Shown piece after piece: positions 1 to 37,257 of a DNA stretch of 37,257 nucleotides. The DNA is taken from IMG/VR virus record IMGVR_UViG_2917849834_000002; one strand, written 5' to 3'. The notes below the pieces were generated by a model. That model was given only the letters and a program-made list of their open reading frames with translations. It did not search any database and was not told the DNA's origin. How positions within the stretch are numbered: the first letter of the stretch is position 1; each line of letters opens with the position of its first letter. Position numbers and translations under genes: made by a program. This DNA comes from a virus. Its lineage: Duplodnaviria > Heunggongvirae > Uroviricota > Caudoviricetes.

Positions 1-993
1 TTAACTCAATAACCAGACCAACATCACGATGATGGCGGTCAGCAATATCCACAGGCTGGGGCGCATGGCCATTTCTTGCATCGTGTTAATGAATGGCGTA
101 AAGGGATTGAGTAACGGTTGAATATCTCGCGGTTCAATCCCATTCACCCGCCGTTGATAAAGCTGGTTGAGGATATCCTCGGCCTGTGCGGAAGTCAGGG
201 CTGATTGCTGAGAAAGGCCATATTTTTGCTCAACATAGCTCGATAATACTGTCAACTCGCTGGCATCCAGTGGCTGTTTTAGCGCCATCTGAAGCGACTC
301 CAGCGTCGGTGTATTTTGCTGACTTAACACCTGGCGTGCCTGCAACCAGGTAACCAGGTGGGTAAACATTTTTGCCGGGATCAACTCACCATTTTTTACC
401 CCAGAAAGTTCCAGCATAGATTGCCAAATCTGTTTGCTGGGTTCTCCTGTTGCCGCCGCGAGTTTAGTCACCAGTTGCTTAAGCGTATTGTGTTCTGCCG
501 GTAGCAAAGGGCGATCGGTCGCCTGGCGCTGTTGCGGCTGCGGGATAACCATCTTCCCTTCCTGTAACAGCGTCAGGACGGTTTTTAATTGCTCCGGTGA
601 GAGTTGATTCAGCGGCGTCTGACCAAAGTTATGACGAATGTAATCTGTGACCGCCTGACGATTATTCCCCAGCCGTAAATACTCGCTCAATTGCGCCAAA
701 AGCTGGCGGACAGAATGGCTTTCTTGCGCGGCCAGTAAACGTTGTGCAAGGTTTTGTTCTGCGGCGGGGAAATTGCGTGAAAGTAACGGTGAATCGCCGG
801 GCAGACCGATGTCGTGCTTTATACCAGCCCACAATTCCGCGCTCTGCTGTTGCGTCAGCGAAGTCACTTTGGTTATCAAACTTTCCAGCACTGTACGTTG
901 CAAGCTGGATAAAGGCTGATTGCCTGCGCCAGACGACAGTTTATCCCCCTGACCCGGTGGTTGCCCAGGAGGGGCGGAAATTGGTTGTATCAT
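1..993 (-). CDS. flk: C-terminally membrane-anchored Q/P-rich protein, probable flagellar regulator Flk; likely host gene outside the prophage
   Basis: 330-aa ORF with stop at 1..3; N-terminal MIQPISAPPGQPPGQG, Gln/Leu-rich, single hydrophobic C-terminal anchor (WILLTAIIVMLVWLL). Identity to Flk is from memory of the family, not a search. Confidence 0.45.
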   Translation of the reverse strand: MIQPISAPPGQPPGQGDKLSSGAGNQPLSSLQRTVLESLITKVTSLTQQQSAELWAGIKHDIGLPGDSPLLSRNFPAAEQNLAQRLLAAQESHSVRQLLAQLSEYLRLGNNRQAVTDYIRHNFGQTPLNQLSPEQLKTVLTLLQEGKMVIPQPQQRQATDRPLLPAEHNTLKQLVTKLAAATGEPSKQIWQSMLELSGVKNGELIPAKMFTHLVTWLQARQVLSQQNTPTLESLQMALKQPLDASELTVLSSYVEQKYGLSQQSALTSAQAEDILNQLYQRRVNGIEPRDIQPLLNPFTPFINTMQEMAMRPSLWILLTAIIVMLVWLLS

Positions 994-1161
994 TACGTAT
1001 CCTTATACCTGAAATCATCGCAAGTATGCCTGGCCGCGAGATTATGGCACACTTGTCCGGTTAACTCTCGTTCTCATACAGGTACCACAAACGTGAAAAT
1101 CCTTGTTGATGAAAAAAGTGATGATTTAATTTATTGATATAAAAGGATTTGTATCAGCGTA

Positions 1162-1179
1162 TGTCCACGCAGTGACCAC
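1162..1179. repeat. Left copy of boundary repeat TGTCCACGCAGTGACCAC; candidate Int arm-type sites or att core
   Basis: 17/18 identical to 37230..37247; reverse complement holds two GTGGNCA units spaced about 11 bp, resembling the P2 Int arm-site consensus as I recall it. Confidence 0.5.
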
Positions 1180-1197
1180 ATTTTCGAGAGGTAGAGC

Positions 1198-1219
1198 AAG
1201 CCCGCAACATTGCGGGCTT
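1198..1219 (+). terminator. GC-rich hairpin (9-bp stem AAGCCCGCA / TGCGGGCTT) followed by TGTCTTAT
   Basis: Perfect inverted repeat just downstream of the methylase stop; T-rich tail only on the plus strand. Confidence 0.4.
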
Positions 1220-1223
1220 TGTC

Positions 1224-2015
1224 TTATGGTTCGATCGCCGTTTTGAGCCGTTGTGTTGCTACATCAAAATAATGATCACTGGTTTCTATACCAATAAATT
1301 TGCGTCCTGCTTTCAGTGCAGCCACACCCGTTGTCCCTGACCCCATAAAAGGATCAAGGACTGTTCCGCCACTATTCACAGTCCTGACCAGTTCCGCCAT
1401 TAGTTCTTCTGGTTTTCCGGTCGGGTGCATTTTCTTTGACGGGATAACCGGGTACGTCATGCAGCCGTCGAACGGTCCCGAAGGTGATTTATCTAAATGG
1501 CCTTTGCTGCCCCAGACGATGTATTCGCACTGGTGCCGGAAATACCCGGTATGTGGTGTTCGTGACCCCCTCCCTTTGTTCCACGCAATGATGCCGCGCC
1601 ATGTAAAGCCACTGGCCTGAAACGCATCGGTTAAAGCTGGTAGTTGTCGCCAGTCAGTAAATACCAGGGCATAACCGCCCGGCCTGACTGCGCGGTGTGC
1701 CTGTGCCATCCATAATTGTGTCCAGTAAGCCCACGAACGGGCGTCCATGTTTTCACCCGCGAACCCATCAAAGCGGTGAAGGTTCTCGCCGTTCAGATAT
1801 TTTGCATGGCTGCCCTGGTTGGTGCGTCCGGCCTTGTGTGTCGCACCCGAACTGTAAGGCGGGTCAGTAATTAAGGCATCAATGCTTTCTGGCTCAATCA
1901 GCGGCAATATTTCCAGCGCATTTCCACGACAGAGCGTGGCATTGTCAGTCTGGTAAATCTTAGTGTGTTCCGGTGTATGTACTGGCTGGTGCTGGATTGC
2001 GATCCCCACGGTCAT
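1224..2015 (-). CDS. DNA methyltransferase (N6-adenine or N4-cytosine, beta class)
   Basis: 263 aa; DPPY catalytic motif (ITDPPYSSG) N-terminal to the AdoMet motif DPFMGSGTTGVAA; 5' end overlapped by the com-like ORF. Confidence 0.85.
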   Translation of the reverse strand: MTVGIAIQHQPVHTPEHTKIYQTDNATLCRGNALEILPLIEPESIDALITDPPYSSGATHKAGRTNQGSHAKYLNGENLHRFDGFAGENMDARSWAYWTQLWMAQAHRAVRPGGYALVFTDWRQLPALTDAFQASGFTWRGIIAWNKGRGSRTPHTGYFRHQCEYIVWGSKGHLDKSPSGPFDGCMTYPVIPSKKMHPTGKPEELMAELVRTVNSGGTVLDPFMGSGTTGVAALKAGRKFIGIETSDHYFDVATQRLKTAIEP

Positions 2016-2157
2016 AACTCCTCATGCGTGTGGGGTGCTCAATGGCTCTCGTTATCTGGTTAAGTGTTTTGCAGCGCGGACATTTTATTTCAATGTAGAG
2101 AAATGAGGCGCGGGCAAGTAGTTTGTTGCAATTTTTGCATCGTACATTTTGCGTCAT
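1960..2157 (-). CDS. com: Com-like zinc-finger translational regulator
   Basis: MTQNVRCKNCNKLL...IEIKCPRCK matches the Mu Com pattern (CxxC...CxxC); ATG at 2157 with SD GAGGTG 6 nt upstream; overlaps the methylase start as com overlaps mom in Mu. Confidence 0.75.
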   Translation of the reverse strand: MTQNVRCKNCNKLLARASFLYIEIKCPRCKTLNQITRAIEHPTRMRSYDRGDRNPAPASTYTGTH

Positions 2158-2284
2158 TTGCGGCACCTCTTGTGTGGTTACTGCTGCCGATATGATAGCA
2201 AATCGATCGTTTTTATCGATCGGATTTATTGCATCGATCTGTTATGCCTATTGCTTATGGGTGGTGCCCTCATTTGTGAGGACA

Positions 2285-2321
2285 CCAAAAAGAAAACCCG
2301 CAGTTTTTACGGTGCGGGTTT
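2285..2321 (-). terminator. Intrinsic terminator, probable 3' end of the hok-like mRNA
   Basis: 9-bp stem AAACCCGCA / TGCGGGTTT followed on the minus strand by UUUUCUUUUU. Confidence 0.5.
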
Positions 2322-2407
2322 GTTGTTCATGTCTGTCTGATAGGGTGCCTTATCGACCTTACCCTGGCAACCGATTGACGGGGGATTGCTCCCCCGTCGC
2401 GGTTTCC

Positions 2408-2548
2408 TTACTGCTTACACTGTAAGATCGCCGCAAACTCCGCTCCCCAGAAGCTCATCCGTATTTCACACAGCGAACCGTGTAGCATCCAGATGATGAG
2501 GATTGCCGTCACGCAGAACGTGATGGCTATAAGCGATTTTTGCGACAT
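2408..2548 (-). CDS. hok: Hok/Gef-family type I toxin (46 aa)
   Basis: Not in the ORF track (under 60 aa). Translation MSQKSLIAITFCVTAILIIWMLHGSLCEIRMSFWGAEFAAILQCKQ: one TM helix plus the conserved SLCEIR motif; SD AAGGAG 8 nt upstream. Confidence 0.7.
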   Translation of the reverse strand: MSQKSLIAITFCVTAILIIWMLHGSLCEIRMSFWGAEFAAILQCKQ

Positions 2549-2815
2549 AGCACTTGCTCCTTTTTTTGCAAAGGCGCTAAGCTCTTGCCCGCTTATTGAT
2601 TACGTTGTGAAACGCCCAGAGTTGAACATAAGGTTTAGTTGGGCCTTTTTACATCTGGCCTTCGTGTTTGCTGTCCAGCCATCAGTCGAAAGGTGTCCGC
2701 GTGAATTCTAGCCTGCTTTTTTTTCTTGCTTCAATACGTTGACTAATTTCAACACTCTGTTGTGCATATCCTGAACGCAGACATTATTCAGTCACGCATT
2801 TGATACATGCTTCCG

Positions 2816-2837
2816 CCGGCGTTCGCGCCGGTTTTTT
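2816..2837 (+). terminator. Intrinsic terminator with UUCG tetraloop; candidate 3' end of a Sok-like antisense RNA
   Basis: CCGGCG-TTCG-CGCCGG followed by TTTTTT on the plus strand, antisense to the expected hok mRNA leader. Confidence 0.45.
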
Positions 2838-3310
2838 GTCCTGTTGCTGCGTAGATCGTCATGTGCGATCGAGGCGCGGTATTGATCCTTTTTTCAGTTT
2901 AATTCTGGCTCTTGATTTTACGCAGGCCGCGCCGCGTCTGGCTTCTTTGTTTGATGGTTGTTTGATGCGATCCTTTAGTGATCGTTTTTCGTCTCGCGTA
3001 AAGCATGAAAACTCTTTTAATATCATGCTGTTTTATTGCTCCTGTCATTTGCGTGATCGTAAAAACCTCTCTGAAAACTGAAAAAAATTTCAAAGCGTGA
3101 AATTTCAGATCTTCGCTTTTCCCTCAGTTACTGCGCGGGCTGGCGGTCATTTTTGCACGGCAGAAAACTGAAAAAGTGTTTCGACACAAAACCCGCGGGT
3201 TGGAGGGGGTAGCGCGGTTTACGTCACCTCACGCTTTACGTCACACCGTTTACGCGGTATGTGCATACAGCGCCAGAATGGTATGCAGAACGCATTAATC
3301 AGGTGGTGGA

Positions 3311-3340
3311 TATGAAAACGCACGGTCGAAGCCGTGCGTT
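3311..3340 (-). terminator. Probable terminator of the late tail operon
   Basis: 9-bp stem AACGCACGG / CCGTGCGTT about 40 nt downstream of the last tail-operon stop, followed on the minus strand by UUUUCAU. Confidence 0.5.
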
Positions 3341-3378
3341 GTGTGGTGGGGCGTTTATGTGGCTTTTATGTCGGGTTA

Positions 3379-5076
3379 TCAGGCGATAAGGTCGCCGTAT
3401 TTTTCACGCAGACTCGTGGCCTGTTGGGCATCTGCGGCAAGTTCGCCGCTGTTCATCGGTGCGCCAGTGTTGCTGTGGGTGTGGTTTGCTGTATGTGTGG
3501 CCAGCAATTGAATCAGGTCCAGAATATCAGTCAGCAACGTCAGCAGGTTAAGCCCGGACTTTTCCCGCGAGCCGCTGCGACCAATAAACACTGTCGGGGC
3601 GGTAAACTCCAGACCGCCGTCCGCCCTGCATGTTCTGCGGCCTCCCACGTTTTCAGTCAGGTCGTGCTCAATCGTTGACGTTGCGCCTTTAAGTTTAGTC
3701 AGCAAATCCTGCGCCACCATCTGGATGTGTTCGCCGGCTGCGATCGCGTAATTGCCGGTAGTAAGGTGTTCTGTCTGGCCTGTCATCAGCTTGCTGGTAC
3801 CAAGAACACTGGTTATGTCGTTTGCCTGGACTGTTGTTGTTCTGGTTGTTGTTGTGCGTTCTTCCTGGTCGCTGTTAATGGTTCGCCTGGCAGAATGCTC
3901 CCTGATTTGCTGGTCGGTTTCCCTGTGCCAGCTTCCGTCAGTCGTGACACGCTGAAACACTTCTGCGCGCTGTTGCTGCAACTGTTCGCCGGGCTTTACA
4001 TCAGGCAGGTTATGTCCGGCAGGTAAGATTTGCCTGATGACAGGTTTATCCGGGCGGCCTTCAATACTGGATATTTCCACGATGGTGCCTGCCGGTGGGT
4101 AGGCAAAACATCCCGCCTCGCTACCAGCCATCGGGACAGGGAGCGGTACTGCCGGGTAAACAGGCGTATCGCTTTTGTCGTTGCCGTTCTCATCAAGCAG
4201 CTGCACGTCCACGGCGTAGCGTGGGCGGAAACTGTCGGCTACATCGCCCAGGGTGGCGGATTCCGTTGGTGCGACGACCCGCGCCAGTCTGGTGTGTAGT
4301 GTACCGCTGGCCAGTTCCGGAAACTGCGTTTCCATCTGTCTGCGCAATGGTGATTTGGAAACAGGGCTACCCGTGGCGGTGAGGCGCTCCCATGTCAGTG
4401 TCATTTTCTCGTTGTTGAGGGCTACACGGGTAATACGCCCGGCCGGAAGATTCACACCCGGCCGCACGGTTTCCATGAACATGATGTCGATGCTGTTTCC
4501 GCCGCTTTGCCCGAGTGTGTACTGTTGCGGAATATCGGGCATGGTAATGCTGGCAAACCGTGAATCAGCTGCGTTTCCCACAAATACAGAACCGTCCGGC
4601 ATGGGGTGCCAGACGTAATCGCTGATACTGAATGAGCGCCCCAGCTGGCTGAGTAACTGCGTCCCGCTGCCGCTGTGGGTGATGTAGGGAGTTGGTGTGC
4701 TGACATAATCCGCATCTGGCGTGATAAAAACGATACCGCTTTGTCGCCCCAGATTATCGAGCACATCCCGCAACGTCGGGTGTTGCATGGAGCAGGGGAA
4801 ATCAAAATCCAGCACAGCAGCTGCTTCACGGATAAAAAGGCGACGTGAGCCATTTTCGGCCGGTTGATCGCGTTCTATGTAGCCAGAGAAATAGCGCCAG
4901 GCCTCACCATTACGGCCGAGATCGATTTGCACCATTGCGCCGGCAAGGCTTTTTTCTGGTGACAGATTGTTAACAGAAACGAAGCCGCGACCGGCAGCAT
5001 TCAGGGTGAGAGCAAGGCTGATATCGGCAATTTCCACCTGTTCGCCATTGATCATGCAGCGTTGTATCAATTTCAT
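3379..5076 (-). CDS. Putative tail/baseplate hub protein (possibly gpD-like) with long C-terminal extension
   Basis: 565 aa, last gene of the late operon, ATGA-coupled to the upstream gene; N-terminal LALTLNAAGRGF and HPTLRDVLDNLG resemble gpD/Mu gp44 motifs from memory. Family assignment is weak. Confidence 0.35.
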   Translation of the reverse strand: MKLIQRCMINGEQVEIADISLALTLNAAGRGFVSVNNLSPEKSLAGAMVQIDLGRNGEAWRYFSGYIERDQPAENGSRRLFIREAAAVLDFDFPCSMQHPTLRDVLDNLGRQSGIVFITPDADYVSTPTPYITHSGSGTQLLSQLGRSFSISDYVWHPMPDGSVFVGNAADSRFASITMPDIPQQYTLGQSGGNSIDIMFMETVRPGVNLPAGRITRVALNNEKMTLTWERLTATGSPVSKSPLRRQMETQFPELASGTLHTRLARVVAPTESATLGDVADSFRPRYAVDVQLLDENGNDKSDTPVYPAVPLPVPMAGSEAGCFAYPPAGTIVEISSIEGRPDKPVIRQILPAGHNLPDVKPGEQLQQQRAEVFQRVTTDGSWHRETDQQIREHSARRTINSDQEERTTTTRTTTVQANDITSVLGTSKLMTGQTEHLTTGNYAIAAGEHIQMVAQDLLTKLKGATSTIEHDLTENVGGRRTCRADGGLEFTAPTVFIGRSGSREKSGLNLLTLLTDILDLIQLLATHTANHTHSNTGAPMNSGELAADAQQATSLREKYGDLIA

Positions 5077-5648
5077 GTTTTCCCTTCCTCTTTCGCGCTT
5101 CCGATGCCAACAGCATCCAGACCAGAGCCAACGGCATCATTGATTTTTTTCCAGAATGAACTTTGCGTATTCATGCCTTTGTCTGGCACCTGTTCGCTGC
5201 CGTTCTGTGTTTGCTGTTTTGCAATTGTTTTCTGTGAGCCGCTACGTGCAGATGCTTTCTCTGGTACGCTTAATTTTTCTCTGAGGGTAAAGGTGACCTG
5301 CCAGTGCATCTTGCCCTGTTGTTCCGTGGCATCGATGCCGCCGGAAAAAACACCCTGTCGCATATTAATCGCCTTAGCGGTAGCGTTGGCGATGCGGTAT
5401 GTTTTTTTGGCCCCGTTACCTTCAGTTGCTTCGGCAAGCTGAAAAATACGGGTCAGAATGGCCTCATCGTTAAAATCAATGACACCTGACACGCGCAGTT
5501 CTTTTGCCTTGTTTCCCTGCTGAGCGCTTGTGGTGCTGGTTGACTGCCCGGACATGTCTTTATCCGGTAGTTGCATGGTGGCACTGACGGTGATGTTGCG
5601 CAGCAGAATGGCCTCTCCGTCAAGCGCAAGAACAATTATCTGGGTCAT
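5073..5648 (-). CDS. Hypothetical late-operon protein, probably tail-associated
   Basis: 191 aa; SD AAGGGAAG upstream; stop overlaps the next start (ATGA). No recognisable motif. Confidence 0.3.
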   Translation of the reverse strand: MTQIIVLALDGEAILLRNITVSATMQLPDKDMSGQSTSTTSAQQGNKAKELRVSGVIDFNDEAILTRIFQLAEATEGNGAKKTYRIANATAKAINMRQGVFSGGIDATEQQGKMHWQVTFTLREKLSVPEKASARSGSQKTIAKQQTQNGSEQVPDKGMNTQSSFWKKINDAVGSGLDAVGIGSAKEEGKT

Positions 5649-6333
5649 GTAGTGCTTCCCTTAGTGATGAGAGTTCATCGCCGACAAACAGCATCACGGC
5701 GGTAAAAACCCACTCCGGGTGTGGAATGTTTTTTTGTATCAGTGCCGCAGTCTGATTAAGTGTTCCCTTGTTGCAAAAACGCCACACCGGACAGAATTGT
5801 TGTCTGAGTGCTGTCTCTCGCCCGGCAATTTCCTGCAAAATTTTATCTCTCGCTTCCCTGAACTGATGAAGTGACGATGACAATGTTTCCGGTGATGTGG
5901 CTGCTGGGGTGGCTGCCTGCGCAATGGTTGCCGCCAGTGTCATGCCACGGGTTGTCTGTGTTGACAGCGTTATCGGCTCCGGAAGTGATGTTGCCGGCCT
6001 GGCGGGGAGTTGCATTCTGCTGATGGCCAGCGAAAGCTGGCTGGAGATCATGCGGGACATTCGCCCCACCTCCGGCAACGGAAATGCACCTGAAAATTGC
6101 CTGGCGAGTGATAAAAATTCGTCAGCGGACGGGGCGCAGAGTAACAGCGCCACAACGTCCTTTTCTGTGCTTTCTGTCAGGTACGGTAAAAGTGCGGATA
6201 CCGCATTGTCCGGACTGAGATAACGCCCGGATGGTGTAATGTTTCCCGTATTTTCTGACCACGGATGAAGGCAGACCACTGAACAGCTGATGTTCATGGC
6301 TGCCGGGCGCAGAATGGCCTTTTCCCATTTCAT
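5620..6333 (-). CDS. Hypothetical late-operon protein, probably tail-associated
   Basis: 237 aa; start overlaps the stop of the upstream fibre chaperone (ATGA). No recognisable motif. Confidence 0.3.
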   Translation of the reverse strand: MKWEKAILRPAAMNISCSVVCLHPWSENTGNITPSGRYLSPDNAVSALLPYLTESTEKDVVALLLCAPSADEFLSLARQFSGAFPLPEVGRMSRMISSQLSLAISRMQLPARPATSLPEPITLSTQTTRGMTLAATIAQAATPAATSPETLSSSLHQFREARDKILQEIAGRETALRQQFCPVWRFCNKGTLNQTAALIQKNIPHPEWVFTAVMLFVGDELSSLREALHDPDNCSCA

Positions 6334-6902
6334 TCTGCCTTGCCCACCTGAAATGCGCGAATTTCTGCGAGATTATTCAGTTTAGTCAGTGTGTTTTTCA
6401 TCTCCCGCTGGCGCAGATAAATCTCATTGTTGCGGGTAACCTGTGCCTGAACCATTGCCGTCAGCAGTTCGTCCAGTTGCTGCACGGAGAGTTTCACCTG
6501 GCGGTTGTTCGCGTCGTTCCATGTCATAACGCTTCGTGCCGTGTCAGATTTTGCCAGCATCACCACCGGAGACAATCTGTCCACTGAAACAGGGCCGGCA
6601 TCCCAGATTCGCTTTTTCCATTCGAATGTGAACGACCGCGCTTCCTGTTCTGTGCGCCATGCTTCAATTTCCCGACGCTTGGCTGTTTTTGCTGCTTCCA
6701 GTATTTCCGGTGTCACAGTGAACGGAGCTATCTCCCCCCATTTACCGCTTTGCAGTTCCTGCCAGATTTTCTGGCCTGTTGGCGCCGTATCATCTGCCGT
6801 CGCTGTATACGGCAGTGCTTCGCCCATTCCCTCGAGCAGTACGTCACAGTCAATTGCACCACTTTCGATATAACGGGCGTTTTCGATTTTTTTTATTTTC
6901 AT
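6330..6902 (-). CDS. Tail fibre assembly chaperone (set 2)
   Basis: 190 aa immediately downstream of fibre 2; size and position typical of Tfa/gpG/Mu U chaperones. Confidence 0.55.
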   Translation of the reverse strand: MKIKKIENARYIESGAIDCDVLLEGMGEALPYTATADDTAPTGQKIWQELQSGKWGEIAPFTVTPEILEAAKTAKRREIEAWRTEQEARSFTFEWKKRIWDAGPVSVDRLSPVVMLAKSDTARSVMTWNDANNRQVKLSVQQLDELLTAMVQAQVTRNNEIYLRQREMKNTLTKLNNLAEIRAFQVGKAE

Positions 6903-6909
6903 AAATCAC

Positions 6910-8958
6910 CTATGCTGTACGTATAAACAAACCAATCATGACACCGAACGTATCAGCCGATCCCATCATGTCGCCAGACAATGCCCGGTACGTTCCCGGC
7001 AAACCTGCTCCTGAATCACGAAAATAAGCAGATACGTTGCCGTCGTATACGCCGGCCACGTTACTGGTGAAATGGCCCTTAAATTCAACCGCGCTAAGAC
7101 GCGAGCCAGGGTAATAATAACCCCGCATTATCCGGCGATTCTGGTCTGAAGAGTCACTTCCTCTGTATGCGGCCAGCACCAGACTGCCTGTGCCGTACCA
7201 GGCGTCTGTGGCTCCCGGAGCAATGCCTGACAGAAGATCGATAACGTTCTGAGTGGTAAATTTCAGTGATTCCCAGCCGATGAGATAGCCATTTCCACTT
7301 GTCCAGTAGCGGTTGTGATAAATATTGCCGTTAATGCCATAGAAAGTAATGACCTTTACTGTATGACGCGGGTTCGGCACTCCATACTCTGACTCAACCC
7401 AGCGAATACGAACCATTCCTTTGAACAGCACGTCCGGTATAATTTTATTGCTGCCGTCAACAAGATATTCTCCCGGTTCTGCCTTCCTTACCCACGCAAG
7501 AAAATCATTTTCTGAGTTAAACCTGATGACCTCGTCAGGGAGAAAGATATGACCAAAGCCGAACGCGCCAGGTATAGCCAGGCGGTCTGCCGTGCGGTCA
7601 TGAATGTCACCCTGCGGCTCCAGTGTGGCAGCTTTTCCAAGCTCAAGGATCGTGTGCATGTCTGCCAGTGTTTCCTGCATCAGCAGAGTGCGCGCCATTT
7701 CTGACAGTGTGGAAAGCGAAGCATTCCCTTCCGTATCAAAGCACAATAATTTGTCTGCCCGCGCTTTCAAATTGCTGATGGCGGTTAACACGTCACTGAG
7801 AGGTTGCTTGCCTGCCAGCGCGTTGGTGACTGTTGTTGCAAAGTTCGGGTCATTGCCCAGCGCCGCCGCCAGTTCGTTCAGCGTGTCCAGGGCTTCGGGA
7901 GATGAATCCACCAGTGCAGCGAGCAGTTTGCGGACAAACGCCGCATTTGCGATTTCTGTCCCCGTGGCATCATCAGGCGGTGTCGGGGTTTTCGGAGCGC
8001 CGGTAAAGACCGGACTGTACAGGGTGGCTCTGGCGTTGATTAACGTTAAGAAGTACGCCTCATTTGTCTTCAGGTTATCCCAGCCAGTCAGATAACCACC
8101 GCTGAGAGGCCAGTAACGGTTGTAATAAACATCTCCGTTAACGGTGTATAAAATAATGGCTTTTGCCATATGTTGCGGTTCTGGTGGATTGCGGTTCGCC
8201 TCCAGAAACCGGATATTAATTACACCACAGTAGCCACCGGGTAACACACCATTGGCCCCCTGTACAGAATACTCTCCGGGCGTTGCCTGCTTGACCCATG
8301 CTAGGAGGTCTTTTTCTGTATCAAACCGGATAAGCTCGCCTGGCAGAAACATGTGACCAAAACCAAATGCGCCCGGTATCGCCAGCCGGCCTTCCGTGCG
8401 GTCGTAAATATCACTCTGCGGCTCCATTGTGGCGGCATTTTTCAGTCCCAGATTATCACGGGATTCCTGTTGCGCCTCTTCACCTTCTGCCGCAATTTCT
8501 GACAGGTGGTTAGCCGTTTTCAGCATTGTTTTCAGTTCCGGATAAATATCCATCTGCCAGCTCTGTGGGGGAACCGTGATTTGTGCAGCCTGAGCCATAC
8601 CACTGTAAGTGATTGCAAAATTACGAAGAAGAGTTTCCCCCACATGTTTGTGGTGAACAGGAGTTTTTATTACACCGCATAGCGTGCCACTTGCCTGGTG
8701 AACAAGACAAATCCAGTCATAACTGAATTCGGCGTCTTCAGTGACTGCACCGCTACATACAATGCTGTTTGGGGTCAGTTGTCCGTAGGTGAGTTTGTTT
8801 ACGGTATAAGTAATTTTTTCCGGTGGAATAATATTATCTTCCGGGCTGGGGTCGCGATTCATTAGTGCAAATACGATGGCATCCGGCCGGGCAGGTAAAT
8901 TGCCGGCAATGCATTTTGCAATCCATTTTTCAAATGCTTTCGTTAATAATGCGCTCAT
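6910..8958 (-). CDS. Tail fibre protein 2 (mosaic, with internal duplication)
   Basis: 682 aa; N-terminus homologous to fibre 1; contains the P2 gpH-type motif ALDTLNELAAALGNDPNFATT; two diverged copies of a roughly 125-aa segment (aa ~177-300 and ~445-570). Confidence 0.8.
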   Translation of the reverse strand: MSALLTKAFEKWIAKCIAGNLPARPDAIVFALMNRDPSPEDNIIPPEKITYTVNKLTYGQLTPNSIVCSGAVTEDAEFSYDWICLVHQASGTLCGVIKTPVHHKHVGETLLRNFAITYSGMAQAAQITVPPQSWQMDIYPELKTMLKTANHLSEIAAEGEEAQQESRDNLGLKNAATMEPQSDIYDRTEGRLAIPGAFGFGHMFLPGELIRFDTEKDLLAWVKQATPGEYSVQGANGVLPGGYCGVINIRFLEANRNPPEPQHMAKAIILYTVNGDVYYNRYWPLSGGYLTGWDNLKTNEAYFLTLINARATLYSPVFTGAPKTPTPPDDATGTEIANAAFVRKLLAALVDSSPEALDTLNELAAALGNDPNFATTVTNALAGKQPLSDVLTAISNLKARADKLLCFDTEGNASLSTLSEMARTLLMQETLADMHTILELGKAATLEPQGDIHDRTADRLAIPGAFGFGHIFLPDEVIRFNSENDFLAWVRKAEPGEYLVDGSNKIIPDVLFKGMVRIRWVESEYGVPNPRHTVKVITFYGINGNIYHNRYWTSGNGYLIGWESLKFTTQNVIDLLSGIAPGATDAWYGTGSLVLAAYRGSDSSDQNRRIMRGYYYPGSRLSAVEFKGHFTSNVAGVYDGNVSAYFRDSGAGLPGTYRALSGDMMGSADTFGVMIGLFIRTA

Positions 8959-9515
8959 TATTCTTTATTCTCATTAATAGTTTGCGACAGCTCCGGCCAC
9001 GCGATCGCGGCATACGCTGTTTTATCCGTAATCAGGCTAAAATCCATCACCTGCAATTCCTTTGCGTAAATACGATATGCTCTCAGCTTTTCTTTATCTT
9101 CGTCGCTGATTAACCCCAGCAACAGGTCTTTTTCCCAGTCAGCAGTTAACCGGCTTACATCCTTGAGCTTCCTCACTCGCTCATCTTCTGCCTTTTTACC
9201 GTAATCAAATATGAATTTACCATCCCGGTAAAACCAGTAACCCGATATATCAATTCGTCGGTTAGCTGTGTTATCTGTCACTTCAATCACGCTCCTGTTT
9301 CTGGGGTTAATTGACGCAACATCTTTGCCAACCCAGGTAACTTTTCCTGTATCCAGATATTCGACTTTTAATGTGTCAGGTGAAAAATCTTTCTGAATCT
9401 CATACCAGTTTTCACCAGATTCTGCATACAACCACTCGACGCCATATCTTTTAGTTAACTCATATTGTTCGGCTGTTTTCGGATTGCCCGACGTAATATT
9501 TTTTAAGTGCAACAT
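8958..9515 (-). CDS. Tail fibre assembly chaperone (set 1)
   Basis: 185 aa directly after fibre 1 (TAATG overlap with the next start); Tfa-like size and composition. Confidence 0.65.
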   Translation of the reverse strand: MLHLKNITSGNPKTAEQYELTKRYGVEWLYAESGENWYEIQKDFSPDTLKVEYLDTGKVTWVGKDVASINPRNRSVIEVTDNTANRRIDISGYWFYRDGKFIFDYGKKAEDERVRKLKDVSRLTADWEKDLLLGLISDEDKEKLRAYRIYAKELQVMDFSLITDKTAYAAIAWPELSQTINENKE

Positions 9516-9517
9516 AA

Positions 9518-11176
9518 TTACATACTCGCTACGTTATACCAGGTTCCATTAATCAGTTTCTGAAGGGGGCGGATAAACCACCCGTCGGCAGAGTTATCCC
9601 AGTCTCCGTAGCAGTAGCCACCCACACTGACATAACCCGGGGGAGCCAGGTTTGAGCCTGTACTGCCCATCTGTTGATAACCGCCAAGACGCATATCCTG
9701 TACTCCCATTTTATTTTGCAGGTAAGATGACAGCCATCCTCCCCATGTGCTGCCGTACACGTTACCGTCAGCCGCAAGCCTTGCAGAGCCGTTGCCTGAC
9801 TGTAATTCACCTGTTGCGACACTATTTCCATGCACCAGTGAACCGCCACCGGTGGTCACTTTGTGTGACATGGCAATATCACCAGTCCGCAGGTTAATTG
9901 AGAAAGGACGCAGAGGGCCAATATTGCCATTTTCACCCTGTCCTTCCGTGGTGGGGATAAGATGAAGGCTGTCTTCTGAGCGACGAAAAATCAGACCAAA
10001 GGCGCCATCGAAAATCCTCAGCGCATTAACGTCACGAATTTTCAGTTCCCCGGTCATGGTATCGCCACCTCGCTGAACGGCGCCTTCTGCCTTATCAACG
10101 GTGGGCTTTAGTCCGACGTTTTCAATAAACAGTGGTTTGTCGGGGATGTCGCTGCCGTTGCGATTTTTCGCAAGGCGGGCATTTGCGTTATCCATTGCGA
10201 TTTTTACCGCTTTTGACGTGGCGGCACGGTCTTCTGCATCACTGTCAGTGGCGTTACTGTACTGAGCGAATCCTTTTTCGTTCAGTGTGGCATCCGGGTG
10301 CCTGCGGGATTTTTCGTGTTCTGCCAGTGCATTGCTTTGTTCTTCGTCGGGTGTCTCCGGACGTAAATCCTGTGAGCCGTCTGCTGTCAGTTTTGCAAGC
10401 GGTGCAACAAAATGCCGAAAGCCATTCCCGTCTGTGTAGGATGCATGTTCCGGGCGGGCGCTGAATGTGAAAACCGTATTCCATTCGCCAGTAACAAATC
10501 CCTGCCAGCTTGCATCAATCCAGATGGTGTCCCCGACCGTTGCGCGCAGGCTGTAAGGTTCGCGCAGACTGACGCGCAAACCTCCCACATAACCAATCCC
10601 CGCGGCAACAATGGCGGTGCCGTTCTGATAGCTCACCTGAAAACCGTCCTCCAGAAAAGCGGCTTCACCGTAGTGATCAAACGCCAGCAGTCTGCGGGCT
10701 TCATCCATTCCCGCCAGGCGGGCAGTGAAATCAATCTGCCAGACATCAGCACTGACATCGATATGCATCGCTGCTGCCGCACCGTCAAACTCCATGGAAA
10801 ACGTGCGGATCAGATTGTTTCCCTGTACACCGTTCGCGGTTTTAATTTTTTGCTGGCAGGGGGTGTGCGCAATCATACAGAGCACGCCGCTTTCTTCGTT
10901 CAGCAGGCCAATCCAGTTGTATTCGAAGTCGCCGATTGTGGTATCCAGAATGATGGAAAATGCGGTTGCATTCGGTGACAGGAGACCGTACTGGGTGACC
11001 GGTGCGCGATACTGGATCAGGGTTTCATCAGGGAGCGTTTCGTCGCGGGGGATCTCTGCAGACTCATCCAGTCCCGGAATATATGCAAAAACAAATGTAT
11101 CCGGGCGCGCAGGTTTCCCGCTGATGATCTGATTTGCGCACCAGTGTTCGTATTGTTCAGTAATAATCGTACTCAT
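9518..11176 (-). CDS. Tail fibre protein 1 (P2 gpH-like C-terminal two-thirds)
   Basis: 552 aa; AEHEKSRRHPDATLNEKGF and C-terminal KLINGTWYNV match P2 gpH motifs as I recall them; start overlaps the gpI-like stop. Confidence 0.85.
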   Translation of the reverse strand: MSTIITEQYEHWCANQIISGKPARPDTFVFAYIPGLDESAEIPRDETLPDETLIQYRAPVTQYGLLSPNATAFSIILDTTIGDFEYNWIGLLNEESGVLCMIAHTPCQQKIKTANGVQGNNLIRTFSMEFDGAAAAMHIDVSADVWQIDFTARLAGMDEARRLLAFDHYGEAAFLEDGFQVSYQNGTAIVAAGIGYVGGLRVSLREPYSLRATVGDTIWIDASWQGFVTGEWNTVFTFSARPEHASYTDGNGFRHFVAPLAKLTADGSQDLRPETPDEEQSNALAEHEKSRRHPDATLNEKGFAQYSNATDSDAEDRAATSKAVKIAMDNANARLAKNRNGSDIPDKPLFIENVGLKPTVDKAEGAVQRGGDTMTGELKIRDVNALRIFDGAFGLIFRRSEDSLHLIPTTEGQGENGNIGPLRPFSINLRTGDIAMSHKVTTGGGSLVHGNSVATGELQSGNGSARLAADGNVYGSTWGGWLSSYLQNKMGVQDMRLGGYQQMGSTGSNLAPPGYVSVGGYCYGDWDNSADGWFIRPLQKLINGTWYNVASM

Positions 11177-11808
11177 GCGTTATTTGCCTGTAATGTGTAA
11201 TGCTCCACGGACAGGCCGTAATGTCCTGCCTGTAGTGAAGCGGTTAACCAGATGGTGTCCTTTCTCACCGTTGCTTCTGCTGTGTGGTACCGGTAGTGAC
11301 CATCAAACGTGCCGGCTGTCAGTCGGGCGGTGGTTGCATTGATCACCTGAAAGAAATAGCGCCTGCAGGTACGGCCATACTGGCGCACGAGCTGCATCAT
11401 CAGCGCGTTGCTTTCACTCAGCTGGGTGTCATTAATGCGCAGTAAAATAACGTCCCAGTCATGTTGCAGTTGTCGCTCCAGTGTTTTAACGTCTCCCACG
11501 CCAAGACGTTTAAAGATGCGCTCGAAGCCGGCGCGTTCGCCTGAGTCCTGAGCGTTGATAAATGCGTGTTTTACCCTCAGGCGAAATAACGAAACCGGCT
11601 CCCCCTTAAATCGGGTGATGTTGCGCTGGTATGCCAGCAGGTTAAGTAAAGGCTCTGCGCAGGTGTCGACATCAATCTGCTGTAGTGGCCACGTCAGCCA
11701 GCTCCAGACCTTTTCCCAGTAGCGATGCGATGAATGTGCAAGCGTCAACGGCTCACCTTTATTCATCCAGGTGGGAAGTGGAAATTCGGGTATCTCCGGA
11801 AGTTTCAC
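11173..11808 (-). CDS. Baseplate/tail protein, gpI-like
   Basis: Follows the baseplate J gene; likely GTG start at 11808 overlapping the J stop (GTGA) with SD GGAGGTG 5 nt upstream (alternative ATG at 11766). Confidence 0.55.
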   Translation of the reverse strand: MKLPEIPEFPLPTWMNKGEPLTLAHSSHRYWEKVWSWLTWPLQQIDVDTCAEPLLNLLAYQRNITRFKGEPVSLFRLRVKHAFINAQDSGERAGFERIFKRLGVGDVKTLERQLQHDWDVILLRINDTQLSESNALMMQLVRQYGRTCRRYFFQVINATTARLTAGTFDGHYRYHTAEATVRKDTIWLTASLQAGHYGLSVEHYTLQANNA

Positions 11809-12989
11809 GCGCCCACCTCCACAGCAAGCGATTCCAGACGGGGAACGGCCAGATCGCTGAGAATATCCGGAAGGGAAAACGTAACCGACTCCACCTGTGG
11901 AAAGACCTGGTGGATCTCTTCGCCCAGTCTGGACATGCTGAAACGGCTGTACGGCCATGTTTTCTGAACGTCATAATCGCTGTTTTCGCGAAATGCACAG
12001 CGAACCAGATTTTCCACATTGTGCAATAGTGTCTGAATCTCCTCATCGCTGAGGTTCAGCGTTGCATACAACCAGAGTGTCACGGTCAGGGTGTGGCGTG
12101 TTTCAGGCATGGAAAAACAGCGCAGATCGTCACCGTGTCCGTGATGACCTTCATCGTTAATGAATGCGTTTACTGCATCAACGAACGGTTCGGATGCGAT
12201 GCCGGTATCCAGCAGAATGTAAGCATTCGCTGTGCCGGGGCCGCGTGGTGCATCATGCAGAAAATAGATGCGGTCGGCACTGATGCCGGCAACACCGGCA
12301 ATTAATCCACGGTAAACAGCATCGGTGTGATAAGCGCCGGCAAGATTAAACTGATTGCGCACACGATCACGCAGCTCGTCGTCGCTTTCTTCGTTGGCCC
12401 CCGGCGAGGTCAGCCAGTTTTCATCGTTCTCAACGCCGGCAATGCCGTCAATTGCCACCGGAAGGATGCGGTAATACCCCGGTGCGAGGTTAAAGCCGGC
12501 CCCGGCCTGTTCCGCAGAAACATCGATGTTCATGCTGAGTGTTCCTGCCGGAATAACCGTATCCCTGACAACGGTCAGCGTATAAATCACGCCGTTAATA
12601 CGCTCTGTCTGGATCTGTGTACCTGCCGGCACAGTAACTGTGCGATCAATATCGTCTTTTGTGAAACGAATAACGCCGGATGCGTGCGTGGCGGCCTTGC
12701 GCTGCAGGTTCACTGCCCAGGCAAAAACATCAACGAATACACCACTGGCATCGGCCAGAAACAGGTTTTTCATCACCACATTAACCAGCGCGTCTTTCAG
12801 CCACATCACGGGTTTTGTGGTGATAGCTGTAATCAGTCGCCAGAACGGCGACATGCGGGATGTGTTGGTGATAAGCCCTTCGTCTTTGACAATGGCTTCA
12901 AATTCAGCACGTGCCTGTTCTTCGGTTACCGGCATGCCATTATCAGCCAGAATGCGCTCGTAATCTGCGGTAGGTTTGCCGTTAATCAT
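11805..12989 (-). CDS. Baseplate J-like protein
   Basis: 394 aa from ATG at 12989; size and position (after the gp25/W-position gene, before gpI-like and fibres) typical of baseplate J / Mu gp47. Confidence 0.75.
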   Translation of the reverse strand: MINGKPTADYERILADNGMPVTEEQARAEFEAIVKDEGLITNTSRMSPFWRLITAITTKPVMWLKDALVNVVMKNLFLADASGVFVDVFAWAVNLQRKAATHASGVIRFTKDDIDRTVTVPAGTQIQTERINGVIYTLTVVRDTVIPAGTLSMNIDVSAEQAGAGFNLAPGYYRILPVAIDGIAGVENDENWLTSPGANEESDDELRDRVRNQFNLAGAYHTDAVYRGLIAGVAGISADRIYFLHDAPRGPGTANAYILLDTGIASEPFVDAVNAFINDEGHHGHGDDLRCFSMPETRHTLTVTLWLYATLNLSDEEIQTLLHNVENLVRCAFRENSDYDVQKTWPYSRFSMSRLGEEIHQVFPQVESVTFSLPDILSDLAVPRLESLAVEVGA

Positions 12990-13332
12990 CAAGAGATACC
13001 GTAAAAGTCAGGGGTTCAAAAAAATCTTCGGTGTGGGCGCTAATCAGCAGGCGACCAGAAAGCGGGGTTTCTTCTGTCACACTGACCGTGCCAGGTGTAA
13101 TACGCTCATCATCTTCAATCAGCAGTGTCATCTGCATCATGATGTCGGCACGAAGCGTCGGGCTTTTTTCAGCCAGCAGGCGCGTTGCCAGTCCGCTCTC
13201 AATGATGGCGTGCTGGCAGTCCTGGGCAATACTTTCCCTGTTGTTGCACAATACCGGCTCACTGGCGCTGTTCAGCGTGAGATTGCGACCGGTGATGAGC
13301 AAATCAATGTAAAGCGGTTTATCAGTATGCAT
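12982..13332 (-). CDS. Small baseplate protein in the gp25/gpW position
   Basis: 117 aa from ATG at 13332 (SD GGAG), overlapping the tape-measure stop by 8 nt; assignment is by position only. Confidence 0.35.
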   Translation of the reverse strand: MHTDKPLYIDLLITGRNLTLNSASEPVLCNNRESIAQDCQHAIIESGLATRLLAEKSPTLRADIMMQMTLLIEDDERITPGTVSVTEETPLSGRLLISAHTEDFFEPLTFTVSLDD

Positions 13333-15418
13333 GTAGCTCCATCCACTCGTTGAGGCGGGCAGGGGATGGATCCTGCACATTGACGTTGACCACGCGACGG
13401 GAGTTGTCGATTGTGGTCTGGTTTTCGCTGTTGTTCTGCATTTCTGCCGCAATGCCACCCGGCCCCGCACTGATGGCTTTACCGCCGGTTAATACGGAGC
13501 CTTCGCCACTTCCTGTGCTTTCTGATGTGCCGATGTTAACGCCGGGGATCATGTTGAGTTTGTCCACAATCCAGCCCCATGAATCACTGAAGGACTGTTT
13601 CACCAGTTCCCAGAGGTTACTGAAAATGTTCAGGATGCCGCCGGCGATATCCTTCAGGGCGTCCAGAGGTGAATGCGTGGAAAAATAGTTAACCAGTGCA
13701 TTCCAGCCGTCCTGGATTGTGTTCCATGCATTGCCGAACCATGCCCCCATACTGCCGACCATTTCAGCCACCCACTGAAAGGCGGCGGTATCCATCAGCG
13801 CGGCTTTAATCTCATCCCAGCGGGTGATCAGGAAATAAATGCCCACGCTCAGCGCAGCCAGTGCCAGGATGATTAATGTGATGGGGCTGAAAAGTAACTG
13901 TGTTGCAATTGCGGCTCCGCTGGTGACTGCGGTGTAGATTTTCATTGCTATGCCGGCGGCACCCAGCGCAACAGAATAAAGCCAGAGTCCGGCGCGCTGT
14001 AATTTCAGCAGCGCCAGCTGAATTTTTGCTTTGACGTTGTATGTTCCCATAGCAATGGACATGGCCAGATACAGCGCCCTGACCGTTCGGGCAACTACAG
14101 TGAATGCCCACATGGTAGCCGTCAGTGTGCGTTTCAGCAGAATGAGAATCTTCAGAGGTGCAACTGCTGCCAGCCAGACCAGCCGCAGTCCTGTCCAGAC
14201 AAACTTCGCCACACCCACCATAATGTTGACAACGGCACCCACTGCGGCAATGCCCAGCAGGGCGGCAGACAGTAAACCAATAGCCCGTGTGATATTGGGA
14301 TACAGACGTAACCAGGCAACAAAGGATTTACCGCCTTCGTTGCTTTTCTGGATAAACGGGTACAGAACAGGCAGCAACTGCGTGCCGATTTCGATGCGAA
14401 TGCCGTTAATAATTGCGGCGGCCTGTTCCCATGGATCAGCCATGGCCTGCGCCATTTCGACAGCCTTATCCATACCTTTGATATTGCCCAGCGTGGCGAT
14501 ATTCTTTTCAAGTCCGCCAATGTCCGCATTGAGTAATTTAATCATGGCCACAGCTTCATCGGAGCCAAAGGCGCTTTTCAGCAAATCGGAATCAGCCACT
14601 TTTGACAGATCACCAAATTTGCCCCTGATAAGTTTCATGATCTCGACAACACTTTTCATCGTGCCGTCTTTATTCACGAAATTAAGCCCCAGCTTTTTCT
14701 GGGCGCTGCCTACTGCGGCAAGAAATGCCTTGTACTTTGTCCCGGCCTCGCTGCCACTCATGGTGGCCTGCAGTTGTCCCAGCACGGCGAACTGTTCAGC
14801 CGCATCAATACCGGCCGCTTTTGCACTGGCACCCAGCGTGGTGAACGCCGCTGACATGTTATCGCCGGTTGTTTTAAACATTTGCACGGCGGTGGCGGTT
14901 TGCCCGGCGACCTGCTCCACCCATTTACTTTTTCCCATGGCATCAGCCTGGTCTTTAAAGATGCCGTACATGGTGCCCATGTAGGCGGTAATGGTCTGGC
15001 TGCTGGATTTGGTTGCTGCTGCCACCGTTGCTGATGCGGTGGTGAAGCGGGACAGCTCATCGTCAGTTAACCCGGCAATGGCTGACTGGATGTCGTAAGA
15101 AGCACGCACAAAATCCTGCGCAGCCCCGCCGTATTCCATAGTGAAATCAACGGCGGCGCGGCTGAGTTTACGCAATCCGGACTCTGCGACGCCCAGTGAT
15201 TTCACCTCACCGAGCGCCCTGTCCATTTCAATGGCTGGCATCAGTGCCCCCTGAATGGCAGCACCCACTCCCCAGAGCGCAGCGCCTCCGGTAGCAATGT
15301 CCCGAAAGGCTCCCCGACTTGTTGCAGCAAATCCCTGAACCTGTCGCCCGGCTGCACGCAACGGCCTTGTCAGGCGGTCTGTCAGTTCAAGAAGTAATTC
15401 AAGGCGCTGTTGTGACAT
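13322..15418 (-). CDS. Tail tape measure protein
   Basis: 698 aa, Ala/Gly-rich with central hydrophobic segments; directly downstream of the chaperone frameshift ORFs. Confidence 0.8.
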   Translation of the reverse strand: MSQQRLELLLELTDRLTRPLRAAGRQVQGFAATSRGAFRDIATGGAALWGVGAAIQGALMPAIEMDRALGEVKSLGVAESGLRKLSRAAVDFTMEYGGAAQDFVRASYDIQSAIAGLTDDELSRFTTASATVAAATKSSSQTITAYMGTMYGIFKDQADAMGKSKWVEQVAGQTATAVQMFKTTGDNMSAAFTTLGASAKAAGIDAAEQFAVLGQLQATMSGSEAGTKYKAFLAAVGSAQKKLGLNFVNKDGTMKSVVEIMKLIRGKFGDLSKVADSDLLKSAFGSDEAVAMIKLLNADIGGLEKNIATLGNIKGMDKAVEMAQAMADPWEQAAAIINGIRIEIGTQLLPVLYPFIQKSNEGGKSFVAWLRLYPNITRAIGLLSAALLGIAAVGAVVNIMVGVAKFVWTGLRLVWLAAVAPLKILILLKRTLTATMWAFTVVARTVRALYLAMSIAMGTYNVKAKIQLALLKLQRAGLWLYSVALGAAGIAMKIYTAVTSGAAIATQLLFSPITLIILALAALSVGIYFLITRWDEIKAALMDTAAFQWVAEMVGSMGAWFGNAWNTIQDGWNALVNYFSTHSPLDALKDIAGGILNIFSNLWELVKQSFSDSWGWIVDKLNMIPGVNIGTSESTGSGEGSVLTGGKAISAGPGGIAAEMQNNSENQTTIDNSRRVVNVNVQDPSPARLNEWMELHAY

Positions 15419-15615
15419 TACGATCCCTTAAAAGCACGGATAATGCCGTTATTGACGGCGATGCTCATATTTTCCCAGTAGTGGTTATCCAGCCAGACAG
15501 CGGCAGCCAGTGACTGCGGCGAGTCATCCTCGCCGGGCAGCCAGTGGCGGCGCAGGATCAGCATCCGGGTCAGGTCATTGCGATCAATGGCCCCCAGATG
15601 GCTTTTTATTTTTTT
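15418..15615 (-). other. -1 programmed frameshift extension (E' segment) giving an E-E' fusion
   Basis: From the A7 heptamer at 15609..15615 the -1 frame is open for 63 codons (IKSHLGAIDRNDLTRMLILRRHWLPGEDDSPQSLAAAVWLDNHYWENMSIAVNNGIIRAFKGS) and stops at a TAA overlapping the tape-measure ATG. Confidence 0.5.
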
Positions 15616-15899
15616 ACGGTGATTTCCACTTCCGGCACAAACTCGTTATTCACGGCTGTTGCCAGGCTGGCCGGCATTCCTGGTTTTTCCAGCAACTGGT
15701 TCAGCAGATCGCGGTGCTCTTTAATCACGATGCGGCGCAGGTAGTTTTTCAGCGGCGCGATTTTGTTATCCGGCATGAAGTCGTTCTGCAGATCGTTGTA
15801 GGCTTTAACGGTAGGGATAAACGTCAGTTCATGCTCGCCGACCTGTAAAGTGATGGTGTTCTCTGCGGTAGTCTGGGTGTTTTTATCGTTCATCATCAT
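15606..15899 (-). CDS. Tail assembly chaperone (gpE-like)
   Basis: 97 aa immediately upstream of the tape measure; ends in the slippery run A AAA AAA T. Confidence 0.55.
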   Translation of the reverse strand: MMMNDKNTQTTAENTITLQVGEHELTFIPTVKAYNDLQNDFMPDNKIAPLKNYLRRIVIKEHRDLLNQLLEKPGMPASLATAVNNEFVPEVEITVKK

Positions 15900-15924
15900 T
15901 TCCTTTTAAAGTCAAGAATAAGAG

Positions 15925-15957
15925 GGCTTAATAAGCCTGCAGGAAGGCTTATTAAGC
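15925..15957 (-). promoter_or_regulatory. 12-bp-stem hairpin between endolysin and tail chaperone genes
   Basis: GGCTTAATAAGCC / GGCTTATTAAGC inverted repeat with 8-nt loop, followed on the minus strand by a U-rich stretch; possible attenuator or processing site. Confidence 0.3.
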
Positions 15958-15963
15958 GTAAAA

Positions 15964-16305
15964 TCAGCGCACGCCGTTGTGCTCAAGGCTGAAATGATTG
16001 CCATCCGGGCGGTTTTTAAAACGACCGCCCCATGCGCCACCAAGTGATTCCCAGTACTCGCCCAGCTCGCGGTAGGCCTCTGTGCGGGTCTGATATTCAC
16101 CGTTAATAAACAGGTTAAAATCCACGGCCAGCCGCTGACAGTGCAGGCTGTTGGCAATGCCGGAACCCTTTTGGGCGTTGAGTTTTGCCTGCTCTGGTGT
16201 GCGGTACGCCTCACCGAACGTCAGGCCATAACCACGCTGATGGGCAAACTGGATGAGTTTTCCGATCATGACGGTAAATTGTTGTTGCTTATCGGAGAGT
16301 TTCAT
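15964..16305 (-). CDS. Endolysin, peptidase M15 family
   Basis: 113 aa; zinc-ligand pattern SLHCQRLAVD ... DGNHFSLEH typical of M15 L-alanyl-D-glutamate peptidases; follows a holin. Confidence 0.8.
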   Translation of the reverse strand: MKLSDKQQQFTVMIGKLIQFAHQRGYGLTFGEAYRTPEQAKLNAQKGSGIANSLHCQRLAVDFNLFINGEYQTRTEAYRELGEYWESLGGAWGGRFKNRPDGNHFSLEHNGVR

Positions 16306-16409
16306 TTTTGCTCCTTATGAGGTTGCTGAGGTTTGCGCAGCCAGTACCACAGTGCCCGGATAATTTTCCAGGCAATGGCGGCAGCTTTTTGTTCCCTGCG
16401 GGACAGCAT
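16302..16409 (-). CDS. 35-aa amphipathic basic peptide between holin and endolysin
   Basis: Not in the ORF track. MLSRREQKAAAIAWKIIRALWYWLRKPQQPHKEQK; SD AAAGAGGAG 8 nt upstream; its TGA overlaps the endolysin ATG. Confidence 0.3.
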   Translation of the reverse strand: MLSRREQKAAAIAWKIIRALWYWLRKPQQPHKEQK

Positions 16410-16414
16410 TGCTG

Positions 16415-16711
16415 TTACTCCTCTTTGTTCTCTTTCTCGCCCAGCTTCCGGCGCATATGACGCAGGAAGATTTCAACAATCTGGTAACCGGCAACGCCCA
16501 TTGCGGTGCCTGCGCCGGCAATGGCCAGTGGGTCAAGGTTCGGGTAGCGAACCAGCAGGGCAGCGGCAGAAACACCCAGCGCGCTCCCCAGCAGGGTTCG
16601 GCCCACAAACAACCGCAGCGTAATCGGCTCTGCGCCAGCCAGCACCCGACTTGCGGCAGCGATTCCGCCCAGAATGCCCAGAGTGATAATGGTGCGCTCA
16701 TGCTCCTGCAT
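16415..16711 (-). CDS. Holin (three predicted TM segments, charged C-terminus)
   Basis: 98 aa; three hydrophobic stretches then RHMRRKLGEKENKEE; immediately upstream of the endolysin. Confidence 0.6.
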   Translation of the reverse strand: MQEHERTIITLGILGGIAAASRVLAGAEPITLRLFVGRTLLGSALGVSAAALLVRYPNLDPLAIAGAGTAMGVAGYQIVEIFLRHMRRKLGEKENKEE

Positions 16712-16714
16712 GGT

Positions 16715-17170
16715 TCACCCCATCAGTCCGCGCACGTCGTTCTCTGAGAGAACGGGCACGCCGTTGATACGCACAAAGTCAGGGCTTGCCACCACGTACT
16801 TGATTTTGTGCGTGGTCAGATCTGCGCTCTCGGTGTCAATGCTTAACAGGCCGGAAAGCATCAGCTCACAACCGAAGGCTTCAACGCGGATTTCTTCGGT
16901 TCCCGTATTGGCGTAAAACACAAAATCCATTGGCGGCAGGTCACGCCACGATCCCGCCTGAGCAGCCACTTCCCCGAGCTGGTTAAAGCTGCGGGTACTC
17001 ATTTCGATTTCACCTTCGGCACTGACAGGGCCGCGCAGTTTGCCGTCAGGGATGCCACGGGTTTTGGCAACGGCGCTTTCATCGCTGATGTCCAGTGAGA
17101 TGCTTTTCACATGGATATCCGTTCCACCGATAAAAGTGTCAAACGCCATGCCGTTAATGCGGGTCGTCAT
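16715..17170 (-). CDS. Tail tube protein
   Basis: 151 aa directly downstream of and ATGA-coupled to the sheath gene. Confidence 0.55.
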   Translation of the reverse strand: MTTRINGMAFDTFIGGTDIHVKSISLDISDESAVAKTRGIPDGKLRGPVSAEGEIEMSTRSFNQLGEVAAQAGSWRDLPPMDFVFYANTGTEEIRVEAFGCELMLSGLLSIDTESADLTTHKIKYVVASPDFVRINGVPVLSENDVRGLMG

Positions 17171-18315
17171 GCGTTTTCCTCCAGAGATTTATCCAGCTGA
17201 ATGCCCACTTTGATGGTTTTAGGGCAGGCGTAAGGGCGGACGACAATGCTGATGCTGACCGTCTTTTCGTTCTGCCAGGTGATAACCACGTCGCCTTTCC
17301 GGGGCGATTTCACTTCGCCCGGAAACGTGATGCCGTTAATTTGCATGGATTTCGCCATGGCACGCAGTGGGCGGGCAAACAGCGTTTCATGTGCGGCAAT
17401 GCTGCCCGGCGTGCTGTTCAGCGAGCGGTCGGCAATCTTGGGGATGGCCATCAGCCGCACGCGGCGCGCCACCTTATCAGCAATGCGGACATGCTCAATG
17501 ACGTTGTAGTCCCCGCCTTCCACCTCAAGTGTTACACCGTCAGCCCAGTAAAGGCCGTCATAGTCGGCATACCACATGGGCACGCTGTAGCGGGCGGTTG
17601 CCAGTGCCTGCAGAGTGTCGAGATCAATTGCCTGCCCTGTGCTGTCTTTCGGGCGTTCTGTGGTTTTCAGTGCGGACAGGGGCCCGGTTGCCACACGTGC
17701 TGGACTGTCAGCAATGGTGACGGCGCTGTTACACAGGCGACCGGCAAGAACGCCCGGTTCAAATCCAAAAATCTCCGGAACCAGCATGACCTGCGGGGCT
17801 GCAATGCCTTTCTGTAGTGCGGTCAGTTCGGCAACGTATTCCGCCCAGGTTTTACTGTTGTCGTTGGCGGCGATGGTCAGGATGAACCAGATGCGGCGCT
17901 GATATTTATTGATGATGGTCTGACGTAACGCCTGTATGGCGTTGATGTCATCCTGCGTGCTGACCGGCTCGGTGATCACCACGCCTTCAACTGAAACAGT
18001 TTCCTGAGCCGCCAGTATGGCGTTCTGCCATACCTGGCAGGCTGGCGTTGCTTCTTTGCCTTTGCCGGCTTCCGGCAGAACGGCAACATAGAAAAAGGCA
18101 TTCTGTCCGGCATTGGTCAGTGCAGACTGAAGGAAGTTTTTCAGCGGGCTGGCGTTCTTTCCCAGTAGCTCATCCAGATCGCTGTTGGCATTAACCGGCA
18201 GAACCTCACCTTTGTTGTTTTGTGCATTGCCCACAAACAGCAGCGTATTTTCCACGCCGTCCGGTGAACTGCTGAATGTGTTGTACTGTTCAATCGTGAC
18301 AGATGGCCATGTCAT
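17167..18315 (-). CDS. Tail sheath protein
   Basis: About 383 aa from ATG at 18315 (SD AGGAGA 6 nt upstream; the ORF extends to 18447); size and position before the tube gene. Confidence 0.6.
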   Translation of the reverse strand: MTWPSVTIEQYNTFSSSPDGVENTLLFVGNAQNNKGEVLPVNANSDLDELLGKNASPLKNFLQSALTNAGQNAFFYVAVLPEAGKGKEATPACQVWQNAILAAQETVSVEGVVITEPVSTQDDINAIQALRQTIINKYQRRIWFILTIAANDNSKTWAEYVAELTALQKGIAAPQVMLVPEIFGFEPGVLAGRLCNSAVTIADSPARVATGPLSALKTTERPKDSTGQAIDLDTLQALATARYSVPMWYADYDGLYWADGVTLEVEGGDYNVIEHVRIADKVARRVRLMAIPKIADRSLNSTPGSIAAHETLFARPLRAMAKSMQINGITFPGEVKSPRKGDVVITWQNEKTVSISIVVRPYACPKTIKVGIQLDKSLEENA

Positions 18316-18334
18316 GGTTTGTCTCCTGATTTTG

Positions 18335-19048
18335 TTATCTCGTGCCGCCGTAATGCAGGCTGCGCAGCTGCGCTTCCAGAATGCGGGCAAATTCAGCATC
18401 GCTGGCTCCCAGAAATGCGCGGGAGGGGATTTTGATTTCCCATACACGTTTTTTCTGCTCGCCTTTCAGAATGCTGATCACCAGTCCGGCCTGCGCCATA
18501 CTCATGTTTTCCATAATCCATTTCAGAGAAGGCTTTCTGCGTCCCCTGCGTCCGGTTTTTTTGCTGACTGCGCCGACGGGGGCCCGAAAGCCCAGAGAAA
18601 GAAGGCGTTCTGCCTGCCGTCGTGTGGCGGGACGGGTGCGCATGGCTTCGCTGTCCCGGCGTTTTGTGGCGCGGCCTTTGATGGTTGCGCCGTGCTGTTG
18701 CACCCACGCGACCGCCCCACCATGAGAGCCGGTGTTGTAATCCCCTTTTTTGAAGAAAAGGCGGACACTTTTCCCGCTGCCGTCAACCCTGATGGCCAGC
18801 AATTTCGGCAGTCCCAGCAGCATTTTGTTTTTATACCTGCCGCTGGCTTTATCCGGTCTTTTTCGTGGTGCCCAGGCTGCCCCCTCCGGTGTTCGCTGTG
18901 CTTTCACATTGCGTCGTGCAGCCGGTCTCAGGCCGTATTTCGCAATGCGAACCAGCAGCTTTCTGGCCTTTGCCGGCGGAAGTTCTGCCTCTCTGATGGC
19001 GCGACGAACCTGCCGGAGTTGTGACTCGTTAATCACGGGGCTCGTCAT
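18335..19048 (-). CDS. Virion morphogenesis / tail completion protein (gpS-like)
   Basis: 237 aa, basic; positioned between the R-like and sheath genes; ATGA-coupled to the R-like gene. Confidence 0.45.
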   Translation of the reverse strand: MTSPVINESQLRQVRRAIREAELPPAKARKLLVRIAKYGLRPAARRNVKAQRTPEGAAWAPRKRPDKASGRYKNKMLLGLPKLLAIRVDGSGKSVRLFFKKGDYNTGSHGGAVAWVQQHGATIKGRATKRRDSEAMRTRPATRRQAERLLSLGFRAPVGAVSKKTGRRGRRKPSLKWIMENMSMAQAGLVISILKGEQKKRVWEIKIPSRAFLGASDAEFARILEAQLRSLHYGGTR

Positions 19049-19518
19049 GGCATCACCTGGCAGTGAAGCTGATGCGCCTGAGCCACCCAGATTTCAGGCT
19101 TTTCCAGCTGGTAACGTTTCCCGCCTCTGGGGATGGGGCCGTTTTCGTCCTCAACCAGGGTGATGGGATCAACCAGCGGCAGACTGATTTCCAGCCATGC
19201 CACTTCATTTTCATCATCCACTTCGACGTCAACGGCTGGCGCATCCGGTGCCAGGCGCTGGCGCAGGTCGCCGCCGTTGTCTGCCAGCCAGGCTTCAACC
19301 AGAGAAAACACCAAATCCGGATTGAGCTGACGATAGGGCCATGCGTCCCATCGCAGAAAAGCCGTATATTTTCGGACCTGCGTACATAACTGCCCGTGCC
19401 CCAGCGACTTCGTAAACGGAACGAGCGTGATGTCATCCATGTCACTGGTGAACGGAATGCGTGCGCGTGCCGGCAGATTGTTTTCAATGAATGCCGTCAG
19501 GCTGGCGAGTTGCGTCAT
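19045..19518 (-). CDS. Tail completion protein (gpR-like)
   Basis: 157 aa; immediately after the head-completion gene, size close to P2 gpR. Confidence 0.45.
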   Translation of the reverse strand: MTQLASLTAFIENNLPARARIPFTSDMDDITLVPFTKSLGHGQLCTQVRKYTAFLRWDAWPYRQLNPDLVFSLVEAWLADNGGDLRQRLAPDAPAVDVEVDDENEVAWLEISLPLVDPITLVEDENGPIPRGGKRYQLEKPEIWVAQAHQLHCQVMP

Positions 19519-19527
19519 ACCATTTCC

Positions 19528-20022
19528 TTAATCAATCAGCGCGATGGATGCACGCGGTCGGCCCAGCAGCGCCCGCACCGCCATGGCCGCTTCAGCCAGC
19601 AATGTCCGGCGGCTTTCGCTGGCTTCTGATGATGGCTGCGCCTCGCGCCGCCCCACGCTGGCAGATTCCGGCAAAAGATCGGCCTTTGCGCGGGCATACA
19701 CAGCCTTGGTGTACAGTGCTGTAATGTGGTTCTGCATCCGTTCAGGTTGTGCATCCGTATTGCGCGGCTCTGGTTGCAACACGGTGTAACCCGGAATATC
19801 AGCGGCCCGGATGTGGCCCTGTTCCTGCCAGTATTCACGGCGTGCAGCCAGTTCAGTGTTAATCTCTGTTACCGCGCAAAGCAGCGCCGTCAGCACCGTT
19901 TCGTGTGACGTGACGGCGGGGATGCTGCGGCTCTTTTCAAAATCGCCGGCATCAATATCCGGCCAGAATCCATCGTTCTGAATAATGGCCTGCTGATAGT
20001 GAATGCTTTTCCCGTCAAACAT
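19528..20022 (-). CDS. L: Head completion protein (gpL-like)
   Basis: About 164 aa from ATG at 20022 (the ORF extends to 20217); downstream of the small terminase subunit, as in P2. Confidence 0.65.
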   Translation of the reverse strand: MFDGKSIHYQQAIIQNDGFWPDIDAGDFEKSRSIPAVTSHETVLTALLCAVTEINTELAARREYWQEQGHIRAADIPGYTVLQPEPRNTDAQPERMQNHITALYTKAVYARAKADLLPESASVGRREAQPSSEASESRRTLLAEAAMAVRALLGRPRASIALID

Positions 20023-20120
20023 GCTCACTCCGGGGAAAGGCGGGCTGACCGGTTTCCGCAGTGTGCTGATGGCTTTTGCCGGCACACCTCCACCGCGCCC
20101 GCCCGGTTGTTGGGAGTCGT

Positions 20121-20831
20121 TTACGTGCCCTGCAACGCGCGCAGTCTTGCGGCAATGCGCTGGCGCAGGGTTTTCACCTGAATTTTTGGATGCAGCCAGG
20201 CAGCTCGTTCCAGACACTGGTCGGCCTGTTGCAGTCTCTCCGGATCGTTAATTGCACTGGCCAGCGGTTTACCGTCATCGCCGCGCAGCAGCAGGACGCC
20301 TGCAAAGCGCCAGTAGCGGGCAGCAAGGCGTTCATTCACGCGCCATTTGTCACGGATTTTTTCAAACACCTGCTGAAAATATGGCGCGATACTGTTCCCG
20401 CGTTCAGCTTCGGTTTCTGCCCATTCAAGAATGAAATGGGCCACAAACGTTGGCAGCTCGCTTTTGAAGTTCTCCGGCGTCTTCTGTCCCTGCTCAATGG
20501 CAATGTCAGCCCACCGTAGCGCCATCTCAAACTGCCCGGTATCGAACAGCCAGATGATGCAGTACACCAGAATGGGATTCTGATAGACGCGTTCCCCCTC
20601 CAGATAAGCCTGTGCGTGTGGCAGCCAGCGGGGCAGCAGCGTGTTCCGTTTGAATTCCAGCTTGTCAGACAGCAGCTCCATGTTGTGCAGTTGTCTGATG
20701 TCGTTATCCAGTGCCAGCAGCTTAATGTGCTGACTCTCTGTGCTGATGGCGCTCCCGTCCGTTCTGGTCATGAGCGCCGCACGGCGCTCATCCATCTGTC
20801 GGGCACGTTGTCGCTGCATTGGCGTTGGCAT
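20121..20831 (-). CDS. M: Terminase small (endonuclease) subunit, gpM-like
   Basis: 236 aa in P2 order O-N-M-L. Confidence 0.75.
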   Translation of the reverse strand: MPTPMQRQRARQMDERRAALMTRTDGSAISTESQHIKLLALDNDIRQLHNMELLSDKLEFKRNTLLPRWLPHAQAYLEGERVYQNPILVYCIIWLFDTGQFEMALRWADIAIEQGQKTPENFKSELPTFVAHFILEWAETEAERGNSIAPYFQQVFEKIRDKWRVNERLAARYWRFAGVLLLRGDDGKPLASAINDPERLQQADQCLERAAWLHPKIQVKTLRQRIAARLRALQGT

Positions 20832-20848
20832 ACCGTGCGCTCCGTTTA

Positions 20849-21862
20849 TCAGGCGATGGTGACCGCAGACTCATCCACGGCAGCATATAAATCCGGATCG
20901 CCCAGGGCGTACCCCTCGTAACGCCAGTATGAGTTTTCGAACTGTTTGCGATCGCCCACATCTTCTGCCTTGCGGCGGCGGGAGCCTTTCAGCGTCAGGA
21001 TCTGCAGGTTTGGCAGCATGGTCACCACCATACGTTTGCCCGGCATAAACGGCGGAATGATGGCCTTGCGGCCTGCAATGTTCTTCGTCAGCAACTGTGC
21101 GGCCACTTTTTCGGTAGGCTTATCCTCTTTGTTGTAGAGGCGTAGTTCTTCAGCAGCCACAAGGTCTGCGCCGACCAGTACGGTAAGTCGTGGGTCGTTG
21201 TGATACTGTGCCGGGATGTAAGTGCGGATCAGGTCTGAGGCCATGGCATCAAGACCGACATAATCGCCGCCTTCGCCCAGGGTAACGGCGTCTGTCAGAA
21301 TACGGGAGGTATTGCCGGGCTGTTCTCCCCACTTTTTGGCGATTTCATGCCAGCCGATGTTGACGTCCTCGCCGTTCGGATGGCTTTCAGGATCGGAGTT
21401 TTCCGCTGCTGTTTTACCGTTAAAGCCAATGCGCAGCATATCCAGCGCAAAGTTGGTAACGGCTGCGGAGTTCATCAGGTTGAAAAATTCCTGCGGGCTG
21501 CCAGCATTCGCCCAGATGGCGAGTTGTTCCCAGGTGATCACGCAGCAGGAATCAGTTTCAACGAGTTTAAATTCGTTGCCTTTGATGCCTGAACCTTTGG
21601 CGAAACGACCGCTTTTCACGCGACCGGTGCGCAGCGTGGATTCACCCACGGTGACGACCTGTCCCTGCGGGTGCGGAACGTCCATGCAGGTGATGAAACT
21701 CAGAAACTCGGTGCTTTCCAGCAGGGCTTTACGCAGGGCAATGCTGCGCGGTTCGGTCAGAGAAAAAGCGCGATCACCTGAGGCAGCGCAGTCACTGAAT
21801 GTTTTTTGCAATTCGCTGAGGTACTGATTAACCAGCTTTTGTGCTTCTGGTGTCATGTTCAT
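20849..21862 (-). CDS. N: Major capsid protein, gpN-like
   Basis: 337 aa between scaffold and small terminase genes. Confidence 0.8.
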   Translation of the reverse strand: MNMTPEAQKLVNQYLSELQKTFSDCAASGDRAFSLTEPRSIALRKALLESTEFLSFITCMDVPHPQGQVVTVGESTLRTGRVKSGRFAKGSGIKGNEFKLVETDSCCVITWEQLAIWANAGSPQEFFNLMNSAAVTNFALDMLRIGFNGKTAAENSDPESHPNGEDVNIGWHEIAKKWGEQPGNTSRILTDAVTLGEGGDYVGLDAMASDLIRTYIPAQYHNDPRLTVLVGADLVAAEELRLYNKEDKPTEKVAAQLLTKNIAGRKAIIPPFMPGKRMVVTMLPNLQILTLKGSRRRKAEDVGDRKQFENSYWRYEGYALGDPDLYAAVDESAVTIA

Positions 21863-21876
21863 TGCGTTCTCTCCGG

Positions 21877-22758
21877 TTACACCAGGTTAAAAGTTTCGCC
21901 ACCGGCCGGATTGTTACCCGGCAGCTTCGTGGCATCCTTGCTGAGTTCAGCAAATGCGGTTTCCATGCTGGTGACTTTCTCCGCGATGGCGTTCACCGTG
22001 GAGAACAGCTTTTCACCCTGCTCGGTGGTCAGCGTGAAGGTTTTGTCGTCCTTGTTGTTCTGTTCTGCGTTGTCCTGCCCCTGATCGCCAGTGCTGCCTT
22101 CCGGCTTGTTATCACCGGTATTTTTCGGGGCATCCTTCGCGCTGAACTGCGCGACGTTTTCTTCCAGTTTGTCCAGGCGTTCGCCGGTTTTGTTGATGGC
22201 GTCCATTAACTGACCGAACTGTTTTTCGTTCATATCGTTTTCCTGTTTGAATGGCCAGAGCTGTGAGAACCATGCCTTTTTGGCTATCTCGTCATCTGAC
22301 TGTAATGTGAAACAAAGTTCCTCCACGTTTCCCGTGCGAATAGCTTCGCCCTGTGAAAATTGCAGGCGGGTGGTGTGGATGCTGGCAGGGGTGTCGGTTA
22401 CTGTGAGGGCGCGGAGATAAAACTTTCCCGTTCCCATGTAATTTTCACCAACATCAATAGAGGTAAACAGCTTTTGCCCCGCTTTATTCGCCTCAAGTAA
22501 AAAGCGATTTGGCGTAATGCGGGCCTTGAGCTGAATTTTGTCGCCGAATTTCTCTGTTTTGAGTGCATCCACATGACCGTAATTATCAACAAACTGATAA
22601 GTGTAGGGGGATGCATGAAATGGCCAGAGCATGGCAGTGCGCTCGTCAGCGTTGTAAACCTCCGCCGCATCTGTCAGCCATTTGGGATCAATCTCCCGCC
22701 CGTCAACGGTCGGGCCTGATGTGGCTATCACTATCCAGTCTGTTTTTTGTTTCGTCAT
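21877..22758 (-). CDS. O: Capsid scaffolding protein, gpO-like
   Basis: ATG at 22758 (the track ORF starts at an upstream TTG); acidic Lys/Glu/Asp-rich C-terminal half; divergent from P. Confidence 0.75.
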   Translation of the reverse strand: MTKQKTDWIVIATSGPTVDGREIDPKWLTDAAEVYNADERTAMLWPFHASPYTYQFVDNYGHVDALKTEKFGDKIQLKARITPNRFLLEANKAGQKLFTSIDVGENYMGTGKFYLRALTVTDTPASIHTTRLQFSQGEAIRTGNVEELCFTLQSDDEIAKKAWFSQLWPFKQENDMNEKQFGQLMDAINKTGERLDKLEENVAQFSAKDAPKNTGDNKPEGSTGDQGQDNAEQNNKDDKTFTLTTEQGEKLFSTVNAIAEKVTSMETAFAELSKDATKLPGNNPAGGETFNLV

Positions 22759-22840
22759 CTGAATCAACCCGCTGATAAAAATTAACTGGTGTTATTTAAG
22801 AGGGAAATAAAAAAAACGTCACCTGATTAATTTCCGGTAA

Positions 22841-22866
22841 TTTCGGATATGCGCACATATCCGAAA
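22841..22866. promoter_or_regulatory. 26-bp palindrome in the divergent late-promoter region; candidate activator site
   Basis: TTTCGGATATG cgca CATATCCGAAA (11-bp arms, 4-bp spacer) in the 193-bp gap between the O and P starts. Confidence 0.4.
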
Positions 22867-22951
22867 AATACCGAAAAGAGATATTCGTTTTTAAAAAAAC
22901 CTTTGCTGAAAATGCATAAATTAAAATTGCATCAGCAGGTGAGGTTTATTT

Positions 22952-24739
22952 ATGGCGTATTCTGATGAGGTGATTGCTGCTGCAAAATCGCTCTATCTGA
23001 AAAGACACACACCAAAAGAAATACAAAAAAAACTCGGACTGAACAGTCCGCGAATTGTTTATTACTGGGCGACAAAATTTGAGTGGTACACGCAGCTTAA
23101 TACTGAAGGCGTGGAGGATGTTATCGCCCGTCGTCTCGCTGTACTGGCGGAGCGTGATCATAAAACGCCGGAAGAACACGATGAACTCGATCGCCTGATT
23201 GGCCATCACGTCAAACTGATGTCGGTCAGGAACAAGCACACGGAACGAATGGCCGAGATTGAACGAATGGGAGCGGATATTCCCCAGTCTGGTCGTTATG
23301 GAAAAGAAGAACGCGGAGAAAAAGGTGCAGGTAAGAAAGAGCGCCCCCGCAAAGCTAATGACGTTTCCGGACTGACAGCGGAAAGTTTTGAGCCGTTTAC
23401 GAAAAAATTGTTTGCTTATCAGTTGCGCCTGCGTGAAAACAAATTCCGCCGTGTGCGCAACCTGCTTAAATCCCGCCAGATTGGGGCGACGTATTACTTC
23501 GCGTTTGAGGCATTTGAAGATGCAGTATTAACCGGCGACACACAGATATTTTTATCGGCATCAAAACGTCAGGCCGAAGTGTTCCGTACTTATATTGTAA
23601 AAATTGCACAAACAGAGTTTGGTATTCCCATTAAAGGCAATCCGGTTAAGTTAAGTAACCTGGCTGAACTGTATTTTCTGGCGACCAACAGTAACACAGC
23701 GCAGTCAAACAGCGGCCACCTGTATATTGATGAATACCTGTGGATCCCCGGTTTTCGCCGTCTCAATGAAGTGGCATCAGGGATGGCCACCCATAAACAC
23801 TGGCGCATTACCTATTTCTCCACGCCGTCATCCAAAACACACCAGGGTTACCCGTTCTGGTCTGGCGATGAATGGCGCAAAGGCGATCCGAAACGAAAAG
23901 GGGTTGAGTTTCCGTCCTTTGATGAGCTGCGCGATGGTGGGCGTGAATGTCCGGATGGTCAGTGGCGCTATGTGGTTACGCTGGAAGATGCTATTGCCGG
24001 CGGTTTTAACCTTGCTGACATCAACGAGCTGCGCGAGCGATACAACGAAACAGCGTTCAATATGCTGTTTATGTGCGTGTTTGTGGATGACAAAGAGAGC
24101 GTCTTTAAATTCGATGATCTTGTGCGTTGTGGTGTTGATGTCAGTACGTGGGAGGATTATCACCCGGAAGAGTCCATGCCATTTGGTAACCGTGAGGTGT
24201 GGGGCGGCTTTGACCCGGCGCGCTCCGGCGATAACGCCACATTTGTTGTGCTGGCACCGCCGCTGGTTGCGGCAGAACGATTCCGCGTGCTGGAAAAACA
24301 CCACTGGCGCAGCATGTCATTCCAGTTTATGGCAGAGCGTATCCGCAGCATTAAGGCGCGCTATAACATGACGTTTATCGGCATTGACGTCACCGGTCTT
24401 GGTTACGGTGTCTTTGAGCTGGTTCAGGGATTTGCCCGCCGTGAAACAGTGGCCATTCATTACAGCGTGGAATCCAAAAACCGCCTGGTGATGAAGATGC
24501 TGGATCTGATTTACGCCAACCGTATTGAGTGGGATGAGGAAGCCACGGATATTCCGGCATCGTTCCTGGCCATTCGTCAGGAATCCACCAACAGCGGCAA
24601 TAAAGTCACTTTCACCGCCGAACGTAGCGAAGAAACCGGGCACGCTGACATCTTCTTTGCCATAGCTCATGCCGCAAGTAATGAACCCCTGAACTATAAG
24701 CACAAGCGCAAATCAACATGGATCCTGTCAGATGAGTAA
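22952..24739 (+). CDS. P: Terminase large (ATPase) subunit, gpP-like
   Basis: 595 aa; Walker A-like KSRQIGATYYF; overlaps the portal gene start by 8 nt. Confidence 0.9.
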   Translation: MAYSDEVIAAAKSLYLKRHTPKEIQKKLGLNSPRIVYYWATKFEWYTQLNTEGVEDVIARRLAVLAERDHKTPEEHDELDRLIGHHVKLMSVRNKHTERMAEIERMGADIPQSGRYGKEERGEKGAGKKERPRKANDVSGLTAESFEPFTKKLFAYQLRLRENKFRRVRNLLKSRQIGATYYFAFEAFEDAVLTGDTQIFLSASKRQAEVFRTYIVKIAQTEFGIPIKGNPVKLSNLAELYFLATNSNTAQSNSGHLYIDEYLWIPGFRRLNEVASGMATHKHWRITYFSTPSSKTHQGYPFWSGDEWRKGDPKRKGVEFPSFDELRDGGRECPDGQWRYVVTLEDAIAGGFNLADINELRERYNETAFNMLFMCVFVDDKESVFKFDDLVRCGVDVSTWEDYHPEESMPFGNREVWGGFDPARSGDNATFVVLAPPLVAAERFRVLEKHHWRSMSFQFMAERIRSIKARYNMTFIGIDVTGLGYGVFELVQGFARRETVAIHYSVESKNRLVMKMLDLIYANRIEWDEEATDIPASFLAIRQESTNSGNKVTFTAERSEETGHADIFFAIAHAASNEPLNYKHKRKSTWILSDE

Positions 24740-25766
24740 AAAGAAAAAATACCCCGTGTTACACGATGGCGTAGCAAAAAAAACAGCCAGCAAAATGACG
24801 TTTATTGAATTTGGTGACCCGGAACCGGTCGCTGCATGGGGCTGTTATTACGGCTCGCTCTGGGATGGTTATAACGGCTGGTACACGCCGCCCATTGAGC
24901 GCATGGATCTCGCTATGTTGGCCAATATCGCACCGTATCACGGCGCGGTACTGCGTGCACGCGTCAATATGATCATGCAGGGTTTTCGTGGGGGTGGTGG
25001 TATGACACACGCCGCCATGGCGGCAGCGGTGACCAATCTGCTGATATTCGGGGATATGGGACTGCTTAAAGTGCGCAATGGCTTCGGGCGGGTGGTGCGC
25101 CTGCATACGTTGCCTTCTCTGTACCTGCGGCGTAACAACGAGGGTGGCACGGTGATTGTGCAGGCAGCACTGGAAGATCTCGTTTACCCGCCAGGCGAAG
25201 TGGTGTTCGTGGCTATTTATGACCCGCAACAGCAGGTTTACGGTGTTCCGGATTATATCCACGGGATGGAATCCGCCATGCTGAATGTGGATGCCACCCG
25301 CTTTCGCCGCAAGTATTACAAGAACGGCGCACATCTTGGTTATATCCTGTATTCCACTGACCCGGACATGGACCCCGAGCTCGAGGCGGAATTCCGTAAA
25401 AAGATAGAGGCGTCAAAAGGGGCGGGCAATTTTAAATCCATGTTTATCAATATACCTGGCGGAGACAAAGAAGGCGTTAAGGTGATCCCTATCGGGGATT
25501 CAGGTACAAAAGATGAGTTCCTGAATATAAAAACCATCAGTGCCCAGGATCAGCTCGTTGCACACCGTTTTCCACCCGGACTTGCCGGCATCATTCCCGC
25601 AAATACGGCCGGGCTTGGTGATCCGCTGAAATCCCGCGAGGCATATTACAGAGATGAGGTTATTCCGATGCGCCGCCTGATTATGGAGGGAATCAACAGT
25701 GACCCGGATATCAGGCGACTGGGGGAGGTGAAATTTATTCTTGATTTTGATGAACCCCGGGAGTGA
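24732..25766 (+). CDS. Q: Portal protein, gpQ-like
   Basis: 344 aa, the size of P2 gpQ; directly downstream of the large terminase. Confidence 0.85.
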   Translation: MSKKKKYPVLHDGVAKKTASKMTFIEFGDPEPVAAWGCYYGSLWDGYNGWYTPPIERMDLAMLANIAPYHGAVLRARVNMIMQGFRGGGGMTHAAMAAAVTNLLIFGDMGLLKVRNGFGRVVRLHTLPSLYLRRNNEGGTVIVQAALEDLVYPPGEVVFVAIYDPQQQVYGVPDYIHGMESAMLNVDATRFRRKYYKNGAHLGYILYSTDPDMDPELEAEFRKKIEASKGAGNFKSMFINIPGGDKEGVKVIPIGDSGTKDEFLNIKTISAQDQLVAHRFPPGLAGIIPANTAGLGDPLKSREAYYRDEVIPMRRLIMEGINSDPDIRRLGEVKFILDFDEPRE

Positions 25767-25831
25767 TGTGCGACATGCGAAAAGAGCGGGTAAAATCAGC
25801 AGCAGGAAAACGCTGCCCCGGGAGGTGGAAA

Positions 25832-26089
25832 ATGCGCAGACAAAAAGCGCGGTGTTTTTGCTGTGGCGAACGCGCAGTGATTGAGAAGACCTTCTGGAAA
25901 GATGATCGCTTTGCAGATGTTTATTACCGTTGCACCCATCTCGAGTGCGGGCACACCTGGGTGATGAACCTGACCTACTCGCACACACTGGTGCCCAGCG
26001 GGCTGGAGAATGGCGTGTTAAAGCTGTTGATTGAACGAATGCGCCCGGAAGAAAAACAGATGGCGCTGGAGCTGTTGCAGGCCGGGTAA
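25832..26089 (+). CDS. Ogr/Delta-family zinc-finger protein (putative late-gene activator)
   Basis: 85 aa from ATG at 25832 (SD GGAGG 6 nt upstream); CxxC-22 aa-CxxxxC (CFCC ... CTHLEC) matches Ogr spacing. Confidence 0.55.
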   Translation: MRRQKARCFCCGERAVIEKTFWKDDRFADVYYRCTHLECGHTWVMNLTYSHTLVPSGLENGVLKLLIERMRPEEKQMALELLQAG

Positions 26090-26322
26090 TGGGGATAGCA
26101 TGAGGTTTGTGCCAACCTCTCAGCTGGCGTGGTTGGAGTCCCAGTCTGACGACGAAGTGACCAACTAGGCGGTATCAACTTTTTTGGGGGAGCCGCCTCT
26201 GAATCCCCAAAACCTTACAATACAGTTTGCAGGCGAAAGATAATGCTTAATAAATTTAAGCTCAACGATAAAGTTATTTTCCCTGCTACGGTGACTGACG
26301 CGCTTCGCTTGTCTGCTGCTTC

Positions 26323-26351
26323 GCCGGGGCATAAAGGATTTATGCCCCGGC
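26323..26351. promoter_or_regulatory. Perfect 13-bp-arm palindrome between convergent ogr-like and parR genes
   Basis: GCCGGGGCATAAA gga TTTATGCCCCGGC; no flanking T-tract; lies in the region where cos is expected by synteny. Confidence 0.4.
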
Positions 26352-26424
26352 TCACCAGCCCCGTTTAGTTCGTACCCTCCTGCAGTGGACCATTAGCGGT
26401 TATCCGTCGGCCACTCTGATGGGG

Positions 26425-26730
26425 TTATTCGGGAAAAAGTGCGCGGATATTATCTTTCATTACCTGTGTGTTACTGTCACTCTTCGCTGTCGGTCTTTCT
26501 GACTGTGCCGGCAATGATGGTATCTGGATTTCGTCTTCTGACCATTCAGCTAACGAATACGCCAACGCGGGGGCGCGTTTTATAAGAGCCAGTCCGGCCA
26601 GAAAAGCCGCGCGTTGCGCGCGGCTGCGTTCGGAGGCTGGCAGGCTATTGAGGTAATTGCACGCCTCCTGTTCACTCTTGACGGCAGCTGGCTTCAGATA
26701 GAAACTTATCCGTCTGGTTGGTGTCGTCAT
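26425..26730 (-). CDS. parR: ParR-like centromere-binding protein
   Basis: 101 aa from ATG at 26730 (SD AAGGAG); LNSLPASERSRAQRAAFLAGLAL resembles the plasmid R1 ParR N-terminal region as I recall it; directly follows parM. Confidence 0.7.
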   Translation of the reverse strand: MTTPTRRISFYLKPAAVKSEQEACNYLNSLPASERSRAQRAAFLAGLALIKRAPALAYSLAEWSEDEIQIPSLPAQSERPTAKSDSNTQVMKDNIRALFPE

Positions 26731-26734
26731 TGGT

Positions 26735-27694
26735 TTACTCCTTGTCCATTGCGTACAGCCCATTAACCAGAGCAAACTGTGGCACCCCGTCCGCGATGAA
26801 AGTCGCATTAACTCCGCAGGCTTCGCGGATAGCGGGTGCCACAATCTCCGCCCCGCCACCGACAACCATCACCCGCCCGTAACCCGAAAAAACCGCCAGC
26901 GCGCGGATCACGCGTTGTTTCAGTGTTTCTTCCTTTTCACGAATAACCGCCATCAGGCTGGCGTAATGCGCGTCATTGTGGATGTGCTGGCGCAGCCAGG
27001 CTTCATCATGGCGATGTTCGATAATGGTATTGGCGATGTGGTGACTGGTGCGCATACCGTTAGTGGCCATCACCGACAGTACGGCATCGGCCATCAGAGA
27101 AACGCCTACGTGTGGATCGCAAAACACCTGGCTGATACCTGCCAGTTGCCCCTGAACCTTTGCCACATCCAGCGTGGTTCCGCCCAAATCCACAATCAGC
27201 AGGGATTCAAACGGACTCATGTCAGCCAGTGCCTTAAAGCCAGCCGGAATGGATTCAGGCATAACCCGTACGTTACGGATAGTGAATGCTTCGCCGTTCT
27301 GGTACTCCACCGGGCGCATGACATTCGCTTTTTTGCGGTTGATGTTGGCCATGTCCGGCTGTGCGTTTGTATCGAAATACTCGCTCAGTGGCAGGGTGAC
27401 AACCACATCCACTTCCTGTGGTGTGATGCCTGATTTGACCAGCGCGTGATGAATGGCAATTACATTCACATCGCTGTACTGGTATTGCGTGTCGGTCGTC
27501 TGGACAAAGCGATCGCTGACCGGATCAAAACCATAGCGCACGCCATCAAGCATGTAGTTCGCGGGCTGCGTGCCACCGAACGGCGCAGACCATTCCGACT
27601 TGAAGCTGTTCGGGCTGATGGCGTTGCGGCGTTCGCCGTTCTCAGTCCATGCCAGCTTGATGTTGGTGGAGCCGTCGTCGATACAAATTTTCAT
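26735..27694 (-). CDS. parM: ParM/StbA-family actin-like segregation ATPase
   Basis: 319 aa; MKICIDDGSTNIKL, LIVDLGGTTLD and VMVVGGGAE align with R1 ParM motifs from memory; SD AAGGAAAAG upstream. Confidence 0.88.
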   Translation of the reverse strand: MKICIDDGSTNIKLAWTENGERRNAISPNSFKSEWSAPFGGTQPANYMLDGVRYGFDPVSDRFVQTTDTQYQYSDVNVIAIHHALVKSGITPQEVDVVVTLPLSEYFDTNAQPDMANINRKKANVMRPVEYQNGEAFTIRNVRVMPESIPAGFKALADMSPFESLLIVDLGGTTLDVAKVQGQLAGISQVFCDPHVGVSLMADAVLSVMATNGMRTSHHIANTIIEHRHDEAWLRQHIHNDAHYASLMAVIREKEETLKQRVIRALAVFSGYGRVMVVGGGAEIVAPAIREACGVNATFIADGVPQFALVNGLYAMDKE

Positions 27695-27729
27695 GTCGCT
27701 TTTCCTTATGTTGATTAATTAATCGGTTA

Positions 27730-27837
27730 CAGGATTTTTAAATCCCGTTTTTGCCTGTTTTATGCGTGCTTCATATATCGCGGCGCGTTTTTTGCTCATT
27801 TACGGGATTTGTGAATCCCGTTTCTGTCTGTTTTTTG
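27730..27837. repeat. Two ~35-bp direct repeats, each with an internal palindrome; candidate parC-like centromere/operator
   Basis: ACAGGATTTTTAAATCCCGTTTTTGCCTGTTTT (27730..) and ACGGGATTTGTGAATCCCGTTTCTGTCTGTTTT (27802..), upstream of parM and overlapping a plausible promoter and the last codons of gpA. Confidence 0.5.
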
Positions 27838-30596
27838 TTCCCACGGGTCAGGCCACCCCGCAGCAGGTCTGCTTTGCGGTGGACGCGTTCAGTAGTTTCA
27901 CTGATTCTCTGTGCGTGCTCTGCGTCACGGATGGCGCGCAGCATGTCAGAAAGCACGGTAACGGGTGTTTTCATGATGTTCTGGTCCTGCTGAAGTGTGG
28001 ATGCCAGGCGTGCGGCGGCTTCGGGGTCTGATGCCCCCAGCTGTGCCAGATAGCTGGCGACCGGGTTATGGCGGATCTCCGTGCTGCTTACGCCGTGATT
28101 ACGGCTCAGGCGCTGCCAGAGCTGCGTGATTCGGCTGTCCGGGCGGGTATCCGGTTTGCGTACAACTTCAAATCCCTGCGGTGCAATGATGCTGCCGTCA
28201 ACGTACAGACTGCCGCCCCGTAACAGGTGCTGCATCTGCTGTTCACCAATATGCAGGCCGAGAGATTCAGCAGACTCCCGCCATTCTTTGGCGAGTAACT
28301 CGTGGTTATCAGGCAAAGGCTGTGGCTGTTTGCGGCTCTGTGTCCAGCTCTGCATTTCATCGCTGCTGTTTTTTGCCTGTTTGTCACGCAGCGAACGCAT
28401 CAGCGCCCGGCGTTCGTGCCGTTTCAGTGAGTGCATCCATTCATCCACATCAACGCCGTCAGGAAGCTGCGGCCACGGTGTTGACCGTTCTTCCGGCTGT
28501 TCTGTCCCGTTGTTGTCCGTTTCCTGTACAAGGGGACAGTTATTGCCACGAGTCCAAGGGGCGGCAGGGCCGCCCTGAAGGTCAAAACCATTTTCGTGGG
28601 CGCTGTCTTCCGCTTCCGGTTTACGTCTTACCAGCGTCCAGTTATCCGGATGTGTGCACACGCGGGAAGACTCCCCGATGAGCGGCGACCAGATCCCGTA
28701 AATCTGTACGCTCTGTTCGCCGTAATCGTTCAGCTCATCTGCGAGGTCGTAGGCGGTGCGAATCAGGTAGTCCTTGCGTGGAACAAGTACGCCACCCTGT
28801 TTTTCAATGTAGGTGGCAAAACACCCGGCATCGGCGGCAGCGAGTACCGCATCCATTGCATCATCCTTCAGCCGTTGCGGGCCTTCCGGGTTGCGTGCCA
28901 TCTGGCTGGCAAGGCGGCGGAGTTCACGCCATACCTGACGGGAGGGGATGCCAAAGAACTGGAACTGGCGGACCCGGTGAAGGCGCGCCCAGCCGATGGC
29001 GCGCTCCACGCTCTCGGCCATTGATTTACCTGTTTCGTGGTCAACGCGTGGCTTGCCCGTTTTCGGGTCGATACCATCCACGGCGCGGCTGTCCAGGTTC
29101 TTTCCGATGTAGGTGGCGATGTAGCTGGTTGGTGTGCCTTTTGAGCCGTCGACGTACTCCGCCTTAAAGCGCGGGGTGATATCGCTGCCCAACTCGTGGC
29201 GGTCTTCCTGAATGGCAATATCGCGGGCGTGGGACACAATAGTGTCGATTTCTTCCGGATGAGCAAAGACCATCATATGCCAGTGCACGGTGCCGTCATG
29301 GTGAGGCTCCACCGTGCGGATGCCATACCAGCGCAGGCCGTCGCGGCTCAGTTTTTTGCGGACCGCCGCAAAAAACGTGTTAACCAGGTAATCGCTGGAG
29401 TCGCGCATTGTGGCCCCGTTCCATTTGGGATTCGGATGACCGTTCTCTGTTGTGGCGTGGTATTTTGACGGGCAGGTGACAGTCAGAAACACCGCTTTGT
29501 CGCCACGGGCTTCGGCCAGAAGTTCCAGCCCCTTCATGGTGGCCATCATTTCTGCCTTACGGTGAGTCGGGTTACTTACTCCCGCGTAATACACTGTCTC
29601 GAGATCAATCGTGAAGCCGTCTTCGTTTTCCAGCATGAAACTTTTCAGGAAATCGCGTGTTTTCTCGCGCTGCGCGCGAAACTCGCTTAACGCGTCCTGG
29701 CTCAGATAGGGCGATGTTTTTCTGGAAACCAGACAGGCGGCGCGGAGTTGTTCTTCCCGCCACTCGCAACGTAGAAGCCATAGTTTGCGCTTCCACCAGT
29801 CCGCGCAGGTCAGGCGGAGGATTGCGCCCGGTAACAATTCCGTATCCGGAACGCTCTTGTTCAGGGCTTCGTAATGTGGCGGCATGATGTGCAGGCATAA
29901 TGCGATACGGGCCAGCATCCGGTAAGCCTTCAACATTACATCCATGGTCAGCTCGCCATCTCTGGCACCAAAGCCATCGCAGAGTGTTTCGAAGGTGCTG
30001 CTGAGCATCGCCGCTGTCATGACGGCCAGCGTCTGTATCTGGTGCTTGTTGAGCTGCGGCAGGTAAAGCAAATCGTCCAGGCGTTCGCGCCCGGCAAGGG
30101 AGCGATAACCCGGTGTCAGCCAGCGTCCGTCAGTGCGATCCAGACGTTCGAATATTTTGCGCAGGGTTCCGCGTGCATAGCCCTCTGCTGGTCGGCTCTT
30201 TTTGCCTTTCTGGCGATCAGATTCCTGCTTCTTACGCAAAAAAGAGAGGCGGCGGCTCAGTGGTTCACGCAGATAAACGGGAAGTGCCTTCAGTTCGGCA
30301 AAGGCGCTGGCCACCGGGTCTTGCTTTATTTCCTGGCGCTTATTGATGATGTTTTTTATCAGTTTTTCGCGTTGCCCGGCTTCCTCAAGGGATGCCATGA
30401 GTTTTTTGCCTGTATCGGATTGTGCGAAAAAGGCTTCTTCCTTCGCTTCCTGTTCTTCCTGTGCCCTTTTGTCCGCCTCAAGGTAGTAACGGATGGCGCG
30501 TTGCAGGTCGGTTTCAGTTTCCTGCCTGCGCTCCGTAAATCTGGCCGGATCAATGGCTGGCCGTGGTTCATTCCAGCTCCATGCAAACTCACTCAT
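27771..30596 (-). CDS. A: Rolling-circle replication initiator, gpA-like (HUH endonuclease)
   Basis: About 941 aa from ATG at 30596; HUH motif VHWHMMVF and active-site tyrosine pair YIATYIGKN; C-terminal region longer than P2 gpA. Confidence 0.85.
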   Translation of the reverse strand: MSEFAWSWNEPRPAIDPARFTERRQETETDLQRAIRYYLEADKRAQEEQEAKEEAFFAQSDTGKKLMASLEEAGQREKLIKNIINKRQEIKQDPVASAFAELKALPVYLREPLSRRLSFLRKKQESDRQKGKKSRPAEGYARGTLRKIFERLDRTDGRWLTPGYRSLAGRERLDDLLYLPQLNKHQIQTLAVMTAAMLSSTFETLCDGFGARDGELTMDVMLKAYRMLARIALCLHIMPPHYEALNKSVPDTELLPGAILRLTCADWWKRKLWLLRCEWREEQLRAACLVSRKTSPYLSQDALSEFRAQREKTRDFLKSFMLENEDGFTIDLETVYYAGVSNPTHRKAEMMATMKGLELLAEARGDKAVFLTVTCPSKYHATTENGHPNPKWNGATMRDSSDYLVNTFFAAVRKKLSRDGLRWYGIRTVEPHHDGTVHWHMMVFAHPEEIDTIVSHARDIAIQEDRHELGSDITPRFKAEYVDGSKGTPTSYIATYIGKNLDSRAVDGIDPKTGKPRVDHETGKSMAESVERAIGWARLHRVRQFQFFGIPSRQVWRELRRLASQMARNPEGPQRLKDDAMDAVLAAADAGCFATYIEKQGGVLVPRKDYLIRTAYDLADELNDYGEQSVQIYGIWSPLIGESSRVCTHPDNWTLVRRKPEAEDSAHENGFDLQGGPAAPWTRGNNCPLVQETDNNGTEQPEERSTPWPQLPDGVDVDEWMHSLKRHERRALMRSLRDKQAKNSSDEMQSWTQSRKQPQPLPDNHELLAKEWRESAESLGLHIGEQQMQHLLRGGSLYVDGSIIAPQGFEVVRKPDTRPDSRITQLWQRLSRNHGVSSTEIRHNPVASYLAQLGASDPEAAARLASTLQQDQNIMKTPVTVLSDMLRAIRDAEHAQRISETTERVHRKADLLRGGLTRGNKKQTETGFTNPVNEQKTRRDI

Positions 30597-30982
30597 GGCT
30601 GGTATCCCGTCACGCGCTGCCACTCCTGCGAGAAGATGGCGGAAAGGCGGTTAAATTCAGCGGTGTATTCACTCAGCGAGGCACACCCGCCAGCAGTGCG
30701 ATGCGCCAGCATTGCCACAAATACGGAGGCCGGGGAGTCGTAATACGCCAGCAGTGATTCGCCGTGTGGTGTCAGGCAGTGCAACGCCAGCCCGTGTGGT
30801 GTGAAATCCACGCGGTAGCAGTCGTCTACTGTGAAATAAAGGGTGTCCGCATTCTCCGGTTTTGTGGTGCGTGCTCTGTTGTCACGACCACGGATGTAGA
30901 GATCAAATAATCCCTGAAGAACGGGAGCCAGACGGGTGTCCTGTGTGCGCACCCATCTTGTGAAGTCATGAGCGTCAATCAT
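30593..30982 (-). CDS. Hypothetical early protein
   Basis: 129 aa; stop overlaps the gpA ATG (ATGA). Confidence 0.45.
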   Translation of the reverse strand: MIDAHDFTRWVRTQDTRLAPVLQGLFDLYIRGRDNRARTTKPENADTLYFTVDDCYRVDFTPHGLALHCLTPHGESLLAYYDSPASVFVAMLAHRTAGGCASLSEYTAEFNRLSAIFSQEWQRVTGYQP

Positions 30983-31054
30983 GCTGCAATTCTCTTTACT
31001 ACAGATGTGCGAAGGCCTCCCGCCGCAAGGTGCAGGAAAGGCCCGGAACAGGAA

Positions 31055-31285
31055 TTAATGGAGTTTGTTTTGCTGCTGGATGAGCTGTTGAAGCTCGTGC
31101 AGATCATCCGCCAGATAACTGAAAACAGAGGCGGAATAAATGTTTGATAGTGCGTGGCTGCGCTCATGCAGCATATTGATGTGCATGATTTGCGCGACGC
31201 GTGATGCGCGGGAAAGTCTGCGGTTGATTTCAGTCTGGATGTGACGACGCGCAGCGTATGCGCGCTGTTGTTTGCGGTTTGCCAT
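31055..31285 (-). CDS. Hypothetical small basic protein
   Basis: 76 aa, Arg/Gln-rich; SD-like AGAGG upstream of the ATG at 31285. Confidence 0.4.
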   Translation of the reverse strand: MANRKQQRAYAARRHIQTEINRRLSRASRVAQIMHINMLHERSHALSNIYSASVFSYLADDLHELQQLIQQQNKLH

Positions 31286-31459
31286 GATGTGGCCTCTACG
31301 TGTGTAAGTTTTGAAAACTCACCATCCAGAGCTGCGAAACTGTGGGTGGCGAGACGTACGAGGTTCGCAGTACCGGCAAACGCAGAACCCGGCCCGACCG
31401 AAGTCGGCCCCGTACGCCCCACCATAATTCGTGTGCGAAAAAGACGTGGCGATACAGTA

Positions 31460-31490
31460 CGCACAAAAAAACCGCTGGCGCGGTTGTGCG
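31460..31490 (-). terminator. Candidate intrinsic terminator inside the early region
   Basis: On the minus strand ACCGC-GCCA-GCGGT followed by UUUUUUU, nested in a longer imperfect dyad; about 120 nt downstream of the 183-aa gene stop. Confidence 0.4.
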
Positions 31491-31605
31491 CTACGTTTGT
31501 CAGCGGGCTGCGAAACCCGGCACCCGTTTTATGAGGTGCAGCGGAAATGTAACCTGACTGATTGCGGCATGGCAAGCGGTTTTTTTGTGTGTGCATGGTG
31601 GTTAC

Positions 31606-32157
31606 TCAGTTTGGTAATAGCTCGTACAGCACGGCATCCGCTGCGGTGCGGCGACCGTAAAGAGAACGTGCTGTGCGAGTGGTGACTTTTATTTGCAGTG
31701 TGTGATTAATGTGTTTTGCTATCATGGCGAACGTCATGTGCTGCTCATCATGTAGTTCAGTCACCAGTTTCACCAGGTGATCGCTGTATCTGGTCAGGTG
31801 GTGGAGTTCTCCGCATTTTCGCAGGCTGTAACCACGTTTTTTCAGGTGCACTTGTACTGTGCGACGGGTGCATCCCACCTCGGCGGCCAGTTCCTTCGCC
31901 GTTCTGGTGCGGCGGTTTTCGATGAGAAAGGCGATCTCCTTTGCACTCAGTGTCTTTCTCTTGCGACCAATCAATCCACGGCTATGCAAAAAACCAAGTC
32001 GGTGCATAACGGCATCATGGGTTCGTTGAATTCGTTCAGTTATCTGGCGCGTGTTGTACTCTGGATAAAGCGAGATAAGCATTTCATCCTCCTGCTGTGT
32101 CCATGGCTTTACATGTGCCGGAGCCACGCCAGGCGTACCCATTGGTTTGAGTTTCAT
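31606..32157 (-). CDS. Putative DNA-binding protein (Myb-like segment plus HTH-like segments)
   Basis: 183 aa; WTQQEDEMLISLY is Myb/SANT-like; basic helix-rich remainder. Confidence 0.45.
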   Translation of the reverse strand: MKLKPMGTPGVAPAHVKPWTQQEDEMLISLYPEYNTRQITERIQRTHDAVMHRLGFLHSRGLIGRKRKTLSAKEIAFLIENRRTRTAKELAAEVGCTRRTVQVHLKKRGYSLRKCGELHHLTRYSDHLVKLVTELHDEQHMTFAMIAKHINHTLQIKVTTRTARSLYGRRTAADAVLYELLPN

Positions 32158-32171
32158 TGTGATTTGCTCCC

Positions 32172-32471
32172 TTACTGGTTAAGGAAAAAATCGAAAACGT
32201 TGTCGATGCGTTGCAGCAGCTCCTGCTGCATTGCTTCCGGGTCTTCAGGTTCACCTGGTGCACCCAGCGTTGCGCAGAAATCAGCGATTTCATGGTGGAG
32301 CGTCAGGCGAATGGCTGGAGCCATGGTTCTGGCGTGCTCCAGCTCATCCAGCAGTGCCAGCACAGCAGACGGCGAGAGCATTGCGCGAAATGCCAGTAAT
32401 TTTTGATGTGTTGCCATTCGTTGCAGGTCAGTCGCCAGTTCGCGTAATTCCTGGTGGTTGATGGTGCTCAT
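32172..32471 (-). CDS. Hypothetical early protein
   Basis: 99 aa; SD AAGGAAG 8 nt upstream. Confidence 0.45.
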   Translation of the reverse strand: MSTINHQELRELATDLQRMATHQKLLAFRAMLSPSAVLALLDELEHARTMAPAIRLTLHHEIADFCATLGAPGEPEDPEAMQQELLQRIDNVFDFFLNQ

Positions 32472-32541
32472 GCTCTGGCTTCCTTCAGTAGCTGGTTAAA
32501 CATGTGGGTGAGTGGGTTGCCGCACCCGAACGGCATCGGGT

Positions 32542-32685
32542 TTACCTTGCAAGAGAACCGACCGCCTGTTTTGCGCTCTTCTCGGATGACCAAGCCGTCA
32601 CGCCAGAGTCGGCGTAACTCAGCGCGGCGGCGATTTCTCCGCCACTACACCCCGGATTGGCGGCGATATAGTCCAGAATGGTCAT
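32542..32685 (-). CDS. Small putative helix-turn-helix protein (47 aa)
   Basis: Not in the ORF track. MTILDYIAANPGCSGGEIAAALSYADSGVTAWSSEKSAKQAVGSLAR; start overlaps the upstream stop (ATGA). Confidence 0.3.
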   Translation of the reverse strand: MTILDYIAANPGCSGGEIAAALSYADSGVTAWSSEKSAKQAVGSLAR

Positions 32686-32885
32686 CTTCGTGACTCCTGT
32701 ATCTGTCGGATAAGGTTCACCTGCACCACATTCGTGGCGCAGAAGTATGTGTCGTCTATGAGATAAATGTGATGCGCGTCAGGTTGCGAACGGTGACGGT
32801 CGAGCGTTTTAATCAGCCGTTCGTCAACTTCGTATTCACGCCCTCTGGAGGTGAAACGAGTGACGGTAAATTTCTTAATTGCCAT
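32682..32885 (-). CDS. Hypothetical early protein
   Basis: 67 aa in the coupled early operon. Confidence 0.4.
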   Translation of the reverse strand: MAIKKFTVTRFTSRGREYEVDERLIKTLDRHRSQPDAHHIYLIDDTYFCATNVVQVNLIRQIQESRR

Positions 32886-33211
32886 TACGTTTCCTTAGCC
32901 TGGAAGGCCTGCACCATTTGATGCAGGCGGTACATGGTGCGAAAGCGTGGGCGAGTTCGATTGTTGGCGTCAGAACCATTAACGCGGTTAAGCCAGCCGT
33001 AGCCATACCAGCGGTTAGCTACCCACACCTCAAAGAAGTTCTCGCCGTAATAAAAAATCGCGTTATGCCGATTCACGGTTACGAGTGAACCTTCACCCAG
33101 TAGTTGTTCTAATGCCCCATCCCATGACGCACTGAACGGGCGATAGTAAAAGCCGGTTGCGGTCCTGATGATGTGGTCCAGCAGGGCCACGATGTATTTC
33201 AGTCTCTCCAT
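32885..33211 (-). CDS. Hypothetical early protein
   Basis: 108 aa, Trp/Tyr-rich. Confidence 0.45.
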   Translation of the reverse strand: MERLKYIVALLDHIIRTATGFYYRPFSASWDGALEQLLGEGSLVTVNRHNAIFYYGENFFEVWVANRWYGYGWLNRVNGSDANNRTRPRFRTMYRLHQMVQAFQAKET

Positions 33212-33223
33212 TGCGTTATTCCG

Positions 33224-33598
33224 TCAGTCAATGAAGCGGACTTCTTTTTTATTAGCTTCCAGAGCGGGGTTGGCGGAGATCTCCTTAATTAAGAGTTTCT
33301 CCTGGTCTTTAGACTCGGCTACGATGATGTAAATTTTGTCGTCAGCAACAGCGAGGCGAACTCGCTTGCCGATATTGGTGGCTGGCGAATTTTCTTTTGT
33401 TTGCTGTGCCCTGATAACTTCCAGCTCGGCAGCCTGTTTTTCGATGATTTCAGCGGCTTCAGTAGCAGTTTTTGCGATTATTAATGAGAGAGTTGCGGTG
33501 TCCATGTGGCCATTCGCCATGGCTTCTTTTGCTACTTCACCTTGCATATCTGCGATTTCATTCAGGTTGTGAATAATGCCTTCTTCTTTTGAGTACAT
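33224..33598 (-). CDS. Hypothetical early protein
   Basis: 124 aa, acidic and helical. Confidence 0.45.
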   Translation of the reverse strand: MYSKEEGIIHNLNEIADMQGEVAKEAMANGHMDTATLSLIIAKTATEAAEIIEKQAAELEVIRAQQTKENSPATNIGKRVRLAVADDKIYIIVAESKDQEKLLIKEISANPALEANKKEVRFID

Positions 33599-33691
33599 TT
33601 TTGTATCTCCGTTATTTACGTGTGCGAACGCCTCCGCGAATGCGGATAGTTTTCATGTTTTCGTATTTAATCTGGTGTTTTGTTTATGCTG

Positions 33692-33805
33692 TTATTCGCC
33701 AGTGAAAAAACGTTCAATCTTTTTTACTGAATGAATAATTCGCATAATACCAATTGCGCAAACCACCGAAAAAATCAGAACAAGCCACGAAATAAATATA
33801 TTCAT
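33692..33805 (-). CDS. 37-aa small membrane peptide
   Basis: Not in the ORF track. MNIFISWLVLIFSVVCAIGIMRIIHSVKKIERFFTGE: one TM helix then basic tail; ATG overlaps the upstream stop (ATGA). Confidence 0.35.
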   Translation of the reverse strand: MNIFISWLVLIFSVVCAIGIMRIIHSVKKIERFFTGE

Positions 33806-34044
33806 GCGATATTCCCCAGCTTATACGGTTCAATATGTTCCCCGCATTCTGCGGCACAGATCAGCTCGGAAAGTTCGTTAAGTGCATCCAGATCATCAGC
33901 GTAAAAAGCCACGTCATACAGACTCCGGATTGCCCTGGTCAATGAGTCACGGGCTGCACGTTCAGCATGAGCGCCTGATGCACTTAAGCGAAAATAAAAA
34001 CGCTCAAGTGCTTTGTTAATGAGAGTTTTATATTCTTTGCCCAT
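33802..34044 (-). CDS. Hypothetical early protein
   Basis: About 80 aa from ATG at 34044 (SD AAAGGG). Confidence 0.4.
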   Translation of the reverse strand: MGKEYKTLINKALERFYFRLSASGAHAERAARDSLTRAIRSLYDVAFYADDLDALNELSELICAAECGEHIEPYKLGNIA

Positions 34045-34055
34045 CGCAACGCCCT

Positions 34056-34334
34056 TTAATCTGCTTTCTGAATTTCGGCTTCTGAATCCATACAAATAAT
34101 TTCGATATAGGGTTCATCGCCATTAACCTGACGTGCCTTTTCAGCTTCGCTAATGATTTCTCGTACGGTCTGGTACGGAAGCTCCACGAACAGTTGTGCG
34201 CCGCCGTCCACATAAATATGAGTGGTTGCGTTTTTTGCCTGGGCCACACCATTAATGGCTGATGCGCGCAATAAAAGTTCACCGCGAAAATCAATAAAGC
34301 GGATAAATACACCTTGTGCATGCTCTTTGGTCAT
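34056..34334 (-). CDS. Hypothetical early protein
   Basis: About 92 aa from ATG at 34334 (SD AGGTG). Confidence 0.4.
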   Translation of the reverse strand: MTKEHAQGVFIRFIDFRGELLLRASAINGVAQAKNATTHIYVDGGAQLFVELPYQTVREIISEAEKARQVNGDEPYIEIICMDSEAEIQKAD

Positions 34335-34344
34335 AAAGCACCTG

Positions 34345-34743
34345 TTATAAATCAGCCTGTTTAATAAAACTTTGTCCGCGAAGCAGACGATCAACCGTGC
34401 GTAGTGCTTCGTATAATGTGAAATCCTGCCCGAACTGATTGTCGCCGCTGCTTAGTGCAAAAATGCGATTTCCGGTAAACGGATTGCGTGGGCATTTATG
34501 GACCACGATTCCAGCTTTCTCAATCAGCCAGGCATGCTCGCCGATTTGTTTTACTGGGTAGCCATCCGGCGTTGCGTGTGTTTCGCTCAGGCTGTAGCGA
34601 GAGCTGCTGCGTGATGCACTGGTAGCGAAACGGTTAGCATGGCGTTCAGCACCATTGCGGAAGTGTTGCCGTGAAGAATTACGTCGTTGCTTCATACAAA
34701 AATATCCTGCTGCTGTTGCGAATTTGTGCCGGGTTTTAGCCAT
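34345..34743 (-). CDS. Hypothetical early protein
   Basis: 116 to 132 aa depending on start; basic N-terminus. Confidence 0.4.
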   Translation of the reverse strand: MAKTRHKFATAAGYFCMKQRRNSSRQHFRNGAERHANRFATSASRSSSRYSLSETHATPDGYPVKQIGEHAWLIEKAGIVVHKCPRNPFTGNRIFALSSGDNQFGQDFTLYEALRTVDRLLRGQSFIKQADL

Positions 34744-34836
34744 GCCCGGCGCATGGTTTTGTGGTATTTTTCCACCGCCCGCAGTCTTGAAGGGGCTGTA
34801 AAGGGCGCGTGTTCAACCAACCACAAGGAATAAAAT

Positions 34837-35019
34837 ATGTCCTATGATAAAAAGGTTATTGATGCGCTAAATGCGGCAATTTCTGTATTAGAGAAAGCGC
34901 CGGTTAATCCTCCGAATAAAGGAGAGCCATCAAAAACCATTCGTCAGCTCGCGAATGAATTGCGTACTCTTGCGTTAAGAAAATATCCTCAGGCAAGTAC
35001 ATGGATTCTTCCTGAGTGA
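34837..35019 (+). CDS. Small plus-strand ORF convergent with the early operon (protein, or start of an antisense transcript)
   Basis: 60 aa; strong SD AAGGAA 7 nt upstream; its TGA abuts the stop of the convergent minus-strand gene with no terminator between. Confidence 0.35.
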   Translation: MSYDKKVIDALNAAISVLEKAPVNPPNKGEPSKTIRQLANELRTLALRKYPQASTWILPE

Positions 35020-35430
35020 TTATTTAACTCCAGTGCCGGAGATTTTCTCTGGCACATTTCCGACCTCAATAACCATGTTGTCACTGCTTAAAATTTGTCG
35101 ATAAAGCTCAAAGACTTCTTTGGCGGGAAAACGGAGCGCAACGCCGTATATTGGTTCTAAAATCATTCCAATAGTTTCTTTGATGCCATCTCGACAAAAA
35201 TGGCCGTATTCATCGTCAGGATGCAGGGTGATATCTTTCAAATCTTCGCCATTCTGAAGCTTTGATTTTAATGCCATCAGGCCAGCGAACGTTCTGTGTA
35301 ATTCGTGGTAGTCAACGCTGATTTCGACCTGCGGCTTACCTGGAAAAACGAGTAAAACCTTCTGGTGTGGCTTTTCGTTTTTCAGGGTTTCCAGTCGTTC
35401 CAGTAGTGCTTTGTCTTCGTAGTTTGTCAT
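35020..35430 (-). CDS. Hypothetical early protein (second gene of the early operon)
   Basis: About 137 aa from ATG at 35430, one nt after the cox stop. Confidence 0.45.
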   Translation of the reverse strand: MTNYEDKALLERLETLKNEKPHQKVLLVFPGKPQVEISVDYHELHRTFAGLMALKSKLQNGEDLKDITLHPDDEYGHFCRDGIKETIGMILEPIYGVALRFPAKEVFELYRQILSSDNMVIEVGNVPEKISGTGVK

Positions 35431-35431
35431 T

Positions 35432-35719
35432 TCAAAGCCCCAACCACAGCAACCATGCCTCTCGTTGTTCTTTCGGCTGATTAAAAAATGCCTTGCGCAT
35501 ACCCGCATTAAACGCTGGCAGATATATCCAGTTTTCTGATGCTCGCGTCTTCACTGAACCTGGCTTCGTGAAATCAACCGTTGGTAGCTTTGCGGCGTCA
35601 ATCATGGTTCTGACGGTTGATTCTTTGCGGCCAATCATCTTGGCAAATAGTTGATATGGCACCGCTTCAAGTGGATATGGTGCTACCTGAATGAACCCCT
35701 CAAGCTCTGATTCGCTCAT
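35432..35719 (-). CDS. cox: Cox-like excisionase / early regulator
   Basis: 95 aa; VPYQLFAKMIGRKESTVRTMIDAAKLP ... YLPAFNAG ... WLLWLGL parallels P2 Cox motifs from memory; first gene divergent from C. Confidence 0.75.
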   Translation of the reverse strand: MSESELEGFIQVAPYPLEAVPYQLFAKMIGRKESTVRTMIDAAKLPTVDFTKPGSVKTRASENWIYLPAFNAGMRKAFFNQPKEQREAWLLWLGL

Positions 35720-35743
35720 TGTGGTAATCTCCTTAATTCGTCC

Positions 35744-35786
35744 AAATGGCCCAAAATGGCTTATATAGGCTTATTTTGGCTATTTG
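35744..35786. promoter_or_regulatory. Immunity operator/promoter region with tandem direct repeats
   Basis: AAATGGC cc AAAATGGC then three abutting repeats GGCTTATAT / GGCTTATTTT / GGCTATTTG between the divergent cox and C starts. Confidence 0.5.
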
Positions 35787-35835
35787 AATGTTTTTGTATT
35801 ACATGTAACCCAATAGCGTGGAGTTTAGATCACAT

Positions 35836-36156
35836 ATGATCCATAAATCAAGCCTTGGAGAAAAACTTCGCCTGATTCGAGAGGCAGAGGGATTGTCACG
35901 TAGAGAGATGGGAGAGGTGACAGGGGTATCTCAAAACAATCTCAAAAATTATGAAATATTGGGAAGAATGATACCTGGAGAAACGTTACTCCTGATTTTG
36001 AATCATCCTCGTTTTCGGAAGTATTCGGATTGGGTGATGTTTAATCAAACTAATGCTGCGACGGGGCAGATTGCTCCGCCTCTCTCTCTTGATGGCTTCT
36101 TCGATTCGGAAGGCGATCAGGTTTCAACCGAAACAAACCAAAAATCACCCCACTGA
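35836..36156 (+). CDS. C: Immunity repressor, P2 C-like (HTH)
   Basis: 106 aa from ATG at 35836; HTH LSRREMGEVTGVSQNNLKNYE and C-terminal FNQTNAATGQIAPPL resemble P2 C from memory. Confidence 0.75.
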   Translation: MIHKSSLGEKLRLIREAEGLSRREMGEVTGVSQNNLKNYEILGRMIPGETLLLILNHPRFRKYSDWVMFNQTNAATGQIAPPLSLDGFFDSEGDQVSTETNQKSPH

Positions 36157-36252
36157 GGCCAGAAAACTGGTTAGACCTGCTTTTTGTCTGGTCTGATTAT
36201 TGCTGGAAAGAGGCTGGAGAAATTGTAGAGCGGTTCATTGGAGGGCTTCACG

Positions 36253-37257
36253 ATGTCGATTAAGAAGCTCGAAGATGGTCGTTATTTGCTGGACATCAGG
36301 CCGAACGGACGCAAGGGAAAGCGCGTGCGTAAGGTATTTGACAAAAAATCGGTAGCGGTGGCCACTGAACGCTACATCATGGCGAACGCTGAAAAGCGGG
36401 AATATATACAGGGCTACCGTGATCGTCGAACGCTAAATGATTTGCTTGAGTTGTGGTGGATGTATCACGGCCAGCACAGGCGTAAGGCGGAAGAAGACCG
36501 AAAACAACTGCGCAACATAATCAATGAGCTTGGCGCTGATATGCAGGCTGTGGATCTTGATAAGCTGAAAATTATCGCGTGGCGTTCTCAAAAGATAGCT
36601 GATGGATTGAAACCGTCATCTGCTAACAGATACATGAATCGGTTATCCGGAATGTTTACAGTACTGAAGAAAATAGGCCTCTGGGATGCAGAGCATCCGG
36701 TAAGGGGGATTTCTATTCTTTATGTATCCCCACGAGAAATGGCTTTCCTGTCCCGGAAGGAAGTGGCGTTATTGCTCGATACACTGGAGGGCGATTACTG
36801 GCGTGTTGCGCTTTTGTGTTTAAGCACGGGAGCGCGCTGGAGTGAAGCCTGTAAGCTCCGTGGTGAACAGATAGTTCATAACCGTGTAACGTTTCTCGAA
36901 ACCAAAAATGGCCGAAAGAGAACAGTGCCAATTTCGCAGGCGGTTTGTGAGGCGATCAAAACCAGAGAAACAGGCGGCTTGTTTGAGGTGAAGTACCGGG
37001 AATTCTGCTTGGCGCTGAAAAGAGTTAAGCCCGATTTGCCAAAAGGCCAGGCTGCACATGTGCTGCGGCATACGTTCGCCAGCCATTTTGTGATGAACGG
37101 AGGAAACATTATTGCGCTTCAGAAGATTCTTGGCCACGCAACCATTCAGCAAACAATGGCATATGCACATTTTGCACCGGATTACCTGCAGGATGCGGTG
37201 GCCCTTAATCCGCTGAAAGGTGGCGTGAGTGTCCACGCAGTGTCCACGGGGGATTAA
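36253..37257 (+). CDS. int: Tyrosine integrase, P2 Int-like
   Basis: 334 aa from ATG at 36253; N-terminal MSIKKLEDGRYLLDIRPNGRKGKRVRKVFDKK and C-terminal HVLRHTFASHF ... MAYAHFAP closely parallel P2 Int as I recall it. Confidence 0.9.
   Translation: MSIKKLEDGRYLLDIRPNGRKGKRVRKVFDKKSVAVATERYIMANAEKREYIQGYRDRRTLNDLLELWWMYHGQHRRKAEEDRKQLRNIINELGADMQAVDLDKLKIIAWRSQKIADGLKPSSANRYMNRLSGMFTVLKKIGLWDAEHPVRGISILYVSPREMAFLSRKEVALLLDTLEGDYWRVALLCLSTGARWSEACKLRGEQIVHNRVTFLETKNGRKRTVPISQAVCEAIKTRETGGLFEVKYREFCLALKRVKPDLPKGQAAHVLRHTFASHFVMNGGNIIALQKILGHATIQQTMAYAHFAPDYLQDAVALNPLKGGVSVHAVSTGD
37230..37247. repeat. Right copy of boundary repeat TGTCCACGCAGTGTCCAC inside the int 3' end
   Basis: 17/18 identical to 1162..1179; two tandem GTGTCCAC units. 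Confidence 0.5.

Follow-up and report, generated by a model that had tools for sequence, protein, structure and literature searches.

What part of a phage's recombination machinery does a direct repeat at its two prophage ends represent? The window, the whole stretch of 37,257 nucleotides analysed here (IMG/VR record IMGVR_UViG_2917849834_000002), contains TGTCCACGCAGTGACCAC at 1162-1179 and TGTCCACGCAGTGTCCAC at 37230-37247, both on the + strand and in direct orientation, identical at 17 of 18 positions and 36,068 bp apart. An earlier note, made from the sequence alone, had described this 17/18 match about 36 kb apart with two GTGGNCA-like units in each copy, and had offered two readings: arm-type sites of a P2 integrase, or a duplicated att core. 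The match and its units are confirmed, with unit starts spaced 11 bp apart. Below, we discuss sequence comparisons indicating that the 18-mers are very probably the two arm-type sites at which a P2-type heterobivalent tyrosine integrase binds, and that the duplicated junction sequence is a separate 20-bp core, AAAATCCTTGTTGATGAAAA, in the 5' end of host pdxB.

The prophage, its host and its integrase

Bases 1-993 of the window encode Flk on the minus strand, and the rest is a P2-like prophage whose gene content comprises a methylase, com, hok, ogr, tail and head genes, a replication gene, cox, a C-type repressor and int (Table 1). Exact-protein matches place both flk and int on contig PDIA01000054.1 of GCA_004745155.1, one of a set of 16 isolates of Escherichia cryptic clade II, collected in Hong Kong from sediments of the intertidal zone (PMC6639607). 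The host is not E. coli proper, its flk region being 89% identical to that of K-12. An IS110-family transposase gene is found on the same contig past yfcJ (L075 4862-5993), between yfcJ and the fabB position of prophage-free sister strains; with this insertion near the locus, the lysogen differs from its prophage-free sisters by a second insertion.

The prophage is a P88/PhiSM-like phage (Xuanwuvirus) integrated in the 5' end of pdxB. Its integrase is near-identical to those of this group, its core in the pdxB 5' end contains ATCCTTGTTGATGAAAA, and it supplies a TTG start to the gene. At the DNA level, int is 96-98% identical to PhiSM, P88_4B11 and PhiR44_2 (Escherichia phage), and 91% identical to Chuche. 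Compared with P2 Int, the protein is 49% identical overall and 67% identical (30 of 45 residues) across the N-terminus, the arm-binding domain of P2-type integrases. This domain keeps Y11, D14 and R16, which we infer to be the Y/D/R set put forward as distinguishing arm recognition of the P2 type from that of the 186 type (PMC3448106).

A survey of more distant Int loci covered integrated copies, with the partner dyad out of its reach. A dyad near the int stop is found only in closer relatives (L011-L016, L024), and none was found near the int stop for integrases at ~40% identity, which presumably have other arm motifs. In Escherichia sp. MOD1-EC7003 (L010 3960-4380), an integrase sharing 82% identity over residues 1-321 departs in its C-terminal tail and lacks the TGTCCAC dyad. 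Two GGTTACA-N-GGTTACA dyads lie downstream of it (4271-4289 and 4356-4375), ~85 bp apart with an A/T-rich stretch between them, and may reflect a swapped arm specificity or belong to a neighbouring element.

Table 1. Coordinates of the features discussed, in the window and in the P2 genome record
Feature	Sequence	Position	Strand	Basis or remark
flk	window	1..993	-	330-aa ORF; matches annotated flk in E. coli; Pfam Flk_N; left host flank of the prophage
native pdxB GTG start, cut off from the rest of the gene	window	1093..1095	+	aligns with the annotated K-12 pdxB start
att core AAAATCCTTGTTGATGAAAA, flk-side copy of the true duplicated junction sequence	window	1096..1115	+	corresponds to pdxB codons 2-8
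int-distal arm of attP ('P arm' in P2 naming)	window	1116..1188	+	conserved non-coding phage module, 73 bp
IHF consensus site TATCAATAAATTA (predicted)	window	1127..1139	-	between core and int-distal dyad
int-distal arm-type Int-binding dyad TGTCCAC-GCAG-TGACCAC (predicted)	window	1162..1179	+	gap-free alignment to the P2 'Int P arm' feature
intrinsic-terminator-like hairpin	window	1198..1219	+	9-bp stem followed by TGTCTTATGG; just outside the arm; kept in Chuche attP
DNA methyltransferase	window	1224..2015	-	Pfam N6_N4_Mtase; first cargo gene inside the prophage, followed by com and hok
cox, excision directionality factor and Pc repressor	window	35432..35719	-	Pfam Phage_Cox, E = 1.3e-22
C-type immunity repressor (HTH)	window	35818..36156	+	Pfam HTH_31 and HTH_3; repressor annotation in related phages
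int, P2-type heterobivalent tyrosine integrase, 334 aa	window	36253..37257	+	Pfam Int_N and Phage_integrase; stop codon is the window's last triplet
int-proximal arm-type dyad TGTCCAC-GCAG-TGTCCAC (predicted)	window	37230..37247	+	in int codons 326-332; corresponds to P2 "Int P' arm"
Int P arm	P2 NC_001895	24293-24320		RefSeq protein_bind feature
IHF	P2 NC_001895	24324-24357		RefSeq protein_bind feature
Int core	P2 NC_001895	24356-24383		RefSeq protein_bind feature
Cox	P2 NC_001895	24399-24472		RefSeq protein_bind feature
Int P' arm	P2 NC_001895	24470-24496		RefSeq protein_bind feature; overlaps the 3' end of P2 int (24462-25475)

The 18-mers correspond to the annotated arm sites of P2

Each 18-mer is composed of the heptamers TGTCCAC and TG(A/T)CCAC, which read GTGG(A/T)CA on the reverse complement: TGTGGTCA and CGTGGACA at 1162-1179, and CGTGGACA twice at 37230-37247. 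When up to three mismatches are allowed, these two places are the only matches to the 18-mer on either strand of the window, where 0.03 are expected from 100 dinucleotide shuffles, none of which reached two or more matches. Both dyads fit the published P2-type arm consensus tgTGGaCa (PMC3448106), so that each side of the core has at least two direct repeats of this form.

The P2 record provides experimentally defined sites for comparison. On the reverse complement, its Int P arm reads cGTCCACaCAtTGACCAC and its Int P' arm reads TGTCCACACAGTGTCCAC. The P arm, cGTCCAC-ACAT-TGACCAC-AT, aligns with tGTCCAC-GCAG-TGACCAC-AT at window positions 1162-1181 (window's strand), and the P' arm, TGTCCAC-ACAG-TGTCCAC, aligns with TGTCCAC-GCAG-TGTCCAC at 37230-37247. 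The lone A/T mismatch between the 18-mers of the window is conserved in P2, where it likewise distinguishes the two arms, and the positions of the sites also correspond, including one dyad that overlaps the 3' end of int. Because the dyads align with the P2 Int P arm and P' arm features and fit tgTGGaCa, we read both 18-mers as putative arm sites, and the P2 arm-site reading of the earlier note is supported. The right 18-mer falls within the final int codons, which encode S-V-H-A-V-S-T-G-D-stop. Natural variation among close relatives leaves the heptamers untouched and affects the 4-nt spacer, which is GCAT in Chuche and GCAA in P88_4B11; the Chuche spacer change also swaps an Int residue from Val to Leu.

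The dyads might instead be sites of another phage protein, either Cox or the C repressor, both of which, in P2-like phages, also bind short direct repeats phased at about one helical turn (PMC3936717). This is improbable, as the P2 record gives the corresponding positions to Int and a separate region to Cox, and the Cox-box consensus TTAAA(G/C)NC(A/C) (PMC3936717) is unrelated to the dyad. Moreover, the Pe/Pc switch region, to which C and Cox have to bind, contains no dyad, and the dyads are conserved across heteroimmune phages with differing C and Cox specificities (PMC3448106).

Architecture and conservation of attP

In the free-phage attP of Chuche and P88_4B11, the order is dyad, arm, core, arm, dyad, and both 18-mers are found together, ~260 bp apart. 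An attP rebuilt from the window ends around one core is 375 bp long and collinear with that of Chuche. It runs from the int 3' end with TGTCCAC-N4-TGTCCAC through 192 bp to the core AAAATCCTTGTTGATGAAAA, and on through 46 bp containing the IHF site to TGTCCAC-N4-TGACCAC. The rebuilt site holds exactly four heptamers, two on each side, and no others at up to one mismatch. The two dyads, in direct orientation, flank the core within one attP and are parted to opposite prophage ends on integration. The predicted IHF site between the core and the int-distal dyad is an exact match to WATCAANNNNTTR, of which the window has three (1.26 expected), and the block containing it is homologous to the annotated IHF site of P2.

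The int-distal arm is conserved as a module. In an alignment of the window, an E. coli lysogen, Chuche, P88_4B11, P2 and a P2-like phage with another core (alignment A1), the invariant columns cluster in a TGA-ATAAA-GGATTT block and in the dyad (GTCCAC..A..G-CCACAT), while the regions around the core show no relationship. Among viral contigs, a scan for GTCCAC-N4-TGACCACAT returned 122 matches, 102 of which have an IHF-type block within 70 nt, making the dyad specific to an attP context rather than a general genomic motif. These dyads adjoin many different cores, including the P2 locI type, the pdxB type and several others. A partner dyad lies within 420 nt in one of the 122 matches, most of which are integrated prophage predictions. 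Among 5,426 complete E. coli genomes, the 73-bp arm is present in 341 and int in 308, and the arm matches include nine plasmid places. Lysogens with other cargo, as well as P88_4B11 (L003 4290-4400), diverge directly past ATTTTCGAG, at ~1188; with similarity lost at this point, the dyad marks the outer edge of the conserved attP.

A chance match or a common genomic motif, the latter named by the earlier note as something that would refute its proposal, would mean that the right copy is the conserved C-terminal tail of the integrase (SVHxVST) and that the left copy resembles it by accident. The tail SVH(A/T)VST is indeed conserved between the window Int and P2 Int, and single heptamers are not enriched in the window (12 vs 9.2 +/- 3.0 simulated). 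However, the phased dyad G[AT]CCAC-N4-TG[AT]CCAC, with an expectation of 0.013, occurs exactly twice in the window, at the two 18-mers, both in attP arms. The left copy is non-coding and yet conserved from P2 to P88-like phages, keeping its position relative to the IHF block while the cores differ. In the P2-like record OU784549, an extra comparator with a different Int C-terminus and core (the curated sites being those of NC_001895), the int stop precedes the int-proximal dyad, which is therefore conserved without coding constraint. Coincidence is therefore barely credible as an explanation. Part of the conservation of the int-proximal dyad in the window could nonetheless reflect protein constraint, the dyad being coding sequence.

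Cargo beside the int-distal arm is variable, and the methylase-linked version is found in 78 of the 5,426 E. coli genomes vs 341 for the arm; the interval from attP to ogr looks like a moron hot spot. Transcription that starts at the orphaned pdxB promoter and would otherwise enter the prophage, or that runs out of int in the circular form, could be halted by the terminator-like hairpin just outside the arm; no promoter was found in a scan of 950-1300. A copy of the core and int-distal arm is also located on the 142-kb E. coli ETEC plasmid NZ_LR883008.1 (L083 3001-3070), beside a truncated topoisomerase-repeat gene; after it come TagO-like, hok and ogr genes, a truncated tail gene and a group II intron. 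The plasmid copy is the decayed end of a prophage at a secondary site. For PhiSM, a secondary site (traF) has been reported in C. rodentium (PMC6456863).

The prophage junction lies in the start of pdxB

Empty sites are available on three contigs of the same host lineage, Escherichia cryptic clade II (L073, L074 and L076), that encode an identical Flk protein, lack the prophage and carry pdxB divergent from flk. Up to base 1115 the window differs from these sites by six mismatches in 1,095 nt; from 1116 identity is no better than chance. Comparison with K-12 places the break point likewise at 1115/1116. The pdxB-side junction is found on the window's own contig (L066, int identical at 1005/1005 positions), where the int stop is followed by 182 nt of phage DNA, AAAATCCTTGTTGATGAAAA and host pdxB, the latter with seven mismatches to the empty site in 1,100 nt. 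This second core copy corresponds to window-equivalent positions 37440-37459, 183 nt past the right end of the window.

The sequence AAAATCCTTGTTGATGAAAA occurs unchanged in attB (both in the same host lineage and in K-12), attR (L066 and L008), attP of Chuche and the window. Being common to attB, attL, attR and attP, it is the core, and it includes the 17-bp core ATCCTTGTTGATGAAAA of PhiSM, which was mapped experimentally in E. coli K-12 (PMC6456863). Integration leaves a residual 14-codon ORF, VKILVDEKSDDLIY (window 1093-1137), headed by the orphaned pdxB start and with its stop codon within the IHF consensus. P88_4B11 (L003 4204-4223) has a one-base core variant, GTTGAGGAAAA instead of GTTGATGAAAA, and its sequence from core to IHF block has diverged further; this suggests that the overlap region has drifted or that the record stems from a junction at an attB differing slightly.

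The idea that the 18-mers are themselves the duplicated att core, the strand-exchange sequence of attP and attB marking the exact prophage ends, draws on their being direct repeats near both ends with the right copy at the int 3' end, as in some phages, but it retains next to no probability, and the comparisons with empty sites and free phages refute it: attB lacks the 18-mer both in the same host lineage and in K-12, host homology stops at 1115, 46 nt to the left of the first copy, so that both copies lie inside phage DNA, the sequence common to attB, attP, attL and attR at the homology break is the 20-mer at 1096-1115, free phages hold both 18-mers in one attP, where a single crossover core cannot occur twice, and the experimentally mapped PhiSM core is a different sequence.

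The empty-site comparison, which the earlier note had put forward as a check, thus excludes its second reading and locates the junction inside the range it had given for the left end (1090..1180). Its placement of the methylase, com and hok genes inside the prophage also holds, as the free phage Chuche has the same genes beside the same attP; the methylase gene set is likewise found in the E. coli lysogen HD12481. Its description of the 18-mer as a boundary repeat matching the int 3' end stands in part: the match with the int 3' end is real, but the boundary repeat is the 20-bp core, whose right copy is outside the window.

The int-proximal arm and the replacement start of pdxB

The int-proximal arm of the phage carries AAGGAG-N7-TTG TCA GAG ACT GAA AAA GGG TTA, in frame with the pdxB core. 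This element is located at L066 4120-4210 (window-equivalent ~37370-37460, past the right end) and, in a second lysogen contig, at L008 2500-2560. PdxB is called as a protein of 385 residues (MSETEKGL-KILVDEN...) in the window's own contig and in E. coli lysogens, vs 378 residues at empty sites. A phage-supplied pdxB start and the prototrophy of lysogens have already been described for PhiSM (PMC6456863).

Clear P2-type Cox boxes were not found in the int-proximal arm, either with the P2 consensus or among k-mers common to the Pe/Pc switch and the arm. Two one-mismatch matches to the consensus are present in the 182 nt; the prophage does carry a Cox-family gene, and the consensus, being that of P2, may not represent the specificity of this Cox. 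One 11-mer, TGAATGTTTTT, is shared between the Pe/Pc switch, where it lies between cox and C (35785-35795), and the int-proximal arm (L066 4100-4110), with ~0.01 matches of this kind expected by chance between two stretches so short. This 11-mer may be bound by Cox or C, or may represent promoter elements. A more speculative and unlikely proposal is that the long int-proximal arm doubles as a recombination arm, with Int and Cox sites, and as the sole source of promoter, ribosome-binding site and start for host pdxB in lysogens, with TGAATGTTTTT as a common regulator site. If true, the integration or excision state would be coupled to vitamin B6 synthesis, through Int or Cox occupying the arm or through transcription running on from int.

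Comparison with known systems

The arrangement shares most of its features with P2. In both phages, direct heptamer pairs of the form tgTGGaCa flank the core, phased at 11 bp, the int-distal dyad has TGACCAC as its second unit, and an IHF site is located between this dyad and the core. Both also carry a Cox-family gene and an Int with a conserved N-terminus, and in both the int-proximal dyad is embedded in the 3' codons of int, the tails reading SVHTVST in P2 and SVHAVST in the window. Several differences set the two apart. The window core corresponds to pdxB codons 2-8 and is unrelated to the P2 core AAAAAATAAGCCCGTGTAAGGGAGATT, the distance from core to dyad in the int-proximal arm is ~192 nt compared with ~86 nt in P2, and this arm also equips pdxB with a replacement ribosome-binding site and a TTG start. 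The modest overall Int identity and the lack of clear P2-type Cox boxes further distinguish the window phage.

The closest relatives are PhiSM of Citrobacter rodentium (Shae_phiSM) and P88/P88_4B11 (Xuanwuvirus), which share 96-97% int DNA identity, the core in the pdxB 5' end, the phage-borne AAGGAG-N7-TTG leading into pdxB and the same arm sequences. Unlike these phages, the window phage resides in Escherichia cryptic clade II, and unlike P88_4B11, it carries methylase-com-hok as cargo beside the int-distal arm. The paper on PhiSM maps the 17-bp core and does not mention arm sites, IHF, the integrase or Cox (PMC6456863).

A broader parallel is found in lambda, whose attP contains the P1, P2 and P'1-3 arm sites and the H1, H2 and H' IHF sites. 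There too, a heterobivalent integrase bridges arm-type and core-type sites via IHF bends, and the arm sites are parted to opposite prophage ends after integration. Lambda differs in having five arm sites in another arrangement, three IHF sites, and Xis and Fis sites, and its arm consensus and Int N-domain sequence are distinct from those of the window phage.

A model for integration and excision

The model starts from what the sequences show: the anatomy of the dyads, the precise site of the junction, homology to the sites annotated in P2, and how these elements are conserved. On entry into the matching 20 bp at the start of host pdxB, attP was split at the core, which left one dyad at each prophage end, 36 kb apart. 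Following the P2 and lambda paradigm, Int would use its N-terminal domains to bind the four heptamers, while its core-binding and catalytic domains would bind the core. IHF may bend the short arm at its predicted site, allowing arm-bound Int to reach the core and form an intasome. In excision, the flk-side junction (core, IHF site and dyad 1162-1179) would synapse with the pdxB-side junction (dyad 37230-37247, long arm and core). By analogy with the same systems, Cox would act on the long int-proximal arm and set the directionality of excision.

Implications

For annotation, the left junction of the prophage is fixed at 1096-1115, inside the pdxB start, and the right junction lies ~183 nt beyond the window. 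The 18-mers can be labelled as predicted integrase arm sites rather than as att core. The assignment of arms for the P88/PhiSM-like group is an addition based on homology and not a discovery, and the arrangement is textbook, ordinary biology that leaves current understanding unchanged. Its value is that the modular attP design of the P2 family, with a conserved arm and IHF module and interchangeable cores, is seen in a new host lineage, Escherichia cryptic clade II.

Follow-up and report, generated by a model that had tools for sequence, protein, structure and literature searches.

In phage Mu, Com binds a short hairpin whose immediate 3' neighbour is the translation inhibition structure, a fold whose stem holds the GUG of mom (PMC6483171). 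The target of Com, as resolved by SELEX and SHAPE, is CC(N)2-3GAG in a hairpin loop; SELEX and footprinting show this core embedded in a bipartite motif, NGAGNNCC(N)2-3GAGNNCCNN, and the native Mu site reads GAAUGCCUGCGAGCAUCCC (PMC6483171). At both mom and agn43, OxyR represses the unmethylated sites, and Dam methylation relieves this repression (PMC3378877, PMC2909390). In Mu-like prophages, the Com-linked methylases are proposed to be regulated by Com and to protect phage DNA from restriction (PMC3299994), while M.EcoGI/GII of E. coli prophages are non-specific, are not active in lysogens and presumably serve to counter restriction (PMC5778455). The arrangement of com with a methylase gene is itself already published, for B3, FluMu, Pnm1 and Hia5/H. 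influenzae biotype aegyptius (PMC3299994) and for KS5 (PMC3091744), and the E. coli pair is already labelled by PGAP and by phage pipelines.

The window, that is, the whole stretch of 37,257 nucleotides analysed here, is a P2-family myovirus prophage with a P2-type capsid, terminase, portal, gpA-like replication protein, tail sheath and tape measure, integrated beside the host gene flk; exact protein matches assign it to Escherichia sp. E4702. The com gene and a methylase gene occupy its extreme left end, and the relevant genes all lie on the minus strand:

1960..2157, minus strand: com, encoding a 65-aa CCCC zinc ribbon of the Com family (PF10122, PHROG 13819, identity with Mu Com, WP_135488994)
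1224..2015, minus strand: gene for an orphan beta-class N6-adenine DNA methyltransferase of 263 aa (PF01555, PHROG 67, PADLOC, PDB relatives)
1198..1219, strand not assigned: G+C-rich hairpin found by a terminator scan, just past the stop codon of the methylase gene

The hairpin at 1198-1219 is a possible terminator of the operon, although the minus-strand U-tract is weak and its function uncertain. A preliminary description of this DNA had placed a Com-like zinc-finger ORF over the 5' end of a DPPY-class methyltransferase gene, and the coordinates and protein matches bear out each part of that claim.

The Com protein matches Pfam PF10122 (Zn_ribbon_Com; Mu-like prophage protein Com; 3.3e-12, 46.1 bits, cut-off 22.9) and PHROG 13819, ‘gpCom control of modification’ (1.6e-16), and a stretch of 42 aa aligns with Mu Com at 60% identity. 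Its N-terminal part is a CxxC-N16-CxxC zinc ribbon, and the tail beyond the ribbon is variable. The ribbon cysteines at positions 7, 10, 27 and 30, which correspond to 6, 9, 26 and 29 in Mu Com (PMC3299994), are invariant across 45 distinct homologues. The ATG at 2157 is a credible start and is preferred over the longer ORF beginning at GTG 2166, because it is preceded by the Shine-Dalgarno (SD) sequence GAGGTG 6 nt upstream and the alternative GTG falls within that SD. A hairpin in the com 5' UTR (CGGCA/UGCCG) that might hide this SD was dropped, as it folds no better than shuffled sequences (z = +0.88).

The methylase gives a single Pfam match, PF01555 (N6_N4_Mtase; 3e-33, 116.1 bits, cut-off 26.7), and matches PHROG 67 at 2e-81. 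Motif IV, DPPY, lies at 1854-1865 (residues 51-54) and motif I, FMGSG (FxGxG), at 1335-1349 (residues 223-227); the enzyme is assigned to the beta class because DPPY is N-terminal to FxGxG. A DPPY motif, rather than SPPY, favours adenine as the target. The best solved relatives, at 25-30% identity, are of the M.HpyAVI/DpnA type and CcrM (PDB 5hek, 6pbd, 1g60), and the top ones are adenine enzymes, which together with DPPY favours modification of adenine-N6. In the NCBIfam search no equivalog was matched, with YhdJ, CcrM and PRK13699 far below their cut-offs; since these matches are sub-threshold and the solved relatives so distant, no target sequence can be transferred. Among phages outside the Enterobacteria, the closest relatives are Burkholderia phage enzymes at ~40% identity. 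Identity with M.EcoGI/GII is unlikely on length, the feature compared here (349 aa vs 263 aa; PMC5778455). The non-specific Hia5/Hin1523 type, an alpha-class D12 enzyme (PF02086, Dam-like), is not matched either; PF02086 is matched by the enzyme of an H. influenzae locus (L022), and the window enzyme matches PF01555 only.

The surroundings of the pair bear on whether the methylase could be the modification half of a restriction-modification (R-M) or other prophage defence system. Its best PADLOC match is indeed a Type II methyltransferase profile (3e-64), yet the PADLOC matches are methyltransferase profiles alone, and Com, the hok-like toxin and two small neighbouring ORFs matched no PADLOC profile. 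No endonuclease-like ORF adjoins the methylase gene, either here, where the neighbours of the pair are the hok-like toxin gene and host flk, or in another strain, where raiA is found. The enzyme is classed as an orphan for these two reasons, namely that no endonuclease is linked to it and that PADLOC returns methyltransferase profiles only. Membership in an R-M or defence system, whose partner gene is absent, is rejected and is the least credible of all the readings considered. Most likely, the methylase would instead modify phage DNA to shield it from restriction, a role proposed for KS5 gp20 (PMC3091744) and shown for Hia5 and Hin1523 (PMC3299994). The preliminary description had also called the pair ‘probably’ an anti-restriction self-modification module; the in silico results, including the missing restriction endonuclease partner, agree with that suggestion.

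The pair recurs widely. At 95-98% identity it is annotated both in phage Chuche and in 164 of 5426 complete E. coli genomes, where PGAP labels the two products a Com regulator and a ‘DNA-methyltransferase’, and the protein clusters of Com and the methylase occur on more than 1000 contigs. In a scan of one genome per species, which yielded 77 Com loci, ~45 carry a DPPY methylase gene immediately downstream, often overlapping. Because the pair returns in Chuche, in E. coli genomes and across these Com loci, com and the methylase gene are not chance neighbours.

Two RNA features lie where the genes overlap:

2034..2050, minus strand: predicted Com-binding element GAGAGCC-AUU-GAGCACC, an exact match to the SELEX bipartite motif
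2004..2035, minus strand: hairpin resembling the Mu translation inhibition structure, present in the MFE and centroid folds, with a conserved outer stem

The pattern GAGNNCC-N3-GAGNNCC occurs once in the 37-kb window, where 0.04 matches are expected, and this single match is directly 5' of the methylase start. Of 74 distinct Com loci, drawn from many phyla, 27 also carry the bipartite motif near the 3' end of com, against a background of one match in 407 kb of flanking sequence. The element (2050-2034) can be drawn as a short hairpin with a loop CAUUGA and a stem GAGC/GCAC containing one A.A mismatch; this stem lies outside the predicted MFE fold. The search pattern leaves two stem pairs of the Com hairpin free; among 32 distinct variants these are canonical in 22 and 31 cases and covary, with U-A, C-G, A-U, G-C and G.U exchanges. 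In the clade of the window, the second pair is the A.A mismatch. Com is predicted to be an RNA-binding translational activator. PGAP names the protein ‘Com family DNA-binding transcriptional regulator’, which would make it a transcription factor acting on the methylase gene or on other genes. Apart from this product name, the evidence points the other way: the characterised Com binds mom mRNA and not DNA (PMC6483171, PMC3378877), and the window contains the cognate RNA motif, with no repeated DNA operator evident. A DNA-binding Com is thus highly improbable, and the PGAP name looks misleading.

The hairpin that follows encloses the methylase SD together with the AUG and the GUG. Its outer stem pairs CCCCAC (2035-2030) with GUGGGG (2009-2004), its inner stem pairs CAUGA (2026-2022) with UUAUG (2017-2013), which includes the annotated AUG, and the SD GGAG (2021-2018) sits in the four-base apical loop. 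The last two C of the Com-binding element are the first two bases of the CCCCAC arm. Mu folds likewise, with a CCCAC/GUGGG outer stem. The stability of the 51-nt hairpin segment is modest (z = -2.47) and is equalled by 5 of 200 shuffles. The outer stem is the same in all 35 distinct enterobacterial cassette variants, as well as in Mu, and since it never varies it lacks support from covariation. The Rfam scan of 1000-3500 at E <= 1 matched no family, so no curated model covers the Com target or the hairpin. Both arms are also coding: one encodes EHPT of Com, and the other encodes the cargo Val-Gly overlapping the Arg-Gly codons of Com. Ribosomes translating com traverse the hairpin, and their passage could melt it even if Com is absent.

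In 45 distinct enterobacterial com genes, the codons that form the Com motif and the arms of the hairpin, namely Ala41 GCC, Glu43 GAG, Pro45 CCC and Gly54 GGG, are invariant. At invariant residues, synonymous variation is seen at 13 of 13 positions in the zinc ribbon vs 1 of 5 in the RNA-target segment (Fisher p = 0.0016, an optimistic value, as the compared sequences are phylogenetically related and partly dual-coding, so that their independence is overstated). Synonymous freezing of com is confined to the RNA-target segment, and its direction is clear, although dual coding or shared ancestry could account for part of the hairpin conservation. The preliminary description had likened the locus to the com-mom translational control of Mu, and the likeness is supported by the SELEX motif, the hairpin over the start codons and the frozen synonymous sites of com in that segment.

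The same geometry admits an explanation by translational coupling alone, in which ribosomes translating com melt the hairpin in cis and no Com acting as an RNA-binding activator is needed. As ribosomes reach the hairpin (2035-2004) before the com stop codon at 1960, com translation must unwind it, and the mismatched stem of the Com hairpin in the clade of the window is in keeping with this reading. Coupling, however, requires neither an exact SELEX motif for Com nor frozen synonymous sites, and the geometry is the same in Mu, where Com binds the mom mRNA hairpin and activates translation (PMC6483171). Coupling on its own is consequently judged unlikely, and control of the hairpin by Com is preferred.

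The position of the hairpin also bears on the start codon of the methylase. The two genes overlap by 56 nt if the methylase starts at the annotated ATG 2015 and by 50 nt if it starts at the conserved GTG 2009. With the GUG start, the 50-nt overlap and the +1 frame are identical to those of Mu com/mom. The spacing from the SD GGAG is 8 nt to GUG 2009 and only 2 nt to AUG 2015. In related cassettes, the cargo starts at the GUG of GUGGGG, and this holds for Mom, for the C5 methylases and for the L116 orthologue of the N6 methylase. Given the cassette-wide GUGGGG starts, the SD spacing and the Mu-like overlap in frame +1, the functional start is probably GTG 2009 and the annotated start at ATG 2015 looks wrong.

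The gene that follows com is not constant. Across loci it encodes Mom (PF25680), a beta-class enzyme (PF01555), a D12 Dam-like enzyme (PF02086) or a C5-cytosine methylase (PF00145). Loci that hardly differ in com and its upstream region are joined to different cargo, namely a C5 methylase in L118 and Mom in L128, and likewise C5 methylases in L147 and L150 and Mom in L144. The similarity among these cassettes stops right after GUGGGGAAC, and in enterobacterial cassettes three unrelated enzyme families (Mom, C5 methylase and N6 methylase) start with GUG-GGG. The operator, com and hairpin behave as a portable regulatory unit, since similarity ends at the cargo start and the cargo differs.

Upstream of com, two further features are located:

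2202..2251, minus strand: OxyR-type operator with three GATC, identified by GATC spacing and match to the OxyR consensus
2192..2219, minus strand: sigma-70-like promoter, predicted by a consensus scan (9/12 matches)

The three GATC (Dam) sites of the operator, at 2236-2239, 2218-2221 and 2205-2208, are spaced by 18 and 13 nt. The GATC spacing in the Mu mom regulatory region is also 18/13 (L003 positions 660/678/691), and in agn43 it is 19/13; a triple GATC with 18/13 geometry is expected 0.01 times per window. The operator agrees with the OxyR consensus ATAGnTnnnAnCTAT-N7-ATAGnTnnnAnCTAT at 15 of 20 specified positions, while the validated OxyR sites of Mu and agn43 reach 13 and 14 under the same scoring. 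The six best OxyR-consensus scores on both strands of the window all fall within 2202-2251, and a second triple-GATC cluster at 2854-2887 scores only 10/20. Although its Com shares only 67% identity and the intervening bases differ, L116 keeps the three GATCs and the TATCAT that follows. In variants L113-L115 the operator is absent and the genes are kept.

The predicted promoter consists of a -35 element TCGATA (2219-2214), a 16-nt spacer and an extended -10 element TGcTATCAT (2200-2192), and it overlaps GATC sites 2 and 3. The promoter block GATCGATTTGnTATCAT is conserved in L116 and L113. The distance from the third GATC to the com ATG is 51 nt, compared with 78 nt in Mu, and the C-dependent promoter segment that lies between operator and com in Mu (T-tract, TAAGAT) has no counterpart in the window. 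The dyad of P2 late Ogr/Delta promoters, TGT-N12-ACA centred near -55, has no match in 2160-2330; the only nearby match, at 2065-2082, lies within com. As read from these motifs, the parallel with Mu extends to the Dam/OxyR operator and not to the C-dependent promoter. From the behaviour of mom and agn43, we infer OxyR repression and Dam relief at the com operator.

An operator of this kind allows a different reading, in which the pair is a phase-variable module expressed in the lysogen, with Dam and OxyR competing to set heritable ON and OFF states and the host chromosome methylated in a subpopulation. The operator scores at least as high as that of agn43 and overlaps the -35 element, sister cassettes carry operators that nearly match that of agn43, and the Mu C-dependent segment and an Ogr-type TGT-N12-ACA dyad are both missing upstream of com. 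Against this, the prophage methylases M.EcoGI/GII and M.EcoMIV/MV are silent in lysogens according to methylome studies (PMC5778455, PMC4659465), phase variation is not established even for Mu mom (PMC2909390), and the promoter is a consensus match only. The extra Com gate moreover suggests that a potentially harmful enzyme is kept tightly repressed; such gating would be one reason why a prophage methylase could give no methylome signal in lysogens. Phase variation in the lysogen is accordingly regarded as doubtful, though less so than coupling alone. If it does occur, it could yield heterogeneous gene expression, or phage and host DNA methylated in advance.

The genes, motifs, geometry and conservation described above are observed directly in the DNA. 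Their joint presence makes it likely, in our assessment, that com and the methylase gene form a late or accessory two-gene operon whose orphan N6-adenine methylase is made only when Com is present. Transcription would begin at the sigma-70-like promoter embedded in the OxyR-type operator with its three Dam sites. OxyR would occlude this promoter at unmethylated or hemimethylated GATCs and would be excluded once Dam methylates them. The com gene would then be translated from its own SD, with the SD of the methylase and its starts (GUG 2009 and AUG 2015 just upstream) locked in the hairpin within the com frame. Binding of Com to the adjoining GAGNNCC-N3-GAGNNCC, which shares two C with the hairpin, would open the hairpin and permit initiation. 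The methylase would modify adenines of the replicating phage DNA, and of host DNA as well, allowing the progeny to evade restriction in the next host. Every binding step, the promoter, the stage at which the operon is expressed and the activity and specificity of the enzyme are modelled here on Mu com/mom and agn43 by homology. The most likely outcome would be Com-gated, anti-restriction self-methylation, to which Dam/OxyR gating possibly adds. The main alternatives to the Com-gated operon are coupling in cis and agn43-like phase variation in the lysogen; a DNA-binding Com and R-M membership are poorly supported.

A more speculative extension, to which we give a low probability, combines these elements: the operator would act as a Dam/OxyR epigenetic switch on a second methylase, flipping in lysogens as at agn43 with Com as a second gate, and enterobacterial P2-like phages would join operator, com and hairpin, as a portable cassette, to exchangeable modification enzymes (Mom, C5-cytosine or N6-adenine methylase) by recombination exactly at the GUGGGG start. 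Such a switch, if real, would amount to a prophage-borne ‘phasevarion’ for E. coli. If the Dam/OxyR operator is functional, the expression of one methylase is set by another. More broadly, the layered control that Mu places on a potentially harmful DNA-modifying enzyme is not limited to Mom or to transposable phages. Common prophages of E. coli and Salmonella reuse the cassette, with its key RNA elements kept base for base, before enzymes of at least three families that are unrelated to one another. A limited literature search returned nothing specific on P2-like com-methylase operons that are phase-variable or under Dam/OxyR control, on a promoter-overlapping Dam/OxyR operator in P2-like prophages, or on the exact SELEX motif with hairpin seen here and cargo swapping at the GUG.

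Compared with Mu com-mom, the locus shares a Com that is 60% identical, the 50-nt overlap in the same relative frame, GA(G/A)NNCC-N3-GAGNNCC directly 5' of a CCCAC/GUGGG hairpin with a GUG start, and an upstream OxyR-type operator with three GATC at 18/13 spacing. It differs from Mu in its cargo, an AdoMet-dependent beta-class adenine methylase (PF01555) instead of Mom (PF25680), and in the A.A mismatch of its Com hairpin stem. The ~38 nt of Mu Pmom (C-dependent -10 and T-tract) are absent, and the operator overlaps the predicted promoter, whereas that of Mu is upstream of the promoter. Mu is a transposable phage, and the window is a P2-like integrating prophage. In agn43 (flu), three GATCs (19/13) also lie within an OxyR site, and the core CGATCG-N7-CGATCGAT is common to both; the agn43 operator, however, follows the transcription start (the first GATC is where the annotated IsrC RNA begins), while that of the window overlaps the predicted -35.

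Among methylase systems, FluMu Hin1523, Pnm1 Nma1821, Hia5 and Pseudomonas B3 ORF47/48 resemble the window in having a com homologue followed by an adenine methyltransferase gene in the mom position (PMC3299994). The enzymes of the Mu-like prophages are alpha-class, Dam-like (PF02086) and shown to be non-specific (PMC3299994), whereas the window enzyme is beta-class; in Haemophilus, com encodes just 39 aa and has no overlap with the methylase gene, unlike the overlapping 65-aa com described here. M.EcoGI/GII are likewise orphan beta-class DPPY adenine methylases of E. coli prophages, but they are 349 aa long and Com is unmentioned in PMC5778455, so their non-specificity is not transferable to the 263-aa enzyme of the window. 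In the Burkholderia P2-like phage KS5, gp21 (Com) overlaps gp20, an N-4/N-6 methylase of PF01555 (PMC3091744), just as com overlaps its methylase gene in the window. According to the description in that paper, on which this comparison is based and which does not describe a Dam/OxyR operator, the KS5 pair lies within the tail gene cluster; that of the window is located at the prophage end.

The com operon, com with its overlapping orphan methylase gene, is directly preceded by a hok-like gene whose structured flanks reach ~2720. The elements between the OxyR-type operator of com and the baseplate genes are as follows:

~2320-2288, minus strand: intrinsic terminator closing the hok-like gene
2263-2286, minus strand: 10-bp dyad GGTGTCCTCA-CAAA-TGAGGGCACC (-18.3 kcal/mol, z = -4.75)
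2408-2548, minus strand: Hok/Gef-family type I toxin gene, 46 aa (NCBIfam HokA, 4.7e-07)
2854-2887: second triple-GATC cluster with spacing of 17 and 13, within the unannotated stretch ~2720-3380
3379-11176, minus strand: baseplate and tail-fibre module

In relatives the hok-like gene carries the annotation Hok/Gef or MokW-like, and its linkage to com and the methylase gene recurs in phage Chuche and in the E. coli strains H9Ecoli and STEC313. The dyad is lodged between the hok terminator on one side and the OxyR operator on the other. It is very stable, and no U-tract follows it. Its pairing is maintained among relatives through compensatory changes (C-G in L083, U-A in L004, U.G in the window), and L116, a relative with an orthologous methylase, retains a dyad of different sequence. 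The dyad could serve as a protein-binding site, as an insulator or as a portion of the 3' end of the hok mRNA.

Above the hok flanks, ~660 bp (~2720-3380) separate hok from the baseplate gene. The GATC cluster inside this stretch scores only 10/20 against the OxyR consensus. The stretch gives no match in the phage database; it is matched in 50 of 5426 complete E. coli genomes, with at least 80% of its length present in 41, and these matches are either unannotated or labelled solely 'hypothetical protein'. The adjoining baseplate and tail-fibre module differs both from that of P2 and from that of Chuche. In Chuche and H9Ecoli, an ogr/delta-like gene (P2-type late activator) adjoins hok, whereas none is seen at this hok-adjacent place in the window.

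Three natural variants carrying the same com-methylase pair (L113, L114 and L115, com at 1501) would provide a ready comparison set for the role of the operator. All three retain the TATCAT -10, but AATCA stands in place of the operator segment that comprises the predicted -35 together with the whole GATC triplet.

The gene behind com, the cargo, is also variable. Within L118/L128 and within L144/L147/L150, upstream regions and com are near-identical, but the cargo differs: some of these loci have a Mom homologue of 240-245 aa behind com, the others a C5-cytosine methylase of 350 aa. The cargo starts at 1655 in these loci and similarity stops directly after GUGGGGAAC, a pattern indicating that cargo genes have been swapped repeatedly, at the point where their translation begins. 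Com-like zinc ribbons extend beyond this context. In Firmicutes (L033-L035, L049-L051, L055, L059, L066, L070-L076), they lie directly 5' of proteins of >450 aa with an N-terminus resembling that of phage tape-measure proteins. In Saganbacteria/Margulisiibacteriota (L060, L061, L067), the zinc ribbon gene shares 31 nt with a downstream gene whose N-terminus looks like that of an aspartyl-tRNA synthetase. Among all these loci, the bipartite Com RNA motif occurs in L055 alone; given this and the different downstream genes, Com may control other kinds of gene there.

Some Mom and C5-methylase com cassettes carry an operator resembling that of agn43. The operator CGATCGTTTTTATCGATCGATAAG (L147, L148, L152 and L153; ~1430-1470, upstream of com) differs from the agn43 Dam/OxyR operator CGATCGTTTATATCGATCGATAAG (L081, 236-259) at 2 of 24 positions. 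As agn43 resides in the cryptic prophage CP4-44, its operator and the CGATCGTTTTTATCGATCGATAAG-type com operators may have a common phage origin.

Follow-up and report, generated by a model that had tools for sequence, protein, structure and literature searches.

A Hok/Gef toxin gene at one end of a P2-like prophage

The DNA analysed here, referred to as the window, is a stretch of 37,257 nucleotides that constitutes a complete P2-like prophage, with PHROG matches to an integrase, a gpA-type replication protein, a terminase, a major head protein, a tape measure, a tail fibre and the baseplate. Inspection of the minus strand reveals the order baseplate gene (3379..5076, the last of its kind), hok, com, DNA methyltransferase and host flk, where com encodes a Mu-Com-like zinc-ribbon protein, the methyltransferase is of the N6/N4 type, and flk, which adjoins the prophage, shows 86% identity to E. 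coli. The hok module is accessory cargo that shares the att-proximal end of the prophage, beside flk, with the com-DNA methyltransferase operon, as an initial sequence-only reading of the locus as cargo at the prophage end had held. The features assigned to the locus are as follows.

2705..2734, minus strand: hok promoter from a promoter scan, with -35 TTGAAG (2734-2729), an 18-nt A-rich spacer and -10 TAGAAT (2710-2705)
2287..2698, minus strand: predicted full-length hok mRNA of ~410 nt, from the conservation limits in 44 loci
2685..2698, minus strand: 5' 'tac'-like element, GGACACCUUUCGAC here and GGGUGCCUUUCGGC in homologues
2649..2663, minus strand: vestigial mok-like initiation site, GAAGG and ATG (2654-2652) with TAA (2651-2649) directly after
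2549..2580, minus strand: hairpin sequestering the hok ribosome-binding site, UUAGCGCCUUU...AAAGGAG..GUGCUA, with GGAG at 2560-2557
2408..2548, minus strand: hok coding sequence, 46 amino acids plus stop, peptide MSQKSLIAITFCVTAILIIWMLHGSLCEIRMSFWGAEFAAILQCKQ
2377..2398, minus strand: post-stop stem-loop, -19.7 kcal/mol, z -5.5
2343..2358, minus strand: fold-back ('fbi'-like) element, GGUCGAUAAGGCACCC
2287..2321, minus strand: intrinsic terminator of the hok mRNA, stem-loop from 2321 to 2294 and U-tract to 2287
2554..2583, plus strand: Sok-type promoter, with -35 TTGCTC (2554-2559), an 18-nt spacer and -10 TAAGCT (2578-2583)
2590..2650, plus strand: predicted Sok-like antisense RNA of ~60 nt, with hairpin 2614-2644 and CUUUUU tail 2645-2650
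2815..2838, plus strand: terminator-like hairpin with a UUCG loop and T6, GCCGGCG-TTCG-CGCCGGT (2815..2832) followed by TTTTTTG

The 46-residue frame, the only Hok-like open reading frame in the window, had first been assigned to the Hok family from its SLCEIR motif, and that assignment holds. The motif is present in the translation, and comparison with the Hok/Gef family gives a match to Pfam PF01848 (HOK_GEF) of 28.7 bits, above the gathering cutoff of 22 bits, which aligns residues 6-44 to model positions 4-42 of 42. PHROG 251 ('MokW-like host killing') matches over the full length with an E value of 7e-21. The peptide has the layout of Hok/Gef proteins, namely one N-terminal hydrophobic helix (hydrophobic stretch at residues 6-22), an (S/D)LCE motif (SLCEIR at residues 25-30, with Cys27) and a second, C-terminal cysteine (Cys44); the role of the two cysteines of Hok has been described (bioRxiv 10.1101/2025.08.07.668861). 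The GGAG ribosome-binding site stands 8 nt 5' of the ATG. The best NCBIfam match is HokA (NF007290), and the peptide shares with HokA of E. coli K-12 the W-M-x-x-x-S-L-C-E core, the C-terminal AAFL-x-C motif and both cysteines. Its score of 29.7 bits nevertheless lies so far below the equivalog cutoff of 89 that the window hok is not a HokA orthologue.

The gene is missing from the first track of open reading frames, and to that extent it is unannotated as first described; publicly, an identical protein is already annotated (WP_135488995.1/TGB75188.1, 'Hok/Gef family protein', Escherichia sp. E4702), and all 165 members of its 90% cluster are named Hok/Gef. The survey of Hok proteins by Escalera-Maurer et al. 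(bioRxiv 10.1101/2025.08.07.668861, 2025-26) catalogues the subfamily as identity cluster 72 and cloned two of its members (72_1621 and 72_1589) for toxicity assays. In that survey 42 of the 45 homologues tested were toxic, the three non-toxic ones coming from other clusters, while mok, Sok and mRNA structure were not analysed. The 45 included cluster-72 peptides that share 44 of 46 residues with the window peptide. The window peptide has the length of 46 residues, the termini and the GGAG site of cluster 72 and is identical to 72_1621 at 44 of 46 positions, from which it differs by T7I and F41I; its leader and Sok region, in contrast, are strongly diverged from those of the common alleles. 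Members of the subfamily, which is closest to HokA, reside in prophages, phages and plasmids of Escherichia, Salmonella and Citrobacter, and RefSeq lists them as 'Hok/Gef family protein' (WP_135488995.1, WP_000078904.1 and WP_000078916.1). Given the Pfam and PHROG matches, the identical annotated protein and the surveyed subfamily, the reading frame is, on homology, a genuine Hok/Gef toxin-family peptide, and the locus is already known. The idea of a chance open frame flanked by the hairpins of unrelated terminators, which the shortness of the frame and the modest single-sequence fold z-scores of some elements might invite, has a negligible probability and is already refuted by homology, with family-level HMM matches above curated thresholds and the same flanking RNA elements common to hundreds of conserved homologues.

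Predicted architecture of the hok mRNA

To define the limits of the module, 44 distinct homologous loci were aligned, and a consensus fold was derived from 42 full-length mRNAs. Conservation begins abruptly at the -35 hexamer of the hok promoter and finishes at the terminator (~2734 to 2287). The hexamers keep their positions (TTGAAG, TTGCCG or TTGCCC; TAGAAT, TAGATT or TAAATT) despite unrelated upstream flanks, and the promoter appears to be of the sigma-70 type, with a predicted transcription start at ~2698. In the minimum-free-energy fold of the predicted mRNA, the 5' end pairs with the 3' region, and the same is seen in the consensus fold, where GGGUGCCUUUCGG at the 5' end joins ..GAUAAGGCACCC in a 3' element. 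A local hairpin (UUAGCGCCUCC...GGAG..GCGCUA) encloses both the start codon of hok and its ribosome-binding site. Across all consensus helices, 98.4% of cells hold standard pairs, compared with 33-54% when the partners are slid by 1-3 columns.

Individual helices are conserved to a similar degree. The pairing of the tac-like with the fold-back element is kept in 97.5% of cells over 40 distinct sequences, with wobble changes tolerated, which answers the initial suggestion to search for a fold-back element by RNA folding. The hairpin around the ribosome-binding site consists of two helices that are 99.6% and 97.5% paired and contain many G-C to G-U changes, and the post-stop stem-loop shows changes on both sides at three pairs, in 6, 3 and 1 sequences, respectively. 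The terminator (-12.4 kcal/mol, z -1.8) is kept in most homologues; the minus-strand terminator placed at 2285..2321 by the first reading does belong to the hok mRNA. In IMG/VR, many predicted prophage contigs stop exactly 3 nt past the hok stop codon (L021, L028, L030 and ~40 other loci), evidently because the boundary was set at the last gene, such that the hok 3' UTR with its fold-back element and terminator is cut off.

A candidate Sok-like antisense gene within the leader

The plus strand opposite the hok leader carries a candidate Sok-like antisense gene that lies inside the hok module (2554-2650). The -35 hexamer of its promoter faces the nucleotides that separate the hok ribosome-binding site from the ATG, and a promoter occupies the same place in all 25 distinct leader variants (TTGCTC, 17 nt, TAACCT), as does TTGCGC, 17 nt, TATCCT at the equivalent position of the R1-type plasmid locus. 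The hexamers in the window are weak (3/6 each) and were missed by a generic promoter scan. The predicted RNA would carry a single-stranded 5' tail of ~20-24 nt before its hairpin, with a start that is uncertain by ~3 nt, and would be complementary, over its whole length, to the leader segment that directly follows the conserved mok-like start codon. Its predicted 3' end falls ~48 nt inside the hok mRNA, where R1-type Sok ends ~60 nt inside its target.

Folding of this region favours the plus strand (-13.9 kcal/mol versus -8.7 kcal/mol for the minus strand), with z values of -2.66 for the 47-nt core and -1.2 for the whole RNA. The hairpin and its U-tail are present inside the hok leader in 25 of 25 distinct leader variants. 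The hairpin comes in four sequence types, all of which keep the stem paired, and at 3 pairs both partners have changed in a compensatory manner. A scan of 1900-3400 against Rfam at E<=10 gave no Sok match and returned terminator-like noise only, in the form of Thr/Leu leader models on the hok terminator.

The first reading had instead placed the end of a Sok-like RNA at the plus-strand UUCG hairpin, which it located at 2816..2837. The hairpin itself is real: 6 of its 7 pairs are G-C, it folds at -12.9 kcal/mol (z -2.05), and its position is 117-140 nt upstream of the predicted hok start and ~165-190 nt past the predicted Sok 3' end. That the antitoxin is a long plus-strand RNA ending there is nonetheless very improbable. 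Such an RNA would be ~250 nt long, with over half of it upstream of the hok transcript and so with no pairing target. The hairpin lies outside the module as delimited by conservation, which starts at ~2734; it is conserved only within the prophage lineage of the window (L001, L007, L008) and does not precede the hok module in P88-like phages, Stx phages or plasmids, whereas every leader variant has a promoter and a U-tailed hairpin of its own inside the leader. The long-antisense reading draws on the quality of the UUCG hairpin as a terminator, the first strong one on the plus strand past the Sok promoter, and on the poor tail (CUUUCC) that follows the Sok hairpin in homologues, but the Sok hairpin of the window has a better tail, of U5. 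No other good plus-strand terminator was found between 2650 and 2815, and a T-run opposite the hok promoter spacer was dismissed as a Sok terminator for want of a convincing preceding hairpin. As no strong plus-strand terminator separates it from Sok, the UUCG hairpin may at most serve as a backstop that stops antisense read-through before the tail genes.

Relatives and genomic context

E. coli chromosomes contain copies of the 651-nt hok region that are 95% identical and have the order baseplate, hok, com, methyltransferase and host DNA, and PGAP calls a Hok/Gef gene at the equivalent position of the 95%-identical locus. At least 12 E. coli genomes and another Escherichia species carry the allele at 95-99% identity. 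Farther copies (75-86% identity) occur in P88-like/Xuanwuvirus phages, Stx phages and plasmids, and in phage Chuche the trio of hok, com and methyltransferase adjoins the integrase. Near-identical enterobacterial hok loci (72-93% peptide identity) also appear in a Planococcaceae MAG (L010, contig of 4.2 kb), a Vagococcus sp. (L011, 226 kb) and Xanthomonas pisi (L014, 0.9 kb); at least for the short contigs L010 and L014, contamination seems the likeliest explanation.

Several observations concern the surroundings of the module. In some relatives of the prophage, such as that of E. coli K_EC180 (L008, 2127-2423), a TM2-domain gene lies between the hok terminator and com, which indicates that the spot accepts further cargo. 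The com-methyltransferase operon has a promoter-like sequence (TCGATA, 16 nt, TG-TATCAT at 2219-2192 on the minus strand, within the region 2190-2245), and three GATCGAT repeats (GATC at 2205, 2218 and 2236) overlap this site or immediately precede it. These repeats recall the mom promoter of phage Mu, where repression by OxyR is governed by three Dam sites; the Com protein of the window matches Mu Com (Pfam PF10122, E 3e-12). Neither Hok nor Com matched any defence model in PADLOC.

The ~640 nt (2735-3378) that separate the baseplate gene from the hok promoter hold no conserved reading frame or annotation. Of 5426 complete E. coli genomes, only ~50 have this segment, at 90-97% identity, and the phage collection gave no match to it. 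It contains the minus-strand terminator of the tail operon (~3336-3310), a CCCGCGGG-TTTT hairpin (~3198-3180) and the plus-strand hairpin at 2815-2838. A frame of 55 amino acids within it was rejected as a gene, given that its ATG is lost in close relatives and that it has neither a phage-database match nor an annotation in E. coli.

Comparison with known hok systems

The hok/mok/sok (parB) locus of R1 provides the closest parallel for the organization described above. Both loci encode a Hok/Gef peptide on an mRNA of ~400 nt, predicted for the window, and the pairing of the 5' and 3' ends is a trait that R1 has in common with the window subfamily at large; both place a stable hairpin after the stop codon and then a terminator, and both have a cis-antisense RNA of ~60 nt, again predicted for the window, whose -35 hexamer is at the hok ribosome-binding region and whose end lies ~50-60 nt into the mRNA. 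The R1 counterparts of the RNA elements are the tac/fbi end-pairing, the anti-SD hairpin and the protective 3' hairpin of the processed hok mRNA (PMC9841398). The two differ in several respects. The window peptide has 46 residues compared with 52 in R1, and the similarity is at the Pfam level only. The leader frame starts 102-106 nt upstream of hok rather than 58 nt, and in the subfamily this start occupies the 3' rather than the 5' end of the stretch complementary to Sok. In the window, moreover, the leader frame is a bare start-stop, the 5' element is mismatched and the hok ribosome-binding site itself lies within a hairpin. An R1-type locus on an IncF plasmid (L006, NZ_CP128973.1, 540-760) has its leader ATG in frame with hok, through a spacer that is 1 nt shorter than in R1; at this locus, PGAP annotates a 33-amino-acid C-terminal fragment (658-759) alone, out of a Hok of 52 amino acids.

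A second point of comparison is hokW/sokW of the Sakai prophage Sp5 (PMC8621323), which is likewise a prophage-borne hok/sok type I module and gives the PHROG family its name. HokW has 51 amino acids and belongs to a lambdoid Stx2 phage, in contrast to the P2-like prophage of the window, and Stx phages also carry a separate 46-amino-acid homologue of the window subfamily (L003).

Leader frame, 5' element and Sok hairpin of the window allele

Against the conserved background of the subfamily, the window allele shows three alterations. The first of these is the mok-like frame. Nearly all homologues have a GAAGGCC(A/G)G-ATG motif 102-106 nt upstream of hok, and the frame that it opens has 61-79 codons and overlaps hok, in the classical mok arrangement, in 6 of 44 loci. 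In 33 loci the frame has 17-29 codons and stops short of the hok ribosome-binding site, and nothing but ATG and a stop codon is left of it in the window, in its two closest relatives (L001 and L017) and in L005. The mok-like element sought after the first reading is accordingly there as a conserved start site, but its frame in the window is only ATG-TAA and does not extend to the hok initiation region. A view that the locus has no mok at all was dropped on account of the conserved GAAGG-N4-ATG, which opens hok-overlapping frames in some relatives.

The second alteration affects the pairing of the mRNA ends. The 5' element reads GGACACC in the window, as opposed to GGGUGCC in 39 of 42 aligned mRNAs (GGAUGCC in L003), while the fold-back partner is unchanged. 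The three substitutions are all transitions that turn G-C or U-A pairs between 2685-2698 and 2343-2358 (minus strand) into A.C/C.A mismatches; these are uncompensated and remove 3 of 7 core pairs. The 5'/3' duplex amounts to -14.4 kcal/mol in the window compared with -25.5 kcal/mol in L007, and a weaker alternative pairing of CCUUUCGAC with GUCGAUAAGG (-14.4 kcal/mol) is available in the window. A new 5-bp pairing of UCGAC with GUCGA adjoins the substitutions. The sequence GGTGTCC (2277-2271) was considered as compensation for the altered 5' element and rejected, given its position past the terminator and its absence from L001, which has the 5' variant too. The third alteration is a Sok hairpin of ~-14 kcal/mol, compared with ~-31 kcal/mol in homologues.

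The start-stop leader, the mismatched 5' element and the weak Sok hairpin together suggest, by analogy with R1, that the window allele may be partly silenced. In its strongest form, this reading makes the locus a genuine hok/sok derivative that is translationally silent, a relic or 'safe' allele from which Hok is never made natively and which has no phenotype. On this view, translation of the leader frame would be needed to free the hok ribosome-binding site, and an unaltered 5' element to allow activating refolding of the mRNA. We regard such complete silence as a serious rival, albeit an unlikely one. It is consistent with the start-stop leader frame that the window shares with L001 and L017 and with the three mismatches that leave the 5'/3' duplex ~11 kcal/mol weaker than in L007. 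Hok production in R1 is abolished by stop codons in mok ahead of hok and likewise by substitutions at 5' positions 4-6 (PMC9841398), so that premature mok stops and substitutions at the 5' end are loss-of-function changes there, and chromosomal hok loci unable to kill have been reported, as cited in a passage of the Hok survey (bioRxiv 10.1101/2025.08.07.668861).

Three lines of evidence oppose complete silence. The hok reading frame, ribosome-binding site, Sok promoter and hairpin, 3' stem-loop and terminator are all intact; the allele persists across the E. coli genomes and the different Escherichia species noted above; and the 33 homologous loci with leader frames truncated to 17-29 codons keep both hok and Sok intact. 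On the strength of the intact elements, the persistence of the allele and the short leaders of most relatives, an active module is retained as the best reading. That so many loci with a truncated leader frame keep hok and Sok also means that a long mok frame may be unnecessary in this subfamily, although outright dispensability of the mok leader frame there strikes us as rather doubtful.

Proposed model and significance

Taken together, the locus is very likely a hok/sok-type type I toxin-antitoxin module of the 46-amino-acid 'MSQKSL...WGAEFAAFLQCKQ' subfamily, which is cluster 72 of Escalera-Maurer et al., carried as accessory cargo of a P2-like prophage. In the mechanism that we propose, transcription from the promoter at 2734-2705 would yield the ~410-nt mRNA, whose 5' end would pair with the 3' fold-back element. 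By analogy with R1 (PMC9841398), the full-length mRNA would be inert until 3' trimming takes away the fold-back element and the leader refolds. Sok would then bind the leader just downstream of the start of the leader frame, which would block initiation and lead to decay by RNase III, and the loss of Sok would allow Hok to be made and to damage the inner membrane. For the prophage, the module may contribute to stabilization or retention, to the exclusion of other phages, or to lysis in the manner of hokW, which helps lysis in Sp5 (PMC8621323).

The hok locus represents a known kind of small toxin gene that is routinely missed by short-ORF filters and whose antisense partner is easily misplaced. 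The practical value of the analysis is a precise map of the module, such that the toxin gene and the ~60-nt antisense gene are not overlooked or mis-assigned, and its importance beyond correct annotation is small. If loci of this kind are active without a long mok frame, Sok must act on hok other than by blocking mok-coupled translation, and candidate routes are cleavage of the leader by RNase III and, as with tisB/IstR-1, occlusion of a standby site for ribosomes. Among relatives of the window, the mok frame ranges over all stages between full length and a bare start-stop, and the subfamily would therefore offer a natural test of whether the control of Hok needs mok-coupled translation.

Follow-up and report, generated by a model that had tools for sequence, protein, structure and literature searches.

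An HP1-type orf33-orf34-orf35 module with a predicted hub-spike fusion protein closes the late operon of an enterobacterial prophage

The window analysed here, a stretch of 37,257 nucleotides of viral DNA (IMG/VR record IMGVR_UViG_2917849834_000002), is very probably (about 0.85) an HP1-like (Peduoviridae) prophage from an enterobacterium, in which three genes constitute the orf33-orf34-orf35 module and encode the central baseplate of a contractile tail. These are ordinary, already catalogued terminal tail-operon genes of HP1-like prophages. The identity of the module is already known and holds no novelty, and a 2023 paper already reports a fusion of gpD and gpV in HP1. Under this assignment, three genes labelled 'hypothetical' in a common kind of enterobacterial prophage can be named as parts of the tail, and the value of the result is mainly one of annotation. 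To our knowledge, no structure of any HP1-type baseplate has been solved.

Results

The three genes are homologues of HP1 orf33, orf34 and orf35

A first-pass annotation, made from the letters of the DNA, had described three genes encoding proteins of 237, 191 and 565 residues, all of which are present on the minus strand (Table 1), and had placed them in no known family. All three are homologues of HP1 proteins: BLASTP aligned HP1 orf33 with the 237-residue protein over its full length (E = 3e-19, 25% identity), orf34 with the 191-residue protein (E = 6e-39, 47% identity) and orf35 with the 565-residue protein (E = 3e-132). Each also falls into a PHROGs family (phrog_1677, phrog_1398 and phrog_2258, respectively), and the 191-residue protein matches Pfam PF25759. 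When the phage collection was searched with the region by Megablast, nothing matched; relatives in that collection are found at the protein level only.

According to their annotations, HP1, K139, phiO18P and ValB1MD-2 have an identical gene order, with the module following the fibre and chaperone genes at the end of the late operon, and all three genes were found in 80 of 80 related IMG/VR loci. The gene order does differ from that of both P2 and Mu, as had been pointed out. Placement after the fibres, taken at first for an oddity, is the canonical order across the HP1-like branch of Peduoviridae and is thus no peculiarity of this prophage. A cluster of 956 sequences contains the proteins that share 96% identity or more with the 565-residue protein, and among 5426 complete E. 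coli genomes 66 carry a copy of about 90% identity.

The surrounding tail genes are of the HP1 type. A domain scan identified a DUF2586 sheath (matched also by phrog_907, tail sheath), an HP1_Orf24 tube, DUF2590, Baseplate_J and Tail_P2_I, so that the sheath, tube and wedge genes sharing an operon with the module are those of the HP1 type and not of the P2 type. Two fibre/chaperone cassettes precede the module in this prophage. Among all scanned open reading frames of the window, none besides the 565-residue protein is a hub or spike candidate, which agrees with the earlier remark that the tail module otherwise lacks both.

Chaining of all three genes by ATGA overlaps, as first described, holds where the 237-residue gene meets the DUF4376 fibre chaperone gene and where the 191- and 565-residue genes meet; the 237- and 191-residue genes instead share a longer overlap of another kind (Table 1). 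A Shine-Dalgarno-like AAGGGA lies upstream of the ATG of the 191-residue gene at 5648, and because the PF25759 match runs from residue 2 of this open reading frame, the start at 5648 is correct. The stop/start overlaps would couple translation of the module. The claim that these genes close the late operon is borne out by a terminator-like hairpin after the last stop codon, at a place equivalent to that of an annotated terminator in K139. RNA folding gave the hairpin -14.7 kcal/mol (z = -3.68), a value equalled by 0 of 200 shuffles; its T tract is short, and the site is absent from the list returned by a consensus terminator scan. The late transcript is likely to be terminated at this hairpin. 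Two accessory genes, com and a DNA methylase gene, adjoin the operon end.

Table 1. Coordinates of the module, its junctions and the predicted protein regions.
Feature	Position	Strand	Basis
237-residue HP1 orf33-like gene	5620..6333	-	ORF; BLASTP to HP1 orf33
191-residue HP1 orf34-like gene	5073..5648	-	ORF; Pfam PF25759; phrog_1398
565-residue HP1 orf35-like gene, predicted hub-spike fusion (stop codon included)	3379..5076	-	BLASTP; phrog_2258; Foldseek
ATGA overlap, stop of DUF4376 fibre chaperone gene and start of 237-residue gene	6330..6333	-	
29-nt overlap (not ATGA), 237- and 191-residue genes	5620..5648	-	
ATGA overlap, 191- and 565-residue genes	5073..5076	-	
Terminator-like hairpin at late-operon end	3317..3340	-	9-bp GC-rich stem read in sequence; RNA fold
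Predicted hub domain, residues 1 to ~235, gp27/gpD-like	4372..5076	-	Model; split-gene alignment; hub-only PDB matches
Predicted spike, residues 244-565: OB domain, probable beta-helix, helical hairpin	3382..4347	-	Alignment to separate spike proteins
His-Thr-His (H532-T533-H534), putative metal-binding apex motif	3475..3483	-	Conservation; codons translate as HTH

The 565-residue protein is predicted to be a fused hub and spike

The 565-residue protein, which phrog_2258 ('baseplate protein') matches at 1.8e-232, is the HP1 orf35 homologue, and its AF2 monomer model has the fold of a fused hub and spike. Structure prediction had been proposed earlier as a check, and a Foldseek search of the PDB with the model retrieved fused hub-spike proteins as well as separate hubs. 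Fused hub-spike matches comprised Pvc8 (9qgm, 6e-17), an Algoriphagus eCIS protein (7aef, 9e-17), VgrG (9jg9, 3e-16) and Afp8 (6rbk, 7e-14). Hub-only matches ranged from 2e-10 to 5e-5 and included Mu gp44 (1wru, 2e-10), the pyocin R2 hub (6u5h, 2e-5), T4 gp27 (1k28_D, 2.5e-5) and MuSo2; the hub entries matched include 3cdd (5e-10) and 9ki1_G (2e-9). All three proteins had initially been put forward as hub and spike candidates; the proposal stands for this one, and the 237- and 191-residue proteins are not demonstrable as hub or spike parts.

Weak gpD-like motifs had been noticed at the N-terminus, where about 230 residues have the predicted gp27/gpD/Mu gp44 fold (pLDDT 82-94 for residues 1-230). 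The long extension behind them corresponds to a predicted spike, in which a candidate OB domain of the gp5/gpV type is followed by a probable beta-helix and by a C-terminal HTH motif that P2 gpV also has. A short linker (residues ~233-243) connects the two. Other HP1-like phages in which hub and spike are separate genes delimit the same parts: the hubs PV94 gp46, SMHB1 gp48 and ACA1 gp48 align to residues 2-229 of the fused protein, and the spikes PV94 gp47, SMHB1 gp49 and ACA1 gp49 align from residue 241-244 on, to residue 557, which puts the split at residue ~230-243.

Within the spike, the Phage_base_V OB domain of Pfam scored 17.2 bits over residues 310-347, below its cut-off of 23.8, in a region modelled with pLDDT 50-74, and phmmer against PDB sequences aligned residues 316-368 with the OB region of VgrG1 (414-467; E about 0.2). 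Gp5_trimer_C scored 15.2 bits over residues 393-445, below its cut-off of 30.9, and some relatives of the protein carry a precomputed PF22178 match. Residues 353-500 have pLDDT below 50 in the monomer, and the beta-helix is absent from the model.

The C-terminal HTH motif lies in a loop between helices 511-530 and 543-564 of the model. All 40 family members compared have both H532 and H534, and T533 is kept in at least 90%. HTH is also found near the C-terminus of P2 gpV ('LHTHKHPG'), HP1 orf35 and SMHB1 gp49; ACA1 gp49 has HGH in its place, and the PV94 spike ends without an HxH motif. The C-terminal HxH of P2 gpV, reportedly described by Browning and colleagues in 2012, is said to form an iron site at the apex of that protein.

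These features suggest how the protein may work. Three hub domains would form a ring under the tail tube and adapt the six-fold tube to a three-fold spike, the OB domain and beta-helix would make up the needle, and the C-terminal helical hairpins might gather three H-x-H motifs at the tip to hold a putative metal ion as in P2 gpV. Upon sheath contraction, the hub-spike assembly would be driven through the outer membrane.

The profile comparison with P2 gpU, gpD and gpV that had been suggested revealed no relation for any of the three families by hhalign or HMMER. Pfam Phage_GPD did not match the 565-residue protein, whose family alignment reached an hhalign probability of 0.2% with P2 gpD, and the family alignments compared with single P2 gpU, gpD and gpV sequences gave probabilities of 0.1-0.2%. 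Searches (hmmsearch) of the HP1-type profiles against all open reading frames of P2 or of the window, in both directions and with filters off, found nothing, and profile and phmmer searches of orf33 and orf34 against PDB sequences returned chance-level matches only.

The 191-residue protein is a candidate tube initiator

The 191-residue protein is assigned by its sequence profile to the Pfam family HP1_ORF34, 'baseplate complex protein' (PF25759; E = 9.7e-54; 182.2 bits, the cut-off being 27; positions 2-177 covered in a profile of 180), which also matches 22 of 22 diverse members of the orf34 family; phrog_1398 matches the protein at 1e-64. Its size and its position before the hub gene suggest that it may be the tube initiator, a functional counterpart of P2 gpU, in which case it would form a ring between the tube and tape measure above and the hub below. 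The gene comes immediately before that of the hub, and in P2 as well as seven P2-like phages U holds the corresponding place ahead of D.

The protein could instead be another part of the central baseplate, either a hub-wedge 'glue' or stabiliser (such as pyocin PA0627/P2 gpX or XM1 gp12) or a factor associated with the tape measure, with tube initiation left to the 237-residue protein or to a 128-residue open reading frame (16315-16701); we regard this as rather unlikely, though it retains appreciable weight. It would accord with the lack of detectable homology to GpU: PF06995 was not matched at E <= 10 by any of the 22 orf34 members, no reciprocal HMMER match appeared, and the orf34 alignment compared with an 11-member GpU alignment gave an hhalign probability of 0.2% (E = 0.26). 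The GpU alignment drew its members from ten phage records, a search for P2 gpU relatives having yielded only copies at least 98% identical. Such failures are uninformative, because the hub, with its clear fold match, fails these tests as well. The alternative also finds a parallel in XM1, where a 250-residue tube-like ring protein, a 188-residue Ig-like stabiliser, the hub and the spike follow one another (PMC10457771) in an order like that of the 237-, 191- and 565-residue proteins, and mass spectrometry of ACA1 virions did not detect the orf34 homologue (PMC10612066). Against it, the 237-residue model is alpha/beta and not tube-like, the sole hhalign alignment of orf34 with GpU sets the two N-termini in register, Pfam curators named the orf34 family a baseplate complex protein, and an HHpred link of the ACA1 homologue to PF06995 has been reported, which its authors termed uncertain (PMC10612066). 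The position before the hub gene, shared with U in all P2-like phages inspected, likewise favours the tube-initiator assignment.

The 237-residue protein may be a low-copy baseplate component

The 237-residue protein is a homologue of HP1 orf33, is always co-located with the other two and its gene overlaps the next one. It matches phrog_1677 and phrog_31292, both without a function in PHROGs, and no Pfam, NCBIfam or PADLOC entry. The family is small: a HMMER profile search of 1.84 billion proteins yielded 173 clusters at 50% identity. It contains no informative fusion, P0306 being a deletion chimera and P0317 carrying an uninformative Ala/Gly-rich extension, and its long members are free of Pfam domains. 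The model has no recognisable fold and did not find even the protein's own relatives in BFVD, and may therefore be wrong. A Cys/His hydrolase, considered in view of an invariant H23 and a near-invariant C66, was rejected, as HP1 orf33 has no Cys and no hydrolase fold was seen.

We favour a role as a low-copy baseplate component or a connector between hub and wedge. The protein could alternatively be an assembly factor or chaperone, acting on the hub-spike or on the preceding fibres and leaving only traces in virions, which we consider a minority possibility on a par with the alternative for the 191-residue protein. Its gene comes directly after a fibre chaperone gene with an ATGA overlap, and the protein evolves fast, with 25% identity to HP1 compared with 38-47% for its two neighbours. 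PV94 and SMHB1 keep orf34, hub and spike, and the orf33 profile, which also misses ACA1 gp46, found no homologue in either; the apparent absence indicates that orf33 is not universally required. ACA1 gp46, linked to orf33 through HHpred only at 16% identity, was seen with just 2 spectra when virions were analysed by mass spectrometry (PMC10612066). However, the ACA1 homologues of gpJ and gpV, certainly structural, likewise gave 2 spectra each (PMC10612066). The orf33 gene moreover always overlaps orf34, staying with it in ACA1 where a DGR cassette parts it from the fibres, and the 237-residue protein is unlike known fibre chaperone families.

A bolder version of the structural role, doubtful as it stands, is that orf33 is a baseplate part, with a fold unmatched in solved structures and in predicted viral ones, that connects hub to wedge like the LysM proteins (P2 gpX, pyocin PA0627 and T4 gp53), and that the spike ends in a six-helix bundle with an HxH metal site rather than in a gpV-type beta apex. 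If true, the HP1-type tail would be a structurally distinct, minimal contractile baseplate.

A type VI VgrG and a non-structural cargo are both very improbable

It is highly improbable that the 565-residue protein is a T6SS VgrG acquired by the prophage: the name 'type VI secretion system Vgr family protein' is what PGAP gives to an E. coli copy of 90% identity, and T6SS VgrGs are among the best fold matches, but the phage-tail-like Pvc8 and Afp8 match equally well, the VgrG families score far below their cut-offs (TIGR03361, 16.7 bits against 186.35; TIGR01646 vgr_GE, residues 263-363, 21.8 against 121.8), the gene sits inside a complete phage tail operon, and the true homologues are the phage proteins HP1 orf35 and K139 orf39. 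Membership in the VgrG family is refuted; the resemblance reflects a shared hub-spike architecture, and the Vgr label in RefSeq should be read as architectural rather than as T6SS membership.

Just as improbable, and effectively refuted, is the idea that the late operon ends in three genes of non-structural cargo, whether a moron or a cassette for defence or lysogenic conversion, to which the adjacent accessory genes and the lack of a functional PHROGs annotation for two of the three proteins might point: the 565-residue protein has a predicted hub-spike fold, PADLOC matched no defence system, the module is strictly kept in all HP1-like phages as well as in the related loci, homologues occur in ACA1 virions (PMC10612066), and the tail would have neither hub nor spike if these genes were taken away.

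Discussion

Comparison with known contractile systems

The closest counterpart is HP1 orf33-orf34-orf35 (K139 orf37-39, phiO18P gp44-46), which shares the three homologues in the same order and position, the overlaps, the terminator and the fusion of hub and spike. The differences from HP1 are the identity of just 25-47% and the two fibre/chaperone cassettes ahead of the module here; the C-terminal tail of the 191-residue protein is also longer than in HP1 or K139.

Pseudoalteromonas phage ACA1 has the same module in gp46-gp49 and supplies the virion mass spectrometry that the first-pass annotation had called for: its orf33-like, hub and spike proteins were detected in virions and its orf34 homologue was not (PMC10612066). 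In ACA1, PV94 and SMHB1 the hub and spike are separate genes, whereas they are fused here. The 'minimal baseplate' phages XM1 and MMNM were considered as precedents and set aside, being not HP1-like and having no detectable shared sequence with the module.

VgrG, Pvc8 and Afp8 of the T6SS and eCIS are the best full-length fold matches (Foldseek E 6e-17 to 1e-12) and carry hub, OB domain and helix in one chain, the arrangement predicted here. They differ in sequence, as the scores far under the family cut-offs attest, in the smaller hub of the prophage protein and in its phage context. VgrG-type spikes would end in a blunt beta-helix with a PAAR cap, whereas a helical hairpin with HxH is predicted here.

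P2 distributes the corresponding functions over gpV and over gpU and gpD, whose genes close the F operon. The likeness extends to a candidate tube-hub adaptor, a gp27-like hub and a predicted OB/beta-helix spike with a C-terminal HTH, and in both cases the hub gene is the last of a late tail operon, with a gene for ~160-190 residues just before it. In contrast to P2, the U/D-like genes are separated here from the tape measure gene by the wedge and fibre genes. The V and D functions are fused, and the hub domain has ~230 residues compared with 387 for gpD. At the other end of the protein, P2 gpV stops ~15 residues past its HTH, whereas the 565-residue protein runs on with a helix of ~30 residues.

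The hub genes of an HP1-type prophage

The window is a P2/HP1-type prophage, with gpQ/P/O/N/M/L-type head genes in a divergent arrangement, the tail completion genes gpR and gpS, and genes for a GPA replication protein, an Ogr/Delta late activator, and an integrase. Its tail genes are of the HP1 type; besides the sheath, tube, and tape measure, they comprise a tail chaperone, DUF2590 (at the gpW position), Baseplate_J, Tail_P2_I, and two fibre and chaperone pairs. DNA copies of ∼90% identity are present in 66 of 5426 complete E. coli genomes, and one IMG/VR viral contig (L017) is 100% identical.

Three consecutive ORFs of 237, 191, and 565 residues follow the second fibre chaperone, exactly as the first-pass annotation had described them. 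That annotation regarded the three genes as chained by ATGA overlaps, which is true of the chaperone/237-aa and 191-aa/565-aa junctions but not of the 237-aa/191-aa junction, where the downstream gene starts at 5648, 29 nt ahead of the 237-aa stop. An AAGGGA Shine-Dalgarno-like element precedes this start, which is supported by the Pfam profile, whose alignment begins at residue 2 of the ORF. A 9-bp GC-rich hairpin lies ∼40 nt past the 565-aa stop (−14.7 kcal/mol, z −3.7, 0 of 200 shuffles as good); owing to its short T tract, it is missing from the consensus terminator scan. The corresponding site in K139 carries an annotated terminator. These features bear out the view that the three genes close the late operon.

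Features of the prophage and their coordinates
Feature	Position	Strand	Remark
DUF2586 sheath	17167-18447		
Phage_HP1_Orf24 tube	16715-17170		
M15 peptidase and 128-aa ORF	15964-16701	minus	between tube gene and tail chaperone
Tape measure	13322-15418		
Tandem fibre and chaperone cassettes	6330-11176	minus	
DUF4376 fibre chaperone	6330-6902		directly precedes 237-aa gene
237-aa ORF	5620-6333	minus	ORF call
191-aa ORF	5073-5648	minus	ORF call
565-aa ORF	3379-5076	minus	ORF call
GC-rich hairpin	3317-3340		
Late-operon terminator to com gene	2170-3300		∼1.2 kb, no ORF with family match
Terminator-like hairpins (two of several)	2376-2399, 2815-2832	plus	within preceding interval
Mu Com-type zinc ribbon	1960-2166	minus	
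N6/N4 DNA methyltransferase	1224-2015		follows zinc ribbon
GemA-like ORF	1-993	minus	continues past window edge
ParM/StbA gene	26735-27694	minus	StbA_N 1.8e-82
GPA replication gene	27771-30623		adjoins ParM/StbA gene
Ash-like ORF (205 aa)	30979-31596		
C4 antisense RNA	31342-31429	minus	Rfam, 80 bits
isrK Hfq-binding sRNA	31465-31539	minus	Rfam, 70 bits
Integrase	36238-37257	plus	

The genes had been assigned to no known family; all three proved to be homologues of HP1 genes. BLASTP aligned the 237-aa protein to orf33 over its full length (25% identity, E 3e-19), the 191-aa protein to orf34 (47%, E 6e-39), and the 565-aa protein to orf35 (38%, E 3e-132). The 191-aa protein scored 182 bits against Pfam PF25759, 'Bacteriophage HP1 ORF34 baseplate complex protein' (cut-off 27), the 565-aa protein matched phrog_2258, 'baseplate protein' (E 1.8e-232), and the 237-aa protein matched phrog_1677 and phrog_31292, both function-unknown families.

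The 565-aa protein is a fused hub and spike

In an AlphaFold2 model of the 565-aa protein, for which 40 family members were used, pLDDT is 82–94 over residues 1–230, moderate over 255–350 and 511–564, and low over 353–500. The best Foldseek match in the PDB was Photorhabdus Pvc8 (9qgm, 6e-17), and the other top matches were likewise fused hub-spike proteins, namely the Algoriphagus eCIS spike (7aef), the T6SS VgrGs (9jg9, 8gra, 4mtk), and Afp8 (6rbk). Hub-only proteins came next: Mu gp44 (1wru, 2e-10), the MuSo2 43-kDa protein (3cdd), the Mu baseplate (9ki1_G), the pyocin R2 hub (6u5h, 2e-5), and T4 gp27 (1k28_D, 2.5e-5). Several sub-threshold matches fell in the C-terminal part: a Phage_base_V OB domain at residues 310–347 (17.2 bits, cut-off 23.8), Gp5_trimer_C at 393–445, TIGR01646 at 263–363, and a phmmer alignment of residues 316–368 to the VgrG1 OB region.

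In three HP1-like phages, the hub and the spike are encoded separately. The hubs (PV94 gp46, SMHB1 gp48, ACA1 gp48) align to residues 2–229 of the 565-aa protein and the spikes (PV94 gp47, SMHB1 gp49, ACA1 gp49) align from residue 241–244 to the end, which places the hub/spike junction in the linker TATGSPVSKSP (233–243). These split relatives lend independent support to the proposed two-part organization. The first-pass annotation had sought the hub and spike among the three genes, pointing to a gpD-like N-terminus with a long extension in the 565-aa protein and to the lack of either function elsewhere in the tail module; the fold matches and split relatives agree with this proposal, and no other window ORF scanned gave a hub or spike family match.

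H532 and H534 are invariant among 40 sequences and T533 is nearly so. An H-T-H near the C-terminus is also found in P2 gpV (LHTHKHPG), HP1 orf35, and SMHB1 gp49, and in gpV the HxH motif reportedly makes up the iron site at the apex of the spike. By analogy, the motif of the 565-aa protein may serve as a similar metal site. Unlike in gpV, it sits in the loop joining the two helices of a predicted hairpin (511–530 and 543–564, pLDDT about 80), and in a trimer the C-terminal hairpins would form a six-helix tip.

In the E. coli RefSeq hit at NZ_OZ547217.1 (681343-684423), PGAP labels the 90%-identical orf35 homologue 'type VI secretion system Vgr family protein'. For a gene of a phage tail this label misleads, and membership of that family is ruled out, because TIGR03361 scored 16.7 bits against a cut-off of 186.

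The 191-aa and 237-aa proteins

The 191-aa protein belongs firmly to PF25759. Its gene lies directly upstream of the hub gene, as gpU lies before gpD in P2 and seven P2-like phages, and the protein is similar in size to gpU; one gpU homologue of the P2-like phages is annotated 'tail - tube initiator'. None of 22 diverse orf34 family members matched PF06995 at E ≤ 10, hhalign of the family against an 11-member GpU alignment gave a probability of 0.2% (E 0.26) with a plausible N-terminal register, and unfiltered HMMER found nothing in either direction. The same tests also fail for the hub, whose fold similarity is unambiguous, so these failures are uninformative rather than negative.

The orf33 family is small (173 clusters at 50% identity among 1.84 billion proteins) and diverges fast. 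Its profile finds homologues in HP1, K139, ValB1MD-2, phiO18P, and phi3 but none in PV94 or SMHB1, where orf34 comes directly after the fibre or chaperone, and it misses ACA1 gp46, which is tied to orf33 by HHpred alone. The 237-aa protein had no match in Pfam, NCBIfam, or PADLOC, and the longer family members revealed no informative fusion. Representative P0306 is a deletion chimera of the orf33 N-terminus and orf35 C-terminus, and in P0317 an orf33-like domain is preceded by a 300-aa N-terminal stretch of Ala/Gly repeats. In the RefSeq record of Pseudomonas phage phi3 (406-3196), neither the orf33-like ORF nor the hub portion of the orf35-like gene is annotated. The only functional evidence is that the gene always overlaps orf34 and that the ACA1 homologue was detected in virions at low counts. 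Our tentative reading is a low-copy part of the baseplate or a connector between hub and wedge, with an assembly factor as a serious alternative.

Other features of the prophage

One of the tandem cassettes holds a 552-aa fibre and a gpK-type chaperone, the other a 682-aa fibre and the DUF4376 protein; a tail-collar domain is common to the N-termini of both fibres and is suggestive of dual host specificity. The M15 peptidase (113 aa) is endolysin-like in PHROGs. The 128-aa ORF matches nothing in Pfam, PHROGs, or NCBIfam and, being the only other unassigned tail-operon gene, is an alternative candidate for a missing baseplate function. Window positions 1-2166 match the com/mom position of Mu, but a methylase replaces Mom. 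The C4 RNA and isrK lie within or beside the Ash-like ORF and constitute an antisense immunity cassette of the P1/P7 type, here carried by an HP1/P2-like prophage. For an integrating phage, an actin-like partition gene such as ParM/StbA, of the kind that segregates plasmids, is unusual; it may point to mosaicism or to a phage-plasmid lifestyle.

Comparison with known phages

The central conclusion has already been published. In the HP1-like phage ACA1, annotated by HHpred, gp46 corresponds to orf33, gp47 to orf34 (with a 15%-identity match to PF06995 that the authors consider uncertain), and gpD-like gp48 and gpV-like gp49 to the N- and C-terminal domains of orf35; virion mass spectrometry detected gp46 (2 spectra), gp48 (5), and gp49 (2) but not gp47 (Hwang et al., Viruses 2023; PMC10612066). 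In RefSeq and PHROG-based annotations, homologues of orf35 already carry the name 'baseplate protein', and PGAP calls the orf34 family 'baseplate complex protein'. The three genes are the standard, already annotated orf33-35 module at its usual place, and nothing out of the ordinary for a prophage type that is common; the remaining interest attaches to the architecture of the central baseplate in HP1-type tails and to what orf33 and orf34 do there.

HP1 itself has the order tape measure (orf27), wedge (orf28-30), fibre (orf31), chaperone (orf32), and orf33, orf34, and orf35 at the genome end. This arrangement recurs in K139, phiO18P, and ValB1MD-2, and all three genes are present in 80 of 80 related IMG/VR loci; hub genes after the fibres are thus canonical for the HP1-like branch of Peduoviridae. 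The order differs, as had been remarked, from that of P2 (V W J I H G ... FI FII E T U D), in that the wedge and fibre genes of HP1 form a block that separates T from the U/D-like genes. HP1 and P2 alike end their late tail genes with that for the hub.

Follow-up and report, generated by a model that had tools for sequence, protein, structure and literature searches.

The tails of P2- and HP1-type phages are the simplest contractile injection machines, and engineered pyocins and tailocins are built on them. Descriptions usually give these tails a single type of fibre and attribute shifts in specificity to exchange of the fibre tip or to DNA inversion. The temperate P2/HP1-type prophage considered here, approximately 33 kb in size, carries two tail fibre genes in tandem, each followed by a different gene of chaperone type, and raises the question of what a second fibre is doing on such a tail. 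A first-pass annotation had suggested either a virion with two fibre types or a captured extra cassette. Here, we analyse the tail module within the window, that is, the whole stretch of 37,257 nucleotides of IMG/VR record IMGVR_UViG_2917849834_000002. The reading we favour, with a probability of roughly 0.65, is that one late operon holds two permanent slots for receptor-binding fibres, which would be expressed together as a dual receptor-binding system, each slot exchanging its distal modules independently of the other.

The module belongs to an HP1-like Peduoviridae prophage and consists of the baseplate genes gpJ and gpI, the two fibre and chaperone sets, and homologues of orf33, orf34 and orf35. 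Its features are as follows.

11805..12992, minus strand: gpJ-like baseplate wedge protein, 395 aa (PF04865 Baseplate_J, E 1.6e-31); upstream edge of the fibre module
11173..11808, minus strand: gpI-like baseplate/tail protein, 211 aa (PF09684 Tail_P2_I; phrog_1228)
9518..11176, minus strand: fibre 1, 552 aa (PF12571, 100.3 bits; PF03406, E 5e-15; PDB 5yvq, E 5.7e-42)
8958..9515, minus strand: chaperone 1, 185 aa, tail fibre assembly protein of the P2 G / Mu U / lambda Tfa type (PF02413 Caudo_TAP, E 5.5e-20; phrog_136, E 4.9e-51)
6910..8958, minus strand: fibre 2, 682 aa, a chimera (PF12571, 29.8 bits; Stf-type distal homology)
8524..8958, minus strand: anchor domain of fibre 2 (F2N), residues 1–145; diverged paralogue of the fibre 1 anchor, judged by sequence
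8044..8460, minus strand: fibre 2 knob copy 1, residues ~167–305 (51% identity to copy 2; AF2 model)
7609..8043, minus strand: fibre 2 shaft segment, residues 306–450, with the widespread P2 gpH / Stf LDTLNELAAALGNDPNFATT collar motif (P2 gpH identity; PDB 9d93)
7189..7605, minus strand: fibre 2 knob copy 2, residues ~452–590 (repeat of copy 1; AF2 model)
6913..7188, minus strand: fibre 2 C-terminal beta-rich tip, residues 591–682 (AF2 pLDDT ~75–85; Stf homologues aligned as far as residue 682)
6330..6902, minus strand: predicted chaperone 2, 190 aa, DUF4376 type (PF14301, E 1.4e-13, residues 70–174; phrog_1141, E 2e-80)
5620..6333, minus strand: HP1 orf33-like structural protein, 237 aa, directly downstream of chaperone 2 (phrog_1677 / phrog_31292; syntenic with HP1 orf33)
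5073..5648, minus strand: HP1 ORF34 baseplate complex protein, 191 aa (PF25759, E 9.7e-54)
3379..5076, minus strand: HP1 orf35-like baseplate hub/spike protein, 565 aa (phrog_2258, E 1.8e-232); downstream edge of the tail module

The description of two full, co-oriented sets holds: all four fibre and chaperone ORFs lie on the minus strand, with coordinates as first annotated. The gpI start was chosen from the gene call in locus L002 and from translation. Apart from the additional fibre and chaperone, the genes follow the HP1-like order Baseplate_J, Tail_P2_I, fibre, chaperone, orf33, HP1_ORF34 and orf35. Among close relatives gpJ is 96–98% identical, and the orf35-like protein is 42–47% identical to orf35 of HP1, HP2, ESSI-2, SI7 and vB_YenM_324. 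NCBIfam offers no names for the module proteins, the sole exception being a weak VgrG-like match for orf35.

The two fibres are alike at their N-termini. Residues 1–157 of fibre 1 align with residues 1–145 of fibre 2 at 36% identity (BLASTP, E 2e-23), and both proteins exceed the Pfam gathering cut-off for PF12571 (23 bits). The anchors share an FExW...PARPD motif, with ..GKPARPD and ..NLPARPD found in the two N-termini. Past this region BLASTP detects no significant similarity between the fibres, and the chaperones are unrelated (E 23), chaperone 1 belonging to PF02413 Caudo_TAP and chaperone 2 to PF14301 DUF4376. Both the shared N-termini and the unlike distal regions and chaperones had been noticed at first reading, and the alignments confirm them. 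GC content is 41.6% in chaperone 1, 45% in F2N and 52% in the prophage; as a mark of foreign origin, the F2N–F1N difference is small and inconsistent across 13 relatives.

Set 1 has the arrangement of P2 H/G and Mu S/U, namely an S-like fibre bearing PF03406 with a PF02413 chaperone directly after it. Residues 1–160 of fibre 1 form the canonical HP1-type PF12571 anchor, residues 161–340 a conserved shaft, and residues ~294–552 a Mu S-like distal module, with the PF03406 repeat at residues 297–338 and the distal half matching Mu tail fibre protein S (PDB 5yvq). The anchor is 90–100% identical within the lineage (dN/dS 0.04), and shares 47–51% identity with the single fibre that SI7 and vB_YenM_324 each possess. 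Chaperone 1 retains just 38–69% identity in relatives and so is exchanged together with the fibre 1 tip; from its sequence, we take the distal module of fibre 1 to be its cognate partner.

Fibre 2 has a different composition. Residues ~170–682 are 45–71% identical to Stf proteins, which carry PF08400 (‘prophage tail fiber N-terminal domain’), with 66–80% of fibre 2 covered; identity to the Rac-SA53 tail fibre is 46%. PF08400 itself is absent from fibre 2 in a Pfam scan, and the N-terminus is PF12571 instead, which makes the protein a chimera and not a member of the Stf family. With an HP1-type anchor in place of PF08400, an Stf-type module would be mounted on a contractile P2-type tail, and the borrowed lambdoid portion is confined to the distal part of fibre 2 and chaperone 2. 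The shaft segment matches tail collar fibre gp4 (PDB 9d93, E 5.5e-11) and residues 308–494 are 46% identical to P2 gpH, so that the gpH-type motifs ascribed to both fibres are present, as PF03406 in fibre 1 and as this segment in fibre 2. An internal domain duplication overlooked in the first-pass annotation gives fibre 2 two copies of a ~140-aa knob (51% identical, E 1e-53), visible in the DNA as a direct repeat (8251–8440 / 7447–7636, 75% identical). Structure prediction of the distal region, which had been proposed as a check, was informative in part: the knobs are predicted to be alpha/beta globular domains (AF2, pLDDT 80–90), while a Foldseek search of the PDB with the distal model, itself of moderate quality (pLDDT 69), returned nothing below E 0.08.

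Both fibre ORFs are uninterrupted. Gene calls on four independent assemblies give the identical 682-aa fibre 2 protein, and nearly all relatives, like the window, have an intact fibre 2 ORF. In a near-identical relative, one additional G at about window position 6990 truncates the C-terminal tip domain. The copy in E. coli A2 is labelled ‘pseudogenes’ by PGAP, yet is an intact ORF of 681 aa. The small PF14301 protein encoded from 7 nt past the fibre 2 stop falls within the DUF4376 family. For Alteromonas phages V22 and A5, DUF4376 proteins are reported as tail fibre chaperones (PMC10579305; PMC7289586). By analogy, chaperone 2 is predicted to be a chaperone and the cognate of the Stf-type distal module.

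The anchor of fibre 2 bears on the history of the second slot. A first protein search with a 173-aa anchor query gave 26 proteins, mostly partial, and the clade was delimited by an exhaustive profile-free search; across 1.84 billion representatives, F2N forms a discrete clade. It is monophyletic, and its internal branch is the longest in the family tree (0.173 versus a median of 0.021). F2N carries two clade-specific deletions of 5 and 6 aa, is 30–37% identical to the co-resident fibre 1 anchor in the lineage, evolves under purifying selection (dN/dS of about 0.12), and is seen solely in second position. Its fold matches phage baseplate and fibre-adaptor domains. On this sequence evidence F2N is most probably an old paralogue of the anchor in slot 1, from which it has diverged strongly.

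The distribution of double and single sets among relatives, another check proposed at the outset, follows the relatedness of gpI. At gpI identity of at least 75%, every sampled relative that reaches far enough has fibre 1, Caudo_TAP and then an F2N-type fibre; a single fibre is found in Edwardsiella and in every locus of lower gpI identity with a detected PF12571 fibre. The survey comprises about 25 dual-fibre loci, which are phylogenetically non-independent, and a scan of species-representative genomes with gpI gave just 3 loci. Dual-fibre hosts include E. coli, E. albertii, Y. kristensenii and Plesiomonas, among others, and Salmonella contains fragments of fibre-2 type. HP1, SI7 and vB_YenM_324 have one fibre each, and so do the isolated phages of INPHARED, where all 57 matching records match at a single place with identity to F2N no higher than 32.5%. 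Among 5426 complete E. coli genomes, 49 contain F2N, compared with 43 that have full gpI and the fibre-1 anchor. As a diverged anchor of its own is conserved across this enterobacterial prophage lineage, the second set is best understood as a fixed second host-recognition slot and not as a recent capture. That half of the first-pass alternative finds no support as a recent event: the second slot is present in every sampled close relative (Escherichia, Yersinia, Plesiomonas), and its anchor appears old and is under purifying selection. The other half, a virion with two fibre types, is favoured, as an inference from the genes.

Beyond the anchors, the tips of the two slots have evidently been exchanged independently: loci L040 and L045 have the same fibre 1 and different fibres 2, and loci L049 and L051 have the same 842-aa fibre 2 and different fibres 1. 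Slot 2, with at least 11 distal architectures, shows no less variation than slot 1. In some members the slot-2 gene is divided in two (285+352 aa, 200+340 aa) or has a frameshift close to the tip, which shows that the slot can decay or is differently built there.

The genes of the two sets are closely coupled. Fibre 1 and gpI share 4 nt (the gpI ORF begins at 11173, that of fibre 1 ends at 11176), chaperone 1 and fibre 2 overlap in TAATG, and chaperone 2 is preceded by an AGGTGA Shine–Dalgarno sequence; these junctions uphold the start sites, and neither fibre is disrupted when starts are refined. A scan for promoters and terminators between the sets gave site counts at or under the shuffled expectation. 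The inverted repeats seen are imperfect, 17–27 nt long and 70–94% complementary, and none flanks the cassette; long inverted repeats are absent around the fibre region. No Gin/Cin-type serine invertase is found among the module genes and ten further window ORFs scanned, and related loci have the same gene list without a recombinase. The region is thus not an invertible switch like the Mu G segment or P1 C segment, as had been argued from orientation at first reading: the genes occupy one strand, with no invertase among the genes scanned and no crossover repeats. Given overlapping or abutting genes with no terminator, promoter or inversion system between them, both fibres are expected to be made together.

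The favoured reading draws on gene structure, homology, lineage-wide conservation, purifying selection, the separate shuffling of the two tips and the lack of a switch. In slot 1, the PF12571 anchor and conserved shaft would be joined to an exchangeable tip of Mu S / P2 H type, folded by the Caudo_TAP chaperone. In slot 2, the junction between F2N and its exchangeable distal modules would fall near residue 145; the module in the window, comprising a lambdoid Stf-type shaft, two knobs and a beta tip, would be folded by the DUF4376 chaperone. We infer that both fibres assemble into one virion and bind different receptors, and that F2N docks at a site of its own without competing with fibre 1. 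Co-produced and mounted on the same tail, they would give each virion two receptor specificities, and the outcome might be a broader or hedged host range, or a two-step adsorption.

How the two anchors would share one baseplate is where the main alternative arises. Both fibres may instead compete through their homologous anchors for the same six baseplate sites, giving a stochastic mixture per virion or a mixed burst, in the manner of bet-hedging and not of a fixed 6+6 arrangement. The common PF12571 fold family and FExW...PARPD motif are consistent with this, as is the lack of any added adaptor or docking gene separating the dual-fibre from the single-fibre relatives compared, but the divergence of F2N, its two fixed deletions and its long internal branch exceed what is expected of one unchanged interface, and we consider such competition unlikely. 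The orf33-like protein also has a bearing here. It is the fastest-evolving conserved protein of the baseplate region (mean lineage identity 70%, versus 85–89% for gpJ, gpI, orf34 and orf35), and its divergence covaries with that of F2N (Mantel r 0.69, p 0.0004); F2N divergence does not track gpI or gpJ in this way, a pattern that argues against shared sites but for which linkage could account. A PDB sequence search with orf33, gpI and the PF12571 profile gave no meaningful matches and no HP1-type baseplate structure. Tentatively, and at somewhat below even odds, we propose that F2N evolved its own docking site on an otherwise standard HP1/P2-type baseplate, possibly via the orf33-like protein, so that the tail would bear two full sets of six fibres. 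A C-terminal extension of gpI was also considered as a docking element for fibre 2 particular to this lineage; a comparison of 12 sequences favoured the idea, which was then rejected, an equivalent tail being present in many single-fibre relatives (L092–L112).

Two further explanations concern what fibre 2 does. It could act like T4 gp12, as a short or secondary fibre, with fibre 1 making the first reversible contact and fibre 2 committing the particle and triggering contraction, in which case the fibres would not serve as alternative determinants of host range. In favour of this, the order of the slots and the two anchors stay the same throughout the lineage, and two-tier fibres are known in other myoviruses such as T4. 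Sf14 has two long tail fibres (PMC11821841). Against such a role, fibre 2 is no shorter than fibre 1 (682 versus 552 aa), shows no similarity to gp12-type fibres (Pfam, PHROGs, PDB sequence search and PDB fold search), and varies as expected of a primary specificity determinant, with slot 2 at least as variable as slot 1. Homology also links its distal module to the side tail fibres of lambdoid phages; those of lambda itself are accessory fibres of primary adsorption. We regard the short-fibre role as improbable. That the second set is a non-functional passenger recombined from a lambdoid prophage, unassembled in the tail or decaying, is hardly credible. The distal 75% of fibre 2 and chaperone 2 are indeed of lambdoid Stf type, and the split or frameshifted versions in some relatives and the PGAP call for E. 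coli A2 point the same way, but the anchor is HP1-type and not lambdoid PF08400, purifying selection acts across genera, and the ORF is intact almost throughout, the A2 ‘pseudogene’ included.

A fixed second paralogous anchor would be another route to multi-receptor recognition in a temperate phage of ~33 kb, with one slot swapping Mu/P2-type tips and the other lambdoid Stf-type tips. It raises the structural question of where a second fibre sits on a minimal baseplate, and fusion to the F2N anchor could be a way of giving P2-type particles a second specificity. Should F2N have a docking site of its own, slot 2 would be a plug-in socket through which a contractile-tailed temperate phage borrows the receptor-binding modules of lambdoid siphophages, and this naturally dual-specific P2-type tail would be a ready template for dual-target tailocins. 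The locus also exposes a systematic annotation error, in which intact fibre genes are labelled pseudogenes or ‘shikimate transporter’.

The closest known systems are HP1, ESSI-2, SI7 and vB_YenM_324, which share the gene order J, I, fibre, chaperone, orf33, orf34, orf35, with 56–60% identity to the window in gpJ, 47–52% in gpI, 47–52% in orf34 and 38–47% in orf35. The fibre 1 anchor is the orthologue of their single fibre (41–51% identity); these phages have one fibre and one chaperone, whereas in the window lineage a second fibre, its anchor from a distinct clade, lies between chaperone 1 and orf33. Mu S/U and P2 H/G resemble the distal half of fibre 1 (Mu S match, PF03406) and chaperone 1 (PF02413). 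In Mu, P1 and some P2 relatives, DNA inversion gives one slot two specificities by way of alternative C-terminal exons that face in opposite directions; in contrast, the window has two full tandem genes in the same orientation, both with an anchor of their own, and shows neither crossover sites nor, among the genes scanned, an invertase. Rac-type Stf shares the distal part of fibre 2 (residues ~170–682), including the repeated knob domain, and in one E. coli match among those listed (H43) a DUF4376 gene follows the Stf-type gene, as it does in the window; lambdoid Stf attaches through PF08400, however, and fibre 2 through an HP1-type PF12571 anchor. A full-text literature search found no description of a dual-fibre P2/HP1-like phage, and the ‘two tail fiber genes’ matches checked came from reference lists that cite a paper on a virulent O157:H7 phage. 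Several receptor-binding proteins per virion are familiar from other phages: T4 has long and short fibres, Sf14 has two long ones, and K1-5/SP6, CBA120 and phi92 have several tailspikes. The window would share with these the concept of more than one receptor-binding protein widening or staging host recognition. Such phages are larger and virulent and use dedicated adaptors or non-homologous attachment domains, whereas the window has a small temperate tail, paralogous anchors and no extra adaptor gene.

A complete HP1-like prophage (Peduoviridae) makes up the window, which over the 22,049 bp of the locus around fibre 2 (L002) is identical throughout to contig PDIA01000054.1 of GCA_004745155.1. 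All late tail genes lie on the minus strand, and the genes of the tail module overlap or abut one another in the order listed here, in which gpJ and gpI are P2-type baseplate genes and orf33, orf34 and orf35 are HP1 names of baseplate-region genes.

Genes of the tail module
11805-12992, minus strand: gpJ-like (PF04865)
11173-11808, minus strand: gpI-like (Tail_P2_I)
9518-11176, minus strand: fibre 1, 552 aa
8958-9515, minus strand: chaperone 1 (PF02413, Caudo_TAP)
6910-8958, minus strand: fibre 2, 682 aa
6330-6902, minus strand: chaperone 2 (PF14301, DUF4376)
5620-6333, minus strand: orf33-like
5073-5648, minus strand: HP1_ORF34 (PF25759)
3379-5076, minus strand: orf35-like hub/spike

The two pairs of fibre and chaperone are termed slot 1 and slot 2. 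Fibre 1 overlaps gpI by 4 nt, chaperone 1 and fibre 2 overlap in the sequence TAATG, and chaperone 2 starts 7 nt past the fibre 2 stop with an AGGTGA Shine-Dalgarno sequence ahead of it; a scan between the two sets showed no excess of promoter-like or terminator-like sites. Elsewhere, the prophage encodes accessory genes that are unusual in a P2-type genome: a full-length ParM/StbA-type actin-like segregation protein (26735-27694, minus strand; E 1.8e-82), a hok/gef-type toxin (2408-2548, minus strand) and, at the attachment-proximal end, a Com zinc-ribbon gene with an N6/N4 DNA methyltransferase gene behind it (1224-2157, minus strand).

The first-pass annotation had described homologous fibre N-termini and different chaperones, and pairwise comparison bears out both. 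Fibres 1 and 2 align at the N-terminus only, with 36% identity over 157 residues (E 2e-23), and both exceed the PF12571 cut-off; the two chaperones are unrelated. The distal half of fibre 1 contains a PF03406 repeat and is related to Mu tail fibre S (PDB 5yvq, E 5.7e-42). Fibre 2 has a P2 gpH-like collar segment and, past residue ~170, shares 45-71% identity with the distal parts of lambdoid side tail fibres (Stf), which are proteins with a PF08400 N-terminus; its identity to the Rac-SA53 tail fibre is 46%. A domain of ~140 aa is duplicated in tandem inside fibre 2 (residues ~167-305 and ~452-590, 51% identity, E 1e-53; 8044-8460 and 7189-7605, minus strand), and the underlying DNA repeat (7447-7636 and 8251-8440) is 75% identical. 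This domain is predicted by modelling to be a globular alpha/beta knob, for which a fold search of the PDB found no structural relative. The knob recurs two to three times in Stf-type homologues, and the repeat is therefore part of the borrowed module.

The nearest isolated phages, SI7 (Salmonella), vB_YenM_324 (Yersinia) and HP1 (Haemophilus), have a single fibre and a single chaperone between gpI and orf33. The PF12571 anchor of fibre 2 (F2N, residues 1-145; F1N is that of fibre 1) matched 57 of 50,697 isolated-phage records by tblastn, each at one place and at no more than 32.5% identity, and the two-fibre arrangement was not found in this collection. Prophage loci were retrieved via gpI (alone and as a profile) and via F2N, then annotated to count sets. 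Where gpI is at least 75% identical to that of the window, every locus that extends far enough contains fibre 1, Caudo_TAP and then an F2N-type fibre. Only one fibre occurs in Edwardsiella prophages (gpI 72-78%) and at every more distant locus with a detected PF12571 fibre. The most divergent F2N-type anchors (55-61% identity), from Yersinia kristensenii, one E. coli assembly and a Plesiomonas shigelloides MAG, also come second, within an unchanged gene order. Among 5,426 complete E. coli genomes, F2N is found in 49 and a complete gpI with the fibre-1 anchor in 43; the two-slot state therefore appears universal within a rare (~1%) prophage lineage. E. coli carriers of the prophage include strains A2, ETEC1730 and STEC711.

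Three single-fibre loci (L084, L085 and L086; gpI ~65% identical) encode a gpI-like protein extended in frame by some 240-400 residues, with the repeated motif WSEWGDMA.YGWP in L084. The extension is possibly an alternative route to a receptor-binding element on the same baseplate.

F2N forms a group of its own. Two deletions are common to all 13 F2N anchors examined, against every other PF12571 domain in the alignment. When 1.84 billion cluster representatives were searched exhaustively, 19 proteins matched at E<=1e-30 (55-75% identity), below which matches fall to 43% identity and E 1e-19. The F2N clade is monophyletic in a neighbour-joining tree of 118 domains, where it sits on the longest internal branch (0.173, compared with a median of 0.021). 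Its nearest outgroup comprises fibres of ordinary HP1-like prophages with one fibre each; these fibres share a PARPD motif with both F1N and F2N. The second anchor therefore originated in a fibre of this enterobacterial subgroup, after which it diverged rapidly. Both anchors are under purifying selection, with a pairwise dN/dS of about 0.12 for F2N and 0.04 for F1N.

Beyond the anchors, slots 1 and 2 are exchange hot spots that are shuffled independently. Fibre 1 is conserved among relatives to about residue 340 (84-96% identity), past which it varies jointly with chaperone 1 (38-69%). In fibre 2, conservation ends at about residue 145, and at least 11 distal architectures follow, accompanied by a DUF4376 chaperone or by none; slot-2 fibres measure 350, 518, 522, 530, 594, 619, 645, 679-683, 775 or 842 aa, with split forms of 285+352 and 200+340 aa. 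Loci L040 and L045 have the same fibre 1 and different fibres 2, while L049 and L051 have the same 842-aa fibre 2 and different fibres 1.

Several slot-2 variants are of interest in themselves. The 522-aa fibre of L078 (11127-12692; gpI 76% identical) has a shaft of collagen triple-helix repeats (PF01391, E 4e-10). The 350-aa fibre of L050 (13054-14106) matches the 842-aa fibre of L049 (13061-15589) at residues 1-142 (96%) and 683-842 (89%), and its middle (residues ~142-190) matches the 518-aa variant of L045 instead; from these matches it appears to be a recombinant, shortened relative of the 842-aa form, with anchor and tip retained. Slot 2 is occupied by two ORFs in E. albertii (L041, 6659-8599; L059, 12894-14834) and Y. 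kristensenii (L062, 8001-9721). In one such form, a 285-aa short anchor protein with 'PLTINR..' repeats precedes an unrelated 352-aa ORF, which has a TTG start and its own Shine-Dalgarno-like AAGGGG; the other pairs 200 aa with a 340-aa protein homologous to distal parts of fibre 2. Both forms may represent two-piece fibres or genes in decay. The IMG/VR record UViG_2917403263_000004 (L033/L067) differs from the window over 3.5-12.5 kb only by an additional G close to the 3′ end of fibre 2 (window ~6990; L033/L067 position 14819), which frameshifts the tip to give a 668-aa protein, as deposited for Escherichia sp. E3659; the G reflects a sequencing error or else a recent tip inactivation. Upstream (window 12.5-21.8 kb) the two are ~10% divergent, so recombination has transferred the fibre block between two distinct prophage backbones.

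The evidence favours a dual receptor-binding module in which both sets would be co-transcribed and translationally coupled, each of the two paralogous anchors would bear one exchangeable tip, and each tip would be folded by its own chaperone. We infer that both fibres are co-assembled in one virion and engage different receptors, and fibre 2 may dock at a separate site. The fold of F2N matches phage baseplate and fibre-adaptor domains (Bxb1 wing arm, Sf14 neck protein), which fits an anchoring role and indicates no specific partner; a sequence search found no solved HP1-type baseplate. The orf33-like protein evolves faster than any other conserved protein of the module, with a mean identity in the lineage of 70% versus 85-89% for its neighbours. 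In the close E. coli group, F2N divergence correlates with that of orf33 (Mantel r 0.69, p 0.0004), weakly with that of orf34 (r 0.26, p 0.049) and not significantly with gpJ, gpI or orf35. Co-adaptation at a docking site could produce this covariation, and linkage across the slot-2 cassette could give the same signal, so the correlation is only a suggestive lead on docking. The C-terminal tail of gpI was rejected as a docking adaptation because single-fibre relatives have the same tail.

Many lambdoid Stf-type tail fibre proteins (P0045, P0049, P0053 and others) bear the NCBI name 'shikimate transporter'. In E. coli A2 (NZ_CP028772.1; L001, 15906-17951), an intact 681-aa fibre 2 ORF has been split by annotation into two pseudogene fragments, one of which has this label. 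Such labels are an annotation artefact that conceals the second fibre.

The presence of several receptor-binding proteins in one phage is well known. The arrangement in the window differs from the Mu/P1 inversion switch, both defining features of which are absent: no inverted repeats flank a fibre cassette in the module and no invertase occurs among the genes scanned. Fibre 2 differs from Stf proteins in the N-terminus by which that family is recognized. The parts are all of known kinds, namely a PF12571 anchor, a Mu S/P2 H-type tip with Caudo_TAP and an Stf-type tip with DUF4376; DUF4376 proteins are given as fibre chaperones in passages on Alteromonas phages (PMC10579305; PMC7289586). No description of two tandem fibre genes with paralogous anchors in a P2/HP1-type temperate phage was found in the full-text literature searched.

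What the first reader, a model, noticed from the sequence alone, without database searches (positions are those of the whole stretch)
15418..15620. Programmed -1 frameshift between tail chaperone genes
The gpE-like ORF ends in A AAA AAA TAA. From that heptamer the -1 frame stays open for 63 codons and stops at a TAA overlapping the tape-measure ATG. This is the conserved G/GT and E/E+E' arrangement of long-tailed phages.
Basis: partly seen in the sequence, partly recalled or inferred. Interest (0 to 1): 0.4.

Follow-up and report, generated by a model that had tools for sequence, protein, structure and literature searches.

The report
Tail-chaperone -1 frameshift in HP1-like prophage
This is the usual trick of long-tailed phages, in which a few ribosomes slip back one base at the end of a small tail-assembly gene to make a longer second protein. 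The site is real and strongly conserved, but it is an ordinary member of a well-known class that databases have simply failed to annotate.

Summary
A 97-aa tail assembly chaperone gene (15899..15606) ends GTA AAA AAA TAA. From the A_AAA_AAA heptamer (15615..15609) the -1 frame is open for 63 codons, and its TAA overlaps the tape-measure ATG (TAATG), predicting a 160-aa fusion.

These raw features are not rare in the window. The case rests on conservation:
- The 0-frame part is Pfam Phage_TAC_10 and the -1 part is Pfam DUF6890.
- In all 243 junction sequences examined from HP1-like phages (Peduoviridae), the DUF6890 frame is -1 and an A_AAA_AAN heptamer sits in register in the overlap.
- Third-codon-position variability switches frame at the heptamer.
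- Several lineages have no start codon for the second frame.
- In 61 junctions the overlap is only 13 nt.

Predicted RNA structure is enriched directly 3' of the heptamer, most strongly at A7 sites like this one, but the hairpins differ between lineages.

Best explanation: a programmed -1 ribosomal frameshift of the lambda G/GT type. The genes are not homologous to P2 gpE/E+E', so "gpE-like" holds by position and function only. No public record I saw annotates the frameshift. It is a new member of a known kind, of modest interest.

The parts
15606..15899 (-). Tail assembly chaperone gene (0 frame, G-like), 97 aa from the first ATG. PGAP starts relatives at the third ATG, giving 95 aa. Includes the TAA stop at 15608..15606.
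   Evidence: ORF and translation. Pfam Phage_TAC_10 E = 6e-26, PHROG 1214 E = 1e-32. Annotated 'putative phage tail assembly chaperone' in 42 E. coli genomes.
15609..15615 (-). Slippery heptamer A_AAA_AAA in the X_XXY_YYZ register, followed directly by the 0-frame stop TAA.
   Evidence: Sequence. A_AAA_AAN is in the same register in 22/22, 5/5 and 216/216 related junctions. Exactly A7 in 25/25 close relatives.
15418..15609 (-). -1 frame extension (T-like), 63 codons plus the TAA stop (15420..15418). First codon ATA re-reads the last A of the heptamer.
   Evidence: Translation. Pfam DUF6890 E = 5e-23, PHROG 7050 E = 8e-29. Gap-free alignment with invariant L121, P122, A134 and W136. Third-position variability lies in this frame.
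15606..15645 (-). Overlap window of 40 nt in which both frames are open. The shift must occur here.
   Evidence: The upstream stop in the -1 frame is at 15648..15646. In 61 related junctions this window shrinks to 13 nt, essentially the heptamer plus the stop.
15560..15603 (-). Predicted mRNA hairpin starting 5 nt 3' of the heptamer (AUCUGGGGG/CCCGGAU outer stem, CAUUG/CAAUG inner stem). Candidate frameshift stimulator.
   Evidence: MFE -19.5 kcal/mol, z = -3.4, 0 of 200 dinucleotide shuffles fold as well. The same hairpin is kept in close relatives. Structure is enriched at this position across the family, but there are no conserved pairs.
15418..15564 (-). The 48-aa 'DUF6890 family protein' CDS as called by PGAP from an internal ATG. 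I regard it as an annotation artefact covering the 3' part of the extension.
   Evidence: Annotation. There is no Shine-Dalgarno before this ATG, and four lineages have no start codon in the first 30 codons. Conservation extends upstream of it to the heptamer.
13322..15418 (-). Tail tape measure protein gene, 698 aa. Its ATG overlaps the stop of the extension (TAATG).
   Evidence: Pfam PhageMin_Tail E = 7.5e-29, PHROG 28 tail length tape measure E = 1.5e-90.
16715..17170 (-). Tail tube gene (HP1 Orf24 family), upstream context.
   Evidence: Pfam Phage_HP1_Orf24 E = 1e-50.
17167..18447 (-). Tail sheath gene (DUF2586 / PHROG 907). PGAP uses a later start in relatives.
   Evidence: Pfam DUF2586 E = 3e-127, PHROG 907 tail sheath E = 2e-147.
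15964..16711 (-). Lysis cassette inserted between the tube and chaperone genes: holin 16711..16415 and M15 peptidase endolysin 16305..15964.
   Evidence: Pfam Phage_holin_3_2 E = 5.5e-28 and Peptidase_M15_4 E = 3e-11. HP1-like relatives have the same layout.

Best explanation

Most ribosomes translate the 97-aa chaperone and terminate at TAA (15608..15606). A minority slip back one base on A_AAA_AAA (15615..15609). The lysine tRNAs re-pair perfectly, the next codon read is AUA, and translation continues for 63 codons in the -1 frame. The result is a 160-aa fusion, ...EITVKK-IKSHLGAIDRN...AFKGS, that ends at the tape measure start codon.

By analogy with lambda gpG/gpGT (review PMC5009743), the shared N-terminal part would coat the tape measure protein. 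The rare C-terminal extension (Pfam DUF6890) would recruit the tube protein. Both would be absent from the finished virion.

A hairpin 5 nt downstream (15603..15560) and the stop codon abutting the heptamer are candidate stimulators.

- Shown: the anatomy, the family assignments, the conservation, the frame of selection, and the predicted structure.
- Inferred: that the fusion is made, its level, the roles of the hairpin and the stop, and the function of the two proteins.
For: 1. Anatomy is exactly as described.
2. The 0-frame part is Phage_TAC_10 and the -1 part is DUF6890, both with strong E-values. The gene sits directly before the tape measure gene and after sheath, tube, holin and endolysin.
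3. tblastn with the fusion hits 76 phage records, each as two adjacent pieces.
4. In 22 diverse loci (HP1, K139, phiO18P, ESSI-2, F108, phi3, PV94, SI7 and others), 5 intermediate relatives and 216 further unique junctions, the second frame is always -1. A_AAA_AAN is always in register in the overlap, and the extension is 60-64 aa (one exception of 44).
5. Third-position entropy is highest in the 0 frame before the heptamer (1.05/0.78/1.54) and in the -1 frame after it (1.00/0.85/1.55).
6. Conservation starts at the first residue after the slip. YenM324, ESSI-2, ev015 and SMHB1 have no ATG, GTG or TTG in the first 30 codons, and the window's internal ATG lacks a Shine-Dalgarno.
7. In 61 junctions the two frames overlap by only 13 nt, so the shift can occur only at the heptamer.
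8. The 60 nt directly 3' of the heptamer are unusually structured: mean z -2.05 in 31 representatives against -0.86 to +0.43 at 20 other offsets, Wilcoxon p = 2e-6. The window's hairpin has z = -3.4. A 3' structure can act on a ribosome, but not on an RNA polymerase that has not yet transcribed it.
9. E. coli has a single lysine tRNA. A_AAA_AAA is shift-prone there, though less so than A_AAA_AAG (PMC5009743), which fits a low-level shift.
Against: - There is no experimental evidence here or in any paper I could search for this phage group. No database entry holds the full-length fusion.
- The hairpins are not homologous between lineages. RNAalifold finds no consensus pairs, and A_AAA_AAC and A_AAA_AAG lineages have little predicted structure (mean z about -1.2). 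A structural stimulator is therefore not a family-wide requirement, and the enrichment test is not corrected for shared ancestry.
- A7 could also support some transcriptional slippage.
- The review notes that a slow-to-decode A site matters more for +1 than for -1 shifts, so a role for the adjacent stop is speculative.
Confidence: 0.86

Rival explanations
1. The frame change is made by RNA polymerase rather than the ribosome. Slippage on the A7 run adds one A to a fraction of transcripts, and normal translation of those mRNAs gives the same 160-aa fusion with one extra lysine.
For: The window and 11 of the 30 other non-redundant lineages have an uninterrupted A7 run. Homopolymer A runs are the known substrate of transcriptional slippage (general knowledge; review PMC5009743). 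The frame outcome matches that of a -1 ribosomal shift.
Against: - Most relatives have only A6 followed by C or G (148 + 68 + 11 junctions). From general knowledge, which I did not verify in a paper here, that is shorter than the roughly 9-nt runs used in established bacterial cases.
- Across 243 junctions every run is exactly A6 or A7. None has lengthened, and all 25 close relatives have exactly A7.
- The enriched RNA structure lies 3' of the run, where it cannot influence a polymerase sitting on the run.
- There is no comparable structure enrichment 5' of the run (offsets -30 and -60).
Confidence: 0.07
2. These are two independent genes, as annotated by PGAP. The DUF6890 ORF would be translated on its own from the internal ATG at 15564 (48 aa), or by termination-reinitiation after the chaperone stop.
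For: RefSeq annotates a separate 'DUF6890 family protein' CDS in 42 E. coli genomes. Several phage records do likewise. An ATG exists at extension codon 16 in the window and in some Vibrio phages.
Against: - There is no Shine-Dalgarno before the ATG.
- The start is not conserved. Four lineages have no ATG, GTG or TTG in the first 30 codons, and others differ in position.
- The 15 residues upstream of the ATG are conserved as protein right up to the heptamer.
- The invariant -1 relation and in-register heptamer in 243 of 243 junctions would be unexplained.
Confidence: 0.04
3. It is a chance open frame next to a chance A run, with no functional second product.
For: A7 runs and 63-codon open stretches are individually common in this window.
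Against: - The extension matches Pfam and PHROG families at E = 5e-23 and 8e-29.
- It is conserved at protein level across at least 12 phage genera, with a codon-position signature of purifying selection.
Confidence: 0.01

Closest known systems
Phage lambda gpG / gpGT programmed -1 frameshift (Levin, Hendrix & Casjens 1993; Xu, Hendrix & Duda 2004, 2013, 2014, as summarised in PMC5009743)
   Same: - A small chaperone gene lies immediately upstream of the tape measure gene.
- The overlapping -1 ORF has no start of its own.
- A heptamer in X_XXY_YYZ register sits near the end of the upstream ORF.
- The extension is about 60 aa.
- The arrangement is conserved despite sequence divergence.
   Different: - Lambda uses G_GGA_AAG several codons before the G stop. 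Here it is A_AAA_AAA with the stop directly adjacent.
- There is no detectable sequence homology.
- This phage has a contractile tail (sheath and tube genes).
- A lysis cassette separates the tube gene from the chaperone gene.
- Predicted 3' structure is enriched here. A paper citing Xu et al. describes such structure as rare for these phage sites (PMC3091744).
Phage P2 gpE / gpE+E' (Christie et al. 2002; annotated in NC_001895)
   Same: - Same virus family (Peduoviridae), contractile tail, and the same slot before the tape measure gene.
- A -1 shift with similar sizes: 91 and 142 aa there, 97 and 160 aa here.
- The end of the extension abuts or overlaps the start of the tape measure gene.
   Different: - Different Pfam families: Phage_TAC_7 plus Phage_P2_GpE against Phage_TAC_10 plus DUF6890.
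- No homology by BLASTP (E = 0.43) or hhalign (probability 0.2%).
- The heptamer is T_TTT_TTG, with the E stop 20 nt downstream.
- No downstream structure is reported for P2.
Haemophilus phage HP1 orf26 and its unannotated downstream frame, with the same pair in HP2, K139, Kappa, phiO18P, ESSI-2, F108, phi3, PV94 and SI7
   Same: - True homologues: Phage_TAC_10 plus DUF6890, at 35-57% identity.
- Same gene order: sheath, tube, lysis genes, chaperone, tape measure.
- Same A_AAA_AAN heptamer and -1 relation.
   Different: - HP1, K139, phiO18P and ESSI-2 use A_AAA_AAC, and Pseudomonas phages use A_AAA_AAG with the stop 21 nt downstream. The window uses A_AAA_AAA.
- Most relatives carry spanin genes before the chaperone gene. 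The window does not.
- None of these records annotates the frameshift.
E. coli dnaX and IS-element -1 frameshift sites on A_AAA_AAG or A_AAA_AAC
   Same: An A-rich heptamer is read by the single E. coli lysine tRNA, and a 3' hairpin lies a few nucleotides downstream (PMC5009743).
   Different: - dnaX also has an upstream Shine-Dalgarno-like stimulator and shifts at about 50%.
- No convincing internal Shine-Dalgarno is seen here (only GGA 10-12 nt upstream, from a conserved Glu codon).
- The biology is unrelated.

Membership tests
Tail assembly chaperone G/GT-type programmed frameshift (class defined by Xu, Hendrix & Duda 2004) | Two overlapping ORFs lie between the major tail (tube) gene and the tape measure gene, directly upstream of the tape measure gene. 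| tested here: met
   The order is sheath, tube, holin, endolysin, chaperone, extension, tape measure. The lysis cassette between tube and chaperone is the HP1-like variant of this layout.
Tail assembly chaperone G/GT-type programmed frameshift (class defined by Xu, Hendrix & Duda 2004) | The second ORF is in the -1 frame (rarely +1), overlaps the end of the first, and has no conserved start codon or ribosome binding site. | tested here: met
   The -1 relation holds in 243 of 243 junctions. Four lineages have no start codon in the first 30 codons, and the window's ATG has no Shine-Dalgarno.
Tail assembly chaperone G/GT-type programmed frameshift (class defined by Xu, Hendrix & Duda 2004) | A slippery sequence in the correct register lies inside the overlap. 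| tested here: met
   A_AAA_AAA at 15615..15609. A_AAA_AAN is in register in all relatives. The overlap is only 13 nt in 61 junctions.
Tail assembly chaperone G/GT-type programmed frameshift (class defined by Xu, Hendrix & Duda 2004) | The arrangement is conserved while the sequences diverge, and the second frame is under protein-level selection. | tested here: met
   Identity falls to about 35% across at least 12 genera. The codon-position entropy switches frame at the heptamer.
Tail assembly chaperone G/GT-type programmed frameshift (class defined by Xu, Hendrix & Duda 2004) | Both the short and the fused product are made, at a high short-to-long ratio. Both are needed for tail assembly, and neither is in the virion. 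| not testable with these tools
   This needs a reporter assay, mass spectrometry and genetics. No full-length fusion entry was found in the protein database.
Pfam Phage_TAC_10 (PF10963) tail assembly chaperone | Match to the family model above the gathering score. | tested here: met
   90.8 bits against a cut-off of 25.7, E = 6e-26, covering model positions 1-82 of 82.
Pfam DUF6890 (PF21830) | Match to the family model above the gathering score. | tested here: met
   81.1 bits against a cut-off of 23.6, E = 5e-23, at residues 116-159 of the fusion, which lie in the -1 frame extension.
P2 gpE / gpE+E' family (Pfam Phage_TAC_7 + Phage_P2_GpE) | Sequence homology to P2 E and E'. | tested here: not met
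   Neither family was hit at E <= 0.01. BLASTP E = 0.43. hhalign probability 0.2%. P2's own proteins hit those families.
P2 gpE / gpE+E' family (Pfam Phage_TAC_7 + Phage_P2_GpE) | T_TTT_TTG shift site, with the E stop about 20 nt downstream. | tested here: not met
   The window has A_AAA_AAA with the stop adjacent.
Transcriptional slippage sites | A long homopolymer run. About 9 or more A or T in established bacterial cases, from general knowledge. | tested here: not met
   The run is A7 in the window and A6 in most relatives. No run is longer than A7 in any of 243 junctions, and all 25 close relatives have exactly A7.
Transcriptional slippage sites | A fraction of transcripts carries an inserted nucleotide. 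| not testable with these tools
   This needs cDNA deep sequencing.
dnaX-type stimulated -1 frameshift | A 3' stem-loop lies 5-9 nt after the heptamer. | tested here: met
   The window hairpin starts 5 nt after the heptamer, at -19.5 kcal/mol and z = -3.4. Whether it stimulates the shift is untested.
dnaX-type stimulated -1 frameshift | An internal Shine-Dalgarno-like element lies about 10 nt upstream of the heptamer. | tested here: inconclusive
   Only GGA is present 10-12 nt upstream in many lineages. It comes from a conserved Glu codon, and HP1 and K139 lack it.

The most novel reading that the evidence does not exclude
In this HP1-type family the frameshift would be coupled to termination.

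- The weaker heptamers (A_AAA_AAA, A_AAA_AAC) would depend on the stop codon that abuts them in every lineage seen. At A7 sites they would also depend on fast-evolving, lineage-specific hairpins.
- Lineages that acquired the strongest heptamer (A_AAA_AAG) have let the stop drift 21 nt away.
- The ratio of chaperone to fusion would then be set by competition between release factor and slippage, and could respond to host physiology.
- A by-product is that Pfam DUF6890 gets a function, as the tube-recruiting 'T domain' of this chaperone family.
Probability: 0.3. Interest if true: 0.45.

Novelty: new member of a known kind. Interest (0 to 1): 0.3.

Why it matters
**Annotation.** A whole branch of Peduoviridae carries this frameshift: HP1, HP2, K139, Kappa, phiO18P, ESSI-2, F108, phi3 and hundreds of prophages in Escherichia, Salmonella, Yersinia, Vibrio, Aeromonas, Pseudomonas, Haemophilus and Pasteurella.
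- None of the records I saw annotates it.
- The second frame is either left blank or called a stand-alone "DUF6890 family protein" from an arbitrary internal start.
- Joining the two frames would correct an essential tail gene in these genomes and give DUF6890 a likely role.

**Mechanism.** The family offers a natural comparison for testing what tunes low-level -1 frameshifting in bacteria. It has three heptamer variants, a strict link between heptamer type and stop position, and hairpins that are kept in place but not in sequence.

It does not change the general picture of tail assembly.

Tried and rejected
- **Consensus RNA structure.** RNAalifold on 20 aligned junctions gave no pairs. I dropped the idea of one conserved stimulatory hairpin and used a positional z-score test instead.
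- **Profile-based locus search in bacterial genomes.** I replaced it with four single-protein scans of viral contigs.
- **Protein database search with the fusion.** It found only close relatives of the chaperone half and no full-length fusion. The one two-domain hit (P0005) is a deletion derivative.
- **Structure prediction of the fusion.** The tool does not accept the phage homologues, so I ran it without an alignment. That gave pLDDT 35, which is unusable, so I ran no fold search.
- **Solved-structure search with the family profile.** It gave only one weak hit (3fgx, E = 0.008).
- **Literature.** Xu et al. 2004 and Christie et al. 2002 are not held. Searches for DUF6890, HP1 or phiO18P together with frameshift found no description of this site. 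I therefore cannot say whether those two papers already listed HP1 or K139.
- **Upstream Shine-Dalgarno-like stimulator.** I considered it and rejected it as unsupported.
- **Phase variation or sequencing error at the A run.** Rejected, because 25 of 25 close copies have exactly A7.
Full report
**What is in the sequence**

The genes at this locus are on the minus strand.
- A 97-aa ORF runs from 15899 to 15606 and ends ...GAA ATC ACC GTA AAA AAA TAA.
- The seven A's (15615..15609) form A_AAA_AAA in the classical X_XXY_YYZ register relative to the 0 frame. The TAA stop follows directly.
- The -1 frame is open from 15645. Counted from the codon that re-reads the last A (ATA, 15609..15607), it runs 63 codons to a TAA at 15420..15418.
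- That TAA shares its last two bases with the ATG of the next gene (TAATG). That gene is a 698-aa ORF, 15418..13322.
- A -1 slip on the heptamer would give a 160-aa protein, ...EITVKK-IKSHLGAIDRNDLTRMLILRRHWLPGEDD...AFKGS.

Every statement in the finding is therefore correct.

**Is it more than chance?**

The raw features are not.
- AAAAAAA occurs 21 times in the window, against about 12 expected.
- About 28% of positions have at least 63 open codons ahead.

The significance comes from what the two frames encode and from comparison with relatives.

**What the genes are**

- The 0-frame protein matches Pfam Phage_TAC_10, a tail assembly chaperone family, at E = 6e-26.
- The -1 extension matches Pfam DUF6890, a 44-residue family of unknown function, at E = 5e-23.
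- The downstream gene is a tape measure protein (PhageMin_Tail, PHROG 28).
- Upstream lie a tail sheath (DUF2586, PHROG 907), a tube protein of the HP1 Orf24 family, a holin and an M15 peptidase endolysin.
- A lysis cassette between the tube and chaperone genes is the layout of HP1-like members of the Peduoviridae.
- The same DNA, at 95-99% identity, is a chromosomal prophage in 42 of 5,426 complete E. coli genomes.
- PGAP annotates it there as two separate genes: a "putative phage tail assembly chaperone" and a 48-aa "DUF6890 family protein" starting at the internal ATG 15564. No frameshift is annotated.

**Conservation of the two-frame arrangement**

A tblastn search with the 160-aa fusion found 76 phage records, each as two adjacent pieces. 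They include Haemophilus HP1 and HP2, Vibrio K139 and Kappa, Aeromonas phiO18P, Cronobacter ESSI-2, Pasteurella F108, Pseudomonas phi3 and Salmonella SI7.

I fetched 18 of these from different genera and added three divergent viral contigs.
- In all 22 loci, window included, the DUF6890-like frame is -1 relative to the chaperone frame.
- The overlap always contains (G/C)TA AAA AAN with the heptamer in register, and the extension is 60-64 aa.
- Five intermediate relatives from Yersinia, Plesiomonas and metagenomes behave the same way.
- Four further scans of viral contigs, seeded with other lineages, gave 296 loci and 216 unique junctions. All 216 are -1 and all have A_AAA_AAN in register.
- The three loci without an extension hit are cut by contig ends.

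None of the phage records annotates a frameshift. In HP1, K139, YenM324, ESSI-2, PV94, PY3, SMHB1 and L9-1 the roughly 190 nt are simply left blank.

**Evidence that the extension is translated by entry from the chaperone frame**

- Across the 22 loci, third-codon-position variability is highest in the 0 frame for the 20 codons before the heptamer (entropy 1.05/0.78/1.54). It is highest in the -1 frame for the 59 codons after it (1.00/0.85/1.55). Protein-level selection therefore changes frame at the heptamer.
- The extension aligns without gaps from its first residue. It is better conserved than the chaperone part, with L121, P122, A134 and W136 invariant.
- An independent start is not conserved. 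YenM324, ESSI-2, ev015 and SMHB1 have no ATG, GTG or TTG in the first 30 codons, and the window's ATG has no Shine-Dalgarno.
- In 61 junctions the -1 frame opens only 13 nt before the end of the 0-frame stop. There the shift can occur nowhere but on the heptamer.
- All 25 near-identical copies have exactly A7 + TAA. That excludes a sequencing error or a variable homopolymer tract.

**Shift-site variants and the adjacent stop**

The last base of the heptamer varies.

| Heptamer | Lineages |
|---|---|
| A_AAA_AAA | The window's clade, several Vibrio and Pseudoalteromonas phages |
| A_AAA_AAC | HP1, K139, F108, phiO18P, ESSI-2, SI7 |
| A_AAA_AAG | Pseudomonas phages |

- In every A- and C-type junction the 0-frame stop follows the heptamer directly.
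- In every G-type junction it lies 21 nt downstream.
- For comparison, the mean distance from slip site to stop in annotated actinobacteriophage chaperone frameshifts is 26 nt (PMC10885494). In P2 it is 20 nt.

So the weaker heptamers may lean on the adjacent stop. I rate this as only a possibility. The G-type lineages may be a single clade. The same review also notes that a slow-to-decode A site matters more for +1 than for -1 shifts.

A tandem slip and a P-site slip with the stop in the A site would give the same protein.

**Downstream RNA structure**

- In the window a hairpin (15603..15560) starts 5 nt after the heptamer. Its energy is -19.5 kcal/mol and z = -3.4, and none of 200 dinucleotide shuffles folds as well. 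The 109 nt after the heptamer fold with z = -4.2.
- Across the family there is no consensus structure: RNAalifold returns no pairs.
- Predicted structure is nevertheless concentrated at this position. In 31 representatives at no more than 80% nucleotide identity, the 60 nt right after the heptamer have mean z -2.05 (13 of 31 below -2). The 20 other offsets give -0.86 to +0.43. The paired Wilcoxon test gives p = 2e-6, not corrected for shared ancestry (the first set is).
- The effect is strongest at A_AAA_AAA sites (mean about -3.3, with 10 of 12 at or below -2). It is weak at AAC and AAG sites (about -1.2).
- Within the window's own clade two different hairpins are used. Their arms move by a codon between relatives, together with amino-acid swaps (ASI...QMLA against AI...QLMA).

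I read this as selection for a hairpin at that place rather than for a particular hairpin. That remains an inference.

It also bears on the main rival explanation. A structure 3' of the run can impede a ribosome, but it cannot affect a polymerase that has not yet transcribed it.

**Comparison with known systems**

- Functionally and positionally this is the lambda G/GT and P2 E/E+E' arrangement. The chaperone and its rare frameshift extension act on the tape measure and tube proteins, at a ratio of about 30:1 in lambda (PMC5009743).
- It is not a member of the P2 gpE family. P2 E and E+E' fall in Phage_TAC_7 and Phage_P2_GpE and use T_TTT_TTG. They show no homology to the window's pair by BLASTP (E = 0.43) or profile comparison (probability 0.2%).
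- The true family is HP1 orf26 (Phage_TAC_10) plus DUF6890.
- I could not read Xu et al. 2004 or Christie et al. 2002. Nothing in the searchable literature describes this site. I therefore cannot exclude that HP1 or K139 were already listed in those two papers.

**Rivals**

- **Transcriptional slippage on A7** cannot be excluded as a minor contributor. It is disfavoured by the A6 runs of most relatives, by the absence of any run longer than A7, and by the 3' position of the structure.
- **Independent translation of the DUF6890 ORF** is disfavoured by the lack of a conserved start and by conservation upstream of the annotated start.
- **Chance** is excluded by the family matches and the conservation.

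**Verdict**

The site is real, strongly conserved and almost certainly functional. It is a textbook kind of recoding event in a phage group where it has gone unannotated.

It is a new member of a known kind, and interest is modest. Three points add a little:
- DUF6890 gets a likely role.
- The link between stop position and heptamer type is testable.
- The hairpins are conserved in position but not in sequence.

Noticed in passing
window 15926..15957 (minus strand): A terminator-like hairpin (13-bp stem GCTTAATAAGCCT/AGGCTTATTAAGC, 6-nt loop, T-rich tail) lies 6 nt after the endolysin stop and about 26 nt before the chaperone start. It could partly insulate the lysis genes from the tail genes. 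It is exact in 21 of 25 close relatives, variant but still pairing in L023 and L024, and absent in more distant relatives.
   Followed up: partly
window 15732..15740 and 15547..15555 (minus strand); protein P0005: A 9-nt direct repeat, CTGCGCCGC (Leu-Arg-Arg), occurs once in the chaperone frame and once in the -1 extension, 185 nt apart. A 96-aa Salmonella Montevideo protein is exactly the deletion between the two copies. That deletion fuses a truncated chaperone in frame to the extension, probably in a decayed prophage.
   Followed up: partly
window 15900..16414 (minus strand): No Rz/Rz1-type spanin genes lie between the endolysin (15964..16305) and the chaperone gene, whereas HP1, YenM324, ESSI-2, phiO18P and phi3 have them there. 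There is also a 109-nt gap between the holin and the endolysin. I did not look for where, or whether, this prophage encodes a spanin.
   Followed up: no
L027 (HP1), L028 (K139), L029, L030, L034, L036, L038-L042, and E. coli L001: Public annotation of the second frame is inconsistent. It is left blank in many reference phage genomes and called as a stand-alone small ORF from differing internal starts in others. The K139 record instead has a long orf30 that begins far upstream, overlapping the preceding lysis-region ORF.
   Followed up: partly
one of the 216 unique junctions among L056-L351 (locus not identified): One junction has a 44-aa extension instead of 60-64 aa. It may be a truncated or decaying copy.
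   Followed up: no
window 17167..18447 (minus strand): The mechanical ORF for the sheath gene starts at a GTG and gives 426 aa. PGAP starts the homologue about 44 codons later, giving 382 aa. The Pfam and PHROG matches also begin near residue 45, so the shorter form is probably right.
   Followed up: no

Follow-up and report, generated by a model that had tools for sequence, protein, structure and literature searches.

A spanin-less lysis cassette of HP1-like Escherichia coli prophages encodes a 35-residue candidate outer-membrane disruptor

Introduction

What opens the outer membrane when a phage lysis cassette encodes a holin, an endolysin and a short cationic peptide, and no spanins? About 15% of the phages of Gram-negative hosts have no recognisable spanins (10.1101/515445), and how they breach this membrane is largely an open question. 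One answer comes from the spanin-less coliphage phiKT, in which the 'disruptin' gp28, a protein of 56 aa with a net charge of +7 whose gene lies between those of the endolysin and the holin, complements lambda Rz/Rz1 mutants; according to its authors, gp28 has no homologues beyond one near-identical phage (10.1101/515445). It is the only characterised disruptin in the literature that we searched.

The locus that raises the question here lies in a stretch of 37,257 nucleotides (IMG/VR record IMGVR_UViG_2917849834_000002), called the window below, which extends from left-end cargo genes to the integrase.

Results

The cassette occupies a position typical of its lineage

The lysis genes are found on the minus strand, flanked by the genes for the tail tube and for the tail assembly chaperone. 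The features of the region are as follows.

17167-18315, minus strand: tail sheath gene (DUF2586 / PHROG 907; PF10758, 3e-127), its start at 18315 taken from the PGAP annotation of the near-identical prophage L001
16715-17170, minus strand: tail tube gene, HP1 Orf24 family (PF10772, 1.1e-50; PHROG 1182, tail protein)
16415-16711, minus strand: predicted holin of 98 aa, P2 gpY or 'phage holin family 2' (PF04550, PHROG 175)
16302-16409, minus strand: pep35, a 35-aa cationic amphipathic peptide, MLSRREQKAAAIAWKIIRALWYWLRKPQQPHKEQK, candidate disruptin (selection, homologue in the metagenomic relative L082)
15964-16305, minus strand: predicted endolysin of 113 aa, peptidase M15 (VanY-like), cytoplasmic type (PF13539, PHROG)
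15900-15963, minus strand: 64-bp spacer in the slot that Rz/Rz1 fill in relatives (gene order, about 50 loci)
15926-15957, minus strand: RNA hairpin with a 13-bp stem and a 6-nt loop, then CCCUCUUAUUCUU (fold)
15606-15899, minus strand: tail assembly chaperone, Phage_TAC_10 (PF10963, 1.6e-26)
15418-15564, minus strand: DUF6890 small protein in the interval between chaperone and tape measure genes (PF21830, 3.5e-24)
13322-15418, minus strand: tail tape measure protein (PF10145)

These late genes form the lysis module of a temperate E. coli phage that is HP1-like (P2 family, Peduoviridae). The first-pass annotation had recognised a holin, a small peptide and an M15 endolysin as a lysis cassette within the tail operon. 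Both parts of this reading hold: the holin and the endolysin have Pfam and PHROG matches, and the tube gene (PF10772) lies on one side and the chaperone gene (PF10963) on the other. The same annotation had regarded the position as remarkable by comparison with P2, in which genes for head completion and tail completion flank the lysis cassette. Here we disagree, as HP1-like Peduoviridae regularly have the cassette in this slot between tube and chaperone genes. With tail genes of the HP1 type (PF10772, 'HP1 Orf24'), the window should not be measured against P2.

The order tube, holin, endolysin, Rz/Rz1, chaperone is found in HP1 (orf23 sheath, orf24 tube, hol, lys, Rz-like, orf26, orf27), in four other sequenced phages (vB_YenM_324, SI7, ESSI-2 and ESSI2_ev239) and in around 45 prophages of other species. 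With HP1 and these four phages the window shares the series sheath, tube, holin and endolysin and, further on, chaperone and tape measure. This gene order indicates that the position of the cassette is ancestral. The four phages have the same tube family and the same M15 endolysin family (76-81% identity), and their holins are matched by that of the window at 31-60% identity, whereas the endolysin of HP1 itself is a different, longer protein.

Two differences set the window apart. HP1-like phages carry Rz/Rz1 or an Rz-like gene past the endolysin, where the window has a 64-bp spacer with a hairpin, and their holin gene overlaps or abuts the endolysin gene, whereas in the window a 35-aa gene lies between the two.

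Compared with the P2 lysis region (Y, K, lysA, lysB, lysC), the window has a holin of the same family (PF04550), with homologues in P2-like phages such as PSP3, and both have small accessory genes alongside holin and endolysin. In P2, K is a lysozyme, LysA has several TM segments, and lysB and lysC are the counterparts of spanins. The window encodes an M15 peptidase rather than a K-type lysozyme, and the P2 accessory genes are not found in it.

Holin and endolysin belong to lytic families

The holin matches PF04550 over profile positions 1-85 of 86 (E=5.5e-28; 97.7 bits, cut-off 25) and PHROG 175 'holin' (1.2e-32). A simple hydropathy scan, for which the exact TM number is beyond its resolution, gives hydrophobic segments at residues 7-27 and 36-54 and a weaker one at about 61-83. 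The C-terminal tail is charged (RHMRRKLGEKENKEE) and the endolysin starts 110 bp downstream. Based on its profile match, its features of a small multi-TM protein with a charged tail and its adjacency to the endolysin, we assign the protein to holin family 2 as a predicted member. It shares 28% identity with gp29, the holin of phiKT (E=1e-11), and its pN/pS is 0.09.

The endolysin matches PF13539 (3.2e-11, 44.1 bits, cut-off 25) and four PHROG endolysin families, which agrees with the M15 peptidase proposed from the ORF translation. The motif S53-L-H55-x2-R-L-A-x-D62 (Zn-binding H-x6-D) is conserved in at least 94% of 50 orthologues, as are D101-G-N-H104 and H109 (the C-terminal His); profile and motifs together predict a VanY/LAS-type peptidase M15. 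The protein has no hydrophobic segment (maximum KD19 0.71) and is 70-81% identical to the endolysins of spanin-bearing relatives; a PDB sequence search matched no solved structure. In profile searches (PF04550, PF13539, PHROG) both ORFs thus fall in lytic families and not in non-lytic ones.

Spanin genes are missing from one clade

The first-pass annotation saw no Rz/Rz1 pair, and homology, lipobox and gap-ORF searches of the window all came back empty. Compared with 98 spanin sequences of the family, the window contains no homologue of Rz or Rz1 (best E=0.012). Six-frame translation yields no credible lipobox ORF, which covers a unimolecular spanin too, and the ORFs in the unassigned gaps include no spanin candidate. 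The interval between endolysin and chaperone genes measures only 64 bp.

An Rz1 gene embedded in the endolysin or holin gene was considered and rejected: the alternative frames have pN/pS values of at least 1.25 and no lipobox, and since they are not under selection there is no embedded gene. Neither a PHROG scan of 20 further ORFs nor the PGAP annotation of L001 revealed a second lysis cassette. Within the window, spanins or another cassette are therefore not found elsewhere.

In the relatives, 45 of 49 Rz1 ORFs have a lipobox and 40 of 49 Rz ORFs have an N-terminal hydrophobic segment. Among about 50 loci, Rz/Rz1 are absent only from the window, from a locus of E. albertii (L009) and from the metagenomic L082, and exactly these carry the peptide gene. 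The comparison of loci therefore places what is unusual, the loss of spanins and the peptide gene, in the E. coli/E. albertii clade and in a single divergent relative from a metagenome. Both changes fall on one branch of the tree, so that the perfect anticorrelation amounts to a single event and could be a coincidence.

The spanin-less state is older than the split from L082, whose tube gene is 84% identical in nucleotides to that of the window. The clade is present in 41 of 5426 complete E. coli genomes. Its structural genes have pN/pS values of 0.04-0.12, and such strong purifying selection on the genes that flank the cassette indicates that the lineage is not decaying. A megablast search with the 1.9-kb region against 50,697 phage records returned no match, and no sequenced phage isolate among them has the cassette.

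The 35-aa ORF behaves as a genuine gene

The first-pass annotation described the peptide as tightly coupled, which is borne out on both sides. The pep35 gene starts 5 nt past the holin stop, with its GAGGAG Shine-Dalgarno within the final holin codons, and its TGA stop shares ATGA with the endolysin ATG. Because the gene has no promoter of its own and overlaps in this way at the junction of holin and endolysin, synthesis of pep35 would be confined to the time and place of lysis-protein synthesis. The coupling chain from holin to endolysin is preserved by the peptide gene in both divergent versions, pep35 and that of L082.

Another E. coli HP1-like prophage has a DNA methyltransferase gene at the holin-endolysin junction and retains a gene in the spanin position.

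Among 27 DNA copies of pep35, 9 changes are synonymous and 5 are non-synonymous (pN/pS 0.15, binomial p=5.6e-4), while the other five reading frames have ratios near 1. The homologue in L082, of 39 aa, is 54-61% identical despite a nucleotide divergence of 33%, and it keeps the helical core; dN/dS between the two is 0.30 at a dS of 0.9, so that pep35 diverges faster than its neighbours (0.04-0.08). The sole indel seen, a 9-bp deletion allele, leaves the frame intact. Residue 22, which commonly varies (Y, H or R), maps to the polar face, and a common Q34-stop allele costs the peptide two residues only. We read these substitution patterns as those of a genuine coding gene under purifying selection.

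The gene is called on more than 1000 contigs and is missing from the RefSeq PGAP annotation of every genome inspected. It has no Pfam match above threshold and no PHROG family, and a tblastn search with an E limit of 10 matched nothing in 50,697 phage records. Against 1.84 billion representative proteins, phmmer recovered its own cluster and one true homologue; three further matches, to many short stretches of long repetitive proteins, were spurious. Viral and metagenome contigs scanned with a degenerate pattern yielded the same clade only. No paralogue or donor sequence occurs in the window or in any fetched locus. Derivation from a degenerate Rz N-terminus was rejected, as the position is wrong and similarity is absent. 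The gene may have originated de novo where the holin and endolysin genes meet.

The peptide resembles membrane-active peptides and a known disruptin

pep35 has a net charge of +7, a pI of 11.1 and three Trp residues. A helix is predicted at residues 4-24 (AF2, pLDDT 74), in keeping with the amphipathic character first noted; all its basic residues lie within one 120-degree face. Its hydrophobic moment (uH about 0.45) is unexceptional for the composition, being reached by 382 of 5000 shuffles. We found no TM segment or signal sequence in the peptide (maximum KD19 0.41). Among 260 small ORFs of the window the combination of charge and helix is unique to pep35, with thresholds set post hoc.

By its computed properties the peptide is of the antimicrobial or membrane-active type. 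It is like cationic alpha-helical antimicrobial peptides such as LL-37 in length, charge, amphipathic helix and Trp-rich interfacial face. Unlike these, it is phage-encoded and cytoplasmic, has no signal peptide and shares no homology, so that the likeness is physicochemical only.

The closer comparison is with phiKT gp28. Both proteins have a net charge of +7, are predicted to form an amphipathic helix and lack a signal or TM segment. Each gene lies between those of holin and endolysin, in a phage that has no spanins, and the two holins belong to one family. pep35 is 35 aa long and Trp-rich as against the 56 aa of gp28, and its gene order is holin, peptide, endolysin rather than endolysin, peptide, holin. 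gp28 comes from a virulent podophage, whereas pep35, a candidate disruptin, belongs to a temperate myovirus-type prophage. BLASTP aligns no part of the two even at E=1000. In its predicted features (shorter than 80 aa, charge of at least +4, amphipathic helix, no membrane-targeting signal) pep35 has the profile of a disruptin, and its context, the lysis cassette of a spanin-less phage, is that of a disruptin as well.

A conserved hairpin fills the spanin slot

The hairpin first noted after the cassette is present, with a perfect stem of 13 bp and not 12, only 5 of the pairs being G-C. An 81-nt fold around it has an energy of -22.6 kcal/mol (z=-2.8 compared to shuffles). L082 retains the hairpin through two double substitutions, C-G to G.U and U-A to C-G, and the two versions have energies of -18.6 and -19.1 kcal/mol. 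The 64-bp spacer is invariant except at one site among 27 copies. On both strands of positions 13000-23200, the hairpin with its tail CCCUCUUAUUCUU is the first-listed terminator-like site, and essential tail genes lie downstream. A consensus scan found no promoter between the hairpin and the chaperone gene, and an Rfam search of the hairpin region returned no family.

Discussion

We propose the following course of events. The P2-Y-type holin would permeabilise the inner membrane, and the cytoplasmic M15 endolysin, which has no signal sequence, would escape and cut the peptidoglycan. In the relatives, an overlapped Rz/Rz1 pair encoded just downstream would then fuse the inner and outer membranes. 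In the clade of the window, the spanin genes have been deleted with the 64-bp hairpin spacer left in place, and the holin-endolysin junction has acquired the 35-aa gene, whose translation is coupled to that of both neighbours. Once the holin has made its lesion, pep35 would pass through it together with the endolysin, and would bind and disrupt the outer membrane directly, like phiKT gp28.

Taken whole, this account of an HP1-type module that lost its spanins and gained a candidate outer-membrane disruptor is tentative, and we give it slightly less than an even chance. That pep35 and its 39-aa relative form a second disruptin family, unrelated to gp28, that took over from Rz/Rz1 is a possibility towards which we lean somewhat less. 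Spanin-defective lysis can go ahead under shear. Together with the share of phages that have no recognisable spanins, this suggests that an outer-membrane disruptor may not be strictly needed.

The alternative that survives best, although we consider it unlikely, is that pep35 regulates lysis timing at the holin or inner membrane, whether it counters the holin (antiholin), assists it (pro-holin cofactor) or depolarises the membrane, with no dedicated outer-membrane disruptor in the phage. The first-pass annotation had suggested that a role of this kind could apply. The pep35 gene directly follows the holin gene and is coupled to it, and P2 has lysis-timing genes (lysA) beside its holin and endolysin. 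A cytoplasmic cationic helix would, moreover, encounter the inner membrane first, on its anionic inner leaflet. There is also a precedent in Lcc6 of LambdaSo, a small accessory lysis protein of 65 aa that acts at the holin step (10.1101/2024.01.23.576932). Nevertheless, roughly 50 relatives whose holins and endolysins come from these families do without such a factor, and a timing role leaves the concurrent loss of Rz/Rz1 unexplained. The lack of a TM segment or signal also sets pep35 apart from Lcc6 and from known antiholins, which are embedded in the membrane or have a periplasmic domain. A disruptin-like role at the outer membrane thus fits the comparative data better than an antiholin does.

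Improbable to a further degree is a moron unrelated to lysis, such as a toxin, an exclusion factor or a host modulator, placed at a permissive junction, with the spanin deletion as an independent event. The methyltransferase gene at the same junction in another prophage suggests such permissiveness, gain and loss on a single branch may coincide by chance, and the dN/dS of pep35 is well above that of its neighbours. Against this, a moron would not be expected to lack its own promoter and to be made only alongside lysis proteins, to keep the coupling chain in both divergent versions, or to have the physicochemistry of a membrane-active peptide.

Finally, a non-functional ORF, by chance or as a coupling spacer in a lysis-impaired cryptic prophage, would agree with its omission by PGAP, its lack of Pfam and PHROG families and the common Q34-stop allele, and is nonetheless very improbable given the synonymous excess in this frame only, the conservation of ORF and helical core in L082, the in-frame indel, the slight truncation caused by the stop allele and the strong purifying selection on the flanking structural genes.

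Returning to the disruptin reading, the lineage offers a clean comparative case, with about 50 cassettes that carry Rz/Rz1 and one clade that carries a gene for a 35-aa cationic peptide instead. The omission of this gene from RefSeq is an annotation gap. If the reading is true, the locus would amount to a replacement experiment done by nature, in an E. coli prophage amenable to genetics. Should pep35 complement a spanin defect, a minimal, genetically selectable antimicrobial peptide of 35 residues would be at hand, and small cationic ORFs coupled to holin or endolysin genes would become a search rule for spanin-less cassettes. Disruptins would then be a recurrent and independently evolving solution.

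Lysis genes in the tail operon

The window is an E. coli prophage of the P2 family; its 1.9-kb cassette region is found at 96.5-99% identity in 41 complete E. coli chromosomes. P2-type genes encode the capsid, terminase and portal, while the tail sheath, tube and chaperone genes resemble those of Haemophilus phage HP1. The first-pass annotation of a holin, a 35-aa peptide (pep35) and an M15 endolysin within the tail operon is accurate, with profile matches to PF04550, PF13539 and PHROG families for the holin and endolysin. The pep35 start lies 5 nt past the holin stop, preceded by a GAGGAG Shine-Dalgarno sequence, and its stop codon and the endolysin start codon share the sequence ATGA.

Lysis cassette and flanking tail genes
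18315-17167 (-), tail sheath (DUF2586 / PHROG 907)
17170-16715 (-), tail tube (PF10772 'HP1 Orf24', 1.1e-50)
16711-16415 (-), holin, 98 aa (PF04550 'phage holin family 2', 5.5e-28; PHROG 175)
16409-16302 (-), pep35, 35-aa ORF (no above-threshold family match)
16305-15964 (-), endolysin, 113 aa (M15 peptidase, PF13539, 3.2e-11; PHROG endolysin families)
15963-15900 (-), 64-bp spacer with a perfect 13-bp hairpin at 15957-15926
15899-15606 (-), tail assembly chaperone (PF10963)
15564-15418 (-), DUF6890 ORF, 48 aa (PF21830)
15418-13322 (-), tape measure gene (PF10145)

The DUF6890 ORF, conserved family-wide between chaperone and tape measure genes, may match the frameshift-extension part of chaperones like P2 E/E'; here it forms an ORF of its own, 42 nt beyond the chaperone gene.

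The cassette position had seemed odd compared with P2. P2 is the wrong yardstick, because HP1-like phages and prophages hold their lysis genes in the same tube-to-chaperone slot. The annotated order in HP1 is orf23 (sheath), orf24 (tube), hol, lys, the Rz-like orf25, orf26 and orf27, and it recurs in the annotations of Yersinia phage vB_YenM_324, Salmonella phage SI7, Cronobacter phage ESSI-2 and Escherichia phage ESSI2_ev239. A tube-protein profile run against a set of genomes, one for each bacterial species, gave 50 loci. In all readable loci the slot contains holin, endolysin and an overlapped Rz/Rz1 spanin pair, an arrangement extending to Pseudomonas and Nitratidesulfovibrio outgroups whose holins and lysozymes are unrelated. 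Among the relatives, 45 of 49 Rz1 ORFs have a lipobox and 40 of 49 Rz ORFs an N-terminal hydrophobic segment. The components and position of the cassette are known and ordinary. Two of the loci (L018 and L027, from MAGs labelled Bacillota and Bacillales) are typical enterobacterial-type HP1-like prophage segments with tubes 52-54% identical to the window's; these contigs are probably mis-binned or contaminant.

No spanins found in the window

From the left-end cargo genes to the right-end integrase, no Rz/Rz1 pair was found, in line with the first reading of the sequence. The best tblastn match to 98 family Rz and Rz1 sequences had E=0.012 over 23 residues, and a six-frame lipobox scan returned only antisense ORFs without Shine-Dalgarno sequences. 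ORFs in the unassigned gaps contained nothing spanin-like; among them are a Hok-like toxin and, in the early region, a few small hydrophobic peptides. PHROG scans of 20 further ORFs gave no lysis category. Alternative frames of the holin and endolysin genes have pN/pS of at least 1.25, and therefore no embedded gene is maintained there. Neither spanins nor a second lysis cassette were found elsewhere in the window.

The window holds several other features. The Hok/Gef-type 46-aa toxin ORF (2408-2548, -), so annotated in the near-identical prophage L001, belongs to the left-end cargo together with a DNA methyltransferase (1224-2015, -; PHROG 67, 2e-81); the left end of L001 additionally has a RuvC-family gene. 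Two successive tail-fibre genes, each with a small downstream gene, occupy 6330-11176 (-): 9518-11176 with 8958-9515 (assembly protein per the L001 annotation), and 6910-8958 with the DUF4376 gene 6330-6902. This region is 71-80% identical to L001, compared to 93-96% for the remaining prophage. Adjoining the replication endonuclease gene, 26425-27694 (-) encodes a segregation ATPase of ParM type together with a partition protein (PHROG 2515), a plasmid-like partition system inside an integrated prophage; a related Pectobacterium locus (L034) is labelled a 24-kb plasmid. A C4 antisense RNA (RF01695, 80.4 bits; 31342-31429, -) lies beside an isrK Hfq-binding RNA (RF01394, 69.6 bits; 31465-31539, -), both overlapping ORF 30979-31596 (PHROG transcriptional regulator). 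The pair resembles a regulatory module of the P1/P7 immI or Gifsy isrK kind, located here among the early genes of a P2/HP1-type prophage. A strongly hydrophobic 37-aa ORF in an early-region gap (33692-33805, -; MNIFISWLVLIFSVVCAIGIMRIIHSVKKIERFFTGE) could be a small membrane protein.

Spanin loss coincides with peptide gain

Only three lineages depart from the relatives' arrangement: the window, E. albertii NBRC 107761 (L009) and a metagenomic contig (L082). In all three, Rz/Rz1 is missing, 64-73 bp with a hairpin follow the endolysin gene, and a small ORF separates holin from endolysin, whereas in relatives the holin gene directly overlaps or abuts the endolysin start. In a neighbour-joining tree of sheath and tube rooted on HP1, they form one long-branched clade nested among spanin-bearing lineages. 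On this placement their ancestor had spanins, and Rz/Rz1 loss and peptide gain were a single event on one branch.

In another E. coli HP1-like prophage (L091; strain JNEC-KY171, NZ_AP045167.1, locus 3333-4085), holin and M15 endolysin are separated by a DNA methyltransferase gene, and the spanin position is still occupied by a gene. Given this insertion, the holin-endolysin junction seems to take up extra genes repeatedly.

pep35 is maintained as a coding sequence

Across 27 DNA copies (the window, E. coli genomes, IMG/VR and metagenomes), pep35 has 14 variable sites, 9 synonymous and 5 non-synonymous (binomial p=5.6e-4 for the synonymous excess). Its pN/pS is 0.15, compared to 0.09 for holin, 0.12 for endolysin and 0.06 for tube; the other two sense frames give 0.74 and 1.27, and none of the antisense frames has a synonymous excess. 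A common allele has 33 aa, with the stop two codons earlier, and another has 32 aa through an in-frame 9-bp deletion.

Searching 1.84 billion representative proteins with phmmer returned the peptide's own cluster and one further homologue of 39 aa (MKLTDRQQKRAAIAWKILRTLWRWLCKPQKTSKDKNETL, E=1.3e-5), found in the same context in L082. The L082 tube is 92% identical to the window's in protein and 84% in nucleotides, and the endolysin is 96% identical compared to 54-61% for the peptide, in which the core AAIAWKI(I/L)R(A/T)LW(Y/R)WL(R/C)KPQ is intact. Between the two peptides dN/dS is 0.30 at dS 0.9 (neighbouring genes, 0.04-0.08). Other gene callers predict pep35 on >1000 contigs, and RefSeq PGAP leaves it out in every inspected record. 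On the data above, pep35 is a real gene.

A conserved hairpin follows the endolysin gene

The hairpin was correctly noted at first, and its stem length (13 bp, not 12) is the sole correction to the description. In 27 copies, the 64-bp spacer has one variable site, outside the stem. Two stem positions are changed on both sides in L082 with pairing kept (C-G to G.U; U-A to C-G), and both versions fold into the same 13-bp stem (-18.6 and -19.1 kcal/mol). The G.U pair in L082 implies that selection acts on the sense-strand RNA. A 10-kb scan lists the hairpin first among terminator-like sites, and it matched no Rfam family; its tail is just moderately U-rich and essential tail genes lie downstream. 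We regard it as a candidate attenuator or a candidate element for stabilising or processing the mRNA.

A possible outer-membrane disruptor

The peptide (MLSRREQKAAAIAWKIIRALWYWLRKPQQPHKEQK) has a mass of 4.4 kDa, a pI of 11.1 and a net charge of +7, with neither a transmembrane segment nor a signal sequence detected. AlphaFold predicts one helix at residues 4-24 (pLDDT 74) followed by a disordered polar tail. On a helical wheel, K8, K15, R18, Y22, R25 and K26 fall within a ~120-degree sector and the rest is hydrophobic, including W14, W21 and W23; position 22, on the polar face, is Y, H or R in natural alleles. Among 260 window ORFs of 28-60 aa in six frames, pep35 is unique for combined charge, hydrophobicity and moment, under thresholds set post hoc, and its moment is unexceptional for its composition (equalled in 382 of 5000 shuffles).

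One alternative to spanins has been characterised, the disruptin gp28 of coliphage phiKT (10.1101/515445). This 56-aa protein has a net charge of +7, predicted amphipathic helices and no targeting signal; its gene separates endolysin from holin in a phage that lacks spanins, it complements lambda Rz/Rz1 mutants and its bactericidal action equals that of LL-37 in standard assays (10.1101/515445). While pep35 has no sequence similarity to gp28, it matches every bioinformatic attribute of the disruptin class, and the phiKT holin is a homologue of the window's (28% identity, E=1e-11).

Because all these attributes are matched, we tentatively propose that pep35 may be a disruptin-like outer-membrane disruptor. 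Gene identity, spanin absence, selection on the ORF and physicochemistry are observed; the function built on them is a possibility we put somewhat below even. Holin and cytoplasmic endolysin would act as in relatives, leaving outer-membrane disruption as the missing third step. The peptide would exit the cytoplasm via the holin lesion, or cross the inner membrane unaided, and destabilise the outer membrane after murein degradation.

It is also plausible that pep35 is a moron unrelated to lysis, both because another E. coli HP1-like prophage has a DNA methyltransferase at the same junction and because peptide gain and spanin loss form one event. Against this reading, pep35 lacks its own promoter and is coupled to lysis genes on both sides.

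A role as lysis-timing regulator that acts on the holin or the inner membrane, the antiholin idea of the first-pass annotation, is possible, though less probable than the disruptor reading: unlike the antiholins known to us, pep35 has no membrane-embedded or periplasmic features, and ~50 relatives whose holins and endolysins belong to the same families do without it. A spurious ORF is unlikely, as the selection data speak against it.

We found no earlier description of this substitution in the searchable literature. The exchange of spanins for a peptide is a new variation on a known kind of lysis system.
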